Assembly (NCBI GenBank): GCA_049472215.1
Contig: JBLIRH010000002.1
Span: forward strand, 23,815 to 87,814
Length of the DNA: 64,000 nt
Source of the DNA: Thermoplasmatota archaeon
GTDB lineage: Archaea; Thermoplasmatota; Penumbrarchaeia; Penumbrarchaeales; Penumbrarchaeaceae
Direction: 5' to 3'
Part shown: piece after piece, positions 1-64,000 of the stretch
Layout: each line of letters opens with the position of its first letter
Position numbering within the stretch: the stretch's first letter is position 1
Program-made: the position numbers and the translations under genes
The notes under the pieces: generated by a model
Told to the model about the DNA's origin: nothing
Databases searched by the model: none
Seen by the model: only the letters and a program-made list of their open reading frames with translations

Positions 1-1011
1 TGATAGGTCCCAGATCACATTTGTGGTATTTCCCGTTAGATTTATCCATTCTCCCTTGGGGTCCAAGAGCGGTTCCCAGGGACCCCATTCACCATTGTTT
101 CGAGACCTTATCCAATGGTATATCCCGCCGCCCCCCGATAGCCCTTCTTTTGTGATATTCCCCCTGAACTTGTAAAGAAAATAGATCTGAGGCCGACTCT
201 TTGCCAGGAAGCTGTCCCAGGAATCAGGATTGAACCTTGTCAGGTCAAGGGGGGGCGATACCAGAGAATAGATTCCGGTCCTGGGAGACATGCCTGAAGA
301 ATCATTTCCCACCCAGAAGGCAGTGTTCGGTGTATGAAGGGTCTCGTATCCACTGGCCAAGGGGTGATCGCTCACGTGCCATTCCATCCCCTCCTCACCA
401 TCATCCGACTCAGAGGTCCAACCGTCCATGGAGGAACCGTTCCAGAAATCGGTCCCAACCCATAGCCCGTCCGTTATCGACTTCTGGTCCAATGCATACT
501 GAAGACCGGCGATCAGCGTCCTGTTGGTATATGGCCGCGGGTCCCCCGGCAGTTTTATCGTGATGTTCATGACATAGGCGCCGGCGAATTTCGGCACCCA
601 TCTGAATACGATCAGCTCGGAAAGGGCCCCATCGCCCTTTGGAATGTAAACAGTTGTCTGGTCCTTGTACATTATCCTACCTTTATCGAACGAGAATCCC
701 TTGTGGGCATCATACCAGTATAATGTCAGGTTCACCTGTATTCCGGAGAAGGGAGCATCGGCCGTGTTCTTCAATCTCAACTCGATGGATGTGGTCCTGT
801 TCACGATCCCGAGGCTATAGGGCCCCCATTGCGAGATACCTCCGGAGATGATCCTGAGATGCTCTTTGGGGATGGTCACAAGGCTCCTTGATGGTGGTGC
901 ATCCTGAATCGATGTATCCTCTTCAGTTCCACCCGCAGTTCCCATCACCGGCAGACCGACGAGAAGGACCATGACCATGATGGTCGCGATGTTCGTAGCT
1001 CGCCATCCCAT
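1..1011 (-). CDS. Secreted or membrane-anchored protein. The 5' end is complete and the 3' end runs off the left edge (partial).
   Basis: I translated the minus strand from the ATG at 1011..1009: MGWRATNIATIMVMVLLVGLPVMGTAGGTEEDTS... All 337 codons down to base 1 were checked triplet by triplet and contain no stop. It has a hydrophobic N-terminal signal/anchor followed by an N-x-S/T-rich ectodomain. It is absent from the ORF track because no stop lies inside the window. Confidence 0.6.
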   Translation of the reverse strand, partial: MGWRATNIATIMVMVLLVGLPVMGTAGGTEEDTSIQDAPPSRSLVTIPKEHLRIISGGISQWGPYSLGIVNRTTSIELRLKNTADAPFSGIQVNLTLYWYDAHKGFSFDKGRIMYKDQTTVYIPKGDGALSELIVFRWVPKFAGAYVMNITIKLPGDPRPYTNRTLIAGLQYALDQKSITDGLWVGTDFWNGSSMDGWTSESDDGEEGMEWHVSDHPLASGYETLHTPNTAFWVGNDSSGMSPRTGIYSLVSPPLDLTRFNPDSWDSFLAKSRPQIYFLYKFRGNITKEGLSGGGGIYHWIRSRNNGEWGPWEPLLDPKGEWINLTGNTTNVIWDLS

Positions 1012-1068
1012 GGTTTTGGAAAAAGGTCTGAGTTCAAAAAGATATCGGATATATGAGCCTCCTTTCCC

Positions 1069-1707
1069 CTATCGAGAGTACCTATCCAGAAGGAAATGGA
1101 TGATGGAGATGACCATATGAGAATGGAGGACCTTTTCACCGACCCGGAAACTCGAATAGGCCTTTTCCGTGACCACAGTTGATTCATCCATTGTAAGGTC
1201 CTGGTCGTCGGAAAGAACGAACATCAAGGGCGATCCCTGGAATTGAGCGATTACCGATCCGTCCATTTCCGACCCCATCTCATCCATCATGTAAACTTTT
1301 CCGGGGAACCTCCCAAGAACCATGTCGAGGTCAGCCCTGGCGATCGTGATCCCGGGTGAAGGTCGAACCACCGACCCCTTGATATCCGCCAGCTCGTGGG
1401 AAAGGCATTTTCTCATGAGAGCGGCGCATGCTCTCTCGTCAGGGTTCAGATATTTGACACTCTCCCCGTTGATAGATAGTAGCTTCGGAGGGTCTTCTGG
1501 TCCAAGGAGCAGAATGTGGACCGATGTATCTCGACGCATATCATGGGAGAGGAAAAGAGCTGATGTGATGGCCCTTGCCACCCCGTCCCATCTCCCCGAG
1601 GCGCCACAAAGGTCATTGATGTTTATCGAACCATCGGACCTGGCCCTGTGAGCGATGATCAAGAAGTTCCTGTCGGATGATCCTAGGACCTCTTCAAGTG
1701 ATTGCAT
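1069..1707 (-). CDS. trmY: tRNA (pseudouridine54-N1)-methyltransferase TrmY (SPOUT, DUF358 family)
   Basis: ORF 1069..1881 trimmed to the in-frame ATG at 1707 (MQSLEEVLGSSDRNFLIIAH...). The first 58 codons of the long ORF overlap gene 1727..1999 in another frame. Family-typical blocks are GASGRWDGVARAITSALFLSHDMRRD, NPDERA and the C-terminal HSHMVISIIHFLLDR. Confidence 0.75.
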   Translation of the reverse strand: MQSLEEVLGSSDRNFLIIAHRARSDGSININDLCGASGRWDGVARAITSALFLSHDMRRDTSVHILLLGPEDPPKLLSINGESVKYLNPDERACAALMRKCLSHELADIKGSVVRPSPGITIARADLDMVLGRFPGKVYMMDEMGSEMDGSVIAQFQGSPLMFVLSDDQDLTMDESTVVTEKAYSSFRVGEKVLHSHMVISIIHFLLDRYSR

Positions 1708-1726
1708 ATCGACTCCCGGCTGAAGG

Positions 1727-1999
1727 TCATTTCTTGTTCTTCTTTTCCTTCTTTTCCTTATCTTCCTTCTTCTCTTTCTCATCCTTCTCGAAGTGCAACC
1801 GGGCTTTCTCCTTTCTCCTGATCGCGATCTGAGCGGTCCTGATCCTTTCCTGATATTTATGGCGGGCCTTGGACCAACCATCCTTGTCTATTCGGCCCTT
1901 TTTATGATATTCCCTGGCTTCCTGGAGCTTTGCTTCGAACTTCTCGATATCCTGCCTTAACTTCTCGATATCCTTTGTCAACTTCTCGATCTTCCCCAT
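1727..1999 (-). CDS. Small Lys/Glu-rich coiled-coil protein, function unknown
   Basis: 90-aa ORF with heptad-like periodicity (IEKLTKDIEKLRQDIEKFEAKLQEAREY) and a KEKKEDKEKKEKKNKK tail. It sits between FTCD and trmY on the same strand. Confidence 0.45.
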   Translation of the reverse strand: MGKIEKLTKDIEKLRQDIEKFEAKLQEAREYHKKGRIDKDGWSKARHKYQERIRTAQIAIRRKEKARLHFEKDEKEKKEDKEKKEKKNKK

Positions 2000-2010
2000 G
2001 ACAATGCACC

Positions 2011-3675
2011 TCAGAGATTCTCATTCACGATCCTTCTGATCGAGGAGATAAGCTCCTCTTTCCTGGCTATCATTGACACGATCTTGGCATCCATGTCCGC
2101 TACGTAGTCCTCGTCCTTGATTGACCCGAGGTTTATCTTGATGTTCATTATCGCTCCGTCCAGGCCGGCTGAGGCCATATCAGCTCCGACCCCGACATCG
2201 GAAATGGAGTTTTTATTGCCTTTTTTAGCTATAGGCACACCAGCATCTAGTATCTTTAAACATACCTCTGCTGTTTCCAGAGGGGTGGCGATCGCCTTCT
2301 TGTACCCTGCCTGTATCGCTTTCGATCTTTCAGCCTTCTCCTCTTCTGTATCCTTGGGTAACTTGAAGGCCGCCATCACATCATTAAAGGCGTTTGCATC
2401 CTCATCCACGAGTTCCAGGAGACGGGCCCTCAGAAAAGATACTTCTTTTGCTTTCCCCTTCATCTCGTCCCACACTTCCTCGTATTTCTTCTTTCCAACG
2501 GTCAGATTGCATACCATTTCGAGAAGAGATGCGCCAAGGGAACCGGAAAGAGCGGCAACACTGCCCCCTCCTGGTGCTGGTGAATCCGAGGATAGCTCGG
2601 CGAGGAAATCCTTCATTCTCATCGATGCCAGGGGGCCAACCTCTTTGACCATGTAGTCGATCACTTTTTCATCAGGTTTGAACTCGTAGAGCTGGTTCAG
2701 TCCAAGTTCGGAGACCGCAAGGTCCAAAAGGTCCTCCTCGTTGGAAAGATCCCTGGCGAGTTTTCTTGCATAATGCATGCCAGCCTTTACCAAAGCAGCC
2801 TTGGGGACAAGTCCGACGATCTCCGAACCATTAACGTCGGCGCCTAGCTCCCTTGATATTTCTTTGCATGCGTCGAACACATGATGGAGGTTCACTTCCT
2901 CGAAATCGAGGAGGTTCATGGATACCTGGGCGATATCCTCGTTGTACATCATGCCGCCCGCCTGGACCCCCTTGAATCTTCCTGGTATCCTTTCGGGTTT
3001 TCCATCGGGTCCGATGATCTTCTCCCCGCTCTCATCTTTTTTTAGAACACCGCTTTCCCTGATCTTCCCCGATATGGCGGATGCTATTGACTTGTCCGCG
3101 GTGTTCAGATTTGCGTTGTAGGCAATGAGGATCTGTCTTGCCCCAGTAACGGATGCCCCGCTTTTAGGGACGAATACTGGATCTCCGAAATCTGGTTTGA
3201 ATTCCGGGTCCTTGAACTTCTCCTCAAGGGCCTCATATTCCCCTTTTCTTATCGAAGGGAGGCTGACCCTATCCTGCCTTCTCGCTGAATTTGCATAAAG
3301 GAATACCGGGATGCCAAGCTCATCCCACATCCTTGCCCCGAACCTTTTTGCGAGTTCGGTGCAGTCGTCCATTGTCACACCTTTGATCGGAATGAACGGG
3401 CACACGTCCAGTGCTCCCATCCTTGCATGTTCTCCCTTGTGCTTGGTCATGTCAATAAGGCGGGTCCCGATCCTTGCTGCCTGAAATGCCGCTTCCACCA
3501 CTTCGTCTGGTTCACCGACAAATGTGAAGACCGTCCGGTTGAAATCGGCTCCCGGATCCACATTGAGAAGTTTCACGCCCTTCACACTTCTGACAGCTGA
3601 GGCTATTGCCTCGATAACGGCAATATCCCTACCTTCACTGAAATTGGGAACACACTCGACTATCTTGTCCATCAT
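2011..3675 (-). CDS. Bifunctional glutamate formimidoyltransferase / formimidoyltetrahydrofolate cyclodeaminase (FTCD-like fusion)
   Basis: The N-terminal MMDKIVECVPNFSEGRD...VDPGADFNRTVFTFVG is the formiminotransferase signature. The C-terminal ~200 aa (FLAELSSDSPAPGGGSVAALSGSLGASLLEMVCNLT) is the cyclodeaminase helical domain. ATG at 3675 is preferred over the TTG at 3690. Confidence 0.8.
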   Translation of the reverse strand: MMDKIVECVPNFSEGRDIAVIEAIASAVRSVKGVKLLNVDPGADFNRTVFTFVGEPDEVVEAAFQAARIGTRLIDMTKHKGEHARMGALDVCPFIPIKGVTMDDCTELAKRFGARMWDELGIPVFLYANSARRQDRVSLPSIRKGEYEALEEKFKDPEFKPDFGDPVFVPKSGASVTGARQILIAYNANLNTADKSIASAISGKIRESGVLKKDESGEKIIGPDGKPERIPGRFKGVQAGGMMYNEDIAQVSMNLLDFEEVNLHHVFDACKEISRELGADVNGSEIVGLVPKAALVKAGMHYARKLARDLSNEEDLLDLAVSELGLNQLYEFKPDEKVIDYMVKEVGPLASMRMKDFLAELSSDSPAPGGGSVAALSGSLGASLLEMVCNLTVGKKKYEEVWDEMKGKAKEVSFLRARLLELVDEDANAFNDVMAAFKLPKDTEEEKAERSKAIQAGYKKAIATPLETAEVCLKILDAGVPIAKKGNKNSISDVGVGADMASAGLDGAIMNIKINLGSIKDEDYVADMDAKIVSMIARKEELISSIRRIVNENL

Positions 3676-3783
3676 ACCACCATGGAGCAAAACGATTACC
3701 CTCGGAATGCCTGAATGGGCCTAATGGGAATATGGTAAATAAATCCTTCACACTGAGGAGGAGGAGTTTCATCAACGTTGGAT

Positions 3784-3797
3784 AAAGTAATTTAATC
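3784..3797 (+). promoter_or_regulatory. TATA-like box for gene 3817..6258 (probably a leaderless or short-leader transcript)
   Basis: AAAGTAATTTAATC is centred about 26 nt upstream of the ATG at 3817, in an AT-rich intergenic region. Confidence 0.3.
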
Positions 3798-3816
3798 AGA
3801 AGACAAAATCACCTTC

Positions 3817-6258
3817 ATGTTTGCCGAGAGGGTAATCACGCCCCTGTCGATACGGAGGACTGTTATCACAGCGACCGTTTCGATGTTCCTCATACTGACA
3901 GGATCTGTTCTGCTATTCCCTATCGGGACCAATGGCGACACCCCTGAAGGGTTCTACTCGATGGAATACATGATGGGATCATATCCCTCAAGGATCGTGA
4001 AGGAAGGAGAGAATTACCGTGTCCTCGCGAATCTGGACATACCGGCCTCGAAACCATTATACATGGGACCGGGGACAAGGGTCCTCTTCGATGAGGGGGT
4101 CTATCTCAATCTGACGGGCGCGCCACTCATCAGCGGAGATCTGGAGCAGAAGGTCTATTTAGGTCCATATATCAAGGGTGAACCATGGGGCGGTATCAAC
4201 CTGATGGAGGGAGATCCAACCGCATCCTCGATTATTATGAACGCTACCGTGGAGGAGGCGGAGATAGGGATCAGGTCGCACTCATCTGATGTTGTGATAT
4301 CCGATACCGAGATATTAAACTGCTCGAGGAACGGATTGGACGTTAAAGGCCCCTTGGGGACCGGTAAATATCTATTCGCTGAGAGGGTCCGAATATCCAA
4401 TTCCACTTACTACGGAATTCATCTATTGAAGGTAGATGACTCCCGCCTAAATGATATCACGATCGAAGAGTGCGGGACCGGGATCCGGTCCTATCGGTCG
4501 GAGGGCCAGATGGTCGGATTGAATATACTGGAATCCAGCAATATCGGTTTCAACGCGGTGGATTCCGACCTCGTCATCATTGATCTCATCCTTTCCTCCG
4601 AAGAATCTGCCACCTCCCACCAGCTGCTTTCATTGAACTCCACCATCTCCCTGTCCAACGGAAGGGTCGAAGGTGCGAACGTTGGGATCTCGGCTTTGAC
4701 CCGGACCGTCTTGGATATGGACGGCATACGGATCAACAACATCTTCACCGACGGGATCCAGACATCCAGTGCGGAGATCACCATCCTGAACTCTGATATA
4801 ATGGCCTCCGGTGAAAGCGGACTGCACATGGTGGACACCACGTTCTGGGTAGGAGGCACCATATTCAACAACAACGGTGCAGGGACCGGCGAACTCGTTT
4901 TCTCCTCGATCTATTCCGATGGGTCCTCTGGCAAGTTCGAGGGATGTACCTTTACAGGTTCAGGTTACGCCCATATCCACTCGGTCTCATCCGATATCGT
5001 GGTCGGGAATGCTACCCTAGGCTCGGTATTGAACCCGAAACTGGTCCTGGACGAAGGATCGAAAATTGTGATGGTCGACACCGTCCCTCCTTCCGATATC
5101 GAGATACTCGATGACATCTCCCAGCTGATCTACCTGATAACCCTCGATGTGACCGTTCTGGAACACGTTGATAGGTACCCGGTAGCAGGGGTGCAGATCG
5201 ACCTCAGGGACGTGGATGGGCGGTGGATCGCCTCATCATATACTGGCCCCGATGGTGTCTCAGAGGACATTCCCATGACGGTTTATGAAAGGGACTCGAC
5301 AGGCATCTACTCCTATCTCCCCATCAATCTGATCGCACAGAAGGATGGTTTCGAAGTGACCTCATATGATGTGGAAGAACCCCTTCATGAGGTGGAGCTT
5401 CTCCTGTTCCCACCAAACGATGTGCCCTCGATCTTCCTAACAGGGCCAATTAATGGTACGAAGGTAACGGGATCTGTTGAGATAGAAGGCGACCTGACCG
5501 ATGACCTTGGTATCTTCAAGATCAAGGTAAGGTTCGACGAGGGTTATTACAGGACCTTTGAGGAGTTCGACTCCATTTCGGATGGTCATTTCAAGCTGAC
5601 CGTCCCGATAGGGAACCTTTCAGGCGGCCTTCATTCAATATCCGTACATGCGTTCGATGGAACCCATATCTCGCTTCCCGTGATCAGGACCATAATGGTC
5701 CTGGACCCCAGGATGAACGATACCGACGAAGATGGAATTCCTGATAGCGAGGAGGATGCAAACGGCAATGGGATCGTTGACCCGGGTGAAACGGACCCTC
5801 AGAACCCTGATACGGACGGCGACGGACTGCTGGACGGTATCGAAATAGATACCAGCGACGGCAATTCCACTGATCCTCTTGATCCCGATTCCGATGATGA
5901 TTTCCTCAAGGACGGCTTCGAGGACCAGAATGCCAACGGGAGGGTCGACCCGACCGAGACAGATCCGAATTCATGGGATACGGATGGCGACGGTGTCAAC
6001 GATCGGGATGATCGCTATCCGATCGATCCCTTTAGATCGAGTGACGAAGAACCCTCACCCAGTTCCATATGGGTGATAATCCTCGCAACAGTATTCATAA
6101 TGGCTCTCATCATCGCGGTATATCTCTTCTACATGCAGGTAAGGGGGGCAAGGGTGAAGGTTGTTGAGGACGAAGAGGAGATCAGAAGAGCTCGTCCACC
6201 CCAAAAAAGGCCAAGGGACATGCGTGAAACCCGCAGACCACCCCAACGGAGACGTTGA
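3817..6258 (+). CDS. Large cell-surface protein with a right-handed beta-helix (PbH1/NosD-like), thrombospondin-type-3-like Ca-binding repeats and a C-terminal TM anchor
   Basis: 813 aa with an N-terminal hydrophobic segment. It has periodic beta-helix repeats (NCSRNGLDV, ISNSTYYGIHL, IEECGTGIRS) and an Asp-rich repeat run (DTDEDGIPDSEEDANGNGIVDPGETDPQNPDTDGDGLLDG...DTDGDGVNDRDD). A TM helix (IWVIILATVFIMALIIAVYLFY) is followed by an Arg-rich tail. Confidence 0.7.
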   Translation: MFAERVITPLSIRRTVITATVSMFLILTGSVLLFPIGTNGDTPEGFYSMEYMMGSYPSRIVKEGENYRVLANLDIPASKPLYMGPGTRVLFDEGVYLNLTGAPLISGDLEQKVYLGPYIKGEPWGGINLMEGDPTASSIIMNATVEEAEIGIRSHSSDVVISDTEILNCSRNGLDVKGPLGTGKYLFAERVRISNSTYYGIHLLKVDDSRLNDITIEECGTGIRSYRSEGQMVGLNILESSNIGFNAVDSDLVIIDLILSSEESATSHQLLSLNSTISLSNGRVEGANVGISALTRTVLDMDGIRINNIFTDGIQTSSAEITILNSDIMASGESGLHMVDTTFWVGGTIFNNNGAGTGELVFSSIYSDGSSGKFEGCTFTGSGYAHIHSVSSDIVVGNATLGSVLNPKLVLDEGSKIVMVDTVPPSDIEILDDISQLIYLITLDVTVLEHVDRYPVAGVQIDLRDVDGRWIASSYTGPDGVSEDIPMTVYERDSTGIYSYLPINLIAQKDGFEVTSYDVEEPLHEVELLLFPPNDVPSIFLTGPINGTKVTGSVEIEGDLTDDLGIFKIKVRFDEGYYRTFEEFDSISDGHFKLTVPIGNLSGGLHSISVHAFDGTHISLPVIRTIMVLDPRMNDTDEDGIPDSEEDANGNGIVDPGETDPQNPDTDGDGLLDGIEIDTSDGNSTDPLDPDSDDDFLKDGFEDQNANGRVDPTETDPNSWDTDGDGVNDRDDRYPIDPFRSSDEEPSPSSIWVIILATVFIMALIIAVYLFYMQVRGARVKVVEDEEEIRRARPPQKRPRDMRETRRPPQRRR

Positions 6259-6262
6259 GATC

Positions 6263-6904
6263 TTGTCAAGGAATCGTCAAAGGTCCAAGCTGATCGCTCT
6301 GGGAGAAAGCAAGGTCCTTTTACTTGGTACTCTCAAAGGGCTCCTATCAGAAAAAGAGGTCGTGCGTTCTATTTTCATGGATTTCGATCCGGATGTCATC
6401 TGCCTCCATATCAGCAAGGAAGAGTTGAAGGGATTGAAAGCTGTTGTGAACGGCAAGGTAGAGAATACTTACCTTTCCACTACCGAGAAGATCTATGCAA
6501 GGGAAATGTCCAGATTCGGTGAGGTTCAGATACCCCCACCTTCACTGGTGGAGGCCTATAACATCTCCCGGGATGAAGGGCTCCCTGTCAGGTCCCTGGA
6601 TTTCGATGATACTTCCTACTCGGAGGTCTATACCAGAACGGTCAGCGGAATGACCCTGATCAGGCAGTCCCTGAGGATCAAGAAAATAAATAAAAGGAAA
6701 TTCAGTTCCGACAACCCCGAGGAGTTCGTCCTCGAATGGGACCGGACCATCAACAGGTTCAGGGGTTTTCGGAATCTCGAGATCGAAAGGGAGAAGAGAA
6801 TGGCCCGGAGGATAAGGGATATCTCTCGGAAGTTCTCCAGGGTTCTTGCGATCGTTGAATATGAGAGGATGAAGGGTATTTTCGAGAACCTCGACAAGGA
6901 CTGA
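6263..6904 (+). CDS. TraB/PrgY-family-like protein (conserved His positions substituted)
   Basis: VLLLGTLKGLLSEKEVVRSIFMDFDPDVICLHISKEEL resembles the TraB N-terminal block (hLhGTxHxSxxSxxxV...PDxVxVEL). EREKRMARRIRDISRKFSRVLAIVEYERMKGIFENL resembles the C-terminal ERDxxMA...AVVGAGHxxGI block. The ORF-track start at 6161 lies inside the upstream gene. The TTG at 6263, just after the upstream stop, is my guess for the start. Confidence 0.45.
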   Translation: MSRNRQRSKLIALGESKVLLLGTLKGLLSEKEVVRSIFMDFDPDVICLHISKEELKGLKAVVNGKVENTYLSTTEKIYAREMSRFGEVQIPPPSLVEAYNISRDEGLPVRSLDFDDTSYSEVYTRTVSGMTLIRQSLRIKKINKRKFSSDNPEEFVLEWDRTINRFRGFRNLEIEREKRMARRIRDISRKFSRVLAIVEYERMKGIFENLDKD

Positions 6905-7003
6905 ACTGGTATTCCTCTCAAAGGTTGATAAGATGGGGAACAAGGTAAAGTACATCCTAGACCTTTTTACAGAAAGTCAACTGCAGGATCAGGCGGTCGG
7001 TAG

Positions 7004-9403
7004 ATGAGTCCAGACGAGGATCTAAATCAATTCTTCTTCCAGAGTCCATGGAAGAATATCTTCCTTTGGCACTTCATGGAAGTTGAGAAAGAAGCGGTGA
7101 TCGCAACACCAACCATGGACATGGACATTCTGAGGAAGGTTCAGTCCATCCTCATCGCAAGATCGCAAAGGAAGCTTCATATCAGACTGATCCTGCGCTT
7201 CTCGGAATCCGACTTCATGATCAAGGGCATCGATCCAGAGGTCCTAAGAATACTGGCGCTGCTGCTCAACGAGCCAAGGTCCAAGATAGAGATCAGGTTC
7301 CTCAGGAACCTTTCCCTGACATCAATGGTACTGGACGGTAAAAAGGCCATAATCGCGACTGGGGACCTTTCATCGGACCAGCTCCTGAAGGACTTGGTCT
7401 ACGGGCAGCTCATAATAGGTAAGGACATGGTCGATACGATCCAAGAGGACCTCAATGAACTCTGGACTTCCTCCACCCCCGCAAGCTCAAAGGATATCAC
7501 CGATTACATGGTCCGGATCAAGGAAAGGGAGGAGGCGAGAAGGGCATGCGAGGCCTCCGATGGATCGATTGTGGATCCTGAGCTCAATGAAATGATATCT
7601 ATCGGAGATACCATCGAGCCACTGGGGAAGGACAGACCTGAACCCCACCTCGACGAGATCAAGAAGATCATCAAGGAACTTCTTGTTAGGGCCAGGGACT
7701 CTGTCGAGGATGACAACACCGAAACCGCACTTTTCTACATCGAGGAGGGTCTTACCCTCGATGGTGATAATCCAGACCTTCTTCTTGAGAAAGGAAAGGT
7801 ACTTTTTGGGGATGGAAACTACGAGAAGGCCTTGACCTGTTTCGACAGGATCCTTGATCAGAACGAAGATAACCGCGATGCCTGGGCTTATCGTGGTATG
7901 TGCCACCACGAACTGAACGATCTTGAAGAAGCACTCTGCTCATACGACCAGGCCACCGATATCGATCCTCAATACTATCCCGTTTGGATCAAGAAGGGAA
8001 TAATAATGGGTAAAACCAAGGGGAGGGAGGAGGATGGCTTGAAGTGTCTTGAATATGCCCTTTCGCAGGACCCTTACAACGAAGAGGCATGGTTCAACAA
8101 GGCACAGATCCTGGAACAGAGACTTGGCCGGATGGATGAATCCATCCTATCCTACCGGTCCCTGCTGAGGATCAACCCTAACCATGTTGTTGGTTCCTTC
8201 AGGATGGGATTGATATCATACAAAAAAATGAACGACATCGCCAAGGCAAAGAAATATTTCAACAAGGTGGTCGAGGCCGATCCTTCCCATGTCCATGGGT
8301 GGATGTTCAAGAGCGAGATAGCAGAGAAGGTTGATAAGGATTTCAACTCATCTCTTGAATTCCTTGATAATGCCCTTGAATCGAATCCCGACTCGCCTGA
8401 GGTCCTTCATAGGACGATAGATCTCCTGCTGCGGCACCGCAAGAAATTCAAGCGAGCGGTCGAACTTGCGGACCGGCTTCTGGAGACTAAGGGTAACGAT
8501 CCTGTCGCATTGTACGTTCGCGGTCTGGGGGCTCTGAAGATCGATAACGATCCCGACAGAGCTCTGGAGCTGATGAACGAATCCATCAAAGCGGACCCGA
8601 AGAACAAGAAGACGATAATCTCCAAGGCCAGCATACTGGCGGAGCACCTTGACCGGGCGGGCGATGCTGTTTCATTGTTGAAGGCGGCCCTTAAAAGGAA
8701 CGAGAAGGACCCAGAACTCTGGATGGAACTCGGAATGGTCTATTTCGACTCCCTATATGATCCGAAGGAAGCCCTGGACTGTTTCGACATGGTCACAAAG
8801 CTCGATAACAGGTCCTCGGATGGATGGTACAATAAGGGCATGGTCCTTTCCAGGGGTTTTGAGAAGCATCAGGAAGGCTTGAAATGCCTTGATCAGGCCA
8901 CAAACCTCGATGATTCGAACTATCTCGCCTGGCACGAGAAGGGAAGGATACTCGTCGAGATCTACAAGCTCACTGATGATGGTCTCAAATGCTTCAGAAA
9001 AGCTCTTACCATAGAACCGGAGGACGTCGAGATACTTGCATCCATGGCGAATGCCGTCAAAGGAAAAGGAGACCTCCCGGGTGCGCTTGAGTATTACAAC
9101 AAAGCTGTTACGATCGATCCAACCAATATCAATGTCCATCTCGACCTTTGTGAAACCTATTCCTCGATGAAGGATCTCGAAAATGCCCACCGGTCACTTA
9201 CCTCGGCACTTCAGGTCGATCCCAAGAACGAGAAAGTATGGATGATGAAGGCGGAGATCTTCCGGCAGCAGAACGAACCCCAAAAAGCGCTGGAATGCTA
9301 CAAGAGAGTTCTAAGGTTCAATCCCGACCACCAGGATGCTCTCAACAAGAAGACCTCCGTTGAGGCGCAGCTCGAAAGGAATGGTACTGCCCTGTCCTAT
9401 TGA
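7004..9403 (+). CDS. TPR-repeat protein with an N-terminal degenerate PLD-like domain
   Basis: 799 aa with about 16 consecutive 34-aa TPR units (e.g. AWAYRGMCHHELNDLEEALCSYDQATDIDPQY, VWIKKGIIMGKTKGREEDGLKCLEYALSQDPYN). The N-terminal ~150 aa has PLD-like topology (HIRLILRF...IEIRFLRNLSLTSMVLDGKKAIIATGDLS) but lacks the HxK motif. Confidence 0.75.
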   Translation: MSPDEDLNQFFFQSPWKNIFLWHFMEVEKEAVIATPTMDMDILRKVQSILIARSQRKLHIRLILRFSESDFMIKGIDPEVLRILALLLNEPRSKIEIRFLRNLSLTSMVLDGKKAIIATGDLSSDQLLKDLVYGQLIIGKDMVDTIQEDLNELWTSSTPASSKDITDYMVRIKEREEARRACEASDGSIVDPELNEMISIGDTIEPLGKDRPEPHLDEIKKIIKELLVRARDSVEDDNTETALFYIEEGLTLDGDNPDLLLEKGKVLFGDGNYEKALTCFDRILDQNEDNRDAWAYRGMCHHELNDLEEALCSYDQATDIDPQYYPVWIKKGIIMGKTKGREEDGLKCLEYALSQDPYNEEAWFNKAQILEQRLGRMDESILSYRSLLRINPNHVVGSFRMGLISYKKMNDIAKAKKYFNKVVEADPSHVHGWMFKSEIAEKVDKDFNSSLEFLDNALESNPDSPEVLHRTIDLLLRHRKKFKRAVELADRLLETKGNDPVALYVRGLGALKIDNDPDRALELMNESIKADPKNKKTIISKASILAEHLDRAGDAVSLLKAALKRNEKDPELWMELGMVYFDSLYDPKEALDCFDMVTKLDNRSSDGWYNKGMVLSRGFEKHQEGLKCLDQATNLDDSNYLAWHEKGRILVEIYKLTDDGLKCFRKALTIEPEDVEILASMANAVKGKGDLPGALEYYNKAVTIDPTNINVHLDLCETYSSMKDLENAHRSLTSALQVDPKNEKVWMMKAEIFRQQNEPQKALECYKRVLRFNPDHQDALNKKTSVEAQLERNGTALSY

Positions 9404-9522
9404 AGCACCGAGATCATAGGTTCTGAAAGTTGGGTCCGAGGTCACCCCGATCTATGGATGAAATTATGATCGAAGCAGAACCATTCGATAGATGTTAAAT
9501 AACCATTCGAACATCAACTTTC

Positions 9523-10257
9523 ATGGAAGGAAAGGATGGGGAGAGCTGTTTCGGAGTGGACCAACTTGACAACATCACCCTGGGAAAGATCTTACCCGGT
9601 TCCCTGGGCCTTTTCCATGGTCCAGCCGGTTGCGGGAAAAGTTCCATGCTCTATCATTTTCTTTTTCAGGGCGCGGGAATGAACAACAACGTTTGTTTCA
9701 TCACGAACGAACCACCAGACAGGATCTCTTCCCATATGTCATCCTTCAGGACCTTCCAATCGAACTGGTTGAAGGACGGATACATCTCGATATTCAACAT
9801 CCAGGACTTGATGGGTTTGATCGGCATGGACCTCGAAAATACAGGCCCCCAGGATGTTGACCTGTTCTTCGACCTCCTGGTACAGGTCGTCCAGCATCTT
9901 GATGCGAAAAGGCTCGTTATTGATCCTGTAAATCCGCTCCTTGAGATCCTGGAGGATTGGAACAAGGTCTTTTTCCTCCAGAGGTTGAAGGGAAAACTGG
10001 TCGAATTGGGGGTCTCGACCTTCATGGCAATGGATACGAACCTCCCCCTCCACGAGATGGACCTTAGATGCATGGAGCCCTACAATTTCAACATCATCAT
10101 CGGATTCAAGAAGGAGAAAGAGCCCCCAGTAATATTGAACACGATGACCATAGAGCGTTGGAAGGGGACCTCACACGCAAAGAACACGTACGTCATAGAG
10201 GTCTCGAAAGATGGTGTCTTCCTTGTGCCCAGGATCAAGCCCTTGGAGGTGAGATAG
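9523..10257 (+). CDS. KaiC/RecA-superfamily ATPase (intact P-loop)
   Basis: LDNITLGKILPGSLGLFHGPAGCGKSSMLYHFLFQG carries Walker A (GPAGCGKS). KRLVIDPV is Walker B-like. The single-domain KaiC-like layout ends ...IERWKGTSHAKNTYVIEVSKDGV. Confidence 0.7.
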   Translation: MEGKDGESCFGVDQLDNITLGKILPGSLGLFHGPAGCGKSSMLYHFLFQGAGMNNNVCFITNEPPDRISSHMSSFRTFQSNWLKDGYISIFNIQDLMGLIGMDLENTGPQDVDLFFDLLVQVVQHLDAKRLVIDPVNPLLEILEDWNKVFFLQRLKGKLVELGVSTFMAMDTNLPLHEMDLRCMEPYNFNIIIGFKKEKEPPVILNTMTIERWKGTSHAKNTYVIEVSKDGVFLVPRIKPLEVR

Positions 10258-10839
10258 ATGGTGGTCCAGAAGGTCAAATCCGTGTCCGACACAAGCTTGA
10301 GACCGGGGGCGCAGATCATGATCTCTTCCTCAGGGGAAGCGTTCATCAAGACCTTTACCGAATTGATCGAGAGACTCACCAAGAAAATGGGGAGAAAGGG
10401 GGTACTCATCTCCACCCAATGGTCGGCGAACGCCCTGTCGAGAAGGATCTCTCTCTCAAAGCTTCCCAAAAAGAGCGTCAAGGTGATCGATACTATCTCA
10501 CTATCCATGGGATCGAAGCTTCCCGCGACCGACGATTTCGCATTTCTGTCCACACCGGTCAGCCTTGAATCCATCCTCATGGAGATAGAACGAACCTTTC
10601 GGGGTTCCAACGGAGAGTATACATTCCTCCTTCTGGATTCCCTGACGCATTTGAACAGATATTATACCGAAGGGCAGATCAACGAATTCTTCCACTTTCT
10701 GCTCAGCAGGATGCTGGAAGAACAATGCCTGGTCATCCTGTTCGATCAGGAACCTCCTGGAAGCTCCAGGATATCTGACCAGCTTTCCAACATGATCGAT
10801 CAAACTCTTCAGCTCATGCCTGGAGGTGACCGCAAATGA
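10258..10839 (+). CDS. KaiC/RecA-like paralogue without a P-loop
   Basis: Its ATG directly follows the upstream TAG (10255-10260). The position equivalent to Walker A reads ISSSGEAF, and a Walker-B-like FLLLDSLTHL is retained. Length and secondary-structure pattern resemble the preceding gene. Confidence 0.45.
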   Translation: MVVQKVKSVSDTSLRPGAQIMISSSGEAFIKTFTELIERLTKKMGRKGVLISTQWSANALSRRISLSKLPKKSVKVIDTISLSMGSKLPATDDFAFLSTPVSLESILMEIERTFRGSNGEYTFLLLDSLTHLNRYYTEGQINEFFHFLLSRMLEEQCLVILFDQEPPGSSRISDQLSNMIDQTLQLMPGGDRK

Positions 10840-11582
10840 GGCTGATGGTCGGGAACGAGGATGTATCAAAAAGGATCATTTCCAAGGTCGGACTGTCAAA
10901 GTTGATACTCTTCAAGTCCGGCAAGGGAAGCGGGGGGGATCTTCTTCTCAAGCAAATGTTCGAGAACGTTCCTGAGGGAACGAACTCGATCTTTATCTCC
11001 ACACATCAGACGGAAGGGGAGCTGATGGAGGATCTGCTCGACCTGGGGATCGAAAGACAACCTGAACTTATTTCCCTGCTTCCAGTGATCGACCTCAGGC
11101 TATCAGAGGTGGCCAAGAGGGACAGGTTCATCAACGAAGGCATCATGGTGACGGATCTTCTGGAGATCTCGTCTTACTCGAGCGACAGGCCTGCATCTCA
11201 AAATACGCATATGAAGGTCCTCTCGACACTTTCTGATATTTCCTCAAAGCAGGTCCTGCCTTTCAGGATGGTGATAGATACCCTCGTCGATCTGGTGGAG
11301 GAATCCTCCCCCGAGGAGATCATCGACAGATTGAGGATCCTTAAGAGGTCCATAAGGGAAAATCAAGGACTCGTCATCGTGGGGTGCCCCCAGGGATACG
11401 ACGTTTTCCAGGACCTTGAGCAGACCCTTTTCGATGTTATCATAGAGGTCAAGGCGGAGAAGAGGGGTGAAGCATGGTTCAGGACCCTGAGCTTCGCTCA
11501 CATTAAGGGTTCGGGAGAACCCCCGGAGGAATGGCAGATCTCGACAGTTAAGGATATTCCCACAGCTCTTTCCGTTGACTGA
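10836..11582 (+). CDS. KaiC/RecA-like paralogue with a degenerate P-loop
   Basis: ATGA overlap with the upstream stop (10836-10839). It has LILFKSGKGSGGDLLLKQMF in place of GxxxxGK[ST], and FRMVIDTL is Walker B-like. The C-terminal ...FAHIKGSGEPPEEWQISTV parallels the first paralogue. Confidence 0.45.
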   Translation: MRLMVGNEDVSKRIISKVGLSKLILFKSGKGSGGDLLLKQMFENVPEGTNSIFISTHQTEGELMEDLLDLGIERQPELISLLPVIDLRLSEVAKRDRFINEGIMVTDLLEISSYSSDRPASQNTHMKVLSTLSDISSKQVLPFRMVIDTLVDLVEESSPEEIIDRLRILKRSIRENQGLVIVGCPQGYDVFQDLEQTLFDVIIEVKAEKRGEAWFRTLSFAHIKGSGEPPEEWQISTVKDIPTALSVD

Positions 11583-11656
11583 GAGCGGTAGTTATTCTAC
11601 CAAGGTTCCAAATTGGAGGATAAGCTTATATTCTAATAATTCCGCTCTTTCGATGT

Positions 11657-11932
11657 ATGGAAAAACACCGGGGCAACGGGCAGGTCCACATACACAGCTG
11701 CCTCCCATATTCGGATAAGTTCAACATGGAGAGTTTCTACTCTTCATACGAGCAGGATAGATGCCCCCGGTGCGGTTCCAAACACATTACCGTTTTCAAC
11801 AATGTGGTCACGAACCCCAAAGATGAGAAGCCCGTCTCCGGAGACCTCAGGTTCGGTACATTAGTGGTCGGTAAATGTCTCAGCTGCGGCATCCAGCTAC
11901 CGATGCGGTTCAAATGCATAAGGGAGGCCTGA
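11657..11932 (+). CDS. Small Cys4 zinc-ribbon protein, function unknown
   Basis: 91-aa ORF with two CxxC pairs (CPRCGSKH ... CLSCGIQ). The true start may be the internal MESFYSS. Confidence 0.35.
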   Translation: MEKHRGNGQVHIHSCLPYSDKFNMESFYSSYEQDRCPRCGSKHITVFNNVVTNPKDEKPVSGDLRFGTLVVGKCLSCGIQLPMRFKCIREA

Positions 11933-11944
11933 ACCAGTTCCCCC

Positions 11945-12731
11945 CTAATACAGTTCAGGCCTCCTTTCAACAAGGACCGGGATCCTCCTTCTTATCTCCC
12001 TGATCCTTCCTGGATCGATCCTGGCCCTGGCATATCCGCTGCTGTCATCGAGCCTGCAAAGGACATCCCCGAACGGAGCGACGACCATCGAATGACCTCC
12101 CATTGCAGTGGGTCCGTGATCCCCCACACCGCCAACCCCTATGACATAACACTGGTTCTCGATCGCCCTAGCCATGATCAGGGTCTCCCACTGGAATATC
12201 CTGAATGCCGGCCATTGGGCAGGATAGACAAGGATATCCACACCATTAAGCACATGTTTCCTCGCCAGCTCGGGAAATCGTACCTCATAGCAGATAAGGG
12301 GGGCGATCCTTGCCCCTTCCAAGGAAAATTCGGTCAGCGTCTTGCCCGGTGTGAAGAACTCATCTTCCCCCGCCCTTGAGAACAGATGGGTCTTATCGTA
12401 TGTGGCTAATTTCCTGCCGTCGCGGTCCAGGACCATGAACCGATTGTAGAACCTACCCTTGTCATTTATGACCAAAGTGAACATGATCGCAGTGGAATGT
12501 TCCCTGGCGATCTTGCCCATGTAACGAATGGTATCGGGGGCCTTTTTCGAGAGCTCTGGAAGGCTTTCATAGTGGAAACCGGTTGCAAAGACCTCCGGAA
12601 GGACTACAATATCCATCGGCCCCTCCCTGGAAGCGCTTTCAATCAGAGAAGAAGTGCTTGAGAGGTTCTCCTCGATGTTTCCGAGTGAAAGTTTTGGTTG
12701 GACTATACAGACCTCGAGGGGATCTTTCCAT
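11945..12731 (-). CDS. Carbon-nitrogen hydrolase (nitrilase superfamily). The 5' end has no in-frame canonical start, so a frameshift is possible.
   Basis: Catalytic triad context: VVLPEVFATGF (Glu), YDKTHLF (Lys), LICYEVRFPE (Cys). The conserved N-terminus LEVCIVQPKLSLGNIEENL begins near 12717. The only nearby ATG (12731) is in the +1 frame. The ORF-track start at 12997 lies inside the thioredoxin gene. Confidence 0.7.
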
Positions 12732-12774
12732 TCCGACTCCGGTATCGTCCCTATCGGATCACCCCTAGGATCAT

Positions 12775-13104
12775 TCAGAGGAGCTCCCTGATCTCCGTGA
12801 TCATCTTGCTCTTGGGGATGAAACCCATCTTTGACTTGATCATCTTTCCGCCCCTGTAAAATGCAAAGGTCGGGATAGACCTTATCCCCATGGACATCGA
12901 TGTCTTCATGTTCTTGGTGACATCCATCTTTCCGAAGGCCACCTGGCCCTTCATCTCCGCAGCAAGCTGTTCGAGCACTGGTGCCATCATCTTGCATGGG
13001 GCGCAGGAGGGGCCCCAGAAATCGACCACGGCTATGTTGTACTTCCTTGTGAATTCATCTATGGTGGAGTCTGTAAGTTCCACCGGTCTATCCGGCCAGT
13101 CCAT
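12775..13104 (-). CDS. trxA: Thioredoxin (variant CAPC active site)
   Basis: 109 aa. VVDFWGPSCAPCKMMAPVLEQLA...IRSIPTFAFY is the thioredoxin fold signature, with CAPC in place of CGPC. Confidence 0.8.
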   Translation of the reverse strand: MDWPDRPVELTDSTIDEFTRKYNIAVVDFWGPSCAPCKMMAPVLEQLAAEMKGQVAFGKMDVTKNMKTSMSMGIRSIPTFAFYRGGKMIKSKMGFIPKSKMITEIRELL

Positions 13105-13257
13105 GAGAGCACTTCCTTGTTGAGGGTTCCTTATGGAAGTGGTCTATTTATTGTTTTTTTCTGCTTTGTTCATTGAGATTCCAAATGGACCCACCGGGAT
13201 AAGCGGTAAAGGAATAATAGCAACATTACCATACCTGGTAAAAGAGGAATTGATACC

Positions 13258-13458
13258 ATGCAGCTCAAACTGAACATGAAATGCCCGCTTTGCGAGGAGG
13301 AAGCTTCTTTAAAGGTCTACAAGTTCAACGAGGACCATATAAAACAGAAGGCAGAACTCTCGGGCCAGTGCATAAAATGCCCCATGGAGTTCGAGTACGT
13401 GGTCAAGGGGATCGACAATATGATCAAGCTCCGTGAGCTTGTTTTTGAAGAAGGATGA
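13258..13458 (+). CDS. Small zinc-binding protein, function unknown
   Basis: 66-aa ORF with CPLCEEE ... CIKCP (two CxxC pairs), in an AT-rich intergenic island. Confidence 0.35.
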   Translation: MQLKLNMKCPLCEEEASLKVYKFNEDHIKQKAELSGQCIKCPMEFEYVVKGIDNMIKLRELVFEEG

Positions 13459-13517
13459 TTTCGGAAAATTTCTGATCATATGCCAACTATTATTTTCGTT
13501 TTCCGATAATTAGGAAG

Positions 13518-13530
13518 TTTTTATTATATA
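13518..13530 (+). promoter_or_regulatory. TATA-like box upstream of mini-ORF 13549..13704
   Basis: TTTTTATTATATA is centred about 23 nt upstream of the ATG at 13549. Confidence 0.3.
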
Positions 13531-13548
13531 GAAAACAATGAAATTGTT

Positions 13549-13704
13549 ATGGATGACATGAGATGTCCTAACTGTAATTCCGGTTTCGTAATCCATTTCT
13601 GCATCGGTACAAAGGAAGGATATATGAACTTCTGTCCGGCATGTCGTTCAAAATGGGATGCCATACTTCCGATCAAGGCCCTGTACGGCATCGGTCATCC
13701 TTGA
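13549..13704 (+). CDS. 51-aa zinc-ribbon mini-protein (below the ORF-track size cutoff)
   Basis: My translation is MDDMRCPNCNSGFVIHFCIGTKEGYMNFCPACRSKWDAILPIKALYGIGHP, ending at the TGA at 13702-13704. It has two CxxC pairs and a TATA-like box upstream. Confidence 0.35.
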   Translation: MDDMRCPNCNSGFVIHFCIGTKEGYMNFCPACRSKWDAILPIKALYGIGHP

Positions 13705-13736
13705 GATCGGATTGAAAAACAATTTAACACCAACCG

Positions 13737-13946
13737 GTGTTACGGTCTCCGATGTCGACCATTCCTGAATGGGACGAGCTTGTCTGCATAAGATGCGTTG
13801 CCTGTGTAGGGAGCTGCCCCGTGGGAGCCATGAGATTTTCCAACAACAGGATCCATATGATCGAGGACATCTGCATAGGATGCGGACGCTGTACAAGGAT
13901 CTGTCCTGTCGGGGCTTTGAACAAAGGAGGGGCTTCCGATGCCTGA
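13737..13946 (+). CDS. 2x[4Fe-4S] ferredoxin, probable dedicated electron donor for the downstream geranylgeranyl reductase
   Basis: CIRCVACVGSCP and CIGCGRCTRICP are two CxxCxxCxxxCP motifs. Its stop (13944-13946) overlaps the GGR start (13939) by 8 nt. Confidence 0.75.
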   Translation: MLRSPMSTIPEWDELVCIRCVACVGSCPVGAMRFSNNRIHMIEDICIGCGRCTRICPVGALNKGGASDA

Positions 13947-15132
13947 TATTATCGAGGTTGACTGCCTCATTATTGGAGCAGGGCCTGCAGGTAGCATAAC
14001 AGCAAGGGAGGTCGCCCGAGGAGGGTGGAAGGTCCTCATGATCGAAAAGAGGCCGGAAATTGGGGTTCCTGTTCGATGCGGGGAAGGCATCTCCAAGGAG
14101 CTATTGGACCTTATAGGACTGAAAAGCAACTCATCTTTCGTTCTATCCGAGATGGATGGTGCCAGGATCATATCACCCGGCGGACATGTCCTCACACTTG
14201 GCCCGGAGATCGCTGGCCCCGAGGTAGGCTTCGTCATCGACAGGGAGAAGTTCGATCAGGAACTTGCAGGTATGGCCGCAAGGGCTGGAGCAGAGATCTG
14301 GGTAAGGGCCGAGGCCGTCTCATATGAGGATACCGGGGATGGTGTTTCGGTCAGGGTCAAAGTTCTTTCCGATACCATCGAGGTCAAAGCCAGGGTCGTG
14401 GTAGCTGCCGATGGATTTGAATCACTGGTCGCAAGGTGGGCGGGAATTGGCACCGATCTTGACCTCAAGGACATCGATACATGCCTGCAGTACGAGATGG
14501 TGGGTGTCGAGACCAGCGGCAATTACACCGAGTTCTTTCTGGGCAGGAAATATGTCCCCGGGGGCTACATCTGGTGCTTCCCCAAGGGGCCTGACACCGC
14601 AAATATCGGCCTCGGCGTGAACGGCAGCATGCTGGAAGGAGTTGCTGACGCAAAAAAGTATCTTGATGATTTCATCGCACAGAACCCAAGGTTCTCAAAG
14701 GGGAAGATCACCGAGGTCAACGGAGGTGGCGTTTCGGTATCCCTTCCTCCGGAAGAAACGGTAGCGGACCACCTTGTGATAGTTGGTGATGCTGCGAGGA
14801 TGATAGACCCGCTTACAGGAGGGGGTATCTACAACGGCTGCTATGCAGCCCTTCAAGCGGGAAGGACCATATGCGAAGCTCTTCAAAACGGAGATACCTC
14901 CAAAGCCTCCCTGGAGCCATACGAAAGGAGGTGGAGGGACAGGTTGGAAATTGAGATGGCGCGGAACTACCTGGCAAAGGAGAAGCTCCTCGAGGTCTCC
15001 GATGAGACACTGGACAAGGTGATCTCGGCCATCTCGGAATATGAACTCAAGGAGATCTCAACCCAGGAGCTTCTCAAGGCTCTTGCTTCGAAATATCCCG
15101 AGGTCATCAGGGAGCTCGGGGACCTTGTTTGA
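13939..15132 (+). CDS. Digeranylgeranylglycerophospholipid (geranylgeranyl) reductase, FAD-dependent
   Basis: The N-terminal DCLIIGAGPAGSITAREVARGGWKVLMIEKRPEIGVPVRCGEGIS is the FAD Rossmann fold plus the RCGEG block typical of archaeal GGR. Further motifs are PGGYIWCFPKG and GDAARMIDPLTGGGI. An SD-like AAAGGAGGGG lies upstream. Confidence 0.85.
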   Translation: MPDIIEVDCLIIGAGPAGSITAREVARGGWKVLMIEKRPEIGVPVRCGEGISKELLDLIGLKSNSSFVLSEMDGARIISPGGHVLTLGPEIAGPEVGFVIDREKFDQELAGMAARAGAEIWVRAEAVSYEDTGDGVSVRVKVLSDTIEVKARVVVAADGFESLVARWAGIGTDLDLKDIDTCLQYEMVGVETSGNYTEFFLGRKYVPGGYIWCFPKGPDTANIGLGVNGSMLEGVADAKKYLDDFIAQNPRFSKGKITEVNGGGVSVSLPPEETVADHLVIVGDAARMIDPLTGGGIYNGCYAALQAGRTICEALQNGDTSKASLEPYERRWRDRLEIEMARNYLAKEKLLEVSDETLDKVISAISEYELKEISTQELLKALASKYPEVIRELGDLV

Positions 15133-15183
15133 TGGTCATGGTTCCATTTTAATACCATCTTACCCATACCCGGCCAAGGTGAT

Positions 15184-15657
15184 GTGATGACCACGTATGC
15201 AAAGATTGAGACGAACTACGGTGAAATGGTGGTGAGGCTTGAAACTGACAAGGCTCCGATCACCACTCAGAACTTCATGAAGCTGGCCGATTCAGGCTTC
15301 TATAACGGATTGATCTTCCACAGGGTGATCCCCGATTTCATGATACAGGGAGGCTGCCCGAAGGGCACGGGGACCGGAGGGCCGGGATACAATATCAAGG
15401 ACGAGTTCCACCCGCAGCTCCGGCATTCCAAGGGGGCGCTTTCCATGGCCAACGCCGGCCCCAACACTGGAGGATCCCAGTTCTTCATAGTGACCAAGAA
15501 CGGCGGCACTCCCTGGCTTGACAACCACCACAGCGTCTTCGGTTATATCGTCCAGGGGCAGGAAGTTGCTGACAAGATCCAGGCGGTCCCCAAGGGAGCG
15601 AACGATCGGCCGATCACTCCAGTCCAGATGAAGAAGGTCACCATCTTCCAGCAGTGA
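15184..15657 (+). CDS. Peptidyl-prolyl cis-trans isomerase, cyclophilin type
   Basis: The cyclophilin signature blocks [34 protein letters not shown] and LDNHHSVFG are all present. Confidence 0.9.
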
Positions 15658-15698
15658 TCAACTTCGAGGGGCCAGAACCCTCGGATACGAGGAAACGA

Positions 15699-18353
15699 TC
15701 ACTGCGGAAGCTCTACCTGTGGCGGTGCTTCCTGAGAGGCCCCCTGAGGAGTCTGCTGGGGGGCAGGCGGGATCGTTTGAGGAACCTGAGCTGTTGGGAC
15801 AGTCTGGCCCATAGCCTGGGGTTGCGCAGGGGGAAGCCCTTCGGGCGGCTGTGTCTGGGGTAGAGCCTGACCTTGAGACTGCGGGGCTCCGTACAACTGC
15901 TCGGCTGTCATAGCCTGCGGACCGCCGAAGACCATATCCTCTACGGACTGGTCCTGCTGCGGAATGTACATCGGTTCAGGCTCCTCCTTCTTCTCCTTCT
16001 TCCCGAGGAAGAATATCAGGAAGACCACGATGACCAGGATGATTATCAGTATGATAACGGAGGGGATCACTATCACGATCGGGTTCAAACCTTTCTTGGA
16101 GCCTCCGTTTCCATCCGTGGTCCCGACATTCACCTGGGGGACCTTTGCTCCGAACCCGCCGGAATCCCATGATTTGATTATCGTCACCTGACCTGTGGTC
16201 TTGGTCGCAGTGGTCTTCATGCTGGCGGTCACGTAAATGACGAAATCCGGATTGACGTTCATCTCATCGAGTTCCGCGACGGTGACGGTTATCTCGACCC
16301 CCATTTCCGTATCGAGCTTGCGGATGGCGGGGACCTTGTCAACGAGAGGATAGTATATGACCGATATCTGCCTGAGATCGAACTGCATCTTGTTGTATCG
16401 GTAGTTGGAGGTAGGAACCGGGAAAGAATAGGTGGGAATGTCCGAATCCCTCGGAGCCACCCTGTCCTCGAGGAAATCAGGTTTGAGGAAATATACGTCC
16501 AGGATCGGCTCCTGCTGCTTATCCTGAGTGAAGAGATAGTCCATCTTCTCCCCGAAGTTGATGCGAATACGGTACAACCTCTCGTTACCTGGGTCCCTGT
16601 ATCCTTCAACCGTCCTGATGTCAATGGATTCCTTGGAATCGAATTCCATGAACATCTCCTCCTGGCTTCTGTGGAGGACCAGGGGGTCGGAGACATTATC
16701 ATTGTAGGATTGGTCGATCTCCTTGCCTTCGAAGATCTCACCCAGTATCCTGGTCTTGATCACCTTGATGGTCCTTGTCACATTGGAGTAGAACTCTCCA
16801 TCGGTAACGTTCAGGCCAATAGAATACTCTCCCTCCTTGGCAAAGAGGTGTTCTATTACCATCCCCTCGCCGATCCGTTCGCCATTAATGGACCATCTAT
16901 AGGTCAACTCCTGGCCATGGATCAGGTCGGGGTCAGTGCTCCTCGTTGCATTGAACTCAACAGGCCATGTCGTGTTGTAGACGAAGGTTTCCGAGGGGGA
17001 ATCCATCCTGGCGGATGGAGGATCGTTCTTGTTAACGATATGGAGTGTGAAATTCGAATATATCCTGTAGGGGGTCACGGGGTAGTCACCCCTCGTTCCG
17101 AGTTCCTCCGAAGGCCTGTCGTTCACCCAGGCTGCGACCGGGTAGTCCCCCACGAGCTTGTTTTCGGTCAAGAACTCAAGTGTACCTTTCTTGGAGTCGA
17201 ACTGGTATCCTTCGGTGAATTCGAGCTGGACACCGGAACGCTCGAATACGGTTGTGGTGATATTTGTGCCATACCTCAATACCTGCTCATAATCGGGATC
17301 GACATCCGTGGCGGTGAACTGGATAACGGCCTTAGTGTCCTCGTTGACATAATGGTCGTCGGGGAGTTCCATTACAGGGACATCGTTCACAGGTCCGACA
17401 TACACATAGAGGTCCCCGAGGACATAGGCTCCTTCCAGATCGGAGCAGTTGAAACGGAAATGTGCGAAGAAATCGGACCAGGTCTTGTCCCCGCCCGGCC
17501 GGTAGTTCTTACCCTTCAATCGATCCTGGGTCGGAACGTAAGGGCAAGCCCAGTCAGGTGTGGGGGTGAATATTATGGAAGATCCTTCCGGGTCAAGGTC
17601 TATCGATATGTTCTCCGGGCTTGCAAGGTCGTTCATCGGTGTGTAGGTGTAGAGCAGTGTGTCGTCCGGATCTCGGTTATCCCCGAAGATGTCATCGAGC
17701 TGATCATTGTCCTTGTTGATCCCGTCATAATAGGAATCCTCGTTCATCGCAATGGAAAAGAAATCCTTTTCGGAGATCTGGGTCGGGGGATCGTTCACGT
17801 TCAGTACCTCGATCCAAAGCTCCGCCATCGAGCTGCCCGTGGAGTTCCATGCCGTCACCTTTATCTTGAAATGGTCCTGACCGTAAATATAGGAATTGAA
17901 ATCGGGGTCCTTGCAGGTAACTGTCGCGGTTGCAAAGTTCGTGTCGTAATGGGAGGTTACGAACTTGACCTCGATCGGGGTCGTCGACTTGTCGTATCCC
18001 CAAGGATAGGCGACCTCGAAAGCCTTGTGTGGGTATTGGATCTCCCCTTCCTTCCAGTTATAGTTGGGATCGAAGAAAATATCGAGGGAACCCCTGCCAG
18101 TGCCGTAGAAATACTGACCCGAGAACTCGTTGAAGTCCTCATAGAGAGTGATCTCCACCACCGATCGGTTGACAATTGGACCGACAGCCCTGGTCAGATC
18201 GGCGGCAAGGACCGGAACATCGTCCCCAGAGGCGATGATCAAACCGGAAATGACCATTAGTAGGGATATCGATAAGCCTTTCAGGAACCTGGCATGCGTT
18301 GACATGACCATGCAGAACACCTCGACCCAAAAACGACTGGATACGACCCTCAA
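15699..18353 (-). CDS. Large cell-surface protein with cadherin/Ig-like repeats, a PKD-like domain, a TM anchor and a Pro/Gln-rich cytoplasmic tail
   Basis: 884 aa with an N-terminal signal/anchor (GLSISLLMVISGLIIASG). It has a PKD-like block (LTYRWSINGERIGEG...YSIGLNVTDGEF) and a TM helix (IVIVIPSVIILIIILVIVVFLIFFL). A ~100-aa P/Q-rich tail follows (PQSQGQALPQTQPPEGLPPAQPQ...). Confidence 0.7.
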   Translation of the reverse strand: MRVVSSRFWVEVFCMVMSTHARFLKGLSISLLMVISGLIIASGDDVPVLAADLTRAVGPIVNRSVVEITLYEDFNEFSGQYFYGTGRGSLDIFFDPNYNWKEGEIQYPHKAFEVAYPWGYDKSTTPIEVKFVTSHYDTNFATATVTCKDPDFNSYIYGQDHFKIKVTAWNSTGSSMAELWIEVLNVNDPPTQISEKDFFSIAMNEDSYYDGINKDNDQLDDIFGDNRDPDDTLLYTYTPMNDLASPENISIDLDPEGSSIIFTPTPDWACPYVPTQDRLKGKNYRPGGDKTWSDFFAHFRFNCSDLEGAYVLGDLYVYVGPVNDVPVMELPDDHYVNEDTKAVIQFTATDVDPDYEQVLRYGTNITTTVFERSGVQLEFTEGYQFDSKKGTLEFLTENKLVGDYPVAAWVNDRPSEELGTRGDYPVTPYRIYSNFTLHIVNKNDPPSARMDSPSETFVYNTTWPVEFNATRSTDPDLIHGQELTYRWSINGERIGEGMVIEHLFAKEGEYSIGLNVTDGEFYSNVTRTIKVIKTRILGEIFEGKEIDQSYNDNVSDPLVLHRSQEEMFMEFDSKESIDIRTVEGYRDPGNERLYRIRINFGEKMDYLFTQDKQQEPILDVYFLKPDFLEDRVAPRDSDIPTYSFPVPTSNYRYNKMQFDLRQISVIYYPLVDKVPAIRKLDTEMGVEITVTVAELDEMNVNPDFVIYVTASMKTTATKTTGQVTIIKSWDSGGFGAKVPQVNVGTTDGNGGSKKGLNPIVIVIPSVIILIIILVIVVFLIFFLGKKEKKEEPEPMYIPQQDQSVEDMVFGGPQAMTAEQLYGAPQSQGQALPQTQPPEGLPPAQPQAMGQTVPTAQVPQTIPPAPQQTPQGASQEAPPQVELPQ

Positions 18354-18533
18354 AATGACCCTTCCATTATAAACATTTTGAGTTATCCCTTACTCGCGAC
18401 ACGGATCATGGACGGATATGTGATGCTTTCCTTTTTGAAACCACAAGGACCCTGACCAGATGTCCATAATGATATGGGCAAATCTTAATAACGGTTAGAG
18501 ACGATTCGAGAACAAGCTTGGGGGGGCGAAAGA

Positions 18534-18905
18534 TTGGAACAAGAAAAGGATGAAGAGGTCATCATAAGTCTACCCGTTAAAAAAAGCAGCATCTCGTCGG
18601 TTGACGGGGGCATCGCCAGACTTCATACATCGCACATGGACATGTTCGAGGATGAGGAATCACACATGGTCATTGTCAGATACGGGAAGAAGGACAAGGT
18701 CGTTCGTCTTGTATCGGACAGGTTCGCACCAAAGAATGTCATCATACTCAGACAGGGAGACATGGAGGACCTTGAGGTCGACGAGGGAGACGCAGTGGAC
18801 ATCGAACCTTATCACAAGCTCAAGGACGAGCTGAAGGAGACATGGGAGAAGTTCGCCTCCAGGTTCAGAAAGAAGGATGAAGACGAAGAAGAAAAAGGTG
18901 ATTGA
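18534..18905 (+). CDS. Small protein with a Cdc48/VAT-N-like (double-psi barrel-like) domain and an acidic tail
   Basis: IISLPVKKSSISSVDGGIARLHTSHMDMF...HMVIVRYGKKDKVVRLV...VIILRQGDMEDLEVDEGDAVDIEPY follows the pattern of VAT-N/AbrB-type barrels. It has a TTG start preceded by a GGGGGG run. It is the first gene of a five-gene cluster. Confidence 0.4.
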   Translation: MEQEKDEEVIISLPVKKSSISSVDGGIARLHTSHMDMFEDEESHMVIVRYGKKDKVVRLVSDRFAPKNVIILRQGDMEDLEVDEGDAVDIEPYHKLKDELKETWEKFASRFRKKDEDEEEKGD

Positions 18906-19178
18906 ATGGGAATAGGACAGAGCTTACAGGCCATCTCAGTGACCCACCCGTTATCCATCAACAGGAAGATCGATCAGTACCTCAGCGAGAAGCTGCCCTT
19001 GTTGATGGACGAATACAAGATCGCGGACCGCAACGATGTTGCGGACCTCGACAAGGAATTCGAGGGATTCGAAACCCGGATGGAGGAGATGGACAGGTGG
19101 AAGAAGAACTTCGATGAAAGACTCAGATCCGGCCGGGCAAGGCTCGATCGGCTCAAGATGAAATACGGAGTGAAGTGA
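18906..19178 (+). CDS. Small coiled-coil protein, function unknown
   Basis: 90 aa. Its ATG directly follows the upstream TGA. The C-terminal half is helical and charged (DLDKEFEGFETRMEEMDRWKKNFDERLRSGRARLDRLK). Confidence 0.45.
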   Translation: MGIGQSLQAISVTHPLSINRKIDQYLSEKLPLLMDEYKIADRNDVADLDKEFEGFETRMEEMDRWKKNFDERLRSGRARLDRLKMKYGVK

Positions 19179-19188
19179 GGTGGTTGTG

Positions 19189-19521
19189 ATGGGTTGGGAT
19201 TGGACGACTTTCTGGTACGTACTCGTGATAGGCTTGTTGTTGGTAGCCCTTGTCCTTGTCATCATCTGGTACTTCCAGCTTTCAAGGAAAAGGAAGAAGG
19301 GACCTTCGCATATCGAACTATATTTCGATGAGAACTTCCGGGGGATAATGAGCGAATGGGACTTCCTCACCAGGGACAAGGTGAAGGATTTCAAGAAGGA
19401 CATGCTCAAGAGGCTCGGCAAGGTGGGGGGCGATATCGACGGGCTTGAAAAGAAGAAGACCTCTCTTGACAAGAGAATGACCGTACTCGAGACCAAAATG
19501 AAGGACCTGGAGGGATTTTGA
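19189..19521 (+). CDS. Small membrane-anchored coiled-coil protein
   Basis: MGWDWTTFWYVLVIGLLLVALVLVIIWYF forms a TM helix, followed by a coiled coil (KKKTSLDKRMTVLETKMKDLEG). The ATG at 19189 is preceded by GAGGTGG. The ORF track uses the GTG at 19180. Confidence 0.45.
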   Translation: MGWDWTTFWYVLVIGLLLVALVLVIIWYFQLSRKRKKGPSHIELYFDENFRGIMSEWDFLTRDKVKDFKKDMLKRLGKVGGDIDGLEKKKTSLDKRMTVLETKMKDLEGF

Positions 19522-19530
19522 GGAGGTGAC

Positions 19531-19881
19531 ATGATGACGGAATATATCGAGGAAGAGCAGGAGAAGAAGGGGTTCTTCGAATGGTTCAGGTCCCTTTTCC
19601 GGGGTAAGGAGGAAGAGGAAGGGGAGGTCCAGGAAGCTCCGAAATACAAACGAAAGCTCCTGGACGGAAGGATCGAGAAGTACCTGGACCAGAACATGGA
19701 CGCCTACATCCAGGAGTACGGCATACTCACAGGCCTTGACATCGAATCCTACGAGATGAGATATACGAGTCTCACTTCAAAGATCTCGGGAATGAAGGAG
19801 TACATGATCGACGCTGACGCCCAGATATCGGCGATGGAAAAGGAACTGGCACAGGTCCAGACCGCATCTAAAAAGAAGTAG
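19531..19881 (+). CDS. Small coiled-coil protein, weakly similar to gene 18906..19178
   Basis: 116 aa with AGGAGGTGAC immediately upstream. IEKYLDQNMDAYIQEYGILTGLDIESYEMRYTSLTSKISGMKEY parallels LPLLMDEYKIADRNDVADLDKEFEGFETRMEEMDRW in the earlier gene. Confidence 0.45.
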   Translation: MMTEYIEEEQEKKGFFEWFRSLFRGKEEEEGEVQEAPKYKRKLLDGRIEKYLDQNMDAYIQEYGILTGLDIESYEMRYTSLTSKISGMKEYMIDADAQISAMEKELAQVQTASKKK

Positions 19882-19893
19882 GAGTGGAACCGA

Positions 19894-20382
19894 ATGCTGG
19901 CAAAGCTGATAGAGGATTACAAGGTAGTGAACTCGGTCGGTAACCACGTTGGAAAGATCAAGGACATCTACATTGACCTCAACAAATGGATGATCGTTGG
20001 GTTCGAGATCTCACCGGGAGCCCTGAAGAAGGATTTCATGATAAAGGTAGAGGATGTCGTCAAGTTCGACGAGGGAGACAAGATAGTGATCGTTAACGAC
20101 GAGTTCGAGACCCTAGATGCCCCGGAACACCCGATGAGGGAGAGATATCCCTTCGACGAGCTGAAAAAACATCCGGTACTTGATTCCGATGGGGAGAAGG
20201 TGGGAAAGATCTACAACCTCGAGATACCCTTCGAGAAGCTCAGGACCTTCAAAGTATGGAAGGTTCTCATCAGGACAGGTATATCCGAGAGAAGGCTAAG
20301 ATTGAACCCTTCGGAGATCGTAGAGATAATGGACGATATCAAGCTGGCCAAGACCGAGGAAGAATATCAGGGTATCGAGTAG
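19894..20382 (+). CDS. Tandem PRC-barrel domain protein
   Basis: There are two PRC-barrel-like units: YKVVNSVGNHVGKIKDIYIDLNKWMIVGFEI... and HPVLDSDGEKVGKIYNLEIPFEKLRTFKVWKVLI.... An SD-like GGAGTGG lies upstream. Confidence 0.6.
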   Translation: MLAKLIEDYKVVNSVGNHVGKIKDIYIDLNKWMIVGFEISPGALKKDFMIKVEDVVKFDEGDKIVIVNDEFETLDAPEHPMRERYPFDELKKHPVLDSDGEKVGKIYNLEIPFEKLRTFKVWKVLIRTGISERRLRLNPSEIVEIMDDIKLAKTEEEYQGIE

Positions 20383-20519
20383 CCTCTCACGGGTCATACC
20401 GGTCCTTGGTATGGGACTTTAACTTCGGATACGTCCCGTTCAGTTCAAGGGCCCTAAAAATGCCTAGTACTGTGAAAAATATATAACGAAGATACTTCAT
20501 CCACGGTCAAATCAAAGAG

Positions 20520-21128
20520 GTGAACCGGATGCCAACCACGGAGAAGATGATAAAACAGGTGCTGGAACTCCGGGAGAAAGGACTATCCAGGGAAGATATC
20601 GCGAAGGAGCTTCACCTGTCAGAGGAGACCGTAGGATGGCTGCTCTCACGGGGAGAGGGATCGGAGAAACCACCTGCGGACATCTATATCGGATGGAGGT
20701 CCATGGGGGTATATTCTTCGAGGCTCACGCATATGGCCAGGATCTTCTCGGACATCATTCTCGAAGAGTGCGCTAAGCATGATATGGACGTCGATGCGAT
20801 AATGGGGGTCGCCATAAACGGCATTCCGCTGGCAACCACCATCGCCAACGAGATGGACGTCGAACTGGTACTCTTCAGGCCAAAACGGGGTGAGGATACC
20901 GGTGAGGCAGTTGGATCGATCCTTTCCAATTTCGCTGGTGTTAGGGATAAGAGGGTGGTTATAGTGGATGACGTCCTATCCACCGGATCCACGATGAAGA
21001 ACGCCATCGAGTTCCTCAAGGCAAATCAGGGAGAGCCTGCCCTCTGCCTCGCGATCGTGAACAAACAGAACTTCGACCAGATAGACGGGGTACCAGTAAG
21101 GGCCCTTATAAGGACGCATGTCGTTTGA
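20520..21128 (+). CDS. HTH-fused phosphoribosyltransferase-like protein (PyrE-like/GfcR-like putative regulator)
   Basis: The N-terminus carries an HTH (VLELREKGLSREDIAKELHLSEETVGWLL). The C-terminus carries a type I PRTase PRPP loop (RVVIVDDVLSTGSTMKNAIEFL). Confidence 0.65.
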   Translation: MNRMPTTEKMIKQVLELREKGLSREDIAKELHLSEETVGWLLSRGEGSEKPPADIYIGWRSMGVYSSRLTHMARIFSDIILEECAKHDMDVDAIMGVAINGIPLATTIANEMDVELVLFRPKRGEDTGEAVGSILSNFAGVRDKRVVIVDDVLSTGSTMKNAIEFLKANQGEPALCLAIVNKQNFDQIDGVPVRALIRTHVV

Positions 21129-21149
21129 GGCCGTATCCTTGGTGATCGA

Positions 21150-22724
21150 ATGCACTGGGCTGACGTTATAGCTGGAAGGCTGAAGGATTCGGGCGGTCCC
21201 CACAGGATAGCTACGGGTATTACCCCTTCGGGACACATCCACGTGGGGAACATGAGGGAGATACTCACCGGAGACCTTGTCCATCGCGCCTCCAGGGAGC
21301 TTGGTGTGGATTCGACCTTGTATTACCTTGCTGATGATTTCGATCCTCTGAGGAAGGTCTATCCGTTCCTGCCCGATGAATACTCCGATCATATTGGAAA
21401 ACCCCTTTCGGAGATACCTTCCCCTGAGGGGGGCGGGAAGACCTATGCCCAGTATTTCCTGGAACCATTCCTGGAATCGGTCGAGGAGCTGGGGATCGAA
21501 CCGGTCGTGCTCCCCTCGAGCGAGTCATACAGGGAGGGAAAATACTCCCAGGCCATTGCGATCCTTCTCGATAAAAGAGAGGAGGCAAGGGAGATCCTGA
21601 ACAGGGTGTCCGGCAGGGACCTTCCCGATGACTGGTTCCCATACAACGCCAAATGTCCTTCCTGCGGAAGGATCAGCTCCACTCAGGCCTTTGAATGGTC
21701 AGCCCCATATGTCCTTTACAGATGCAGGTGCGGTCATGAGGGGAAAGCGGATACAAGGACGGATGACGGCAAGCTCCCCTGGAGGCTGGACTGGCCGGCA
21801 AGATGGTACTGGTTGGGAGTTACCTGCGAACCCTTCGGAAAGGACCATGCGGCATCCGGCGGCTCCTACGATACTTCCTCCGAGATCATCCGCAGGATCT
21901 TCGGAAGGGAGCCCCCGATACCTGTTGTATACGAATGGATACAGCTCAAGGGAAAGGGAGCCATGTCCTCATCGAGCGGGGTCGTCGTAAGCGGTGTGGA
22001 CATGCTTAGAATGACTCCCCCGGAGGTGCTCAGGTTCCTCATAGCAAGGAACCAGCCGGCAAGGCATATCGACATGGACCCCGGTCTCGGTATACTCAAC
22101 CTGGTGGACGAGTTCGACCGTTACGAGGAGAACTTCTACAAGGATGAGAGCGGGGACGATCCCGATGACATGAAGAGGACCTATATGCTCTCGATGGTGA
22201 GCGATGCCAAGGACAGGGAGCATATGGAGCATCTTGTGAACGTTCCCTACAGACACCTTGTAACGCTCACCCAGCTTTCAACGGACCTTGACCGGATGGT
22301 CGATATGATCAAGCGGTCCGAGGGGATCGAGGAGCTGTCGGGCGCATCGCTGGAAAGACTTATCCACAGGAAAGCATGCGTCGATTTCTGGCTGGAGCGG
22401 TTCGCACCGGAGGGGGTCAGGTTCGAGCTGTACGAAGAACCTCCGCTCGAGGAGATCGAGAAGCTGAACACAGAGATGAGGGCGGCCCTCGAGGGAATGT
22501 ATCAGGACTTCCAGGGCATCCCCTGGGACGGGGAGAACATCCATAATACGATATACGAGGGTTCGAGGGCAAGAGACATCGAACCCGGGACCACTTTCAA
22601 GGCCTTCTATAGGATACTCCTGGGCAGGGACAGGGGTCCAAGGCTTGGTTTCTTCCTTTCCACGATGGAAAAGGAGGAGGTCCTGAGGAAGCTCAAGATA
22701 GTCCTCGGTAAGAATGGGAATTGA
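21150..22724 (+). CDS. lysS: Lysine--tRNA ligase, class I (archaeal type)
   Basis: PSGHIHVGNMRE is the HIGH-type motif and KGKGAMSSSSG is the KMSKS-type motif. A zinc-binding CPSCGR...CRCGH insertion is present, as is typical of class I LysRS. Confidence 0.9.
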   Translation: MHWADVIAGRLKDSGGPHRIATGITPSGHIHVGNMREILTGDLVHRASRELGVDSTLYYLADDFDPLRKVYPFLPDEYSDHIGKPLSEIPSPEGGGKTYAQYFLEPFLESVEELGIEPVVLPSSESYREGKYSQAIAILLDKREEAREILNRVSGRDLPDDWFPYNAKCPSCGRISSTQAFEWSAPYVLYRCRCGHEGKADTRTDDGKLPWRLDWPARWYWLGVTCEPFGKDHAASGGSYDTSSEIIRRIFGREPPIPVVYEWIQLKGKGAMSSSSGVVVSGVDMLRMTPPEVLRFLIARNQPARHIDMDPGLGILNLVDEFDRYEENFYKDESGDDPDDMKRTYMLSMVSDAKDREHMEHLVNVPYRHLVTLTQLSTDLDRMVDMIKRSEGIEELSGASLERLIHRKACVDFWLERFAPEGVRFELYEEPPLEEIEKLNTEMRAALEGMYQDFQGIPWDGENIHNTIYEGSRARDIEPGTTFKAFYRILLGRDRGPRLGFFLSTMEKEEVLRKLKIVLGKNGN

Positions 22725-22833
22725 CCAAGCTGTTTAATTGATACTTGTTAATGCATTATTCATATGGTAGCCTCGTCGCCTTCGAACCATAGATATATGG
22801 CTTCGCCGATATTGGCACCAGCGAGGGAAGTTC

Positions 22834-23952
22834 ATGACAAGATACAGGATCGCGGAAATGCCTGGGGACGGCGTTGGTGTCGAGGTCGTAGAGGCTGCCA
22901 AGCTCGTTCTTGACGCCGTCGGCTTCAAGGCGGAATACAGGCTTGGGGACATCGGCTGGGAGTTCTGGAAGAGCGAGGGGAATGCTCTTCCGGATAGGAC
23001 CATCGAGCTTCTTAGGAACACTGACTGCGCGCTATTCGGCGCCATCACCTCCAAGCCAAAGGACGAGGCCGCAAAGGAACTGGACCCGACCCTCATTGAT
23101 AAGGGATATGTGTACTTCTCTCCCATAGTTGGCATGAGACAGCTGTTCCAACTCCATACCAATATGCGTCCCTGCAGGTCATACACCGGCAATCCGCTGA
23201 ACGTGAAGGACGGGATCGATCTTGTCGTGTTCAGGGAGAACACCGAAGGGCTCTATGCCGGGATCGAATGGTGGCCGGTCCCGGACGAGGTTAGGGAGAC
23301 CTTCCTAAGGCATCATAAGAAATGGGGTCCTTTTCAGGAGTTCCCTAGGGAGGACGTTGCTGTTTCCCTCAGGGTCATCTCGAGGAGAGGGGCCCGGAGG
23401 ATAATCAGGTCGGGATTCGAATACGCCAGGAAGTTCAAGAAGACCAGATTGACCCTGGCAGAGAAGCCGAACGTTCTTAGGGAGACCTCCGGCCTGATGA
23501 CGAAGGTTGCCAGGGAAATGGCATCCGAATACCCGGATGTCCCGATGGACGAGGCGAACATAGACGCCATGGCGATGTGGCTTGTCAAGGACCCGGAGAA
23601 GTACCAGGTCATAGTGGCCTCCAACCTCTTCGGGGACATCCTCTCCGACCTCGGCGGGGGGCTCGTCGGGGGGCTCGGATTTGCCGCTGCAGCCAACATC
23701 GGGGATGATTATGCCGTCTTCGAACCCACACACGGCTCCGCCCCGAAATACGCGGGGCAGGGGATCGTCAACCCCATCGCGATGATACTCGCATCAAAGC
23801 TCATGCTCGATCATCTCGGAGAGACCGAGATGGGATCCGTCATCGAAGGAGCTGTCTCGGAGGTCGTCAGGGAGGGCGTGGTGAGGACAAAGGACCTGGG
23901 GGGAACGAACTCCACCATGGAGATGGCAAAGGCCATAGCTTCCAAGGTATGA
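22834..23952 (+). CDS. Isocitrate/isopropylmalate/homoisocitrate dehydrogenase family enzyme (substrate not assignable)
   Basis: Beta-decarboxylating dehydrogenase blocks are present: IAEMPGDGVGVEV, LFGAITSKP, VVFRENTEGLYAG, NLFGDILSDLGGGLVGGLG and HGSAPKYAGQGIVNP. Confidence 0.8.
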   Translation: MTRYRIAEMPGDGVGVEVVEAAKLVLDAVGFKAEYRLGDIGWEFWKSEGNALPDRTIELLRNTDCALFGAITSKPKDEAAKELDPTLIDKGYVYFSPIVGMRQLFQLHTNMRPCRSYTGNPLNVKDGIDLVVFRENTEGLYAGIEWWPVPDEVRETFLRHHKKWGPFQEFPREDVAVSLRVISRRGARRIIRSGFEYARKFKKTRLTLAEKPNVLRETSGLMTKVAREMASEYPDVPMDEANIDAMAMWLVKDPEKYQVIVASNLFGDILSDLGGGLVGGLGFAAAANIGDDYAVFEPTHGSAPKYAGQGIVNPIAMILASKLMLDHLGETEMGSVIEGAVSEVVREGVVRTKDLGGTNSTMEMAKAIASKV

Positions 23953-23964
23953 AGGGGAGGTCTA

Positions 23965-24663
23965 GTGACCAGGACCGCGGATATTAAAAAAGAGGTCAAG
24001 AAGACCTACAACGTCATCGCTCCCCATTTTGCCGCAACCAGGGAAAGGGTATGGCCTCCAACCCGAAGCATCATAAATGAACTCGCTCCATGCAGAATGG
24101 GCGACCTGGGCTGCGGGACCGGCCGGGCCCTGGTTGAAGCTGCAGAGCTTGGCTGTTCCGTAACGGGGATCGATAGTTCTACCGGTCAGCTGGAGATGGC
24201 AAGGAAATTCCTTGAGAGGTCCGGACATCTGGGTGATGCCATATTGATGGAGGGGGACCTTGAAGAACTCCCTCTGGACGACGGGGTCCTTGACCTCTGT
24301 CTGATGATCGCTGCCCTCCACCACCTGCCCGACCGGAAAGCGAGGATCAGGGCGCTCGAGGAAGCTTACAGGGTGACCGCGGACGGAGGGTCCCTTCAGG
24401 TCTCGGTATGGACATGGGACCAGGAGCGGTTTCGCGAGCAACATCTTTCGAGGATCGAAGGACGAAGGGAGCCCGACGAACATGACGGCCCCCTTTCCGG
24501 GGATTTCATGGTTCCATGGAAAAAAGGGGAGGAAGCCATCAGGTTCTATCATCTCTACGGACCTGGAGAGCTTGAAGAGGAGGTCTCATCCACGGGATGG
24601 ACGCTCCTGAGGAGCTTCTTCGACGGAAGGAACCACTGGGTGGAATGCCTCAAAGCCCCCTGA
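23965..24663 (+). CDS. Class I SAM-dependent methyltransferase (Trm9-like pattern)
   Basis: DLGCGTGR is motif I. LCLMIAALHHLPDRKARIRALEEAYRVTADGGSLQVSVWTWDQERF resembles Trm9/ALKBH8-type methyltransferases. Confidence 0.7.
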   Translation: MTRTADIKKEVKKTYNVIAPHFAATRERVWPPTRSIINELAPCRMGDLGCGTGRALVEAAELGCSVTGIDSSTGQLEMARKFLERSGHLGDAILMEGDLEELPLDDGVLDLCLMIAALHHLPDRKARIRALEEAYRVTADGGSLQVSVWTWDQERFREQHLSRIEGRREPDEHDGPLSGDFMVPWKKGEEAIRFYHLYGPGELEEEVSSTGWTLLRSFFDGRNHWVECLKAP

Positions 24664-26833
24664 CGTTGCCGACATGACCCTCCGAGGCTCCGTCCTCCTC
24701 GAACTCTTCCGATGGCTTCTTCGGAGGTCTGTACCTGATCATGAAGAATGCGGCAACGCCCAGCACCACAAGCAGGAGGAGGATCACTATGAGGACGAAT
24801 ACCCCGGGTCCCGAACCCTTGTCTGTCTCTATGTCTATGTCGTCATCATCGTCGACCGGCTCCTGGGGATTCACCCTAAGTGTTCTCTCGGATGTTACGA
24901 TCTCCCTCCCGTCGATCTCGATCTCGAACCTGTAGGTATGGGTTCCCTTGTCGAGCTTCATGGTCCTTGTCAGGTTCATGCCGTCGATCGGGTCTCCGCT
25001 CTCGATATCGAGTGTGAACTCATCACCGTCCACCACGACCTTCTGGACGTCGGGACTTCTCCCCAGACCGTAGCGGAAATGGACGAAGAAGGTCACATCA
25101 TCCCCTTCAAAAGGTCCCTCGGGAATGTAACCGTCAAGGATGATCTGAGGATCGTAGACATCGGGACCCATCAATTCCCCGTTCCTGGGATACCGGAAGG
25201 TCGATCCGTCGATCTCTGCCAAGAAATAATAGCTGTGCGACCCTGAAGACATCATCGTCGAAGTCCTGAACTCCACTCCGGAGGAAGGATCGGTACCTTC
25301 GGTTGCCATACCATCGACCAGCTCCTCCCCGTCGTCCACGAACAGATAGACATCATCGGGCATCCTTCCCCGCGGGTCCTTCCAGTGAATGGTGAAAGTG
25401 AACAAAGTGTCGGTGTTCCCCTCCTCGAGGTCCAATGACGGGCCGTAGAGGACGGGATCCTCGGGAGAGGTGACCATCGGTCCGCTGTATTCTCCTGTCC
25501 CCGGAAGCCTCTGACCGTCAACCTCGAAATGATATGAATGGGATCCTTCAGCAAGAGTTCCAGACCAGGAATAGACCGCTCCGGACAGAATGTCCCCCGA
25601 TCCCTTCTCCATCGAGTTCCGGGACCCATCCACGAAAACGTTTACAACAGCAGGGACGTCCCCTTCAATGTCCCTGACAGTGATCCTGAATTCGAAAACC
25701 GTATCGATGTCCCCTCGTTCCGGATCGACCCCCCCCATGCTCAGCTCATGCGGATCGTCGACCGGGTTCACGATCACGGTTACCTCGGAGCTGACAGGAT
25801 CGTGCTGTCGGTCGGTAGCTGAGAGATTGAAGCTGAAGGTCCCATGCTCGTTCGCGGGAGGGACGATGACGATGCTGTCGCCGTCGATGTCCACCTCGAG
25901 GGGGGCGGTATCACTTGCGGAGTAGTCAAGTGCGTCACCGTCCGGATCGGTGAAGTAGAGGTTGGGGTCCAGGTCAGAATATACCTCGTCCTCGTCGATG
26001 GTGATGTCGGGGATCTCGGAAGCGACAGGGGGGCTGTTATCACCCGCGGTCTTCAGGACCAGCTCCTGGACCAGAACGTTACCTTCCCCGTAGGGGGCAT
26101 AGGTCTCCCACTTCACCCACCAGCCGACCGCGTCGGAATAGTAGAGGGTGGAGTTGTGAACGGTCTCCATCCCCTCCGTTTCCTTCATCTCCTTTACCAC
26201 GTAGACATCATGTATCGTGCCCCCCAAACTCAGGGTGGTCTGGTTGGAGCAGTACCTCCAGTGTACGTAGGTCTCGTCCGAGGTTCCCGAATCTATCGTC
26301 GATCCTCCCGATGTCAATGTCCATGAAGTTATGGACCTTACTTCATCGGTCCACGATGTCTGGGGGGCATCGGATCTCAGTGGGAACTTCACCCATCGGA
26401 AGTATGGGAGATCTATATCCGTCGAAGAGCTGTTCGTTCCGGAGATCCCGGATCCATCGACCACGCGGGTCAGCTCCCTCGTCGACCTGACCATCGAGAG
26501 GTCGTCCTGCTTGTAATACGCCTCCCATGTCCCGGATTCGTCTCCTGTGCCGTCCGGAGTGACGAACTCTCCCGTGATCGTGCCCGATACCTTGAAGATA
26601 TCCATCGAGTTCCATATGCCCGTGGCAACGCTCGCCGTCTGGACCCCGGTTCTGCTCGAGGTACCGTCCGGGCTCCATTCACTGTAGGACCATTCGAGAT
26701 AGGTCCCCTGCTGGAGCGAGGGGGCGTCTATCTTTCTGGACGGGGGTCCCGAAAAAACCATCGGTGATATCATGGTAAGCATGAACAGGGATACTGCTAG
26801 AAGCGCGAGGAGCCTCTTCCCCGACGGTTGCAT
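24650..26833 (-). CDS. Large cell-surface protein with repeated Ig-like modules and a C-terminal TM anchor
   Basis: 727 aa with a signal peptide (LLALLAVSLFMLTMISPMVFSG). It has recurring modules (DTVFEFRITVRD, DTLFTFTIHWKD, DDVTFFVHFRY, THTYRFEIEIDG). A TM helix (GVFVLIVILLLLVVLGVAAFFMI) is followed by a short tail. Confidence 0.65.
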   Translation of the reverse strand: MQPSGKRLLALLAVSLFMLTMISPMVFSGPPSRKIDAPSLQQGTYLEWSYSEWSPDGTSSRTGVQTASVATGIWNSMDIFKVSGTITGEFVTPDGTGDESGTWEAYYKQDDLSMVRSTRELTRVVDGSGISGTNSSSTDIDLPYFRWVKFPLRSDAPQTSWTDEVRSITSWTLTSGGSTIDSGTSDETYVHWRYCSNQTTLSLGGTIHDVYVVKEMKETEGMETVHNSTLYYSDAVGWWVKWETYAPYGEGNVLVQELVLKTAGDNSPPVASEIPDITIDEDEVYSDLDPNLYFTDPDGDALDYSASDTAPLEVDIDGDSIVIVPPANEHGTFSFNLSATDRQHDPVSSEVTVIVNPVDDPHELSMGGVDPERGDIDTVFEFRITVRDIEGDVPAVVNVFVDGSRNSMEKGSGDILSGAVYSWSGTLAEGSHSYHFEVDGQRLPGTGEYSGPMVTSPEDPVLYGPSLDLEEGNTDTLFTFTIHWKDPRGRMPDDVYLFVDDGEELVDGMATEGTDPSSGVEFRTSTMMSSGSHSYYFLAEIDGSTFRYPRNGELMGPDVYDPQIILDGYIPEGPFEGDDVTFFVHFRYGLGRSPDVQKVVVDGDEFTLDIESGDPIDGMNLTRTMKLDKGTHTYRFEIEIDGREIVTSERTLRVNPQEPVDDDDDIDIETDKGSGPGVFVLIVILLLLVVLGVAAFFMIRYRPPKKPSEEFEEDGASEGHVGNVRGL

Positions 26834-26927
26834 GCGGATGAAATCATTACAGATGATATTAACGCTTTCGGGCTGTAAGTGAAAGCATCGATGGATTTAA
26901 GGAGCGTTCCGCTTTTCGGAGGGACCG

Positions 26928-28073
26928 ATGAAAAAGCTCGGCTTCGTCGTGAACCCAATAGCAGGCATGGGCGGGAAGGTCGGTCTCAAAGGCACCGACG
27001 GCGTTGTCGAGGAAGCGATATCGATGGGAGCCGAACCTCGTGCGCCGGATCGGGCTCTGGAGGCCTTGATCAGGCTCCGGGAGGCGTTCACACGCCACCG
27101 TCTCAAGGAAGACATACTGTGGCTTACCGCTGGAAATGAAATGGGAGAGAACGAACTGGTCTCACTTGATGTGAACGAGTGGAACATCAGAAGGGTCCAC
27201 ACACCAAGCGACCACACGACAGCTGAGGATACAAGGGAATTCGTGAGAAAGGCGATCGAAGAGGGAGCCGAGCTCATTGTCTTCTGCGGAGGGGACGGAA
27301 CGGCAAGGGACGTGTTCGAAGCTGCGGGGAAGAACCCGATCTTCGGGATCCCCTCCGGTGTGAAGATGCATTCCGGGGTGTTTGCTATCGATCCGGTCAC
27401 TGCGGGGGAGCTTCTGGAGTTCTATATCCGGGGGGAGATGACCACGGGGGAAGGCGAGATCATGGACCTGGACGAGGAAAGGTACAGGAAGGGGGATTGG
27501 AACATCAGGTTGTACGGGATCGCCACGACGCTGTACGAGCCCGCTTTCATTCAGACGGGAAAGTTCATGATGGCCGAGCAGGAGGTCGCAACATTCCTCG
27601 AGGAGATCGCGGATGACATCGCGGAGCGGATGGAGGAAGAGCCCGGGTCCGTTTTCATACTGGGTCCTGGGGGGACCCTGGAATCAATAGGCGAGAGGAT
27701 CGGGATCGACAAGACCCTTCTGGGAGTAGATGTCGCCAGGGGGATCGAGCAGATAGGAAAGGACTGCGGAGAGAAGAAGCTGCTTTCTATCCTGGATGAT
27801 CTACCGGAAGGGACACCGGTCTATCTCGTCGTCTCCCCGATAGGTGGGCAGGGCTTCTTCCTTGGAAGGGGGAATCTTCAGGTCAGCCCCGAGATCATCC
27901 GGAGGATCGGTCTGAGGAACATAATTATCGTTTCCGTCCCACAGAAACTTGACATGACCGATGCCCTGAGGATCGATACGGGGGACCACCTGCTGGATAT
28001 GGAGATCAGAAAGGCAGGGAGCCTCAAGGTCCTCACAGGCTACAGGACATACAGACTTAAGAAAATTAAATAA
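26928..28073 (+). CDS. ATP-NAD kinase family protein (long archaeal form)
   Basis: KLGFVVNPIAGMGG, the diacylglycerol/NAD-kinase motif VFCGGDGTARDV, and IFGIPSGVKMHSGVF are present. Confidence 0.7.
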   Translation: MKKLGFVVNPIAGMGGKVGLKGTDGVVEEAISMGAEPRAPDRALEALIRLREAFTRHRLKEDILWLTAGNEMGENELVSLDVNEWNIRRVHTPSDHTTAEDTREFVRKAIEEGAELIVFCGGDGTARDVFEAAGKNPIFGIPSGVKMHSGVFAIDPVTAGELLEFYIRGEMTTGEGEIMDLDEERYRKGDWNIRLYGIATTLYEPAFIQTGKFMMAEQEVATFLEEIADDIAERMEEEPGSVFILGPGGTLESIGERIGIDKTLLGVDVARGIEQIGKDCGEKKLLSILDDLPEGTPVYLVVSPIGGQGFFLGRGNLQVSPEIIRRIGLRNIIIVSVPQKLDMTDALRIDTGDHLLDMEIRKAGSLKVLTGYRTYRLKKIK

Positions 28074-28100
28074 AAAAAAAAGGAGGCCGGAAGGCCTCCT
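28070..28100. terminator. Shared terminator between convergent genes: a perfect 8-bp GC-rich hairpin flanked by an A/T run
   Basis: AGGAGGCC-GGAA-GGCCTCCT (28081..28100) is preceded on the + strand by A9-10 (28072..28080). On the minus strand this reads as a hairpin followed by a T run, directly downstream of the stop of gene 28121..30076. Confidence 0.55.
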
Positions 28101-28120
28101 CATCCTTTATTGCGTTCTCC

Positions 28121-30076
28121 CTACTGGAAGCTTACACCGCAGCTCGGGCAGGATGCAGCATCCTCTTCTATGACCGCACTGCAGTTTGGACATTCCAAAG
28201 CCAGTTCGAACTCCGCACCGCAGTTGCTGCACCTCGAATCGTAGGGTCCGAGGGGGGCGCTGCACTCGGGACAGACGTCGCCGATCTCCTCCTCTGTCCG
28301 CTCCATTTCGTCAATGAGAAGCTCGAGGTCCTGGACCTCCTGCATCTCGGATTCCTCGGGAAGCCCCATGAGGTCCTTTGATGCGGCGGGAAAGGCCGAT
28401 TCCTCGATCTCGTCCATCAGGTCTTCATCGAACTCGTCCTCGAGGTCTTCCTCGTATTCTTCTGCAAGCGACGGAGCCATCTCCGGCACCATAGGTGCTT
28501 CCAGGGGTCCTTCATCGAACTCCTCGGGTGGCTGCGGGGCAAGTTCCTCCGGTATCTCCTCCTCTGCTTCGCCTCCGCGCATGACATAGAACACCACGGC
28601 CCCCACTATCGCGAGGATCACCACGATGATCAGTATTATCATCCAGACCGGAGGTCCGTCGGTCCCCTCGCTCTCGGTGACCTCTATCGTGATCTGTGAC
28701 TGGTCCGTTCCACCTTCACCGTCGGTGACGACCACTGTGAACGTATACGTGCCCGGTTCGAAATCGCCGAGGTCAACGATCACGGTCGATGTGCTGCCCG
28801 TCCATCCGGTGTTCGGGGTGACGGACCACGCATACGCAAGAGTGTCGCTGTCGGCATCGGATGCAGCCACCGTGAATTCAAGGTCCTTGTTCTTTGGTAT
28901 CCTTGTGGCAGAGGGTGAGATGTCATGAATGACAGGATGATGGTTCGTCACACCGGAATCGTACGGGTCAGTATCCTGGTCGTTCGGAATACCGTCACCG
29001 TCAATGTCCCCGTCGTTGTCCGTGAAGAGACCGTCACCGTCGATATCCAGCTCCACAACTTCGCCCATCGTTGGCGGAAGTTGTCCTGAGTAAGCAAGCT
29101 GCGAAGCCAAAATGGTCACCCAATCGGAGCTGGGTTGCCCGGGATCGATCGTACCCGTGATGTACTTGACCATGTCAAGGGTGAACTGTCCGCCGCCGCT
29201 GCCGATCGCCCTTATCACGGGATTCACTATCGTGGCATCCAGAGGGGCCTCGATAACGGCAACTATGGATCCGCCGGAGGATCTATATTTAACGCCATGG
29301 TCGGATGTTTTGAAGTCAGAAGCTCTTGTTCCGGAACCGAACAGCATCGAGCCCCCGTATTCAATATCGAGATCGGCGTTGGTGCCTGTGAGCTCGAAGA
29401 GATAGAACTCGAAATCGGCATCGATCACGAGATATGGATACGGAAACGGAGCGACGGAGTACCTGTTCGATGGACCGACGGTCTCCGTCTGTTCGTCGGA
29501 TACCTGAAGATTGATCGCCTCCGTCCCCATCTTTACGCCGGGGGTCGTCGGGGCGTTGAAATCAAGTGTTATCGTTATCCCTTCGCTGATACCGAGGTTC
29601 TCGTTATGGTCGAGGGCATCATCGATGTTTCCAGCAACATCGTACTGGGCGGAACCTCCGAAGACCCTGCCGGGCAGATCGTCCCTGGCATAGACCTTCG
29701 CAACATCCTCGCTTGTCTTGGAAAAGTCCCATTCATGTGTGAAAAGGGGGTCGAACCACTCAGCTGTGGCATTCAGGACCTCGCCGCCCGGGATGGTGAT
29801 GTAGACCGTGTCAATATCATTATCCTGGTCGTTGTTCGTTACCGTGAAATCGAGGCTGGCCTCCTGACCGGCACCGAATATCAGCAGGTCAGAAGGGAAC
29901 TCGGGAATGGCAAGGTGCCCCTGGTTCCTCTCCATCACCACGGTGAAATCGTCCTGACCGAAATCGTGACCTACCGTGCCGTGGGGCCTGTCAAGATATG
30001 CAACCGCCCCGAAGGCGGCAAAGAACAGCACCGCGGCAATGCCGACGATCAGCTTCTCCCTAAGTTTCCCATCCAT
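28121..30076 (-). CDS. Type I membrane protein with a PKD-containing ectodomain, a TM helix, an acidic cytoplasmic linker and a C-terminal double zinc ribbon
   Basis: 651 aa with a signal/anchor (LIVGIAAVLFFAAFGAVAYL), a Ca-binding-like DIDGDGLFTDNDGDIDGDGIPNDQD and a PKD-like TLAYAWSVTPNTGW...TFTVVVTDGEGG. The TM helix is VWMIILIIVVILAIVGAVVFYV, followed by a Glu/Asp-rich ~90 aa. The C-terminus is CPECSAPLGPYDSRCSNCGAEFELALECPNCSAVIEEDAASCPSCG (four CxxC pairs). Confidence 0.7.
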   Translation of the reverse strand: MDGKLREKLIVGIAAVLFFAAFGAVAYLDRPHGTVGHDFGQDDFTVVMERNQGHLAIPEFPSDLLIFGAGQEASLDFTVTNNDQDNDIDTVYITIPGGEVLNATAEWFDPLFTHEWDFSKTSEDVAKVYARDDLPGRVFGGSAQYDVAGNIDDALDHNENLGISEGITITLDFNAPTTPGVKMGTEAINLQVSDEQTETVGPSNRYSVAPFPYPYLVIDADFEFYLFELTGTNADLDIEYGGSMLFGSGTRASDFKTSDHGVKYRSSGGSIVAVIEAPLDATIVNPVIRAIGSGGGQFTLDMVKYITGTIDPGQPSSDWVTILASQLAYSGQLPPTMGEVVELDIDGDGLFTDNDGDIDGDGIPNDQDTDPYDSGVTNHHPVIHDISPSATRIPKNKDLEFTVAASDADSDTLAYAWSVTPNTGWTGSTSTVIVDLGDFEPGTYTFTVVVTDGEGGTDQSQITIEVTESEGTDGPPVWMIILIIVVILAIVGAVVFYVMRGGEAEEEIPEELAPQPPEEFDEGPLEAPMVPEMAPSLAEEYEEDLEDEFDEDLMDEIEESAFPAASKDLMGLPEESEMQEVQDLELLIDEMERTEEEIGDVCPECSAPLGPYDSRCSNCGAEFELALECPNCSAVIEEDAASCPSCGVSFQ

Positions 30077-30244
30077 CGAAACTTCTCCTTTGCGAGGTCG
30101 TCCTTGTATCTATGTATAGTATACTCTCGGACGACGGCCTATTCACAGGAGGTATAAAAAACCTTTCCATTCCATTATCACCAGGAAGCAATCACTGGAT
30201 AACAACCCTGTGATAGTTCTGTGATATTTCTGGCCCCCGGTATC

Positions 30245-30499
30245 CTAAGCGCCCTGGAGTATGAAATATACCTTCCTGATAACGATGAACGTGAATATGA
30301 ACAGGAAGGTGTAGATGAAGAAGTTCACCCTGTCCTTCAGGGGTTTGGACGTGTAGGCATCCGTCAGCTCCCTGAGAACGAGAATGCCAAGAAGGATGAG
30401 GACGAAGAAGACCTCCAGGGATTCAACGAAAACAAGGCAGATCGAGGTCCATACCGCAAGTGCGAGAACAAGCTTGGATTCAGGCCGCAGGTTCACCAC
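30245..30499 (-). CDS. Small multi-TM membrane protein
   Basis: ORF 30245..30658 trimmed to the in-frame GTG at 30499/30496, which overlaps the upstream stop (GTGGTGA). It has two or three hydrophobic helices (LVLALAVWTSICLVFV, FFVLILLGILVL, FFIYTFLFIFTFIVI). Confidence 0.4.
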   Translation of the reverse strand: MVNLRPESKLVLALAVWTSICLVFVESLEVFFVLILLGILVLRELTDAYTSKPLKDRVNFFIYTFLFIFTFIVIRKVYFILQGA

Positions 30500-31284
30500 C
30501 TCTCCAGTTTGTAGGTCACTTTGCCGTCTTTGTGTTCGACCGATGCGATCCGCAAAGGACTCCTTGAGATCCTCGCCGAGGCCGAAAGCACGGCCGAGCA
30601 GCCCGGACAACCCACGGTCGCATGAAGCCTTTCGTCCTCCTTCCACGCTTCCTCGCATACTTCCCTGAACCGTGAATGGGTTATCTCGATGAAGATGTCG
30701 ACACCCTTGGTCCTTGCCGAGATCGACCCGATGAGACCCGTCCCCTTCGACAGCCTTTCGAGGGTCTCGTTCAGATCTGACAGGTTCTCTTCCGAGAACC
30801 TCTTTCCGGAATCCTTCTCGATCCGGTCGACCATTCCGGAGCCAGGCGGGATCATTGAAACTCCCATGGACGATCCCGTGGTCCCGACGATGAGGACCTG
30901 TTCCGAGACCAGTTTTGGAAGGGGAAGGGGGCGCTCCTCGGCAGGTATGTAGACCCTCTCCTGCTTGAGCCTCCCCCCGACCGGTATGTAGATGCCGTTG
31001 CCTTTCAGCTCGAGCGACCCTAGCAGCCTCCCCATGTTCCTGTCCTGATCTAAAAGCAGAGGGTCGACCATTTCCTTGGGAACTGTCCTGAACGAGAACA
31101 GAAAGAGCATCAGGATCCCGATCAGGAAAGTACCGAACCCAGCCCTTAGAACGAATTCGGCCGCCTTGTCAGCGATGCCAATGTCGGCGAAGGGAACGAT
31201 CTTACCGGATATCAGGACCATGGCGAGGCCCGACAAGGCTAGCGCGATGCCGCCCAACCTCAGCAGGACCTCTTTCTTGTCCAT
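30493..31284 (-). CDS. Membrane protein with a soluble C-terminal domain, function unknown
   Basis: 263 aa with two N-terminal TM helices (LGGIALALSGLAMVLI, FGTFLIGILMLFLFSF). The C-terminal domain contains CPGC. I recognise no family. Confidence 0.45.
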   Translation of the reverse strand: MDKKEVLLRLGGIALALSGLAMVLISGKIVPFADIGIADKAAEFVLRAGFGTFLIGILMLFLFSFRTVPKEMVDPLLLDQDRNMGRLLGSLELKGNGIYIPVGGRLKQERVYIPAEERPLPLPKLVSEQVLIVGTTGSSMGVSMIPPGSGMVDRIEKDSGKRFSEENLSDLNETLERLSKGTGLIGSISARTKGVDIFIEITHSRFREVCEEAWKEDERLHATVGCPGCSAVLSASARISRSPLRIASVEHKDGKVTYKLERW

Positions 31285-31415
31285 CGACCCAACTATGCCC
31301 TTGCTGTAGATAAACGTGTCGAAACCTTTATGTCAGGAGATAATCTCACCTTTCAATTAGAAAGCCAGCTTCCCGGGTAGTTGACGGGATACGTGCTGGT
31401 GGGTCTGGTGCCGGA

Positions 31416-32531
31416 ATGATAGAACAGGTCAGGACCGCATACAGGTACCTACTGGTGATGGGTGCAGGACTGGTCCTCCTGATGTTCTCCGTAATGGTAC
31501 CTGTTCTTTCCTCGGATGCCGATTTCTCGATCTACAACACCGGCTGGAACGGTTGCTCCGAGATCGGAAGGGACACCTATTCCACCGGGTCCTTCATACC
31601 GACCATAGACCTGTCAGCCTCCTCTAGTGAGAGGGTCGTCCACAACTCATTTTCGGAACTCGAGGGAGGCCTGAGACCTTCACGTTCGGCACTGCTGATA
31701 ATCGGTCCCGACGGATCTTTCTCGAAGGAGGAAGGGAAGTTCGCCGATTCGTTCCTCAACGACGGGGGCTTGATCCTCCTGGCGGATGATATCGGAACCG
31801 GGAACGAGCTGCTCTCCTACCTCAACACCTCCACAAGGATATCCGAGAGGACCCTTCTCGATCTGTCATTCATGAAGAGCAGCAAGTTCTCCGTGACAAC
31901 GGAGTTCTCCGACCACGATATCACGAGGAACCTGACCATGCTCCTGATGAACCTGCCCTCAACGGTAATACCATCCGAGAGGGCATTCCCGGTCGTGAAT
32001 TCTTCCAGGACATCATGGCTGAGCCTTGACGGGGACGGTATCTGGGACGAAGGGGAGCCACTGGGACCTTTTCCATTGTTGACGATCGAGAGGTACGGAA
32101 GGGGGACGCTTATCGTTCTCTCGGAGCCAAGCCTTCTCATCAATCAGATGCGCGGCGAAATGGACAACGGGATCTTCGTCGGCAACCTCATCGAATTCAT
32201 CTCACGGGACAGGGAGAACATCATTGTGGACGAATCCCACAGGGACCTCACGAACCCGGTCCAGTTCACGAACTCGTTCGTGGCGGGTATGGACCCGTAC
32301 CAGAAAGTCGGGGTCCTGGTAGCGATCTCAGTGATCTTCATGATCCTGAACACATCCTATCCGAGAACGGTCCTCGGATCGCTTCGAAGGCTCATCGACA
32401 GGCTTCTATCGGAGAAGAGGGTTGTGCCTGGTGAACAAAGGCCTCCCATTGAGGCTGTCATGGAAGCACATCCGGACTGGGACCGAAGGGTGCTGGAGAG
32501 ATTGATCAAGGACATCGAGGGAGCTACATGA
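31416..32531 (+). CDS. DUF4350-like membrane protein (MoxR-associated)
   Basis: 371 aa with an N-terminal TM helix (YLLVMGAGLVLLMFSVMVPVL) and a C-proximal TM helix (VGVLVAISVIFMIL). Its stop overlaps the start of the MoxR gene (32528-32531). The layout is typical of DUF4350 partners of MoxR ATPases. Confidence 0.5.
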   Translation: MIEQVRTAYRYLLVMGAGLVLLMFSVMVPVLSSDADFSIYNTGWNGCSEIGRDTYSTGSFIPTIDLSASSSERVVHNSFSELEGGLRPSRSALLIIGPDGSFSKEEGKFADSFLNDGGLILLADDIGTGNELLSYLNTSTRISERTLLDLSFMKSSKFSVTTEFSDHDITRNLTMLLMNLPSTVIPSERAFPVVNSSRTSWLSLDGDGIWDEGEPLGPFPLLTIERYGRGTLIVLSEPSLLINQMRGEMDNGIFVGNLIEFISRDRENIIVDESHRDLTNPVQFTNSFVAGMDPYQKVGVLVAISVIFMILNTSYPRTVLGSLRRLIDRLLSEKRVVPGEQRPPIEAVMEAHPDWDRRVLERLIKDIEGAT

Positions 32532-33475
32532 GCACGGCTTCGCAGGAACTATACACAAAGGTCAGAGATGAGACATCAAAGGTCATCATCGGTTATGAGG
32601 ACATAATCGAGGACTTCCTGATCTGTCTATCGGCAGGGGGGCATATTCTACTGGAGGGTGTCCCGGGGATCTCCAAGACGACGCTTGCGAAGACCCTTTC
32701 CGACGTGGTCGGCCTCTCCTTCAAGAGGATACAGTTCACCCAGGACCTCCTTCCCGCGGACATTACCGGCCATTATTTCTACAACCAGAAGGAGCAGGAG
32801 TTCCAGTTCAGGAAGGGCCCCATATTCGCCAATGTCATCCTGGCGGACGAGATCAACAGGGCCCCGACCAAGACGCAGTCCGCACTCCTGGAAGCTATGG
32901 AGGAGAAGCAGGTTACGGTTGAAGGTACAACCTTCAAGCTCCAGGAGCCTTTTCTCGTGATGGCGACCATAAACCCGGTCGAACATGAGGGGGTCTACAC
33001 GCTGCCCGAGGCCCAGCTCGATCGTTTCATGATGAAGGGAATCATGGATTACCTACCGATGGAAAAAGAGCTGAAGCTCCTCGAGTTGAAGAACAAGGAA
33101 TGGAGGAGGCAGAACCACAGGCCCCTGAACGAGGATGTATTCAACATCCTTATCAGCGAGGTCCATTCCTGCAGAGCAGACGCGACGATCCTGGCCTATA
33201 TAAGGGATATTGTGAGGGAGACAAGGCTGGACGAACAGATCATACTCGGAGCCAGTCCGAGGGCGGGGGAGCAGATCCTATACGCTTCAAAGGCTGCCTC
33301 CGTCCTTTCCGGAAGGAACTACGTGATCCCCGACGATGTGAAGAAAGTTGTCAGAAAGATGATCCCGCACAGATTGACACTTTCCCTCGACAGCGAGCTC
33401 GAGGGTATATCGTCGGCCAAGGTCACGGAGGATATTCTTTCAAGGGTCGAGGTCGTGAAGCCCCAGGGGGCCTGA
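32528..33475 (+). CDS. MoxR-family AAA+ ATPase
   Basis: GHILLEGVPGISKTTLAKTLS is Walker A and ILADEINRAPTKTQSALLEAMEE is Walker B plus sensor. TFKLQEPFLVMATINP and LDRF are also present. Confidence 0.85.
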   Translation: MSTASQELYTKVRDETSKVIIGYEDIIEDFLICLSAGGHILLEGVPGISKTTLAKTLSDVVGLSFKRIQFTQDLLPADITGHYFYNQKEQEFQFRKGPIFANVILADEINRAPTKTQSALLEAMEEKQVTVEGTTFKLQEPFLVMATINPVEHEGVYTLPEAQLDRFMMKGIMDYLPMEKELKLLELKNKEWRRQNHRPLNEDVFNILISEVHSCRADATILAYIRDIVRETRLDEQIILGASPRAGEQILYASKAASVLSGRNYVIPDDVKKVVRKMIPHRLTLSLDSELEGISSAKVTEDILSRVEVVKPQGA

Positions 33476-33491
33476 AAGAAGGTGATGTGAG

Positions 33492-34841
33492 ATGGGTTCT
33501 CCGTTCCTTGCTTATGATATCAGGGGAAAGGTGGGGGAAGATATCACCGAGGAGATGGTCTACTCCATCGGCCTTGCCTACTGCGAGCTCTTCGGAACCA
33601 GGAAGGTGGTGTTGGGGAGGGACATCCGGCCCTCCTCTACCAAGCTGTCCGAGGTTCTCTCCGAAGGGCTTTCCGATGGCGGAGCGGATGTTCTCGATAT
33701 CGGCCTCTGCGGGACCGAGGTGGTGTATTTTGCCACCCCGCACCTTGATGCCGACGGCGGAATAATGATCACGGCATCCCACAATCCCAGAGGATACAAC
33801 GGGATGAAGATGGTGAAGAGGGGATCGGTCCCGATATCAAAGGACAACGGGCTCCATACCATCAAGGACATGGTAGAGAAAGGAGGACTCGGCAAGAGCG
33901 GTTCCCAAGGCTCCGTCAGAGAGGTCGACATATGGGAGCCGTATACCGGGAAGGTGCTGTCGTTCCTGAAGGACAAGGGGTCCCTGGAGGGCTTCAAGGT
34001 CGTGACCGACCCGGGCCATGGATGTGCCGGCCCCGCCCTCGACCTCGTTGCAGAGGAGACGGGATTGGTCCTCGACAGGCTGCATCACGAGCCGAACGGG
34101 ACCTTTCCGGCAGGGGTTCCGAACCCGATCCTGCCCGAGATGAGGGGGCCGATCTCGGAAAGGGTCGGAAGCACGGATGCGGGGCTGGGAGTGGCCTGGG
34201 ACGGCGATTACGACAGGTGCTTTCTTTTCGACGAGAACGGCGGTTTCACCGAGGGGTATTACATCGTCGGCCTGCTTGCCCGGAAGATGCTCGAGAGGGA
34301 GAAGGGAGGCAGGATCATTCACGATCCGAGGTTGACCTGGAACACCATCGAGATAGTCAACGAGATGGGGGGGGTTCCGGTCATGAACAAGACCGGACAT
34401 GCTTTTATTAAGGACCGGATGAGGCTGGAGGACGCCGTGTACGGCGGCGAGATGTCCGCTCATCATTATTTCAGGGATTTCTACTACTGCGATACCGGAA
34501 TGATCCCCTGGTTGATCGTTCTGGAGCATATGATCGAGACCGGAAAGGAACTTTCCGAGCTTATCGGGGAGAGGATGAGGAGGTATCCCGTAAGCGGTGA
34601 GATCAACAGGAAGGTGTCCGATCAGAAGGCCGTCATTTCGACCATCGAGGAGAAATACTCGCCGGATGCAGCGAACGTCGACCATACCGACGGCGTATCG
34701 GTGGAATACGAACATTACAGGTTCAATCTCAGGTCCTCGAACACGGAGCCCCTGATCAGACTGAATGTCGAAACAAGAGGGGATAAAAAGCTTCTTGACG
34801 AGAAGACGCGGGAGCTTCTCGACCTTATCGACAGTATGTGA
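33492..34841 (+). CDS. Phosphomannomutase/phosphoglucomutase (alpha-D-phosphohexomutase family)
   Basis: The active-site loop is ITASHNPRGYNGMK (catalytic Ser) and the metal loop is GVAWDGDYDRC. The sugar loop GGEMSAHH and the C-terminal RFNLRSSNTEPLIRLNVE are also present. Confidence 0.85.
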   Translation: MGSPFLAYDIRGKVGEDITEEMVYSIGLAYCELFGTRKVVLGRDIRPSSTKLSEVLSEGLSDGGADVLDIGLCGTEVVYFATPHLDADGGIMITASHNPRGYNGMKMVKRGSVPISKDNGLHTIKDMVEKGGLGKSGSQGSVREVDIWEPYTGKVLSFLKDKGSLEGFKVVTDPGHGCAGPALDLVAEETGLVLDRLHHEPNGTFPAGVPNPILPEMRGPISERVGSTDAGLGVAWDGDYDRCFLFDENGGFTEGYYIVGLLARKMLEREKGGRIIHDPRLTWNTIEIVNEMGGVPVMNKTGHAFIKDRMRLEDAVYGGEMSAHHYFRDFYYCDTGMIPWLIVLEHMIETGKELSELIGERMRRYPVSGEINRKVSDQKAVISTIEEKYSPDAANVDHTDGVSVEYEHYRFNLRSSNTEPLIRLNVETRGDKKLLDEKTRELLDLIDSM

Positions 34842-34852
34842 AGAGGGTTCGA

Positions 34853-35671
34853 ATGGAGAAGTTCAGGCTACTTGTTGATGAAACGGCGACCCCCTCCGAG
34901 AACATGGCAAGGGACGAGGCACTACTTAGAAGGGTGATAGCGAAGGAGTCCATGCCATGCATCCGTTTTTATCAATGGAGGCCTGCCGGACTTTCACTTG
35001 GGAGGTTCCAGAGCATCGAGAAGGGGGTCGATCTCGAGGCTTGTAATAGGTACGGGGTGGAGGTCGTGAGGAGATTGACAGGGGGGGAGGCGGTCCTGCA
35101 TGACGACGAGATCACCTATTCCATTATCGTTCCGGTGACGCATCCGAAGTTCGACGGCAAGGGGGTGGTGGACACCTACAGGACGATATCAAGGGCGCTG
35201 GTGAAGGGACTTCAGCTGACCGGGGTCGAATCCACCATGGCAGGGAGTGCCCCGACCCGTCCCGATCCTGCGGGGCAGGGGGTCTGCTTCTATACACCGA
35301 CGGTCTACGAGATAGTGGCCAAGGGGAAGAAGATCATAGGTTCCGCACAAACGAGGGAGAAACTTATCATCCTACAGCACGGATCGATCCCCATCGATTG
35401 GGATATCGACAAGCAGCTCGATGTGATGGGGATCCCCTCCGGGAACCGGGAGGTCTTCAGGGATCTCTTTACGACGAGGGCAACAACAATATCGGAACAG
35501 CTGGGGGGACGGCCGGGGTTCTATGACCTGGTCAAGAACTTCTCGAAGGGGTTCGAGGAGGTCTTCGATATGGAGCTGGAGCCGTCGGATTATTCCATGC
35601 AGGAGAGGAAGATGGCGGATTGGCTGGTGGAGAAGAAATACGCCAACGATGAATGGAACCTAAAGTTGTAG
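34853..35671 (+). CDS. lplA: Lipoate-protein ligase A catalytic domain protein (short archaeal LplA type)
   Basis: NMARDEALL, YQWRPAGLSLGRFQ, RRLTGGEAVLHDDEITYS and KKIIGSAQTR (catalytic Lys) are present. The ATG at 34853 is preferred. The ORF-track GTG at 34838 overlaps the upstream stop. Confidence 0.75.
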   Translation: MEKFRLLVDETATPSENMARDEALLRRVIAKESMPCIRFYQWRPAGLSLGRFQSIEKGVDLEACNRYGVEVVRRLTGGEAVLHDDEITYSIIVPVTHPKFDGKGVVDTYRTISRALVKGLQLTGVESTMAGSAPTRPDPAGQGVCFYTPTVYEIVAKGKKIIGSAQTREKLIILQHGSIPIDWDIDKQLDVMGIPSGNREVFRDLFTTRATTISEQLGGRPGFYDLVKNFSKGFEEVFDMELEPSDYSMQERKMADWLVEKKYANDEWNLKL

Positions 35672-36247
35672 CCCCTCGTCAATTTCCTGGAAGGTTTCAC
35701 CATCCAAACAACGTAACGAGAGCAACTCGGGTTCTGATGCAATAGCAATTCCCTTGTATCCTTTCTTCCTCCTTTTTCTGATAACAAGGAAAATGATCAG
35801 GATAATTACTGCAGAATGGAAGATAATGAATATCCAGAATGCGTCCTTTTCCCCATATTGTGTTAATTTGATCTTGTAATCCAGTCGGTCCAACGGGAAG
35901 AACTCGTTATCATTGACGACAACGATATAGCTCCTCCCCTTTGGGAGGTCCACATAGGTTTTAATGGATGATATATCATTGAAGCTCTTCTCGGGTTTGA
36001 AAAGGGCCCTATTAATGAAATTATAATATTCATCCTCTTTGAAGATGTAAATATCCATATTCTCATTCGAATCTATTCTGATGTATATCCTGTTGAATAT
36101 CCACGTCTTGAACGAATATTCCTTGTATGTCCCGATCCGAGACTCCTCATCCAGTACCTTTCTTGCGGAAATGGGGTGAGGGAGGAAAATGATGATCAAC
36201 AAAAGGACCAATGTTACTATAGCAAAGATCTTCCTTTGCATCCTCAT
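35660..36247 (-). CDS. Signal-peptide plus C-terminal-TM protein, function unknown (AT-rich gene)
   Basis: 195 aa with an N-terminal IFAIVTLVLLLIIIFL, a beta-rich middle and a TM helix (FWIFIIFHSAVIILIIFLVI) followed by RKRRKKG. Its composition is I/K/N/Y/F-rich, unlike its neighbours. Confidence 0.45.
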   Translation of the reverse strand: MRMQRKIFAIVTLVLLLIIIFLPHPISARKVLDEESRIGTYKEYSFKTWIFNRIYIRIDSNENMDIYIFKEDEYYNFINRALFKPEKSFNDISSIKTYVDLPKGRSYIVVVNDNEFFPLDRLDYKIKLTQYGEKDAFWIFIIFHSAVIILIIFLVIRKRRKKGYKGIAIASEPELLSLRCLDGETFQEIDEGLQL

Positions 36248-36331
36248 CAGATGATATTTCCATTCCCGATAATAAATACCTTATTCGTTCATGAAAGAAA
36301 GAAAATGGAAGATGGGGACAAAATATCTCGA

Positions 36332-36640
36332 TCATCCTTTCCTTATCAGGAGGACATCCCTGGCCAGCTTTTCAGGATGGTCCTCGACCTTCGATAGATA
36401 TTTTTCGATGTGCTTTTCATCTTCTATCTGAAAGTCGAAGGACGATCTGCATTTGCCGCAGGTGAATATTATCTTCAGCATGTCCTGCCCAATATCGTGG
36501 TTCATCTCTTTTATTTCCATTAGCTCGTTGTAACTGCAGATCGGACAGGGGCCGGTAAGCATCTTCAAGATATCACCTTTCAAATTCCAAATGGATATTG
36601 GATAATAAGGATTTCCGCTAAAATTTTGATCACGGACCAA
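36332..36640 (-). CDS. Small zinc-ribbon protein, function unknown
   Basis: CPICSYNE ... CGKCRSSF (two CxxC pairs). The start is uncertain and MLTGPCPIC is possible. Confidence 0.35.
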   Translation of the reverse strand: MVRDQNFSGNPYYPISIWNLKGDILKMLTGPCPICSYNELMEIKEMNHDIGQDMLKIIFTCGKCRSSFDFQIEDEKHIEKYLSKVEDHPEKLARDVLLIRKG

Positions 36641-36696
36641 GAATGTTCTCTGTCTTGCTAGGGTGGAGGTCGGTCATCCATCATCATTCCAGGAGG

Positions 36697-37383
36697 TCAT
36701 TTCGCCTCGACGTCTATCACAACATCTTCCGACCTCACCTTGTCGTAGAACTCCTTCAGATTGTCGCTTATGTGAAACTTCTTATCCATCTTGCTGTAGA
36801 TAACGTCTATCAGCAGGACCAGTGCTCCCTTTATCAGAAGATAGATGGCAGTGGACAGGGCGAGCATCACGCCTCCGATGATGAAGATGATGATGTAGGC
36901 CGCAAGATGAAAACCCGTGAACCCCGTGAAGTAGATCGATATGGAATCGGTCGTGACGACTGCGAGGATTATGAGCCCGACCACGATATCTATCTTGATG
37001 AGTCCTTCCCGGACCGGTTTGATGATGCTCTCCACCGCATCGTCCTTGAGAGCCTTTATCGGATGATAGACGATCTCCAGGACCCCCCAGAACTCCCTGA
37101 TCTCCATCCCGGTGAAGACTGCTATCCCGACGTAGATGAATCCGAAACACAGGTGGACGAGGTTCGGAACATCTATATTCCAGGGGTCGAAGAGGTCCCA
37201 TAGCAATATCGGTATGTGGATCAGGAGTGAAAGCAGCAGCAGGGGAACCCCCAGGATCAGGATCATCAGGAAAGCCGAGTGCCTCTTGGCTTTCTCTATC
37301 GGGTATCTGTCCCTGAACCTCTCGAGCATCCGGAGTATCCAGGAGAGTGATCTCACGAACGCTCCCTTTCTCCGTTTCCCCAT
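36697..37383 (-). CDS. Polytopic membrane protein, function unknown
   Basis: 228 aa with about five hydrophobic helices (AFLMILILGVPLLLLSLLIHIPILLW, LCFGFIYVGIAVF, IVVGLIILAVV, LAAYIIIFIIGGVMLALSTAIYLLI). I prefer it over the overlapping frame 36782..37393, which is Arg/Gly/Pro-rich nonsense. Confidence 0.5.
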   Translation of the reverse strand: MGKRRKGAFVRSLSWILRMLERFRDRYPIEKAKRHSAFLMILILGVPLLLLSLLIHIPILLWDLFDPWNIDVPNLVHLCFGFIYVGIAVFTGMEIREFWGVLEIVYHPIKALKDDAVESIIKPVREGLIKIDIVVGLIILAVVTTDSISIYFTGFTGFHLAAYIIIFIIGGVMLALSTAIYLLIKGALVLLIDVIYSKMDKKFHISDNLKEFYDKVRSEDVVIDVEAK

Positions 37384-37422
37384 GCCCTTTCAATTCAGGG
37401 TGGATATTTCTAACTTTTTCTT

Positions 37423-37824
37423 CTACAGCCTCCCTCGCCCGGAACGTATCCTTTCCGTTCTTCCCTTATCCCTGGGTTTCGCCTCCCACCCCAGTTCCGA
37501 AAGGAGCAAAAGCTTCCCGTCCGGAAGAGGATAGACAGATGACACCACGGACATGGTCCCCCTGGCCGAGGGTATCAGGCTGGTCCGCAGGTTCTGGGGG
37601 GCCCCCGTATCAACAGCTATCTTCAAAGCATCGGGTAGTCCCATCACCTTTGCCATTGGGATTGCTTCTTCGAGCTTCAATTCGGAGATAGGGGTATCGT
37701 TCAATGGAGGGAGGTCATGGGAAGCCGCCTCGTTCATCCAGAGAACGGACATGGACACAGGATCGATGAGGGCCGCCTTGACCTTAACCGGGCCGTTCTT
37801 ACCATCAATTTTTCTGTCCACCAT
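37423..37824 (-). CDS. Hypothetical protein
   Basis: 133-aa ORF with protein-like composition and a basic tail. I recognise no family. Confidence 0.35.
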   Translation of the reverse strand: MVDRKIDGKNGPVKVKAALIDPVSMSVLWMNEAASHDLPPLNDTPISELKLEEAIPMAKVMGLPDALKIAVDTGAPQNLRTSLIPSARGTMSVVSSVYPLPDGKLLLLSELGWEAKPRDKGRTERIRSGRGRL

Positions 37825-37892
37825 ATCATCCTGCCCTTAACTGCATGATTATGGAAAGATCCCGTCTTAAACATGCTGATGAAGGCGGGTTA

Positions 37893-38240
37893 TTACCTCT
37901 TGCAGGACATCCTTCCCTGCTCAACCATATCCTCGGCATACCCGAGCCGGCCGGCCTCCTTTATCCTTCTCAGGCTCTCGTTCCTGTTGGAGCGAAGGAC
38001 GAAGGAAATGGTCCTCGCAAAGAAATTGTTCAGCTTTGCGCAATCCTTCGGATCAGAGAATTCGGCACAATCGGCACAGGTGGAATACCCGTGCTCCATG
38101 TTGCACGTTCTCACCTGGCACCAGGTCGCCTTCTCGTTCTTGGCACAACCCGGACACCTGCCGTTCTTGAACTTGCCGCATTCGCCGCAGTAGAGCCCGC
38201 AGAATGCAACAAGATCGGCGTTCGCTAATTTCTCGGCCAT
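37893..38240 (-). CDS. Cys-rich DUF3795-like protein
   Basis: FCGLYCGECGKFKNGRCPGCAKNEKATWCQVRTCNMEHGYSTCADCAEF matches the DUF3795 cysteine pattern. Confidence 0.6.
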   Translation of the reverse strand: MAEKLANADLVAFCGLYCGECGKFKNGRCPGCAKNEKATWCQVRTCNMEHGYSTCADCAEFSDPKDCAKLNNFFARTISFVLRSNRNESLRRIKEAGRLGYAEDMVEQGRMSCKR

Positions 38241-38378
38241 AGAGATCCCTTTACCAGGTGGATGAACGGGTATTTAACCCCGTCCGGACAGGAGTTCCGT
38301 GAAAGTAATTCTTTCAGTGAGTCCGGCGAACATGACAAATATTGAAACTGGCAATGTCGAAAAGGGAGTCATAGGAAG

Positions 38379-39236
38379 ATGCGGGATGACGAGGAAGAGG
38401 ATGAGGTCTGGGAGTCCAATAGTCTTTTGATATGGACACTGATCGCTGGAGCTGCGATCCTGACCCTGATATTCATTTGGGCCGCTATAAGGTTCAGCTG
38501 CTATGCACTTGCAGGTGCGGCTCTGCTTCTTGGTCTGATCGTTATCCTCGCCATCATGGGCCGCAGAAAAATGGAGAAGGAACGCTGGTTCAAGAAACTG
38601 TACCTCAAGGAACTGACAAGGTTCCCCGGCCGGACCTTCATCGGAGTTCTGCCGGAACATATCCGTAGAACGATGAATTCGTCCTCCTTTGACTTCGGCA
38701 TCAACCAATGGTGGGTCTCAATAGAAAGGCGGGGGCATACTATTTACACGGGAACCTTCTTCCGCAGCGTTCCGTCGATGGGTAATGATGATCACCAGCC
38801 GCCGGAGTACCACCTTTGTGCGGTGATGGAGCTCCCGCTCAAGGGAAGACATGTTAGCTTGACAAAGAACATCGACCTCCTGAGCCTGCCGAGGAGATTG
38901 GGCATCTCGGATTACAGATACGGCAATAAGTACTTCGAGGATAATTTTACCATCGTGGCGGAACCGAAGGACGAGGGGCATCTCATACTCACGGGCAGGG
39001 TGATGGATCGGATAATGAACAGCCTTAACGACTGCGAGCTCTACATTGGGGACGGTCTGCTTATCGTATCCGACAGGATCTCGGAGCTCTACCTTTATCA
39101 GAGCGCTAAGAACCCTGATGTGGACTGCATCCTCTACAAATGGAACGACAGCGTACCGGACAAGATGATCGATCTAAGTGAGACGTTACTCGATAGGGAT
39201 CCGAAAGAAGTGATCATTGCAGCTGAAGTTCCATGA
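38379..39236 (+). CDS. Membrane-anchored hypothetical protein (DUF3137-like layout)
   Basis: 285 aa with two N-terminal TM helices (LLIWTLIAGAAILTLIFIWAAI, ALAGAALLLGLIVILAIM) followed by a soluble domain. It converges on the hydrogenase large-subunit gene with only ~21 nt between the stops. Confidence 0.4.
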   Translation: MRDDEEEDEVWESNSLLIWTLIAGAAILTLIFIWAAIRFSCYALAGAALLLGLIVILAIMGRRKMEKERWFKKLYLKELTRFPGRTFIGVLPEHIRRTMNSSSFDFGINQWWVSIERRGHTIYTGTFFRSVPSMGNDDHQPPEYHLCAVMELPLKGRHVSLTKNIDLLSLPRRLGISDYRYGNKYFEDNFTIVAEPKDEGHLILTGRVMDRIMNSLNDCELYIGDGLLIVSDRISELYLYQSAKNPDVDCILYKWNDSVPDKMIDLSETLLDRDPKEVIIAAEVP

Positions 39237-39257
39237 CCGTGCATTTGATCTCACTTG

Positions 39258-40556
39258 TCACTTCTCGACGATCTTCACCATGTGGGTGGCACATGAGATG
39301 CAAGGATCATATGCCCTTGCGATGAGCTCCATCTTGTTTCGGAGCTCCTGCTTTTCCAGCCCCTGGTCGCTGAGGAGCTTTCCGACCTTCTTCATGTCCT
39401 GGTCGATGATCAGATTGTTGATAGCGGTGGGGGTGATGATATTGGCATCGGTTATCATGCCTTCTTTGTCGATCCAATATTCATGATAGAGCGTCCCCCT
39501 GGGGACCTCCAGCGAACCTATTCCATGGCTCTCCCTGGGCTCCACCTTCATGGGCTTCTCATCCTTTATCCCCAGATACAGCAATCTGTCGATGAGCTCC
39601 ATCGCGCGTTCCCAGGCATAGATACACTCAAAGGCCTGGCCCAGGTTGTTGTGAAGTATGTTGTTCGATGGGAACGGGAAGAAGATATCCTTCGCCTCGA
39701 GGATGTGGGGGTGCCTGAACTCCTTCATGATGTTGAGCCTGGAAAGCGATCCCACCATCACGGCGTCCCCCCCGGAGGTCTTGCTCACCTTCGCTGTGGA
39801 CCATGGGATGATCTCCTCCTTGATCACCTTCCGGTAATCGGAGAGAGGGAACCTCCTGTCGTCAAGTGCGATCATGTCGCCCATCAACGTGAACTCGTCA
39901 TTTTCGGAGGAGACGAGCGTGGAATACGGAGCTGTCAGCTCCATCTCCGAGGGATACGACAACGATGAGAACAACCTGTAGGCCTCGACAGTATCCTTCA
40001 CGTTCTCCCTGAGCTTGTCTCGAAGCTCCACGAGCTTCCTTCTCGATGGGATCCCAGTGAAACCTCCGATTATCGGTTTCTCGGGATGTATCGGCCTGCC
40101 GCCGATGAGCTCCTGGATGTCGTTCCCGATCCCCTTCAGCTTCAGCGCCCTGTTGACCTCGACGGGATGGTCCTTGTAGAGGGCTATCGCGTTGGGCATC
40201 CCGAGATAGTCCGGCAGCGCAAGGAAATATGTGTGGAGATAGTGGCTCTCAAGGATCGATCCCATGTGTATGAGCTCCCTTAGAAGCTCCGTCTGCTCCG
40301 AAACCTCGACCTCGAATGCCTGCTCGATCGCTTTTATCGATGCAAGCTTGTGGGAAACGGTGCATATGGCGCATATCCTGGTCACTATGGAGGGAACATG
40401 CCTGAAGTATTTGCCCCGGACCAGGACCTCGAAGAACCTGGGACCCTCGGTGATCGAGAAATTTACATCCTTTATCCGGTCACCGTCGAATTCCAGGAAT
40501 ATCTCCCCGTGCCCTTCGACCCTGGCGACCGGCTCTATCTCTACGTACTTCTTCAC
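39258..40556 (-). CDS. [NiFe]-hydrogenase large (catalytic) subunit, group 3-like
   Basis: 432 aa. The N-terminal ARVEGHGEI and RICAICTVSH (nt 40350..40379) and the C-terminal DPCISCATH (nt 39282..39308, checked on the DNA) supply both CxxC pairs that ligate Ni-Fe. Only 7 aa (MVKIVEK) follow the His. The GTG start overlaps the upstream stop (GTGA). Confidence 0.9.
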   Translation of the reverse strand: MKKYVEIEPVARVEGHGEIFLEFDGDRIKDVNFSITEGPRFFEVLVRGKYFRHVPSIVTRICAICTVSHKLASIKAIEQAFEVEVSEQTELLRELIHMGSILESHYLHTYFLALPDYLGMPNAIALYKDHPVEVNRALKLKGIGNDIQELIGGRPIHPEKPIIGGFTGIPSRRKLVELRDKLRENVKDTVEAYRLFSSLSYPSEMELTAPYSTLVSSENDEFTLMGDMIALDDRRFPLSDYRKVIKEEIIPWSTAKVSKTSGGDAVMVGSLSRLNIMKEFRHPHILEAKDIFFPFPSNNILHNNLGQAFECIYAWERAMELIDRLLYLGIKDEKPMKVEPRESHGIGSLEVPRGTLYHEYWIDKEGMITDANIITPTAINNLIIDQDMKKVGKLLSDQGLEKQELRNKMELIARAYDPCISCATHMVKIVEK

Positions 40557-41245
40557 TGGTCATCCCTCCTTGATCCGGCAAGATGCTCCATGACCTTCTT
40601 TCCTTCCTCGGAGTAGGAGAAGAGCTTGATCAGATCGATCACGTGGTCGAGGTTGATCCCGTACTTCGTGTAATCCCTGACCGCGAACTTGATGAGGTCC
40701 TCGTGGAATACGACCCCCCTGCAGCCGATACAGGTCGAACCGTTCCTCGTGCAGTAAGCGTTGCACCCGGAATATGTGAGAGGTCCGAGACAGATGTTTC
40801 CCCGGTAAAGGTTGCAGGATTCTCCCTGAAGTGGACACATAGCGCATACGACCGTTGCTGACAGGTCAAGGTCCCTGCAGAGAGGAACATACGGGCAATC
40901 TCCCGATGTCGGGCAGTCCCGGCAGCTCTGCTCGTGCTGGGACATTGTCAGCTGAAGGATCGTCCTCCTGAGATCGTAGAGCTTCCTCGAATTGGTATGG
41001 ATGATCATGTTCTCCCTGATGGGGGTCTGGCAGGATTCCCTGATGATCTTCGACTTCCCCTCCCCCAGTTCCACCAAGCACATCCTGCAGTTCCCGGTGT
41101 TCAATTTCCCGAGCACCGGATTGTAGCAGATGTGGGGAAGCTCCACTCCCCTCTCAATGCAAAGCTGCAGTATGGTCTGGCCGGGTTTCCCGAAATACTC
41201 CTTGCCGTCAATGACCACCCTCACCTTCTTCTCCACCATCGTCAT
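40553..41245 (-). CDS. HoxU/NuoG-N-terminal-like Fe-S protein fused to the medial/distal-cluster half of a group 3 [NiFe] small subunit
   Basis: 230 aa. The [2Fe-2S] motif is C40..C53xxC56..C72 (HICYNP...GNCRMC...ESC). The His-ligated [4Fe-4S] is HEQSCRDCPTSGDC (Hx3Cx2Cx5C). Then follows VCAMCPLQGESCNLYRGNICLGPLTYSGCNAYCTRNGSTCIGCRG, with 8 Cys in the CLGPxTxxGCxAxC...CxGCxG pattern of MvhG/FrhG/sulfhydrogenase-delta C-termini. Confidence 0.8.
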   Translation of the reverse strand: MTMVEKKVRVVIDGKEYFGKPGQTILQLCIERGVELPHICYNPVLGKLNTGNCRMCLVELGEGKSKIIRESCQTPIRENMIIHTNSRKLYDLRRTILQLTMSQHEQSCRDCPTSGDCPYVPLCRDLDLSATVVCAMCPLQGESCNLYRGNICLGPLTYSGCNAYCTRNGSTCIGCRGVVFHEDLIKFAVRDYTKYGINLDHVIDLIKLFSYSEEGKKVMEHLAGSRRDDQ

Positions 41246-42988
41246 CTACTCCACCTCCTCGACGGGCTTGTCGAAGGGGCCCATCCTTTCAAGCTCCTTG
41301 TAGAGCCTGGCTTTCAGGATCTGGTTCGACCAGTGGATAGCTCCCTGATTGTAGTTCTTCATCCTATTGATGCGGTCCTCGATGACACTTGGGTCCGTAT
41401 TGGGATACTGACCGCCTCCGGTGATGCACCCCTTCAGGCACGGAATGAACTCCACGAAATCGTAATCCTCGATATTGGAGAGAACATTGTCCGCATTGGT
41501 CAGGTCGGTCACCGTCGCGACCTTGAAATGAACGTCGGGATAGTCAACGGTCCTAACCACGGTCCCATCCTCGAGAACGATCTTCTGAAGCACATTCTGC
41601 CTTACCTTCAGGGCCATGGTGTAGTCCACGACCTCGTCCCCGAGCCCATCGGTCGCAGGCGTATCCGCAAGGATATCGATCAACGGCTCCGTCATGACGA
41701 ACCTGTCGAAGGAGACCGTTTCGATATCGCAGAGGTCGACGTTGATGCGGTTCTTCTGGATCAGCCTCGAGACCTCCTTGGTGGAGATCACAGCATCGAA
41801 GTCCGCCATCTTCTTCATGGCAGTGCACGGAGTGATCATTGCCAGGAAAACGGGCCCGTACCTCTTCTCGATCATCTCCCTGGCGATCGGGCCTGGTCTC
41901 GCTTCAAGATCGAGATAGTCCTTGTACTCGAATTTGTGCTTGGTGATCCAGATGTTGGCGGAGGGGCACCACGACATGATCTTGGTCCTTCCCGGATCGT
42001 CCAGCGAATCCTGGACCGTCTTGAATATCGACACATGCTGGGCTGCGGCGAAGTTGAAGACCTTCCACATGCCGAGCTGCTTCAGAGCGACGATGACCTT
42101 CCTCATGAGGGCGTGGGTGTTGTCAGGTTCATCGACCTGAAGGTTCTCAGAAAGTGAGGCCAGGATCATGGGATCGACCAGGGCGACCACGCGCTCTCCG
42201 CTTTTCAGGGCGTTCTCGAGCTTCTTGATGTTGTGTTCCCTCTCCTTCAGGGCCCCGCAGAAGCAGAACTGCACGCACTGGCCGCATGAGATGCAGGTCG
42301 TCCTAGCAAAGGTCGACCCGAAGGGGGTCGAGACCCTTTCCTTCCAGTTCCTGCCCACCATGGAGATCGCCTTTACCCCGAGTCCCTCGTCGCAGACATT
42401 GACGCATCTCCGGCAGGATATGCACTTCTCGGGCAGATAGTTGACCACGGGGTCCTTGATCTCCTCAACATCATCCGGTAACTGCCTGTCGATGGGCAGG
42501 GGGAGCGTCACGTTCTTATGGGGGTCCATGGTAGCGAACTTCTGGAAGTAGTAGATGACCTCGGACTCCCTGACGGGGCAGCCCCTTATGGTGTAATCGA
42601 CCTCTATGAAATAGTCCAGGGGATACGCCTTCTTCAGCGGCGTGGTATTGATCATGGTGGTCCCGTAGACCGCCTTGTAAGCTTCGGAGGCTCCCTGTAT
42701 GTCCTTTCCCGTGGCAACCCCGCCGGATGCAGCGCAGGTCCCTATCCCCACCACCCTTCTCGAGTTCTTCCTGATGTGGTGGAGGACCTCGATATCCTCC
42801 TCGGTCACCACCGCACCTTCCACGAAGGCTATGTCAAGCATCCCGAAATCCTGCCCCGAGGAGGCCATGGAGAATACCCTGATGTCAAGGGATTCGAAGA
42901 TCTCCAGAAGCTCCTCCTCGCAGTTGAGAATGGCCAGCTGGTCGCCGGCGCAGGAAGTGAGACCGAATATGCCGACCTTCACCTTCAT
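41246..42988 (-). CDS. Fusion protein of a [NiFe] small-subunit proximal-cluster domain, a 2x[4Fe-4S] ferredoxin and an [FeFe]-hydrogenase H-domain (with its small-subunit-like C-terminus)
   Basis: ORF 41246..43114 trimmed to the ATG at 42988, which forms an ATGA overlap with the NuoF-like stop. The first ~155 aa (MKVKVGIFGLTSCAGDQ...GIGTCAASGG...IRGCPV) are the Oxidored_q6-type small subunit. CISCRRCVNVCDE and CISCGQCVQFCFC follow. The last ~330 aa align along their length to clostridial HydA (LKQLGMWKVFNF / MSWCPSANIW / ITPCTAMKK / DAVISTKEVSRLI / EFIPCLKGCITGGGQ / RINRMKNYNQ). Confidence 0.8.
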   Translation of the reverse strand: MKVKVGIFGLTSCAGDQLAILNCEEELLEIFESLDIRVFSMASSGQDFGMLDIAFVEGAVVTEEDIEVLHHIRKNSRRVVGIGTCAASGGVATGKDIQGASEAYKAVYGTTMINTTPLKKAYPLDYFIEVDYTIRGCPVRESEVIYYFQKFATMDPHKNVTLPLPIDRQLPDDVEEIKDPVVNYLPEKCISCRRCVNVCDEGLGVKAISMVGRNWKERVSTPFGSTFARTTCISCGQCVQFCFCGALKEREHNIKKLENALKSGERVVALVDPMILASLSENLQVDEPDNTHALMRKVIVALKQLGMWKVFNFAAAQHVSIFKTVQDSLDDPGRTKIMSWCPSANIWITKHKFEYKDYLDLEARPGPIAREMIEKRYGPVFLAMITPCTAMKKMADFDAVISTKEVSRLIQKNRINVDLCDIETVSFDRFVMTEPLIDILADTPATDGLGDEVVDYTMALKVRQNVLQKIVLEDGTVVRTVDYPDVHFKVATVTDLTNADNVLSNIEDYDFVEFIPCLKGCITGGGQYPNTDPSVIEDRINRMKNYNQGAIHWSNQILKARLYKELERMGPFDKPVEEVE

Positions 42989-44283
42989 GACCTGCCACCT
43001 CCCATGGGACAGACCTTTGAAGGGCACTCTCCGCGGATATGAGAGTCGAAGACCTCCCTGAAATTGTTGTAGGCGGAGGAGAATGGGGTGGAAGCCGTCT
43101 TTCCAAGGCCGCAAATTGAAGCGGTGTCCATGACACCGGAGATCTCCATCGCCCGCTCAAGCTCCCCGTCCTTGGCTTTGCCCGTTCTCAACCTCTCCAA
43201 TATCCTTGATACGTGATGGGTCCCGGTCCTGCAGGGCGTACACTTTCCACAGCTCTCGTGTGAGAAGAAACCCATGAGATTGTGAGCGATATCAACAACG
43301 CAGCTCTTCTCGTTGAAGACCACGATCACCCCCGATCCCAGGGTGAGGCCGTCGGCCTCCGCATCCTCCATGGAGAACTTCGTCTCCAACCTCTCTTTGG
43401 GTATCAGCGAACCGGATGCGCCCCCGAGGAGCACGAAACCGATCTCCTTTCCGTCCACCCCGCCGCCGAGGTCGTTGATGATATCCATCAACGTGCATTT
43501 ACCCATTTCAACCTCGTAGGCACCTGGAGACTTGACATGCCCCGTCAGGGAAACGATCCTCGTCCCCGTCGATTGGGTTGTTCCTATTGACCTGTAATTG
43601 TCCCCGCCCTCCATGATGATGTAGGGGACGTTGGCAAGGGTCTCAACGTTGTTGACACAGGTGGGTTTATCGAACACACCCGAGACCGAGGTCCTTGTTA
43701 TCTTTATCTTGGCCTGGCCGGCCATCCCCTCGATGGATTGGAGGATCGCGGAAGATTCACCGCAGACATATGCCCCTGCACCCTTTACGACCTCGATCTC
43801 CAGATCGAAGTTCTTTCCAAGGATCCCCTTACCGAGAAGGTTGCGGTCCTTTGCCGTCTGAATGATGGACCTGAGCTTTGGGGGAAGGAAAGGGTATTCC
43901 CCGCGATTGTAGATGAAGGCCTTTTCGATGCCCATCGCATAGGCCGCGATCGTCATTCCCTCGATCAGGAGGAATGGGTCCGTCTCCACCAGCGTCCTGT
44001 CCTTAATAGTGCCCTCCTCGCCCTCGTCGAAGTTTGCAATGAGGTACTTCGGTGTTTTGTTCTGCATGGCCACTGATTCCCATTTGAAGCCGGCGTGGAA
44101 CCCGGCCCCTCCCCTTCCCCTGATGCGGGATTTCGAGACCTCGTTCACGACCCACCTTGAACCTTTATCAAGGGCTTTCTTCAATGCCTCGTAACCGCCC
44201 GCGCTGATGTAATGGTCGATGTTCCACCCGTCGTAACCGCCCCTTCCACGGTTCTTCAAGAGGATCCTGGTTTCCTGGACCAA
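42985..44283 (-). CDS. NuoF/HoxF/HydB-like NAD(P)H-binding FMN and [4Fe-4S] subunit
   Basis: GRGGAGFHAGFKWE is the FMN site. ANFDEGEEGTIKDR, GAGAYVCGESSAILQSIEG, ESCGKCTPCRTG and ICGLG supply the N3-type cluster. The TTG start abuts the upstream TGA. Confidence 0.9.
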   Translation of the reverse strand: MVQETRILLKNRGRGGYDGWNIDHYISAGGYEALKKALDKGSRWVVNEVSKSRIRGRGGAGFHAGFKWESVAMQNKTPKYLIANFDEGEEGTIKDRTLVETDPFLLIEGMTIAAYAMGIEKAFIYNRGEYPFLPPKLRSIIQTAKDRNLLGKGILGKNFDLEIEVVKGAGAYVCGESSAILQSIEGMAGQAKIKITRTSVSGVFDKPTCVNNVETLANVPYIIMEGGDNYRSIGTTQSTGTRIVSLTGHVKSPGAYEVEMGKCTLMDIINDLGGGVDGKEIGFVLLGGASGSLIPKERLETKFSMEDAEADGLTLGSGVIVVFNEKSCVVDIAHNLMGFFSHESCGKCTPCRTGTHHVSRILERLRTGKAKDGELERAMEISGVMDTASICGLGKTASTPFSSAYNNFREVFDSHIRGECPSKVCPMGGGRS

Positions 44284-44763
44284 TCACTCACCCCCCTTTC
44301 TCAGATCCTCGATCAGCTGGATCGCCTTTCCAATGTCCAGGTTGCGGTGGACGTCGTGATCGATCATCATGGCAGGTGACCCATCACACTGGCCGATGCA
44401 CGAGCTTTCCTCCAAAGTGAACAAGCCGTCGGCCGTGGTCTCTCCCTCCTTTATGGATAGGTGACCGCTGATGCCTGCCATGAGGTCCTTCGATCCCTTG
44501 CCGTGGCAGACGACACCGCGGCATAGCCTGATGACATGCTTTCCTTCCGCTTTCAATGTGAATTGTTCATAGAAGGTGACTACCGAATATATCCGCGTCA
44601 AGGGGATCTCAAGAGCATCTGCGATGTACCTTGCTGTCTCCCAGGTGATGCAGCCCCATGTCTCCTGGATCTTGTGAAGAAGAAAAAGCACTGGGGAATC
44701 GAGTCCCTTCGCCTCAGCCAGCAATCCGTCCAGAACCTTTATGTCCTTGACCCCGATCACCAT
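44284..44763 (-). CDS. NuoE/HoxE/HydC-like thioredoxin-fold [2Fe-2S] subunit
   Basis: 159 aa. IRLCRGVVCHGKGS ... ESSCIGQCDGSPAMMID gives the Cx4C...Cx3C pattern of NuoE-type [2Fe-2S] proteins. Confidence 0.85.
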   Translation of the reverse strand: MVIGVKDIKVLDGLLAEAKGLDSPVLFLLHKIQETWGCITWETARYIADALEIPLTRIYSVVTFYEQFTLKAEGKHVIRLCRGVVCHGKGSKDLMAGISGHLSIKEGETTADGLFTLEESSCIGQCDGSPAMMIDHDVHRNLDIGKAIQLIEDLRKGGE

Positions 44764-44847
44764 CTGCTACACCGACGGCCTGTAGCTCACCATGTTATTA
44801 AAACTATCTGTGCAAGGGATCTGCAGCCGTCCCTCCTGGAGCAGATC

Positions 44848-45957
44848 TTAGCATATCCTTGGGACCGGATCCCCGTAGGGCGGGTCCATGATCCGCTTTC
44901 CGCCTACGACCGTCTGAAGGATCACGTTCTTCCCCTCGGGCCCCACGATCCCGATCACTGCGGCATCCTTACCCGCCTCCGTCCTTCTTATCGCTTTGAG
45001 GACCTCATCCTCGCTTCCCGGAGCAACGGCGAGGATGACCTTGCCCTCGTTCCCTATCTCGAAGGGATCGAACCCGAGCATGTCGCAGGCACTCGAGACA
45101 GCTTCCTTTACGGGGATATCGGATTCCCTGACCAGGATAGAGCACCCGCTCTTGGAGCACCATTCGTTCAATCCGTTGGCCAGCCCGCCCCTTGTCAGGT
45201 CCTTGGCGGCAATAACGCCTCCTACGTCCAAGGCGGCCTCGATCACTTCCCCCATCGGAGCGAGGTCGGAGACCAGGTCGGTTTCGAAACCGTAGCCCTC
45301 CCTGAACGAGAGCAGGGATATTCCATGGTCCCCCACGGACCCGGAAAGAATGATGATGTCCCCTTCCCGGACCGCATCGTCCCTCAGCCATCGGGAAACA
45401 GGTGATCTGGCCCCCCGCTTCGATCTAAGCTCTGATGCTCGTTCGAAGTTCCGTTGCAGAGCCGGATGCATCTCTCCGATACCGGCAGTGGTTATGACCA
45501 TCCCCTTCACCCCTCCCTTCTCCACGACCTTCGTGTCCCCCGTTACCACGGTTACATGGGCCCTTTCAGAAGCAATTCCGATCGACCCCGAGATCCTGCG
45601 GAGGAGTTCTTTATCGGTCCCTTCCTCGATCACCATCGATAGTGCGAGGGCTTTAGGCCTTGCCCCGACGACCCAGAGGTCATTCACAGTTCCAAAGACC
45701 GAGAGGGACCCAATATCCCCCCCGGGGAATTCGAGAGGCCATACGGTATGACCGTCGATGGTAAAGGCGACATTATCAATGACGGCGGAATCGTCCAGGA
45801 GTTCCGGCGGGACCCCTTCCCGGTCTTCGCCTCCCGATGACCTTCTAACGAAGGGGATCACGAGCTCCTTCAGCATCCTCTGCATCAGCTCGCCTCCTGC
45901 GCCCTCGCCGATCTTGACCTTCCTGTCACCGTTCATAAGTGGCCCCAAAAAGCTCAT
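44848..45957 (-). CDS. hypE: [NiFe]-hydrogenase maturation protein HypE (carbamoyl dehydratase)
   Basis: It has an AIR-synthase-like fold and the diagnostic C-terminus ...PPYGDPVPRIC. The N-terminal IGEGAGGELMQRML resembles the E. coli HGSGGQAMQQLI. The start is ATG 45957 or 45936. The ORF-track GTG at 45996 lies inside the upstream gene. Confidence 0.85.
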   Translation of the reverse strand: MSFLGPLMNGDRKVKIGEGAGGELMQRMLKELVIPFVRRSSGGEDREGVPPELLDDSAVIDNVAFTIDGHTVWPLEFPGGDIGSLSVFGTVNDLWVVGARPKALALSMVIEEGTDKELLRRISGSIGIASERAHVTVVTGDTKVVEKGGVKGMVITTAGIGEMHPALQRNFERASELRSKRGARSPVSRWLRDDAVREGDIIILSGSVGDHGISLLSFREGYGFETDLVSDLAPMGEVIEAALDVGGVIAAKDLTRGGLANGLNEWCSKSGCSILVRESDIPVKEAVSSACDMLGFDPFEIGNEGKVILAVAPGSEDEVLKAIRRTEAGKDAAVIGIVGPEGKNVILQTVVGGKRIMDPPYGDPVPRIC

Positions 45958-45967
45958 GTGGAACTGA

Positions 45968-48900
45968 CTAATCACCTTTGCGGTCCCTTCTGACACGGAA
46001 CGTGAAGAAGAGGTAGCCGCCGAGGCCGATCAGCGCTATCGCCGATACTATTGAGATAACTATTATCATCATGCGCTCACCGGAGGAGCGTCCACCATTG
46101 GAAACGATCCTGAACATATCCGAGATGTTCATCGTTCCACCATAGGTCCCGTTGAGGGTCTGGGCCTCTATCTCCAGAGCGATCAGGAGCTCTTCATCGA
46201 GTTTGAGACCTTCGGGCAGCTCTATCGTGATCCGTCCGTTCGACCTTGGTCCGATCATTATGTTCCTCTCTCCGGGAAGGGACATCGTCCCGACCTCGCC
46301 TGTGATCGTGAAACGAAGGATCAGGGGACTGTCGTTCTCGAGGGTTATCTCAAGATACGGTATCTCGGTGTCTATATTTCTTTCAGGTTCGGAGAAGACC
46401 GCCCTCCATGGCATATCGCCCCAGCCCCAGAGGGAGACAATAACATAGATCGTATCGAAGACAACATTACCTGCCCGGTCCTCAACTTTCAGGTCGATCC
46501 TGTGCTCCCCGGGGCTCAGGTCCCTTACCGTTCTCATTATCGACTGGGTGCTGATATGGATCACACCATCCTTGTCCGATGTCCATGTGACGTTCAATAT
46601 GTCGCCGTTTGGCATGTCAGGATCATACCCGGATGCCTCGAAGACGATCAGTGATCCCGGAAGAAGAACGCTTCCGTTCACCGGCTGAACGATGGAAACG
46701 TCTCGGGGAGGGTCTTCGACGGGCTCGACGATCACTCCGATAAGGTAGAATGCTTTCTCTTCGCCGTCCGATACGGAGATCTGAACATATCCTTCCCCCG
46801 CCTGGTCCTCCTCCGGCACTATCCAGAGGAGCCCGTCAGCGATCGTAGCCTTGAAGGGGAAGTATTCGGTGATGGCGAACATGAGCTCGTCCCCGTCTGG
46901 GTCCTCGAAATCATTCAAAAGGTCGCTGTACAAGGGACCTTCGTCCTCCACCATGTAAAGCACAAGTTCGCTGCCCCCGAAGATCGGCCTTTGATTGTTG
47001 TGGGCGGTGGTTCCGAAGATTATCCCGGACAGTTCGGACACGGGGCCGTCATCATCGACCGAGGCCATGACATATTCGTAGGTCGTGTTATCCGAAAGGC
47101 CCATGTCCTCATAGAACGGGACCGATCTGGAGAGCCTTGTTATCTCCTTGAAATCCTCATCCCCGGGATCCCTCCGATAGATGATATATCCCCAGATATC
47201 CTGGGTGAGAGGGGGGTCCCATTCGATGACAAGCGTGTTATTGCCGCGGGCCCTTGCCTCGATGTTCCTCGGGGGGCCGGGGGGTATGATGTCCACTGGG
47301 ATTCCCTTTATGATATCCGTACTATCCGAGGTCGATCCGGCATGATCAATGGAGACCATCCGGAACGAATACTCCTCACCGTTCTGGAGGCCCCTCACGA
47401 TGATGGCGTTGTCAGGATAGTAGACGATTATCGGATTGAATTCAGTCTGTCCCTTTTTCACGTAGATCAAGGCCCGGTACAGGTCCTCCCCTACCCAATC
47501 CCATTCCAGGGAGATGGCCTTGCCCTCGGGGATCGGTTCCAGCCTGAAGTTCCCCGGGGGGAGGGGTTTCTGGTCCACGTCCACCTGTGTAGTATTGCTC
47601 CACCCCTTCGATCCTACATCATTGTATGCCCTGACCCTGAAATACTGCGTGGTGTTCTCGTTCCCGTACACAGGCAAGAATGCATCCCGGGTGGACCAGG
47701 AAACGAGCTTCGATGAGAAATCCTTCGAGTTCGAACGCTGTACGATATATCTAGATCCTTCATCCGTCCAGCTGAGGTCCACCCTGTCAGATCCCCTCTC
47801 GTAACTGGATCCCAATTTTGGTATGTCCGGCATATCCCAGTACCTGTCCATCATGAGGGGGTAGGGATCACGTGCAAGAAAGGGGATGTCGGTATCTCCG
47901 ATGCCGTCACCCGGCTTTCGACCGTTGGAGCCGTCATCTTCTCCGGTGTATGAATCGTAATAATTGCCCTCGAGGGAAGTGGAGTTGTACCAGGTGGAGA
48001 GGGGGGGGCCGGTTGCCACCTTCTCGTTGTCGATGAAGGAGTTGTAGAATATCCGGGAATCCTCGCCCTCGTCGATCGCCTCCTTGTTACCTATGAACCT
48101 GCTGCGGGTGATGATGGAGTTGAACGGGTCTTCAAGTCCCTTGTCGCAATCGATGAACTCGGAATCCCTGACGACGCCGTTCGAGAGGTCCTTCACCGTC
48201 ACCATGTTCCTGAATGTGCTTCCGTGGATGGTCGATGTACTGGTGGAGGAAAGCTCAATTCGCCCCCCCTCTACCTGCGTATCTATCAAAGATAGATTCT
48301 GTGAAGATACCAATTGAATTGAATTATTGATGAGCCTGGAATCAATTAAAGTGACCTTGTCGATCCTGACATCCAATCCCACGGTACAATTCGATACGGA
48401 AAAGCTCTTGTAGACATTCCTGCCCAGCAGTATCGCACCCTTGCCGTAGTTGGATATCGAGACCCTGGTCATCGGCGTTGAGTAAAAGGGGATTATCGCG
48501 GTTCCCGTTCCGCTGCCCTTCATATCCAACCCATCTATCGCCGACCCCCATTCCATGTTCTTAATTGTGCAGTTCAACATTCGCACATCTTCGAATTCCA
48601 GCTTTCCCCATGTGAGATCGAAACCTTGGATGTAGGAGCGGTTGATGGTAAGGGAGGATGGCACATTCCTTACACCCTGAAGAGCGATCGTTGACGAGGG
48701 GGCCCCAGACGGCAAGAACAATATGCGGGAGCTGTCATCGGGGGTGTCAGCATCGCCGTCGAGATCGGTCGCGTTGAGATACCCATAGTTCAGTATCCCG
48801 ACATCTTTCATCATAAGAGAGGAATTTATCAGGGAAATATGGCCGCCGTTCGTGATACCGATATTCTCAACGACCACCGTTGAGTTCTTGATCGTGAGGT

Positions 48901-49105
48901 GATCGATCACTCCGATACCCTGACCGCAAAGAACCGATAGGTTCTCCCAGGTGACCGGGCCGGTCGATGCATTCACCATGAAGGTTTCGTTGAACTCGAG
49001 ATCGTATCCCGACCATGTTCGTCCCTGTACCGAACCCGTTGGTTCTAACTGGGGGACCGAAACCAGCAGAATGAGGGATAACAGCACTATACGAACTCTT
49101 TCCAC
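45968..49105 (-). CDS. Giant cell-surface protein with a right-handed beta-helix, two FN3 domains, cadherin/Ig-like modules and a C-terminal TM anchor
   Basis: 1045 aa with a signal peptide (IVLLSLILLVSVPQLEP) and beta-helix repeats in the N-terminal half. FN3 units are PPGNFRLEPIPEGKAISLEWDW...YSFRMVSIDHAG and PPRNIEARARGNNTLVIEWDPP...YEYVMASVDDDG. The TM helix is MMIIVISIVSAIALIGLGGYLFF, followed by RVRRDRKGD. Confidence 0.7.
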   Translation of the reverse strand: MERVRIVLLSLILLVSVPQLEPTGSVQGRTWSGYDLEFNETFMVNASTGPVTWENLSVLCGQGIGVIDHLTIKNSTVVVENIGITNGGHISLINSSLMMKDVGILNYGYLNATDLDGDADTPDDSSRILFLPSGAPSSTIALQGVRNVPSSLTINRSYIQGFDLTWGKLEFEDVRMLNCTIKNMEWGSAIDGLDMKGSGTGTAIIPFYSTPMTRVSISNYGKGAILLGRNVYKSFSVSNCTVGLDVRIDKVTLIDSRLINNSIQLVSSQNLSLIDTQVEGGRIELSSTSTSTIHGSTFRNMVTVKDLSNGVVRDSEFIDCDKGLEDPFNSIITRSRFIGNKEAIDEGEDSRIFYNSFIDNEKVATGPPLSTWYNSTSLEGNYYDSYTGEDDGSNGRKPGDGIGDTDIPFLARDPYPLMMDRYWDMPDIPKLGSSYERGSDRVDLSWTDEGSRYIVQRSNSKDFSSKLVSWSTRDAFLPVYGNENTTQYFRVRAYNDVGSKGWSNTTQVDVDQKPLPPGNFRLEPIPEGKAISLEWDWVGEDLYRALIYVKKGQTEFNPIIVYYPDNAIIVRGLQNGEEYSFRMVSIDHAGSTSDSTDIIKGIPVDIIPPGPPRNIEARARGNNTLVIEWDPPLTQDIWGYIIYRRDPGDEDFKEITRLSRSVPFYEDMGLSDNTTYEYVMASVDDDGPVSELSGIIFGTTAHNNQRPIFGGSELVLYMVEDEGPLYSDLLNDFEDPDGDELMFAITEYFPFKATIADGLLWIVPEEDQAGEGYVQISVSDGEEKAFYLIGVIVEPVEDPPRDVSIVQPVNGSVLLPGSLIVFEASGYDPDMPNGDILNVTWTSDKDGVIHISTQSIMRTVRDLSPGEHRIDLKVEDRAGNVVFDTIYVIVSLWGWGDMPWRAVFSEPERNIDTEIPYLEITLENDSPLILRFTITGEVGTMSLPGERNIMIGPRSNGRITIELPEGLKLDEELLIALEIEAQTLNGTYGGTMNISDMFRIVSNGGRSSGERMMIIVISIVSAIALIGLGGYLFFTFRVRRDRKGD

Positions 49106-49147
49106 GGTGAATGGACCTATTTATCCCGATTTATTATTTGTGGTAGG

Positions 49148-49495
49148 TCATCTCGTCAGGGGCCCAGTGAGCGACCTTCCCAGGTCGGTGATGGAGTATA
49201 TGATGTTCTTGCCATTCCTCTCCCCCGAGATCACTCCCGCCTTTTCGAGCTTCTTCAGGTGGAACGAAAGAAGGTTCGGTGCCATTCCGGTGAGTTCCGA
49301 AAGCTCCGATGGGGTAAGGGGAGAGAAATTGAGGTAGTAGAGGACCTCTATCCTGTTGCTGGAGGACAGGACGGAGTACATCTTTCCCAGCCTCTTCAGG
49401 ACCTGTGTGCCGGGTCTCAGCTTCTTCAGACCTTCAAGCCCCCCTAACTCCTCGAGGTCTGGGTCAAAGCCCTCGGGGGGTCCTTCGTCTCCCAT
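49148..49495 (-). CDS. ArsR-family winged-helix transcriptional regulator
   Basis: RIEVLYYLNFSPLTPSELSELTGMAPNLLSFHLKKLEKAGVISGERNGKNIIYSIT is the ArsR/SmtB HTH pattern. Confidence 0.75.
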   Translation of the reverse strand: MGDEGPPEGFDPDLEELGGLEGLKKLRPGTQVLKRLGKMYSVLSSSNRIEVLYYLNFSPLTPSELSELTGMAPNLLSFHLKKLEKAGVISGERNGKNIIYSITDLGRSLTGPLTR

Positions 49496-49529
49496 GTTCC
49501 ATAATACCCGTTCTGTTTATTCAAAACTA

Positions 49530-50993
49530 TCATGGACCGGGAGTGGGTTTTCTACCCCTTCTTCCCGAGATCATAAGGACGGCGAAAAGTAAGACCATTA
49601 TTGTCCCGGCCGAACAACCAACGATCAGCCAGAAACCATTTCCGGGGCCTTCTTTCTTGTTCTGGTCAGGTTCGACCGGAACATCATCGTCGACAGCGTC
49701 CCCCTTATCGAATGCCACTGGGTATTCGTCCGTGGCATTCGCGATACCGTCGATGATATAGGGGTCGTCAACGATGCTGTCGTTGTCATGATCCGGGCCC
49801 CAGTGGTCGGACCAGAGGTTCCCTTCGGTCCCTTCGTACCAGCTGTTGGACTCCCCGTTGTCCATAGCCTGGAAACCCTTCGGGCCGTTATCGTAGAATC
49901 TATTTGCATAGACCATGTTATGCCTGGATGGAGGACCCCTCCCCAGCCATGTGTCGATGGTGACAGCATGCCACGTTCCGTTGGAGAAAACGTTATGATG
50001 GACCATCGCTCCATCGGTCGAATCGAGGTACACGGCGTTCTCGTTCCCTTCGAAGTCCGAACCGGTTATTGCGATGCCGCTGGAATCGCTCAGGAACACA
50101 CCATATGTGTTCTTGTAGAAATTGCATTTCGATATGATAGAATCTGATGCAGCGGAGAGCTGGATGCCGTTGGTGTTGTAACGGATCGAGGTCTCCTCGA
50201 TCGAGGAGTTGGCGATACTCATCATGAATATGCCGTTGTTGTTCGTATCTATGTAGGACCTCGCTATCCTTATCCCGCTGGAAACGATCGACCCGTTCGA
50301 GGTCTCAGAAATTATTCCGAAGCCGTAGTTCAAGGTTGTAGTAGTGTCTATTATTTCCACCTCGCTGGAATCGACCAGATGTATTCCGGCTGTGAGTCCC
50401 AATATGGCTGTGTTCGATTCTGCTATAACGCTGCTGATGGTCACGTTACGGGACATGTTCACCAATATCCCGTTCTCCACGTTGACCTTGCAGAGGACCC
50501 TTTCTATGGAAATGCTCCTGCCCTGGACATATACCCCATCGTAGGAGCCGAAGAAACCCGAATCACCGATCCAGATGCCTGAACAGTTTCGGACCTCGAC
50601 CCCCCTAGTGCAGTAATATGTCGCCACGTTCCTGACCCTGACATTGGTGGAGTTCTCGATAAGGATGCCCGGGTGCTTTGGGAGTTTCCCGTTCACGAAA
50701 AGGTTGTAATCCACCACCACGTGTCTTGTAGAGTTCCTGATGACCACCCCCGGGGAGGTCGTGGTATTGAACCAGAAACCGGAGATCAAGTACGGATCGT
50801 CCAAGGTTCCGTTGCCGGTCACTCCCTCAGGAAGCTCCCCTGTGAAATTTGAATCGTTGATATGGATAGGGCCGTGGAGCTTCAATAATGGACCCTCGTC
50901 ATCCTGTCCGGAAACGATGCCATGGAACGATAGGATGATAACCAATGAGAACAAGGCCAGCAGAGATCTAGAAAGTTTGCCCATTGATCGCAC
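49530..50993 (-). CDS. Surface-anchored right-handed beta-helix protein (NosD/PbH1-repeat type)
   Basis: 487 aa with a signal peptide (LLALFSLVIILSFHGIVSG). It has about 10 PbH1-like repeats (VRNVATYYCTRGVEV, ISKCNFYKNTYGVFL, ITGSDFEGNENAVYL, VHHNVFSNGTWHAVTI) and a TM helix (FWLIVGCSAGTIMVLLFAVLMI). Confidence 0.7.
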   Translation of the reverse strand: MRSMGKLSRSLLALFSLVIILSFHGIVSGQDDEGPLLKLHGPIHINDSNFTGELPEGVTGNGTLDDPYLISGFWFNTTTSPGVVIRNSTRHVVVDYNLFVNGKLPKHPGILIENSTNVRVRNVATYYCTRGVEVRNCSGIWIGDSGFFGSYDGVYVQGRSISIERVLCKVNVENGILVNMSRNVTISSVIAESNTAILGLTAGIHLVDSSEVEIIDTTTTLNYGFGIISETSNGSIVSSGIRIARSYIDTNNNGIFMMSIANSSIEETSIRYNTNGIQLSAASDSIISKCNFYKNTYGVFLSDSSGIAITGSDFEGNENAVYLDSTDGAMVHHNVFSNGTWHAVTIDTWLGRGPPSRHNMVYANRFYDNGPKGFQAMDNGESNSWYEGTEGNLWSDHWGPDHDNDSIVDDPYIIDGIANATDEYPVAFDKGDAVDDDVPVEPDQNKKEGPGNGFWLIVGCSAGTIMVLLFAVLMISGRRGRKPTPGP

Positions 50994-51112
50994 TTCCCGG
51001 TTCGGTCCGATCGACCACTCTCTTTGATGATATCCTTTTCGGTGGCGTCCTGAAACTCATCGGAAAAGAATATTTGGTATCTCCAATATCAGGGTGCAAA
51101 GGGAGTATTTCA

Positions 51113-51361
51113 ATGACCGAGAAGAAATCCTACAAGGTCTCAGGTGACGACCTGTTGAAGAAGATCGACGACATCATAAAGGAGGGGAACGCCCGAAGGA
51201 TCAGGATAATCCACGAAGGAAAACCGCTTGTGGATATTCCACTATCTGTCGGGATCGGTGTCGGTGCGATAACAGTGCTGACCGCTCCTGTACTGGCGGC
51301 GGTCGGGGCCATCGCTGCGCTGGTTGCCGAAGTGACCATAGAAGTGGAGAAAGTAGAGTAG
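51113..51361 (+). CDS. DUF4342-like small protein
   Basis: MTEKKSYKVSGDDLLKKIDDIIKEGNARRIRIIHEGKPLVDIPLSVGIGVGAITVLTAPVLAAVGAIAALVAEVTIEVEKVE matches the DUF4342 pattern. The ATG at 51113 is preceded by GGGAG. The ORF-track start at 50984 overlaps the upstream divergent gene. Confidence 0.5.
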   Translation: MTEKKSYKVSGDDLLKKIDDIIKEGNARRIRIIHEGKPLVDIPLSVGIGVGAITVLTAPVLAAVGAIAALVAEVTIEVEKVE

Positions 51362-51372
51362 AAATATACCTA

Positions 51373-52218
51373 TCAAACCTGGTCCATGCTTCTCAATGCA
51401 GTGTGGAGAAGGACGCTCATAGATGACTTCCAGGCTTTTTCAGCATGCCTTTCAATGGTAAGTTTCAGTGCGTCGCGGGAAACCTTGAAATCGATATCCT
51501 TGAACTTCACATCCATCAGGACCAGACCGATCGGCGGCAAAGGCTTCACCTTGCCTCTGAGCGTCTCCACGTCCCCTTCCCTCTCTTTCAGGAGGACCTC
51601 GAGATCGACATTTTCGAGATCGCCCTTGACGACGCTCAGAGCCGCTCCGACCATCCTCCTTATCTGGTTCCATAAGAACCTGGAGCCCACCACATCCACG
51701 ATGACAAGCTCCCCCCTTCCGGACAGGTCGAAGGCCCTGGCGCTTTCGACGACGGTCACAGGGTTCTTCTCCTCCTCCAGTTTGCATAGGTACGAGAAAT
51801 CGTGCTCCCCCTCGAACAGGGAGAGGACCCTGTTGAATTCCTCCATATCCTCCACTTGAACGGTTCCAGGTGGCAGATGGTAGCGGTACCATCTCGATGA
51901 CGCCCATCTGATGTTCTGCTCCGGTCTGGGAGCCCCCCATCCCCAGCACCAGATATCGGTCAGATTGGCGTTCAGGGCCCTTAGCAGTTCATCGGGGTCC
52001 ATTCCGGTTTCCAGGGAGAATACGTTTCCAAGGGCTGATACACCGGCATCGGTCCTCGAAGAGAACCTGATCGGCCATTCCGACCATTCGATGTCCGGAC
52101 ACACCTTCCTAAGAGCGATTGCAATGCTCCCCTCGACCGAGAGCGGATCGTCGTCCCCCTGCCGCTGGGAGCCGTGGAAGGATGACCCGTCATAGGCAAC
52201 CTTTACCGCCAGATGCAT
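51373..52218 (-). CDS. truA: tRNA pseudouridine38-40 synthase TruA
   Basis: MHLAVKVAYDGSSFHGSQRQ is the TruA N-terminus and SSRTDAGVSALGNVFSL contains the catalytic Asp. Trimmed from 52308 to the in-frame ATG at 52218. Confidence 0.85.
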   Translation of the reverse strand: MHLAVKVAYDGSSFHGSQRQGDDDPLSVEGSIAIALRKVCPDIEWSEWPIRFSSRTDAGVSALGNVFSLETGMDPDELLRALNANLTDIWCWGWGAPRPEQNIRWASSRWYRYHLPPGTVQVEDMEEFNRVLSLFEGEHDFSYLCKLEEEKNPVTVVESARAFDLSGRGELVIVDVVGSRFLWNQIRRMVGAALSVVKGDLENVDLEVLLKEREGDVETLRGKVKPLPPIGLVLMDVKFKDIDFKVSRDALKLTIERHAEKAWKSSMSVLLHTALRSMDQV

Positions 52219-52270
52219 GCTCCCGTATCCCACCGGAAACAAATATAGCTTTACACTGTATCGCAGGGGC

Positions 52271-53011
52271 GTGAAAGATAACAGGGGGGGGGAACGACCC
52301 GAGTTCATCCCTGTGCTGGTCGCTCCTCTCTATCAGGGCAACATCGGCTCCGTTGCCAGGTTGTGCAGGAACTTCGGAATGAAGGAGATGGCCATGGTAG
52401 ATCCCCCTGAGATAGGCGACGAGGCAATTGCCTATTCCATGCACGGCAAGGATATTCTCCTATCGCATCGGACCTTCGCCTCCCTGGAAGAAGCTTCCGA
52501 TGAGTTCGATCATTTGGTGGGGACCTCCGGCATCTCGGATTCGGGAGAGAAATGCTATCAAAGGAACCCCCTCACACTTGAGGAACTGGTCAGATGGACC
52601 GGGTCTGTCCGCGGCAGGATCGGGATCGTTTTCGGGAGGGAGGACAAGGGCCTTGTGAAGGAAGAGCTCGAGCTCTGCGATATCCTCGTTACGATCCCGG
52701 CTTCCCCGGATTATCCCATATTGAACCTCTCTCATGCGGCAGCCGTGGTCTTCTACGAGCTTTGGAAAGGCCTGAACCGTACAAATTGGAGGAACTCCCC
52801 CACCATCACGCGCCTTGAGAAGAACGTGCTCCTGGAGCATTACGAGAGGCTCATGGAGGTTTCAAAGGTTCCTGAGCATAAAAGGCCCATCGCTCGAACC
52901 AATTTTCGAAGGATGATCGCAAGAGCGGCCCCCAGCCAGAGGGAGTTCAACTCCCTGATGGGAACGTTCTCAAGGGCCATGGATTACAAAAGGAAGAAGA
53001 AGGTTGAATGA
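52271..53011 (+). CDS. trmJ: SpoU/TrmH-family RNA 2'-O-methyltransferase (TrmJ-like)
   Basis: IPVLVAPLYQGNIGSVARLCRNFGMKEMAMVDP and IGIVFGREDKGL...ILNLSHAAAVVFYEL are the SPOUT motifs. The GTG at 52271 is proposed because the ORF-track ATG at 52217 would overlap the truA start codon. Confidence 0.7.
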   Translation: MKDNRGGERPEFIPVLVAPLYQGNIGSVARLCRNFGMKEMAMVDPPEIGDEAIAYSMHGKDILLSHRTFASLEEASDEFDHLVGTSGISDSGEKCYQRNPLTLEELVRWTGSVRGRIGIVFGREDKGLVKEELELCDILVTIPASPDYPILNLSHAAAVVFYELWKGLNRTNWRNSPTITRLEKNVLLEHYERLMEVSKVPEHKRPIARTNFRRMIARAAPSQREFNSLMGTFSRAMDYKRKKKVE

Positions 53012-55570
53012 TCATCTTCTGTCGACCGGCTGGAACCTGGGAGCGGACTGCGGCGGAGCGCCGCCGCCCCCGTAAGAGTACTGCACCGGATACTGTGTTT
53101 GTCTCGGAGGTTCCCTCTTCCTCCTGGACCTGGATATCATGAACCCGGACAGGGCCAGAAGAATGAATACCAGGAGAATTACCAGGAATATGATGGCTGT
53201 CGGACCTATGCCTGTCTGCCTTCCCTTGACATCCGTGGAGGAGGATGGTATGTCGATGATCAGCTGAACGGTGGCAGTATCGGTCCCGCCTCCGTAATCG
53301 TATACGGTCACCTGGATCTGGTAGGTGCCGTTCTCGAGATCGGTGACAGACGGAAGCTCAAGGGTGAACTCCAGATCGTCAGCGGCAACATCCGGGTCCA
53401 CGCCGTCGTTCAGCATCTCGATCCCCGAGCCGCCGCCGATGGACCTCAGATCGGCAATGACGATCTCGATGTCACCGAGGCCGTCGGGGTCCTCTATGAG
53501 CGCGTAGAGTATGATCCGCTCTCCGGAGGTGTTCGAATTGATAACCCCTGGCTCCACCGATACGAGGCTGATGACCGGCGGGGAGTTGATCGACTCCTCC
53601 CTCACATCGATCTCCAGCGACCTCGAATCGGTGCCCCCTTTGCCATCCAGGACGGTCACGGTAACCCTGTCCATCACGGGCTGGGAGGGGGCCTGGTAGA
53701 TCACCTCGTCCCCGGTTCCCTCGATCGTTCCCCTTTCGGCATCGTAATCGTACTCGAGTTCGTCCCCGTCCTGATCTATTGCGACGACCCGGAGGTTGGT
53801 GGTCCCATCGACCGTGAGCACGTTCTTGCCGGCCTTGAACGAGGTGATCACCGGGGGTCTGTTCGGGAGACCCTCCTGGACCATGACGAAGGTGGAGGCC
53901 GTATCCCTGCCTCCGGAAGGGTCCGAAACGGCCAGATTGAAGTAATATTTTCCGGGTTCGGAGGGTGCTTTCCAATCCCACAGGGGGCCTTCCCCTGTCA
54001 GTGTACCGTCGTCCACCGTCAAAGAATATGTAAGCGGCTCCTCGTCGATATCGGCTGCGACGGCCCTCACCCTGCAGGTGGATCCCGCAGTCGTAACATT
54101 GGGTTCGACGGCGAAATACGTTATCTCGGGCCTGTGATTGACGGGGACATAGGTCAATGACGTCTTCACCGCGTTGTAAGCGTCCAGCATTCCATAGCCA
54201 TACTGGGTATTATAAGTTGGAGAAAGGTCCCTGTCATAGGGCTCTCCCCTGGCCTCGGACGTCTGATGAAGTATCATCGAGATGTGGTTGGTCCTGTCCG
54301 TAGGTGCCAGAGAGGACTTTGCCTGAAGCATCAGTGCAACCGTTCCCGAAACATGTGGCGTCGCATAGGAGGTCCCGGACCCGGTCGACCATCCGCTGGC
54401 CCCCTGGAGCCGCGAAGTCCTGGAGGATGAAGCGAAGGATATTCCTACACCCGGGGCAACGACATCGGGCCTCATCTCGTCATAGGGATTGGTGTCTCCG
54501 TCATCGGTCCTCGGTCCGTAGGTTGAAGAGGCCCAGTACTCGTCATCGGACCTGTCGATCGTGTCCTGGTCGCTCACCGCCCCCACGACTATCGACCGGT
54601 CCGCCCAGGTCGTTCCCGCACCGGATGCGTACTGGGACCCTGAATTTCCCGCTCCCTGGACCACGACGATCCCCTGCACGGTAAGCTCGTCCATTGCCTG
54701 CACTACAGCACCATTATTGTTTCCCACACCGAGGCTCAATGATACTATGTCGACACCTGTGTAACCCGTGTCGCCCCAAACGGTCTCCCTGTTGTCCGAG
54801 CACCATTGGAAGGCATCCATGAGGCTGTTCTGGTTGAGGGTGATGCCGCTCTGGCCTATTATCTTGATATCGATAAGGCCCGCTGCGGGCGCCACCCCTT
54901 TATGGGACCCGTCCGCGTCACCCCTCCCAAGGGCGATCGAAGCGACCCCGGTCCCGTGCCCCGTCCTGTCGTCCGGATCGAAGCTTCCGTCGTCGGGATT
55001 GAGGGGGGTGTTAATCGGTGCTGTAAAATCGACCCCGGCCACGAAGGCGTCCTGGAATGTTGGATGCTCGTTATCGACACCAGTATCCAGGACCGCAATG
55101 GTGACTCCTCTTCCGGTCATCCCGAGTTCCCTGGCGGTCCTCGGGCTGTACTCGTCTGACGGATTCGCCTTTATCGCCGCTGTGGAAACGTCCATCAACG
55201 TTCTGACAGTATCCTGCTTCTCGATCCTGACGATACCTGGTATTGATAATGTCGATTCCAGTTCTTCGAATGAATCATATCTGACCGAGATCACCGGAAC
55301 GATGTCATAGGCGTTCCATACCTCGCCTCCCTTCAAGGTGATGGCTTCGGATGCTCCCTCGATATATGACCGGTCTCGAAAATGAACAAATGTCCAGGCC
55401 GGATAGGTTGCTATATATTGATTGCTGAGCTCCATGTCGATATCGATGATGCGAAGGCCGGGGAAGAGATTGGAACTTTCATCATTTCTACCCGATACGT
55501 GGAGAAGACCCGCCATGCTGAGCATCATCACGAAAAGGATCGGCATCACGAACTTCCTTGCACCGGACAT
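53012..55570 (-). CDS. Membrane-anchored subtilisin-like serine protease (peptidase S8) with Ig/PKD-like repeats
   Basis: The catalytic triad blocks are TIAVLDTGVDNEHP (Asp), GHGTGVASIA (His) and GSGTSYATPHVSGTVALM (Ser). Four Ig-like repeats follow (e.g. LTYSLTVDDGTLTGEG, LEYDYDAERGTIEGTG). The TM helix is AIIFLVILLVFILLALSGFMI, with a cytoplasmic tail. Confidence 0.85.
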   Translation of the reverse strand: MSGARKFVMPILFVMMLSMAGLLHVSGRNDESSNLFPGLRIIDIDMELSNQYIATYPAWTFVHFRDRSYIEGASEAITLKGGEVWNAYDIVPVISVRYDSFEELESTLSIPGIVRIEKQDTVRTLMDVSTAAIKANPSDEYSPRTARELGMTGRGVTIAVLDTGVDNEHPTFQDAFVAGVDFTAPINTPLNPDDGSFDPDDRTGHGTGVASIALGRGDADGSHKGVAPAAGLIDIKIIGQSGITLNQNSLMDAFQWCSDNRETVWGDTGYTGVDIVSLSLGVGNNNGAVVQAMDELTVQGIVVVQGAGNSGSQYASGAGTTWADRSIVVGAVSDQDTIDRSDDEYWASSTYGPRTDDGDTNPYDEMRPDVVAPGVGISFASSSRTSRLQGASGWSTGSGTSYATPHVSGTVALMLQAKSSLAPTDRTNHISMILHQTSEARGEPYDRDLSPTYNTQYGYGMLDAYNAVKTSLTYVPVNHRPEITYFAVEPNVTTAGSTCRVRAVAADIDEEPLTYSLTVDDGTLTGEGPLWDWKAPSEPGKYYFNLAVSDPSGGRDTASTFVMVQEGLPNRPPVITSFKAGKNVLTVDGTTNLRVVAIDQDGDELEYDYDAERGTIEGTGDEVIYQAPSQPVMDRVTVTVLDGKGGTDSRSLEIDVREESINSPPVISLVSVEPGVINSNTSGERIILYALIEDPDGLGDIEIVIADLRSIGGGSGIEMLNDGVDPDVAADDLEFTLELPSVTDLENGTYQIQVTVYDYGGGTDTATVQLIIDIPSSSTDVKGRQTGIGPTAIIFLVILLVFILLALSGFMISRSRRKREPPRQTQYPVQYSYGGGGAPPQSAPRFQPVDRR

Positions 55571-55617
55571 TATCTCACCTTGTCGAACGGGAGTGAAATT
55601 GATTTCACGGACTGTGA

Positions 55618-56160
55618 TCAGGAAAGATATTCCGGTTCCACCACCAGCGAACGCAGTTTCAGAACCTTGTTCGGGCTCAGCCCGATGTAAGTGTCCCCGA
55701 ATATCCCACCCTCAACCTCCAGCGGATAGGTTATCACCTGTGATCTCACAGGTTCGTCCTCCACCCTCTTCACAGGCTCCGCGGGTTTTGCAGGTTCCGG
55801 TACCTTGGCCACCGGTTTGAACTTGGCCTGGGAGACCGGAGCAGGTGGCACTGCCGGAGCCCTGGGACCCGGTGCCTTGGGCTGGACCGTTTCCAGGGGC
55901 TTTGGCTTCGATATTAGAGAGTAGGCTATGATGAGCGCGAGCGCCAGGAAAAGGACGACCGCCCCCACCAGCCTCCAGAGAGGTGGGAAGATCGGATCGA
56001 ACTCATCGGCCAGCAGGGACACGAACTTGGGCCCGATTATGAATATCCCCAGATACGCCACATAAAGCAGCAGGGCGAATATCGGGAACATCGGGAAACT
56101 GCCTTTGCCGGGGGGAGGCGGGCTCCCCTGGACCGGAGTGAACTTCGCGGGCACAGCCAT
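55618..56160 (-). CDS. Membrane protein with a Pro-rich linker, function unknown
   Basis: 180 aa with two TM helices (FPIFALLLYVAYLGIFIIG, LVGAVVLFLALALIIAYSLI), a PAPV/PEPAKP-rich linker and a small C-terminal domain. It lies immediately upstream of and co-directional with the S8 protease. Confidence 0.4.
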   Translation of the reverse strand: MAVPAKFTPVQGSPPPPGKGSFPMFPIFALLLYVAYLGIFIIGPKFVSLLADEFDPIFPPLWRLVGAVVLFLALALIIAYSLISKPKPLETVQPKAPGPRAPAVPPAPVSQAKFKPVAKVPEPAKPAEPVKRVEDEPVRSQVITYPLEVEGGIFGDTYIGLSPNKVLKLRSLVVEPEYLS

Positions 56161-56274
56161 GTCAAACGAGGTTAATGGAGCCTGTCTTTAAAATGTTTGC
56201 CTTTTAACTGGATAGCTAGGCCTCTCCCCTGCCCATCGAGAAAGATTATATGCACCGGGCTGTTTCGTGGAACG

Positions 56275-56865
56275 ATGTCCGACGCCATCACCGCGGGTTC
56301 GGTCTTCATGGACCTAGTTCGGATCGTTGTCACGCTGCTTCCGGCCATGACGGCAAACACCTTCGCTCCTTTTCTCGGAGGCGGGAAACCGGTGGACTTC
56401 GGACGGACCAGAAAGGACGGGAGGAGGTATCTCGGAGACGGGAAGACCTGGAGGGGGACGATCGGGGGCATCAGCTGCGCGGCCCTTTTGGGACTTGTCC
56501 TGCTCCTGCTCCTGCATTTTACAGGATTGTCCGATATGGATGATTCGTTGTGGGGCCCTTTTCCTGTGAATCTGGTGTTGATCATCGTTCTCCCCATGGG
56601 ATCACTTTTCGGTGACATGCTCGGGAGCTTCATCAAAAGGGCCCTGAACAGACCCAGGGGAAAGAAGACCCCTCTTCTGGACCAGTGGGACTACGTCATC
56701 GGGACGATCATCTTCATCCTGCCGTTTTACCCCTGGTGGTTCGATACCTTCATCGCCGGCGGGGCATGGATCGCTTCCATCCTTTTCCTGGTCGTGGCTT
56801 TCCTTGCCCACACGGTCGCGAACTGGATCGGCTACTGGATCGGTGTCAAGAAAGAGCCCTGGTAG
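56275..56865 (+). CDS. carS: CDP-archaeol synthase (CDP-2,3-bis-O-geranylgeranyl-sn-glycerol synthase)
   Basis: LLPAMTANTFAPFLGGGKPVDFG, LGDGKTWRGTIGG and FGDMLGSFIKRALNRPRGKKTPLLDQWDY are the CarS (DUF46) blocks. The in-frame ATG at 56275 is preferred to 56197. Confidence 0.8.
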   Translation: MSDAITAGSVFMDLVRIVVTLLPAMTANTFAPFLGGGKPVDFGRTRKDGRRYLGDGKTWRGTIGGISCAALLGLVLLLLLHFTGLSDMDDSLWGPFPVNLVLIIVLPMGSLFGDMLGSFIKRALNRPRGKKTPLLDQWDYVIGTIIFILPFYPWWFDTFIAGGAWIASILFLVVAFLAHTVANWIGYWIGVKKEPW

Positions 56866-56936
56866 CCTGATATTTCGAATAATACCCATAAGGATATTAA
56901 TAAATACCATAAAATTCATGATAAAAACGGGATGGT

Positions 56937-57479
56937 ATGCCGCGCTGGGATGTCCACCTTAGCTTCGGTTTAATGGCGTTCATAGTCATATTCTCAGCTC
57001 TGCTCATGGGTTCCAGCGACGGGCGCTCCCTTGAAGGATATGCTCGCGCAGCTGTATTGTTCGGCATCGTAGGGCTGCTTGGAGGAGGCGCCCTGGTCTT
57101 CGGGTCGGTCCTTCCGGACATCGACGGGAAGGGGAAGGTCCGGTGGATGGTGGGTCCTGCCGTCGGCGCTCTGCTTTTCGTACCACCCCTTATCGGAACC
57201 TTCAGGAGCGGGGGGCCGAGCGGAGCAATGGAGTTTATCGAGGGAACAGGATCGCTTCTCTTCCTTCTGGGAACTGTTGTCGGTTATCTGCTTCTGCTCG
57301 TTCCCACGAGGCACAGGGGAATACTGCATAGCAAATGGACCTGCGCAGCATACGGAAGCGTCTGGGGAGTATACGTCTTCTACACCGCATCCATGGCGTT
57401 CGATCAGTCCATGATGATAGGCTCGATGGGAGCTCTGGGGTATGGATGGCACCTGGCCCTTGACGGCAGGTTACTCTAG
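56937..57479 (+). CDS. Polytopic membrane protein (possibly a DUF457-type membrane-bound hydrolase)
   Basis: 180 aa with five or six hydrophobic helices. His residues lie near the N-terminus (WDVHLSFG) and the C-terminus (GWHLALDG). Confidence 0.4.
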   Translation: MPRWDVHLSFGLMAFIVIFSALLMGSSDGRSLEGYARAAVLFGIVGLLGGGALVFGSVLPDIDGKGKVRWMVGPAVGALLFVPPLIGTFRSGGPSGAMEFIEGTGSLLFLLGTVVGYLLLLVPTRHRGILHSKWTCAAYGSVWGVYVFYTASMAFDQSMMIGSMGALGYGWHLALDGRLL

Positions 57480-60400
57480 GACCTCGGCTACCAGTACCTC
57501 CTCGGTCTCGGGCGGCTCAACGGGGTAAGAAGCCTGGACCACAACGGCCTCCTCGACCGGGACAGGTCTGCTTCTCGATCCCGGGAGAATGACCAGGAGG
57601 AACAAGATCACCAGAACGGATAATATGACGAACGCTACAATGACAACTGCTATAATTGCGCTGAAACCTTCATTCGTGGCGGTGGAAAGGGAGTATACCT
57701 CTATCTCTCCGCTGGTCCTCATAAGCTCGCTCCCGGATTCGCAGACCACCTCGACGCTGTAATTGTAGGTCCCGGGGGATGCCAGGACCTGCAGGTCCGC
57801 TCCGTAGATGGAGTCGCCCGCAACCCTGTCCCCATCCCTGCCGTCATCCTTCAGCTCGATCCTGCCACCGTCGAGTATGATCTCCGAAACAAAGAACACC
57901 GACCGGATGGGGATCACTGAATCGACCCTCAGCTCCATATGGATGATCTGTCCCTCGAAGACCCTGTCGTCGCTAACGGTGAAGGTGCAATCCGCTTCCG
58001 CCACTATCTCGACCTCCACCTCTTCCCCGTCCGAGGCCCCTTCGCTGTCGATGACCGTGACCGTGACCATGTGAATGCCGGGGGTCGCTGAAAGAGAGGG
58101 GAGGAATTCAAGAGAGAAGACACCGTCGCCCTCTACCGGGTCCGGATGCGTCCCGTCATCTCTCATCACGACACGGGCGGGACCATCCATGGATGACAGG
58201 TCTGCAACGACCGTTAGCAGATCACCCGGGAGGTCGGGATCTTCCACTTCTGCGGTCAACAGCAAAGGAGTATTGCCGTCAAGGGGCAACGGCTGGGGTG
58301 CCGTTATGACCCTAATAATCTCGGGGGGTGAGTTAGGGTTCTGGACCCGGACCTCGCAGTTTGCAACTGCCGAGTAACGATCACCATCGTATGCCCTGGC
58401 ATAGATCGTGTAATCTCCGTTCTCGAGGGTCTTGGTGTCCAGCTGGAAATCCCAATCCTCCTTCCCGTCCGCCGGAGCCCAGTTCATCGAATACCCATCT
58501 CCCTCGATGCGCACATCGACGCGGTCGATATTCCCATCGTCGCTGGCCGTCCCCCTTATGGTCACCTTCCCCGAAAGCGGCCCTTCGGGGCATTCCAGAG
58601 TTACCTCTGGGGGATAGTTGTAATCGGCCGACCTCACAAGGACCTTGACCGTGTCGGAAGACCAGTAGCCATCATCGTCCATCACCTCGAATCGGGCAGT
58701 GTACTGTCCTTCCTCCTCATACCCGGAGTAATAAAAAGTGAGGCTGGTCTCGGAATCGAACTCCCAATCCCCGTCGGATTCCACATCCCATCGGGAGCGG
58801 ACGATCTCTCCGTCGGGATCCTCGGCCGATCCCGAGAACTCGACCTCGCTCAGGGCCTTCACATCCAGATCTGCCCCCGCATCCGCGGTCGGAACCTGAT
58901 TGAGCTTGAAATAATAGAGGAAGGTGGTCGTCGAGCCCCTTTCCCCGGCCCACAAGCGTACTCCGGATCTATTCGAGCCGACGGAAACCGATAGTTCCAC
59001 GATCTCACCGCTTTTTACCTCGAGCTCCTCTATATCCAGGATCACCTCGAAGGTCATGTTCGAACCGGAACCTGGATGTTCGAAAAGGGAGGTTTCCATG
59101 GCCTCGCCGGTCTCGGTAAGGATCTCGATCCTTACCTCAAGAAGACTGGGGGCGGCGGCTTCGAACACCAGAGCGGGCCTGACCGCGGTGTGGAGGATTA
59201 TGGTCCGCTCAACGGGCTCCATCCTCCATTTCCCTATTTCCAGGGGAGAGAGCGAGGTAGGTACTGCAAAATAGGCCGACCTGCCGGGCTCAGCGGAAAG
59301 TCCAAGACTTCCGTTGAGGTATAGGTCCATCTCCAGGGAGCTAACGCCCGTCACGTTGACCTGGACCTCATCCTCGTTCGTGCTCTCCTCGCCTCCGTTG
59401 TCCTTCACCCTCAATTTCGCATTGAAGGTCCCGCCCATTTTGTAGAAGTGGGTAATGGTGGGCTGGTCGATCCATCCCGTTGAAGTGCCGTCCCCGAAAT
59501 CGAAGTTGTAGGAGACGACCGCTCCCCCCCTTATGTTCGTGTCAGTGGACCCCGAACCGTCGAATGTGAACTCGGTTATCGTCGTGCCTGTCTGGGGGGT
59601 AACCTCAAGCTGGGCGATCGGCGGTGAATTGAATCCCAGAACGGAAACGGGTCTCTCGGCGGAGTTGTTGTCCTCGTTCGATTCATCTATCTCATCCTCG
59701 GGGTCGGCGATAACTGTGATCGCATGGATCCCGGCGTTCGCCTCCCAGGTCACTTCAGCGATACCGAAGCTGCCGCTTTCGATATCCATAGTGTCCTCTC
59801 CGATGACGGTTCCGGTCCTTTCCGGTCCGTCAATGAACCGGACCAAAGCATCCTCGACATACGTCGATCCCGTGTTGTTGACCCGGGCTGTGATCGTTAT
59901 CCTGTCCCCGGTCTCCGGGCGGGTCTCGGAGATCCAAACTGCCAGAGGGGTGATCGAGAGGTCAGGGGGAAGGGAATCGTAGATGATCGTGGAGTTCATT
60001 TCCTCCATCCGGCCGTCTATGCCGTTGATGGAGACAGACCCACGGAAAGTTCGGGTTTCCCCGATCCTTCCAAAGGGACGTACCTTCATACCAAGACCGG
60101 GGGTGGCCTGCTCGGTGGTGTCATTGTAATCTATCAATATCCGGACCACCCAGTCGGACCCGAGAAGAACAGGCCCCTGAACCGTATGCTGCGCCGAGGT
60201 CGAATCAGGATCGACCCAAATATCCGTGGGAACCCCCCAATCACCAGGGGTCCTCACCTCCATAAGTACCTGGTCTCCCTGGGTGTCATAATCCGTCTTG
60301 GTGAAATGCCCGGCGTAGCTGACATCGGTAGGATCGTTGAGACGCACCTCGTCCGGGACGAAGAGGCCGAAATCGCGCAGGTCCTGGGACCGCTTGACAG

Positions 60401-61832
60401 CACCGTATGCATCTATCGCGCCCCATCCGGACCTGTAATTGTATTTTTCATCCAGATCGGGCCTGGATGCGGAGAACCTCTGTTGAGCAGTATCCCGGAG
60501 GATCTGCTTTATATCACGGGGTGTAAGTGAAGGATCAGCTTCCAGCATGAGAGCGACTATTCCGGACACGTGGGGAGTTGCCATGGATGTCCCGGACATG
60601 TCGACGTAGTCCGCGATGGAATTGTGCTTTGGCGCCCTGATCTGCCTGCCGGGTGCAACGACGTCCGGCTTCAATTCGTCGATCCTGTCGTTGTCACCGT
60701 CCGATGACCTCGGCCCGTAGTTCGAATAGTACTCGACGTCGTCGTCGTCCCTTTCGATGGTAGAATGGTCATTCACCGCTCCCACAGTGATGGCGCCATC
60801 AGCAGATGCAGGACTGGGCATGCCCTGCTCTCCGTCGTTGCCTGCTGCAACGACCACCGCGACCCCTTCGTCCACTAACTGGTTCACAAGCCTCGACGTC
60901 GTGTCCCTTCCCGTGGTGAAGACAGTGGAGCCCCATGAACAGGACACGACCCTTATATCGAACTCCAGGTGATTCTCGATCACCCATTCGAGGGCTCTAT
61001 CCGCCGCTCCGGTGAAGTCCCCCTGGACCCTTGCATATCTGAGGTCTACCAGTTGTGCCGCCGGGGCGGTTCCCTGGTACGTACCGGAATTCCCTCCGGT
61101 TCCCATGACGGTCCCTGCGACATGGGTCCCATGACCGTCGATATCGTCTGGATCGAGACCCGGTATGGTCGTGGTCCCCGTGAAATCAACTCCGTAGACA
61201 TATTTCCCCCGTAGTGATTCGTGAACGTTGTTGTCCACACCGGAATCTATCACGGCGACCACCAACCCTTCACCCGTGTATCCGAGATCAGTGGCCGTCA
61301 TAGGCGAATATGTTGTGGAATCCCTTGCCCTTGTCGCCGGAGACGAGACGTCCAGGTAGTTGACGAAGACCGGCCTGTACTCTATCATCGTGATATCCGG
61401 GGCGAATATCCCCTGCAAACCTGGGATGAGGGGCCTCGGAACAGTCAGGTATAGGGCGGTCGAATATTTTCCGGCGTGGAGGAAGGTCGATCCTGGGCCC
61501 AATTCCAAGAGCGAACCCATGATCCGAAGGGCATCATTATAGGTCGGGTAGTGATCGAAATGGACGTTTATCCCGACCAGGGACCCATCACCGTCCAGGG
61601 TCGATGGATCTTCTTCAAGGAGGTCGTCGATCCTGTTCCCGTTGACGTCCCGGTCCCAACCGCTCCAATCGAAGGGGATCACCTCCCGCGTTTCCCAGGG
61701 ATCGATCCCGTTGGGGACTCCGGATGTCTCACTTCCCCCAATTACCGGCAGGACCGGGATCGCTAGAAGAAGGGCAAATGCAAGTACCTTGAGGACTCTG
61801 GACATCCCTGTTATTCTCCTGTGATCAACCAT
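57471..61832 (-). CDS. Giant membrane-anchored subtilisin-like serine protease (peptidase S8) with CARDB/PKD/Ig-like modules
   Basis: 1453 aa. The triad blocks are VVAVIDSGVDNNVH (Asp), GHGTHVAGTVMG (His), AAGNDGEQG (Asn) and MSGTSMATPHVSGIVALM (Ser). It has a PKD-like FDGSGSTD...YNFDFGDGTS...FNAKLRVKDNGG and many Ig-like repeats. The TM helix is AIIAVVIVAFVILSVLVILFLLVIL. Confidence 0.85.
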   Translation of the reverse strand: MVDHRRITGMSRVLKVLAFALLLAIPVLPVIGGSETSGVPNGIDPWETREVIPFDWSGWDRDVNGNRIDDLLEEDPSTLDGDGSLVGINVHFDHYPTYNDALRIMGSLLELGPGSTFLHAGKYSTALYLTVPRPLIPGLQGIFAPDITMIEYRPVFVNYLDVSSPATRARDSTTYSPMTATDLGYTGEGLVVAVIDSGVDNNVHESLRGKYVYGVDFTGTTTIPGLDPDDIDGHGTHVAGTVMGTGGNSGTYQGTAPAAQLVDLRYARVQGDFTGAADRALEWVIENHLEFDIRVVSCSWGSTVFTTGRDTTSRLVNQLVDEGVAVVVAAGNDGEQGMPSPASADGAITVGAVNDHSTIERDDDDVEYYSNYGPRSSDGDNDRIDELKPDVVAPGRQIRAPKHNSIADYVDMSGTSMATPHVSGIVALMLEADPSLTPRDIKQILRDTAQQRFSASRPDLDEKYNYRSGWGAIDAYGAVKRSQDLRDFGLFVPDEVRLNDPTDVSYAGHFTKTDYDTQGDQVLMEVRTPGDWGVPTDIWVDPDSTSAQHTVQGPVLLGSDWVVRILIDYNDTTEQATPGLGMKVRPFGRIGETRTFRGSVSINGIDGRMEEMNSTIIYDSLPPDLSITPLAVWISETRPETGDRITITARVNNTGSTYVEDALVRFIDGPERTGTVIGEDTMDIESGSFGIAEVTWEANAGIHAITVIADPEDEIDESNEDNNSAERPVSVLGFNSPPIAQLEVTPQTGTTITEFTFDGSGSTDTNIRGGAVVSYNFDFGDGTSTGWIDQPTITHFYKMGGTFNAKLRVKDNGGEESTNEDEVQVNVTGVSSLEMDLYLNGSLGLSAEPGRSAYFAVPTSLSPLEIGKWRMEPVERTIILHTAVRPALVFEAAAPSLLEVRIEILTETGEAMETSLFEHPGSGSNMTFEVILDIEELEVKSGEIVELSVSVGSNRSGVRLWAGERGSTTTFLYYFKLNQVPTADAGADLDVKALSEVEFSGSAEDPDGEIVRSRWDVESDGDWEFDSETSLTFYYSGYEEEGQYTARFEVMDDDGYWSSDTVKVLVRSADYNYPPEVTLECPEGPLSGKVTIRGTASDDGNIDRVDVRIEGDGYSMNWAPADGKEDWDFQLDTKTLENGDYTIYARAYDGDRYSAVANCEVRVQNPNSPPEIIRVITAPQPLPLDGNTPLLLTAEVEDPDLPGDLLTVVADLSSMDGPARVVMRDDGTHPDPVEGDGVFSLEFLPSLSATPGIHMVTVTVIDSEGASDGEEVEVEIVAEADCTFTVSDDRVFEGQIIHMELRVDSVIPIRSVFFVSEIILDGGRIELKDDGRDGDRVAGDSIYGADLQVLASPGTYNYSVEVVCESGSELMRTSGEIEVYSLSTATNEGFSAIIAVVIVAFVILSVLVILFLLVILPGSRSRPVPVEEAVVVQASYPVEPPETEEVLVAEVLE

Positions 61833-61861
61833 TGGATGACTGTGATGGAACTAACGTCTGG

Positions 61862-61880
61862 ACTTATTTATAGATTTATA
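61862..61880 (-). promoter_or_regulatory. Tandem TATA-like boxes upstream of the giant S8 protease gene
   Basis: The minus strand reads TATAAATCTATAAATAAG, 30-48 nt upstream of the start at 61832. Confidence 0.3.
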
Positions 61881-62057
61881 CTAGTTTTCCGGCCATGCCA
61901 TGATGACCTTCCTCTGAAAGGTCTCGACCCGATGTTATCTTAATTAAGTTTAATTAGAAGAATTTATGGGAATCCATTTGAAATACCGTATCCGAACCGT
62001 GTTTCATCCTAATTGTCCAATCATTATTACAAGGAATGTCCAACCACTATTGCTATC

Positions 62058-62070
62058 TTTGATATATATG
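62058..62070 (+). promoter_or_regulatory. TATA-like box for the ABC transporter operon
   Basis: TTTGATATATATG is centred about 31 nt upstream of the ATG at 62096. It is too close (about 10 nt) to the ORF-track TTG at 62075. Confidence 0.3.
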
Positions 62071-62095
62071 AGGCTTGAATGGTCATGCGGTCTCC

Positions 62096-63307
62096 ATGTT
62101 CCTCACACTGGTTCTCAAATCCTTCAAGATGAGAAAGTCCAGATATATCCTACCTACGGTTTCACTCTTGATCGGCATATCCATGATCACCTCCCTGGTG
62201 ATGGTATCCTTGGAAACGGAAGACAGGATCGCTCGAGGTTTACGGGCCTTCGGCCCCAATCTCCTTGTTGTTCCCAGGAGCGAAGATATCCAACTCAACG
62301 TGGGTGAGATCAACCTTGGAATGATCACCGAGACCGAGTACATGAGCGAATATGATGCTGTGATGATAAGGGACCTGCCACCCGAGGTCTTCGGTGACAA
62401 GGTCAAGGGCGTACTCGGCAAGAACGCATTGCTTTATTCCAAGGCAAGGGTGGACGGTTCAACGGACATCATCTTTGTAGGCACGTGGTTCGAGGAACTC
62501 GAAAGCATCAATCTTTGGTGGGAAATCTCGGGGAAATATCCCACCGATCATGGTTCCGTTGTTCTTGGTGTGGAAGCGGCACGTGTTCTTAAGAAGGGCA
62601 TTGGAGACAAAGTGAACCTTGATTATTCAGATTACAAGCTTGAGAACGAGACCAAGGTCCCTTTCACATCAAATCGTGACTTCACAATTTCCGGTATCGT
62701 TTCCACCGGAGGGAATGACGATTCGAGGATATTCGGCGATCTTGACATGGTCCAATCATTCACAGGCAAGGAAGGGCTGGTGAACATAATGCACCTATCC
62801 GCTCTCTGTAACGGGTGTCCTCTTGAGGATATTGCAGAGGTTATCGAGAACAACGTGGAGAGTGTCGAGGTAAAGACCGTGAAACAGGTCGCCATGGCGG
62901 AGATGGACACTCTGGATCTTGTTCAGAACCTCGTCGGACTGATCACTGTCATCTCCCTCGGGGCTTCCATACTTGCAGTTATGACCACGCTGAGCTTGAG
63001 CGTGGTGGAGAGAAGGAAAGAGATCGGCCTGATGAAAGCGGTTGGGGCCCATAATCTGAACATCTCGATGATCTTCATTGGGGAAGGGATCATTATATCG
63101 ATCGTTTCCGGCATACTTGGATTCGTTTCAGGTATCGGCATCTCGCAATTGATAGGCCAGTATGTATTCGGGACCTCTGTAGGAGTAAGGTACGAGTTGA
63201 TCCTCCTCTCTTTGCTAACTGCCCTGGGTATAGTGTTCATCGCAGCGATATTTCCCCTTAGGAAGGCCATGATGGTTGACCCGGCCGTTGTCCTGAGAGG
63301 TGAATGA
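62096..63307 (+). CDS. ABC transporter permease, FtsX/MacB type
   Basis: MFLTLVLKSFKMRKSRYILPTVSLLIGISMITSL is the typical N-terminal TM helix. A large periplasmic-type loop follows, then a C-terminal FtsX domain (RRKEIGLMKAVGAHNLNISMIFIGEGIIISIVSGILGFVSGIG). Confidence 0.8.
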   Translation: MFLTLVLKSFKMRKSRYILPTVSLLIGISMITSLVMVSLETEDRIARGLRAFGPNLLVVPRSEDIQLNVGEINLGMITETEYMSEYDAVMIRDLPPEVFGDKVKGVLGKNALLYSKARVDGSTDIIFVGTWFEELESINLWWEISGKYPTDHGSVVLGVEAARVLKKGIGDKVNLDYSDYKLENETKVPFTSNRDFTISGIVSTGGNDDSRIFGDLDMVQSFTGKEGLVNIMHLSALCNGCPLEDIAEVIENNVESVEVKTVKQVAMAEMDTLDLVQNLVGLITVISLGASILAVMTTLSLSVVERRKEIGLMKAVGAHNLNISMIFIGEGIIISIVSGILGFVSGIGISQLIGQYVFGTSVGVRYELILLSLLTALGIVFIAAIFPLRKAMMVDPAVVLRGE

Positions 63308-63989
63308 ATTGGCCGATGATGTCCTGGTCGAGATCAAGGGTGTAAATAAGATCTATCCTCCAAAAACCAAGGCTCTGGATGAGATCGATCTGAAGATCTT
63401 CGATGGCGATTGGACTGTGATCATGGGTCCTTCAGGGTCTGGAAAGACCACGCTTCTTAATCTGATCTCCTGCCTTGACAGACCTTCTTATGGAGAGATC
63501 AAGGTCCTTGGGGAGGATCCGAATAGCATGTCAGATCGTACGCTCGCGGTCTTCAGAAGGAACAATATAGGCATGATCTTTCAGCAGTACCATCTCATAC
63601 CATACCTCTCAGCTTTGGAAAACGTGGAGATCGCTCAATATTTTCACAGTATTGTCGATAGGGATTCGGCGAAAGAAGCATTGGTCCGGTTCGGCATGGA
63701 AGACCGCCTTGACCATATTCCCTCGAAACTTTCAGGAGGGGAACAACAAAGAGTCTCGATCGCAAGGGCTCTGATCAACGAACCGAGATTGATCCTTGCC
63801 GATGAACCCACAGGGAACCTTGACAGGAAGAACGGCCTCAGGATAATGGAGATCCTCAAAGAGCTCAACTCGAAGGGAATGACAATAGTATTCGTTACCC
63901 ATGATAATGAACTTGCTTCATGGGGCGATCGGATCGTAAAGCTGGAGGATGGCAGGATCGCTGATGATATTCAGAACGACAACAGGTGA
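63300..63989 (+). CDS. ABC transporter ATP-binding protein (MacB/LolD-like)
   Basis: GPSGSGKTT is Walker A, LSGGEQQRVSIARAL is the signature and LILADEPTGNLD is Walker B. VTHD is the H-loop. The GTG start overlaps the permease stop. Confidence 0.9.
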   Translation: MNELADDVLVEIKGVNKIYPPKTKALDEIDLKIFDGDWTVIMGPSGSGKTTLLNLISCLDRPSYGEIKVLGEDPNSMSDRTLAVFRRNNIGMIFQQYHLIPYLSALENVEIAQYFHSIVDRDSAKEALVRFGMEDRLDHIPSKLSGGEQQRVSIARALINEPRLILADEPTGNLDRKNGLRIMEILKELNSKGMTIVFVTHDNELASWGDRIVKLEDGRIADDIQNDNR

Positions 63990-64000
63990 TCGAATGGCAA

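Follow-up and report, generated by a model that had tools for sequence, protein, structure and literature searches.

The hydrogenase operon and its fusion gene

The window, by which we mean the whole 64-kb stretch of archaeal DNA that was analysed, carries on its minus strand five abutting or overlapping genes (39258-44763) that encode a NuoE-like subunit, a NuoF-like subunit, a fusion protein, a NuoG-like conduit subunit and a [NiFe] large subunit. These genes, for HydC, HydB, the HyhS-HydA fusion, HydD and HyhL, are predicted to be co-transcribed, and the fusion is probably translationally coupled to its operon partners. The features of the region are as follows.

44848-45996, minus strand: HypE-like [NiFe] maturation gene, directly upstream of the operon (AIRS and AIRS_C, Pfam)
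44284-44763, minus strand: HydC, NuoE-like thioredoxin-fold [2Fe-2S] subunit (Pfam 2Fe-2S_thioredx, E = 1.8e-42)
42985-44283, minus strand: HydB, NuoF-like FMN/NAD(P)H subunit, 432 aa (Complex1_51K, SLBB and NADH_4Fe-4S, Pfam)
41246-42988, minus strand: HyhS-HydA fusion gene, 580 aa (Oxidored_q6, Fer4 and Fe_hyd_lg_C, Pfam)
42494-42988, minus strand: N-terminal half of the fusion, group 3 [NiFe] small subunit, residues 1-165 (HMMER)
42251-42436, minus strand: F-domain of the fusion, two [4Fe-4S] clusters (two CxxCxxCxxxC motifs)
41354-42205, minus strand: H-domain of the fusion, [FeFe]-hydrogenase catalytic fold, residues 262-545 (Pfam, AF2, Foldseek)
40553-41245, minus strand: HydD conduit subunit, 230 aa (Fer2_4 and NADH-G_4Fe-4S_3, Pfam)
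39258-40556, minus strand: HyhL, group 3 [NiFe] large subunit, 432 aa (NiFeSe_Hases, Pfam)

We place the start of the fusion at the ATG at 42986-42988, which overlaps the stop codon of the preceding gene as ATGA and yields the N-terminus MKVKVG shared by the fusion orthologs in L001-L004. A 622-aa open reading frame beginning at a TTG at 43114 was rejected as over-extended, since the ATGA overlap and the ortholog starts favour the ATG. Pfam finds Oxidored_q6 (55-191) and Fe_hyd_lg_C (308-567) on the same single open reading frame (ORF numbering). Residues 2-163 of the fusion match the delta subunit of the Pyrococcus furiosus soluble hydrogenase I (SHI; 9e1j, E = 3e-26, HMMER), with the proximal-cluster ligands at C13, D16 (which replaces the second Cys), C85 and C137; the three Cys are invariant in the fusion-family alignment A1. 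The F-domain that follows contains two sets of Cys (C189/192/195/199 and C232/235/238/242), and one unbroken HMMER alignment to TmHydA residues 130-505 runs through it.

The first-pass annotation had recognised an H-domain in the C-terminal part, and this identification holds up on several counts. The PF02906 (Fe_hyd_lg_C) match has an E-value of 1.5e-22 and covers positions 2-245 of the 245-position profile, so the motifs are no chance match. The fusion aligns to TmHydA (7p5h, E = 2e-32), to TkHydA1 (8a6t) and to CpI (E ~1e-20) in HMMER. An AlphaFold model of residues 178-580, built from a 70-sequence alignment, reached a pLDDT of 88 and a pTM of 0.89, superseding an earlier run on the whole fusion with 12 sequences (pLDDT 65, ~30 in the F-domain). 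Foldseek superposed the newer model on TmHydA with a TMq of 0.81 and on CpI with 0.78-0.79; the segment that matches CpI 405-445, which supplies the pocket residue F417, is weakly predicted (pLDDT 56-67).

Downstream of the fusion, HydD complements it. Its N-terminal part is HydA/NuoG-like (residues 9-126 correspond to TmHydA 2-114), with a [2Fe-2S] and a His-ligated [4Fe-4S] cluster, and its C-terminal part, with 8 Cys, represents the half of a [NiFe] small subunit that carries the medial and distal clusters (residues 132-222 correspond to SHI delta 162-255, E = 4e-13); the Cys/His patterns of the whole subunit add up to one [2Fe-2S] and three [4Fe-4S] clusters. By these alignments, the two hydrogenases are more than simply fused: small-subunit halves and HydA parts have been exchanged reciprocally between two neighbouring genes. 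HyhL, which among solved structures comes closest to SHI alpha (E = 1e-74), keeps both metal-binding motifs intact (RICAIC at 40362-40379 and DPCISC at 39291-39308). HydB consists of the core only, aligning to residues ~102-524 of the 584-630-aa Bfu-type HydB chains; alignment and Pfam found neither the Fe-S domains that bifurcating HydB carries at its N- and C-terminus nor a GltD-like domain. The gene upstream of the operon is taken as HypE-like from its domain pair, size and position, and is the only hydrogenase maturation gene found in the window. The remaining neighbours are surface proteins and housekeeping genes, and the window also encodes a CDP-archaeol synthase and a geranylgeranyl reductase, fitting an archaeal origin.

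Hybrid hydrogenases of group F, first described in 2024 by Greening et al. in Cell, are defined by a HyhS-HydA fusion together with four contiguous genes, and Thermoplasmata are among their hosts (PMC11216029). By this published architecture, the H-domain recognised at first pass is the [FeFe] part of a group F hybrid [FeFe]-[NiFe] hydrogenase from an archaeon.

Active-site residues of the H-domain

We derived residue equivalences from HMMER alignments to solved structures, using a re-numbered CpI fragment that was checked at 18 literature positions. Four features of the H-domain concern the active site.

42173-42175, minus strand: D272, aligned with A230 of CpI, in the loop beside the [2Fe] subsite (alignment)
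41960-41977, minus strand: L1 motif MSWCPS (translation and alignment)
41807-41833, minus strand: L2 motif TPCTAMKKM (translation and alignment)
41408-41452, minus strand: L3 motif EFIPCLKGCITGGGQ (translation and alignment)

All H-cluster Cys are present, as had been claimed from the sequence at first pass: the alignments put C341, C388, C517 and C521 on the CpI and TmHydA ligands (C300, C355, C499 and C503 in CpI numbering), and C521 thereby matches the bridging Cys. The three motifs had been read correctly, and the coordinates given for L2 and L3 were a few bases short: the last Met of L2 lies at 41807-41809, and the minus-strand translation of 41408-41443 is PCLKGCITGGGQ, to which the leading EFI at 41444-41452 has to be added.

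Around these ligands, the residues that typify group A are largely replaced, in agreement with the earlier reading of each motif. In L1, the Cys before the Pro is the cluster ligand and the Cys preceding that one is the proton relay (PMC12138974). Positions 41963-41974 translate to SWCP, which sets the ligand C341 at 41966-41968 and puts W340 (41969-41971) at C299, the relay position. In L2, T386 stands at M353, M391 at K358 and M394 at E361, with K392 (41813-41815) in the K359 column; in L3, I515 stands at M497 and P516 at A498. The group A signatures are thus absent, with no TSCCP relay Cys and with Met353, Lys358, Glu361 and Met497 exchanged for Thr, Met, Met and Ile, and the S232 position holds Met. 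K392 had been described as a Lys shifted by one; the idea that it is simply a displaced K358 was rejected, as group A has Lys at 358 and 359 alike. The 359 column is Lys in 46 of the 47 unfused homologs, among them 21 that lack Lys358, so conservation of K392 alone is no proof of CN binding.

The earlier statement that the standard (group A) proton path is missing likewise stands, for the relay Cys and for the outer residues: E279, R286 and S319 are not kept, and probably E282 is not either, in a region where the alignment is less certain. There, two alignments gave T/K, D/E, D or a gap, and gap/S/D in the Glu279, Ser319, Glu282 and Arg286 columns, and these positions are variable within the fusion family too. 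On the group A scaffold, losing Cys299 alone abolishes activity; the C299A and C299S variants of CpI have <1% activity, whereas C299D retains 30-80%, so that a carboxylate can stand in for the relay Cys (PMC6226526). D272 is a candidate for such a substitute proton relay, or for a partner of K392.

Conservation across the fusion family and the role of the H-domain

The unusual residues recur throughout the family. Orthologs in Thermoplasmatota MAGs are 95, 92, 85 and 74% identical, with the two closest in the MAGs JBLIRI01 and JBLIRL01; an exact-sequence look-up with the window protein matched no contig. Our counts cover 24 aligned four-Cys fusions, with relatives down to 25-30% identity. Asp at CpI-230 (D272) and Thr or Ser at position 386 are found in 24/24 of them, Trp at the relay position and P516 in 23/24 each, and Lys or Arg at the Cys+4 position in 22/24, while K358, S232, M353 and M497 are not conserved in the family. 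Judged from this alignment, the odd active-site residues are a trait of the whole fusion family and no one-off. In a neighbor-joining tree built without the reference sequences of PMC11216029, 23 four-Cys fusions formed a single clade, separate from 47 unfused H-domain proteins. Among the unfused homologs, Asp at CpI-230 occurs in 10 of 19 that lack Cys299 versus 1 of 27 that have it (Fisher p = 2e-4, a statistic that ignores phylogeny). A Trp/Asp proton gate formed by W340 and D272 might represent a new type of [FeFe] active-site environment, one that unfused HydA proteins with TSWCP or TSFCP would have in common with the fusions.

The full family was visible only through an exhaustive search of representative proteins; a word-indexed protein search returned two close fragments with the H-domain as query and 14 proteins, mostly of a short-H-domain clade, with the family profile. 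Public annotations read "4Fe-4S binding protein" or "F420-reducing hydrogenase gamma subunit", and under such names members of the family are easily overlooked. In the short-H-domain clade, ~80 residues of the H-domain have proved deletable.

Purifying selection on the H-domain is strong and equals that on the HyhS domain: against the 95%-identical ortholog, dN/dS is 0.031 (dS 0.95) for the former and 0.033 for the latter. With such a ratio, and with the unusual residues themselves conserved, the domain is not a decaying relic, and the first-pass suggestion of a NuoG-like remnant falls in that sense. Of the three options offered there, a divergent catalytic site is the best supported. We give slightly better than even chances to the reading that the H-domain provides the group F hybrid with an additional H2 site, one that works slowly and receives its protons by a non-canonical route. 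C341, C388, C517 and C521 would hold [4Fe-4S]H, and the bridging C521 would most likely take a [2Fe] subsite. The surroundings of this site form a conserved alternative to those of group A, with a bulky Trp for the relay Cys, the invariant D272 in the loop near the diiron site, the sole conserved Lys at Cys+4, and Thr and Ile in place of two Met. Given these residues, the Cys299-Glu279-Ser319-Glu282 route is closed to protons, which might reach the adt amine otherwise, possibly via D272 or water, and the outcome would be a slower, perhaps biased catalyst. In the complex as a whole, Fe-S chains would connect two H2-activating arms, [NiFe] and [FeFe], with a single FMN/NAD(P)H site. As HydB is a NuoF core only, the operon would encode a simple enzyme linked to NAD(P)H rather than a flavin-based bifurcating one; the bifurcation proposed in PMC11216029 may not hold for an operon type whose HydB lacks the added domains.

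Maturation bears directly on whether this site is assembled in vivo. Among the 47 ORFs of the 64-kb window that were scanned with Pfam, none gave a radical-SAM or HydF-type GTPase match, so HydE, HydF and HydG are absent from it, and maturases are missing from most archaeal genomes that encode [FeFe] hydrogenases, a complete set being present in just 5 of 130 archaeal genomes (PMC11216029). Native assembly of a [2Fe] subsite is thereby left without explanation, and the lack of HydEFG within the window gives room to a reading in which the H-domain holds a [4Fe-4S] cluster only and acts as a redox node or scaffold of what is in function an NAD(P)-linked [NiFe] hydrogenase. In that case the conserved Trp would fill or close a vacant pocket, and activity with synthetic cofactor would reflect an in vitro capacity. 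We regard this as doubtful. It would accommodate the replacement of C299, K358, E361, S232, M353 and M497, which are most of the residues that anchor or tune the diiron site of group A enzymes, as well as the related fusions (P0016, P0017, P0021, P0023, P0026 and P0030) that lost the C300-equivalent Cys and kept the domain; purifying selection and a conserved pocket are equally consistent with a structural or redox role. Also in its favour is the [NiFe]-HydABCSL complex (7t2r/7t30), of whose HydA-like subunit just the Fe-S part matched the fusion query and which the describers of group F contrast with a "true" H-cluster domain (PMC11216029).

Against this stand the assays of the family itself. 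Once loaded with synthetic [2Fe]adt, the group F fusion Th1 evolved H2 at ~5% of the rate of CrHydA1, so the pocket of at least one group F member takes the cofactor; Th2, the second assayed group F enzyme, was barely active (PMC11216029). Archaeal and eukaryotic hydrogenases have also been argued to be active in hosts without HydEFG (PMC11216029). C521 and a full-size H-domain are kept here although the short clade has deleted part of its own, and a terminal [4Fe-4S] cluster at the dead end of the F-cluster chain would have no evident electron-transfer purpose.

The pocket is conserved yet unlike that of every characterised group, and the altered second sphere might instead reflect another chemistry, with a different cofactor made by a HydEFG-independent route or a substrate other than H2. 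Both options were raised by the authors who described the family (PMC11216029); we consider them very unlikely for this gene, as positive evidence is lacking and no candidate biosynthetic genes adjoin the operon. The broader proposal that group F H-domains of the window type work without HydEFG-made [2Fe]adt in vivo, carrying [4Fe-4S]H only or some other cofactor, is a tentative one that we hold to be fairly unlikely; if it is true, what looks like the "second hydrogenase" of the hybrid would in fact serve redox or regulatory purposes.

A sensor role had also been suggested at first pass. By analogy with the putatively sensory groups C and D, the H-domain might be a slow sensor, of H2 or of redox state, through which the attached [NiFe]/diaphorase complex is regulated. 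TamHydS of group D, with Ala, Ser and Leu at C299, M353 and M497, has likewise lost the relay Cys and both Met and has an altered proton path, and it forms a genuine H-cluster with ~1000-fold less activity (PMC11803613); in the short clade, P0010 combines an N-terminal receiver with a histidine-kinase ATPase and lies among genes for two-component systems and sigma-54 activators. The fusion protein, however, contains no output domain such as PAS or a kinase and no extra C-terminal Cys cluster (Pfam and translation), and it belongs to a five-gene enzyme operon whose gene order is preserved in a 33%-identical relative (L007) and next to which no regulator gene was found. The P0010 kinase fusion is one sequence of a different clade (~30% identity) and probably bacterial. 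We therefore judge a sensor function of this gene very unlikely, and return to the slow catalytic site as the favoured reading.

Comparison with known hydrogenases

Hybrid [FeFe]-[NiFe] hydrogenases were unexpected when reported in 2024, and their discoverers call the physiological role unclear (PMC11216029); in the literature searched, no later biochemical or structural study of group F came to light. The window supplies a clean, complete long-H-domain operon with a minimal NuoF-like diaphorase. It shares with the group F/group 3f [NiFe] hybrids the HyhS-HydA fusion, the contiguous HydC, HydB, four-cluster HydD and HyhL, the H-cluster Cys including the CxxxC pair, the Thermoplasmatota host, and an identity of ~25% to model hydrogenases. 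It differs from the modelled UBA147 complex in its HydB, which is a NuoF core of 432 aa and lacks the glutamate-synthase-like domain of the latter. In the short-H-domain clade, L005 has a larger HydB (1052 aa, with Fer4_20 and Pyr_redox_2) and another gene order. With at least two operon types that have distinct HydB subunits, bifurcation is not to be assumed for all. The family comparison leaves the group F classification unchanged, and adds a conserved signature that combines Trp at the relay, Asp without exception at CpI-230, and Cys+4 as the sole position with Lys; it bears on which parts of the group A second sphere are needed for catalysis.

The closest solved relatives of the F- and H-domains, HydB and HydC are the group A3 HydABC enzymes (Thermotoga maritima, 7p5h; Thermoanaerobacter kivui, 8a6t), with which the operon shares the NuoE/NuoF-type module. 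Their canonical TSCCP, MPCxxKKxE and ExMxC motifs and Cys-Glu-Ser-Glu proton path are replaced in the window fusion, and their HydA lacks a [NiFe] fusion. In both structures, HydB bears an added N-terminal [2Fe-2S] domain and a C-terminal 2x[4Fe-4S] domain, which are missing in the window HydB. The group C/D HydS proteins (TmHydS, TamHydS) are likewise without the relay Cys and both active-site Met and have a non-canonical proton path, but they are bacterial, have Ala at the relay position, carry a C-terminal PAS domain and an additional cluster, and have no [NiFe] partner; membership of the fusion in these groups was rejected for want of a PAS domain.

On the [NiFe] side, SHI (group 3b; 9e1j, 9nez) is the closest solved relative of the large subunit and of both small-subunit halves, and the Acetomicrobium mobile [NiFe]-HydABCSL (7t2r) combines, as here, a [NiFe] module with NuoEFG-like HydABC subunits; unlike the window operon, both have a one-polypeptide small subunit and no four-Cys H-cluster domain. 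Among unfused proteins, the M3-type HydA P0121 (L009), with TSWCP, shares the relay-position Trp and the Asp at CpI-230. Its operon comprises HydC, a short HydB (408 aa) and HydA with no [NiFe] parts, and, unlike the window fusion, it retains Lys358, Glu361 and Met497.

The fusion gene and its H-domain

The gene under study encodes a 580-aa HyhS-HydA fusion protein (41246-42988, minus strand), in whose numbering residues are given. Translation of the gene almost certainly begins at ATG 42986-42988, not at the start of the mechanically called ORF; this ATG shares an ATGA overlap with the upstream gene's stop codon, and 4/4 orthologs from elsewhere start at the equivalent position. Translation of the minus strand recovered all three motif peptides that the first-pass annotation had reported.

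Fusion gene ORF and H-cluster motif peptides (by translation)
41246-43114, minus: fusion gene ORF, mechanical call
41963-41974, minus: L1 peptide SWCP, within M338-S-W340-C341-P-S
41810-41833, minus: L2 peptide TPCTAMKK, last Met at 41807-41809; T386-P-C388-T-A-M391-K392-K-M394
41408-41443, minus: L3 peptide PCLKGCITGGGQ, EFI at 41444-41452; E513-F-I515-P-C517-L-K-G-C521

In a HMMER search of all PDB chains, residues 175-540 gave one continuous alignment to catalytic chains of structurally characterised [FeFe] hydrogenases (HydA of T. maritima, 7p5h, E=2e-32; HydA1 of T. kivui, 8a6t; CpI, ~1e-20), and the Pfam profile Fe_hyd_lg_C was matched over its full length (E=1.5e-22). An AlphaFold model of residues 178-580, made with 70 homologs (pLDDT 88, pTM 0.89), had [FeFe] hydrogenases as its only top PDB matches (TMq 0.81 for TmHydA, 0.78-0.79 for CpI). 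Together these results confirm the earlier assignment of the three peptides to H-cluster motifs, and by the alignments and model the outcome that the first-pass annotation named as refuting it, cysteines outside the H-cluster pocket, did not occur.

For residue equivalences, we reconstructed CpI 145-519 from a printed alignment, its numbering agreeing with the literature at 18/18 positions, and took the map from a 79-sequence MAFFT alignment. Within the motifs, C341, C388, C517 and C521 correspond to CpI C300, C355, C499 and C503, and M394 to E361; farther upstream, D272-P273-M274 corresponds to A230-P231-S232. The Cys before Pro is the [4Fe-4S]H ligand and the Cys preceding it the proton relay (PMC12138974); the proton-pathway and active-site residues of group A are listed in PMC11803613.

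Active-site substitutions across the family

The family is rare: among 1.84 billion representatives, searched exhaustively with HMMER, only 20 proteins fell below 1e-30. Our alignment covered 24 fusions in which all four Cys are present, eight with a long H-domain like that of the window protein and 16 with an H-domain ~80 residues shorter (the short clade).

Residues of the 24 fusions at CpI positions
CpI 299, Cys in CpI (W340): Trp 23/24, Phe once
CpI 230 (D272): Asp 24/24
CpI 353, Met in CpI (T386): Thr/Ser 24/24
CpI 498: Pro 23/24
CpI 359 column, Cys+4, Lys in CpI (K392): Lys/Arg 22/24
CpI 358 column, Lys in CpI (M391): variable (Q, M, Y, L, H)
CpI 497, Met in CpI (I515): I/V/Y/F

Glu279, Glu282, Arg286, Ser319 and Glu361 were lost across the same set. 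Because, in addition, 23 four-Cys fusions formed one clade apart from 47 unfused H-domain proteins (crude NJ tree, with the 24th fusion, P0155, omitted), the substitutions are a family signature. In PMC11216029, logos for the groups appear in a supplementary figure and the proton-transfer residues are said to be different; its main text, as available, leaves the signature residues undiscussed. Public names are generic, namely "4Fe-4S binding protein" or "coenzyme F420-reducing hydrogenase gamma subunit" (the P0004 cluster, P0157, P0163, P0183) and, for fragments, "NADP-reducing hydrogenase subunit HndD", and Pfam did not detect the H-domain of the short clade; the family is thus under-annotated.

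Since Trp is unable to relay protons, the H-domain needs another proton route. In CpI, C299A and C299S leave <1% activity; C299D retains 30-80%, since its carboxylate forms a bridge from the adt amine to the water chain (PMC6226526). The invariant D272 is located in the loop equivalent to A230-P231-S232, which lines the diiron site and in which CpI S232 H-bonds the proximal CN (PMC12138974). Among 46 unfused homologs, the CpI-230 column was acidic in 10/19 proteins without Cys299 versus 1/27 with it (Fisher p=2e-4, a value that ignores kinship). D272 may hence act as a replacement relay or, given that Glu361 is gone, as a new partner of the conserved Lys392. We do not take K392 as a proven CN ligand, since positions 358 and 359 are both Lys in group A and 46/47 unfused homologs also have Lys in the 359 column.

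Several homologs vary further. The unfused M3-type HydA P0121 (locus L009, 3557-5305; operon HydC, a short HydB of 408 aa, HydA) carries TSWCP and Asp at CpI-230 and retains Lys358, Glu361 and Met497, and in six further HydA-like proteins, likewise unfused, the relay position is Phe. The unfused HydA proteins P0040, P0067, P0077, P0084 and P0094 (~480-590 aa) read TSCSPGW/TSCSPSW at L1, with Ser in the ligand Cys300 column and Cys in the relay column. Six HyhS/H-domain fusions of 446-472 aa (P0016, P0017, P0021, P0023, P0026, P0030) are without Trp and the C300-equivalent Cys (IVPASxAE) and retain the C355, C499 and C503 equivalents and GGGQ; their H-domain looks further degenerated. P0010 (859 aa; locus L008, 8001-10580) has a receiver and a histidine-kinase ATPase N-terminal to a short-clade HyhS/H-domain module, which suggests a redox or H2 sensor in this lineage; it is probably bacterial, its neighbours being response regulators, a Cache/HAMP kinase and sigma-54 activators. 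P0041 is a giant protein of 4122 aa that matches the L3/C-terminal part of the H-domain eight separate times; it may be a repeat protein or else reflect an artefact of assembly or gene calling.

The [NiFe] partner and the operon

The first-pass annotation was silent on any [NiFe] context, which proved to be extensive. Fusion residues 1-165 form the half of a group 3 [NiFe] small subunit that carries the proximal cluster (E=3e-26 to P. furiosus SHI delta; Pfam Oxidored_q6), and the gene is the third in a row of five abutting genes, directly upstream of which lies a HypE-like gene.

Companion genes of the fusion
44284-44763, minus: HydC, NuoE-like, first
42985-44283, minus: HydB, NuoF-like, second
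40553-41245, minus: HydD, fourth
39258-40556, minus: [NiFe] large subunit, fifth

The large subunit has RICAIC and DPCISC both intact, its closest solved relative being SHI alpha (E=1e-74). HydD is itself a chimera, in which residues 9-126 correspond to the N-terminal portion of HydA/NuoG ([2Fe-2S]/His-[4Fe-4S]) and residues 132-222 to the SHI delta half with the medial and distal clusters (E=4e-13). The arrangement of 40553-41245(-) and 41246-42988(-) is reciprocal, the fusion joining the HyhS N-terminal half to the HydA F and H domains and HydD the converse; both parent proteins, a [NiFe] small subunit and an M3-type HydA, were thus divided where two domains meet, and their pieces were exchanged. 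Judged from sequence, this means that each hydrogenase's electron chain would pass through both polypeptides. The text of PMC11216029, as available, does not describe this swap.

There are two operon types, with different HydB and gene order. The window and locus L007 (a 33%-identical long-clade relative; HydB at 2906-4147) share the order HydC, short HydB (413-432 aa), fusion, HydD, HyhL, and the window HydB is a NuoF core only. The short-clade operon L005 runs fusion, HydC, HydB, HydD, HyhL, then a second [NiFe] hydrogenase cluster, and its 1052-aa HydB (11983-15141) has Fer4_20/Pyr_redox_2, GltD-like (glutamate-synthase-like) domains. The window type would be an NAD(P)H-linked, probably non-bifurcating enzyme.

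The HyhS proximal-cluster motif of the fusion is SCAGD instead of SCxGC (D16 at 42941-42943, minus); the second Cys is Asp or Glu in the fusion, P0003, P0004, P0005 and P0007, and the remaining family members retain Cys. F420-reducing hydrogenase has a proximal cluster of the 3Cys+Asp kind. A gene for a small, Cys-rich DUF3795 protein (37893-38240, minus) follows the operon at a distance of about 1 kb and shares its strand; a 285-aa unannotated ORF on the opposite strand lies between them. The window is also unusually rich in large secreted or surface proteins (PKD/Big_9/fn3/CARDB repeats, NosD-like beta-helices; 15699-18353, 24650-26833, 28121-30076, 45968-49105, 49530-50993, 53012-55570, 57471-61832), two S8 subtilases of 852 and 1453 aa among them.

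Function and classification

Against a 95%-identical ortholog (dS 0.95), dN/dS was 0.031 (H-domain) and 0.033 (HyhS domain), and against a 92% ortholog 0.036 and 0.022, in the same order; conservative changes aside, the three motifs were identical in 4/4 orthologs. These values exclude a decaying remnant, so that in this sense the earlier analogy to a NuoG-like relic is unsupported. Selection on the H-domain would maintain catalysis or a [4Fe-4S]/structural role, the sequence data fitting either. A [4Fe-4S]-only role gains from two points that cast doubt on native catalysis: a Pfam scan of 47 window ORFs, which span most of the 64 kb, gave no radical-SAM or HydF-like protein, and a full maturase set occurs in only 5/130 archaeal genomes with [FeFe] hydrogenases (PMC11216029). 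We consider this role rather unlikely, as the group F fusion Th1, once loaded with synthetic [2Fe]adt, made H2 at ~5% of the CrHydA1 rate; Th2, the second fusion tested, was barely active (PMC11216029). The divergent catalytic site, also among the earlier proposals, is by homology with Th1 the most likely reading, which we hold with moderate confidence.

Group F [FeFe]/group 3f [NiFe] hybrid hydrogenases were defined by Greening et al. (Cell 2024, PMC11216029) from 21 archaeal genomes, Thermoplasmata included, and a "redox valve" role, the idea of these authors, is possible for the window complex. The window is archaeal, as orthologs at 95, 92, 85 and 74% identity occur in Thermoplasmatota MAGs and CDP-archaeol synthase and geranylgeranyl reductase are encoded in it. 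With the fusion, four companion genes, Cys ligands and an archaeal host all present, the gene is, by architecture, ligands and host, assigned to this known, recently described group. Its H-domain departs from the motif definitions of group A, the protein lacks the PAS domain of group C/D sensors, and the operon's HydB does not have the features that mark HydB in Bfu bifurcating enzymes; the operon architecture matches the group F definition of PMC11216029 exactly.
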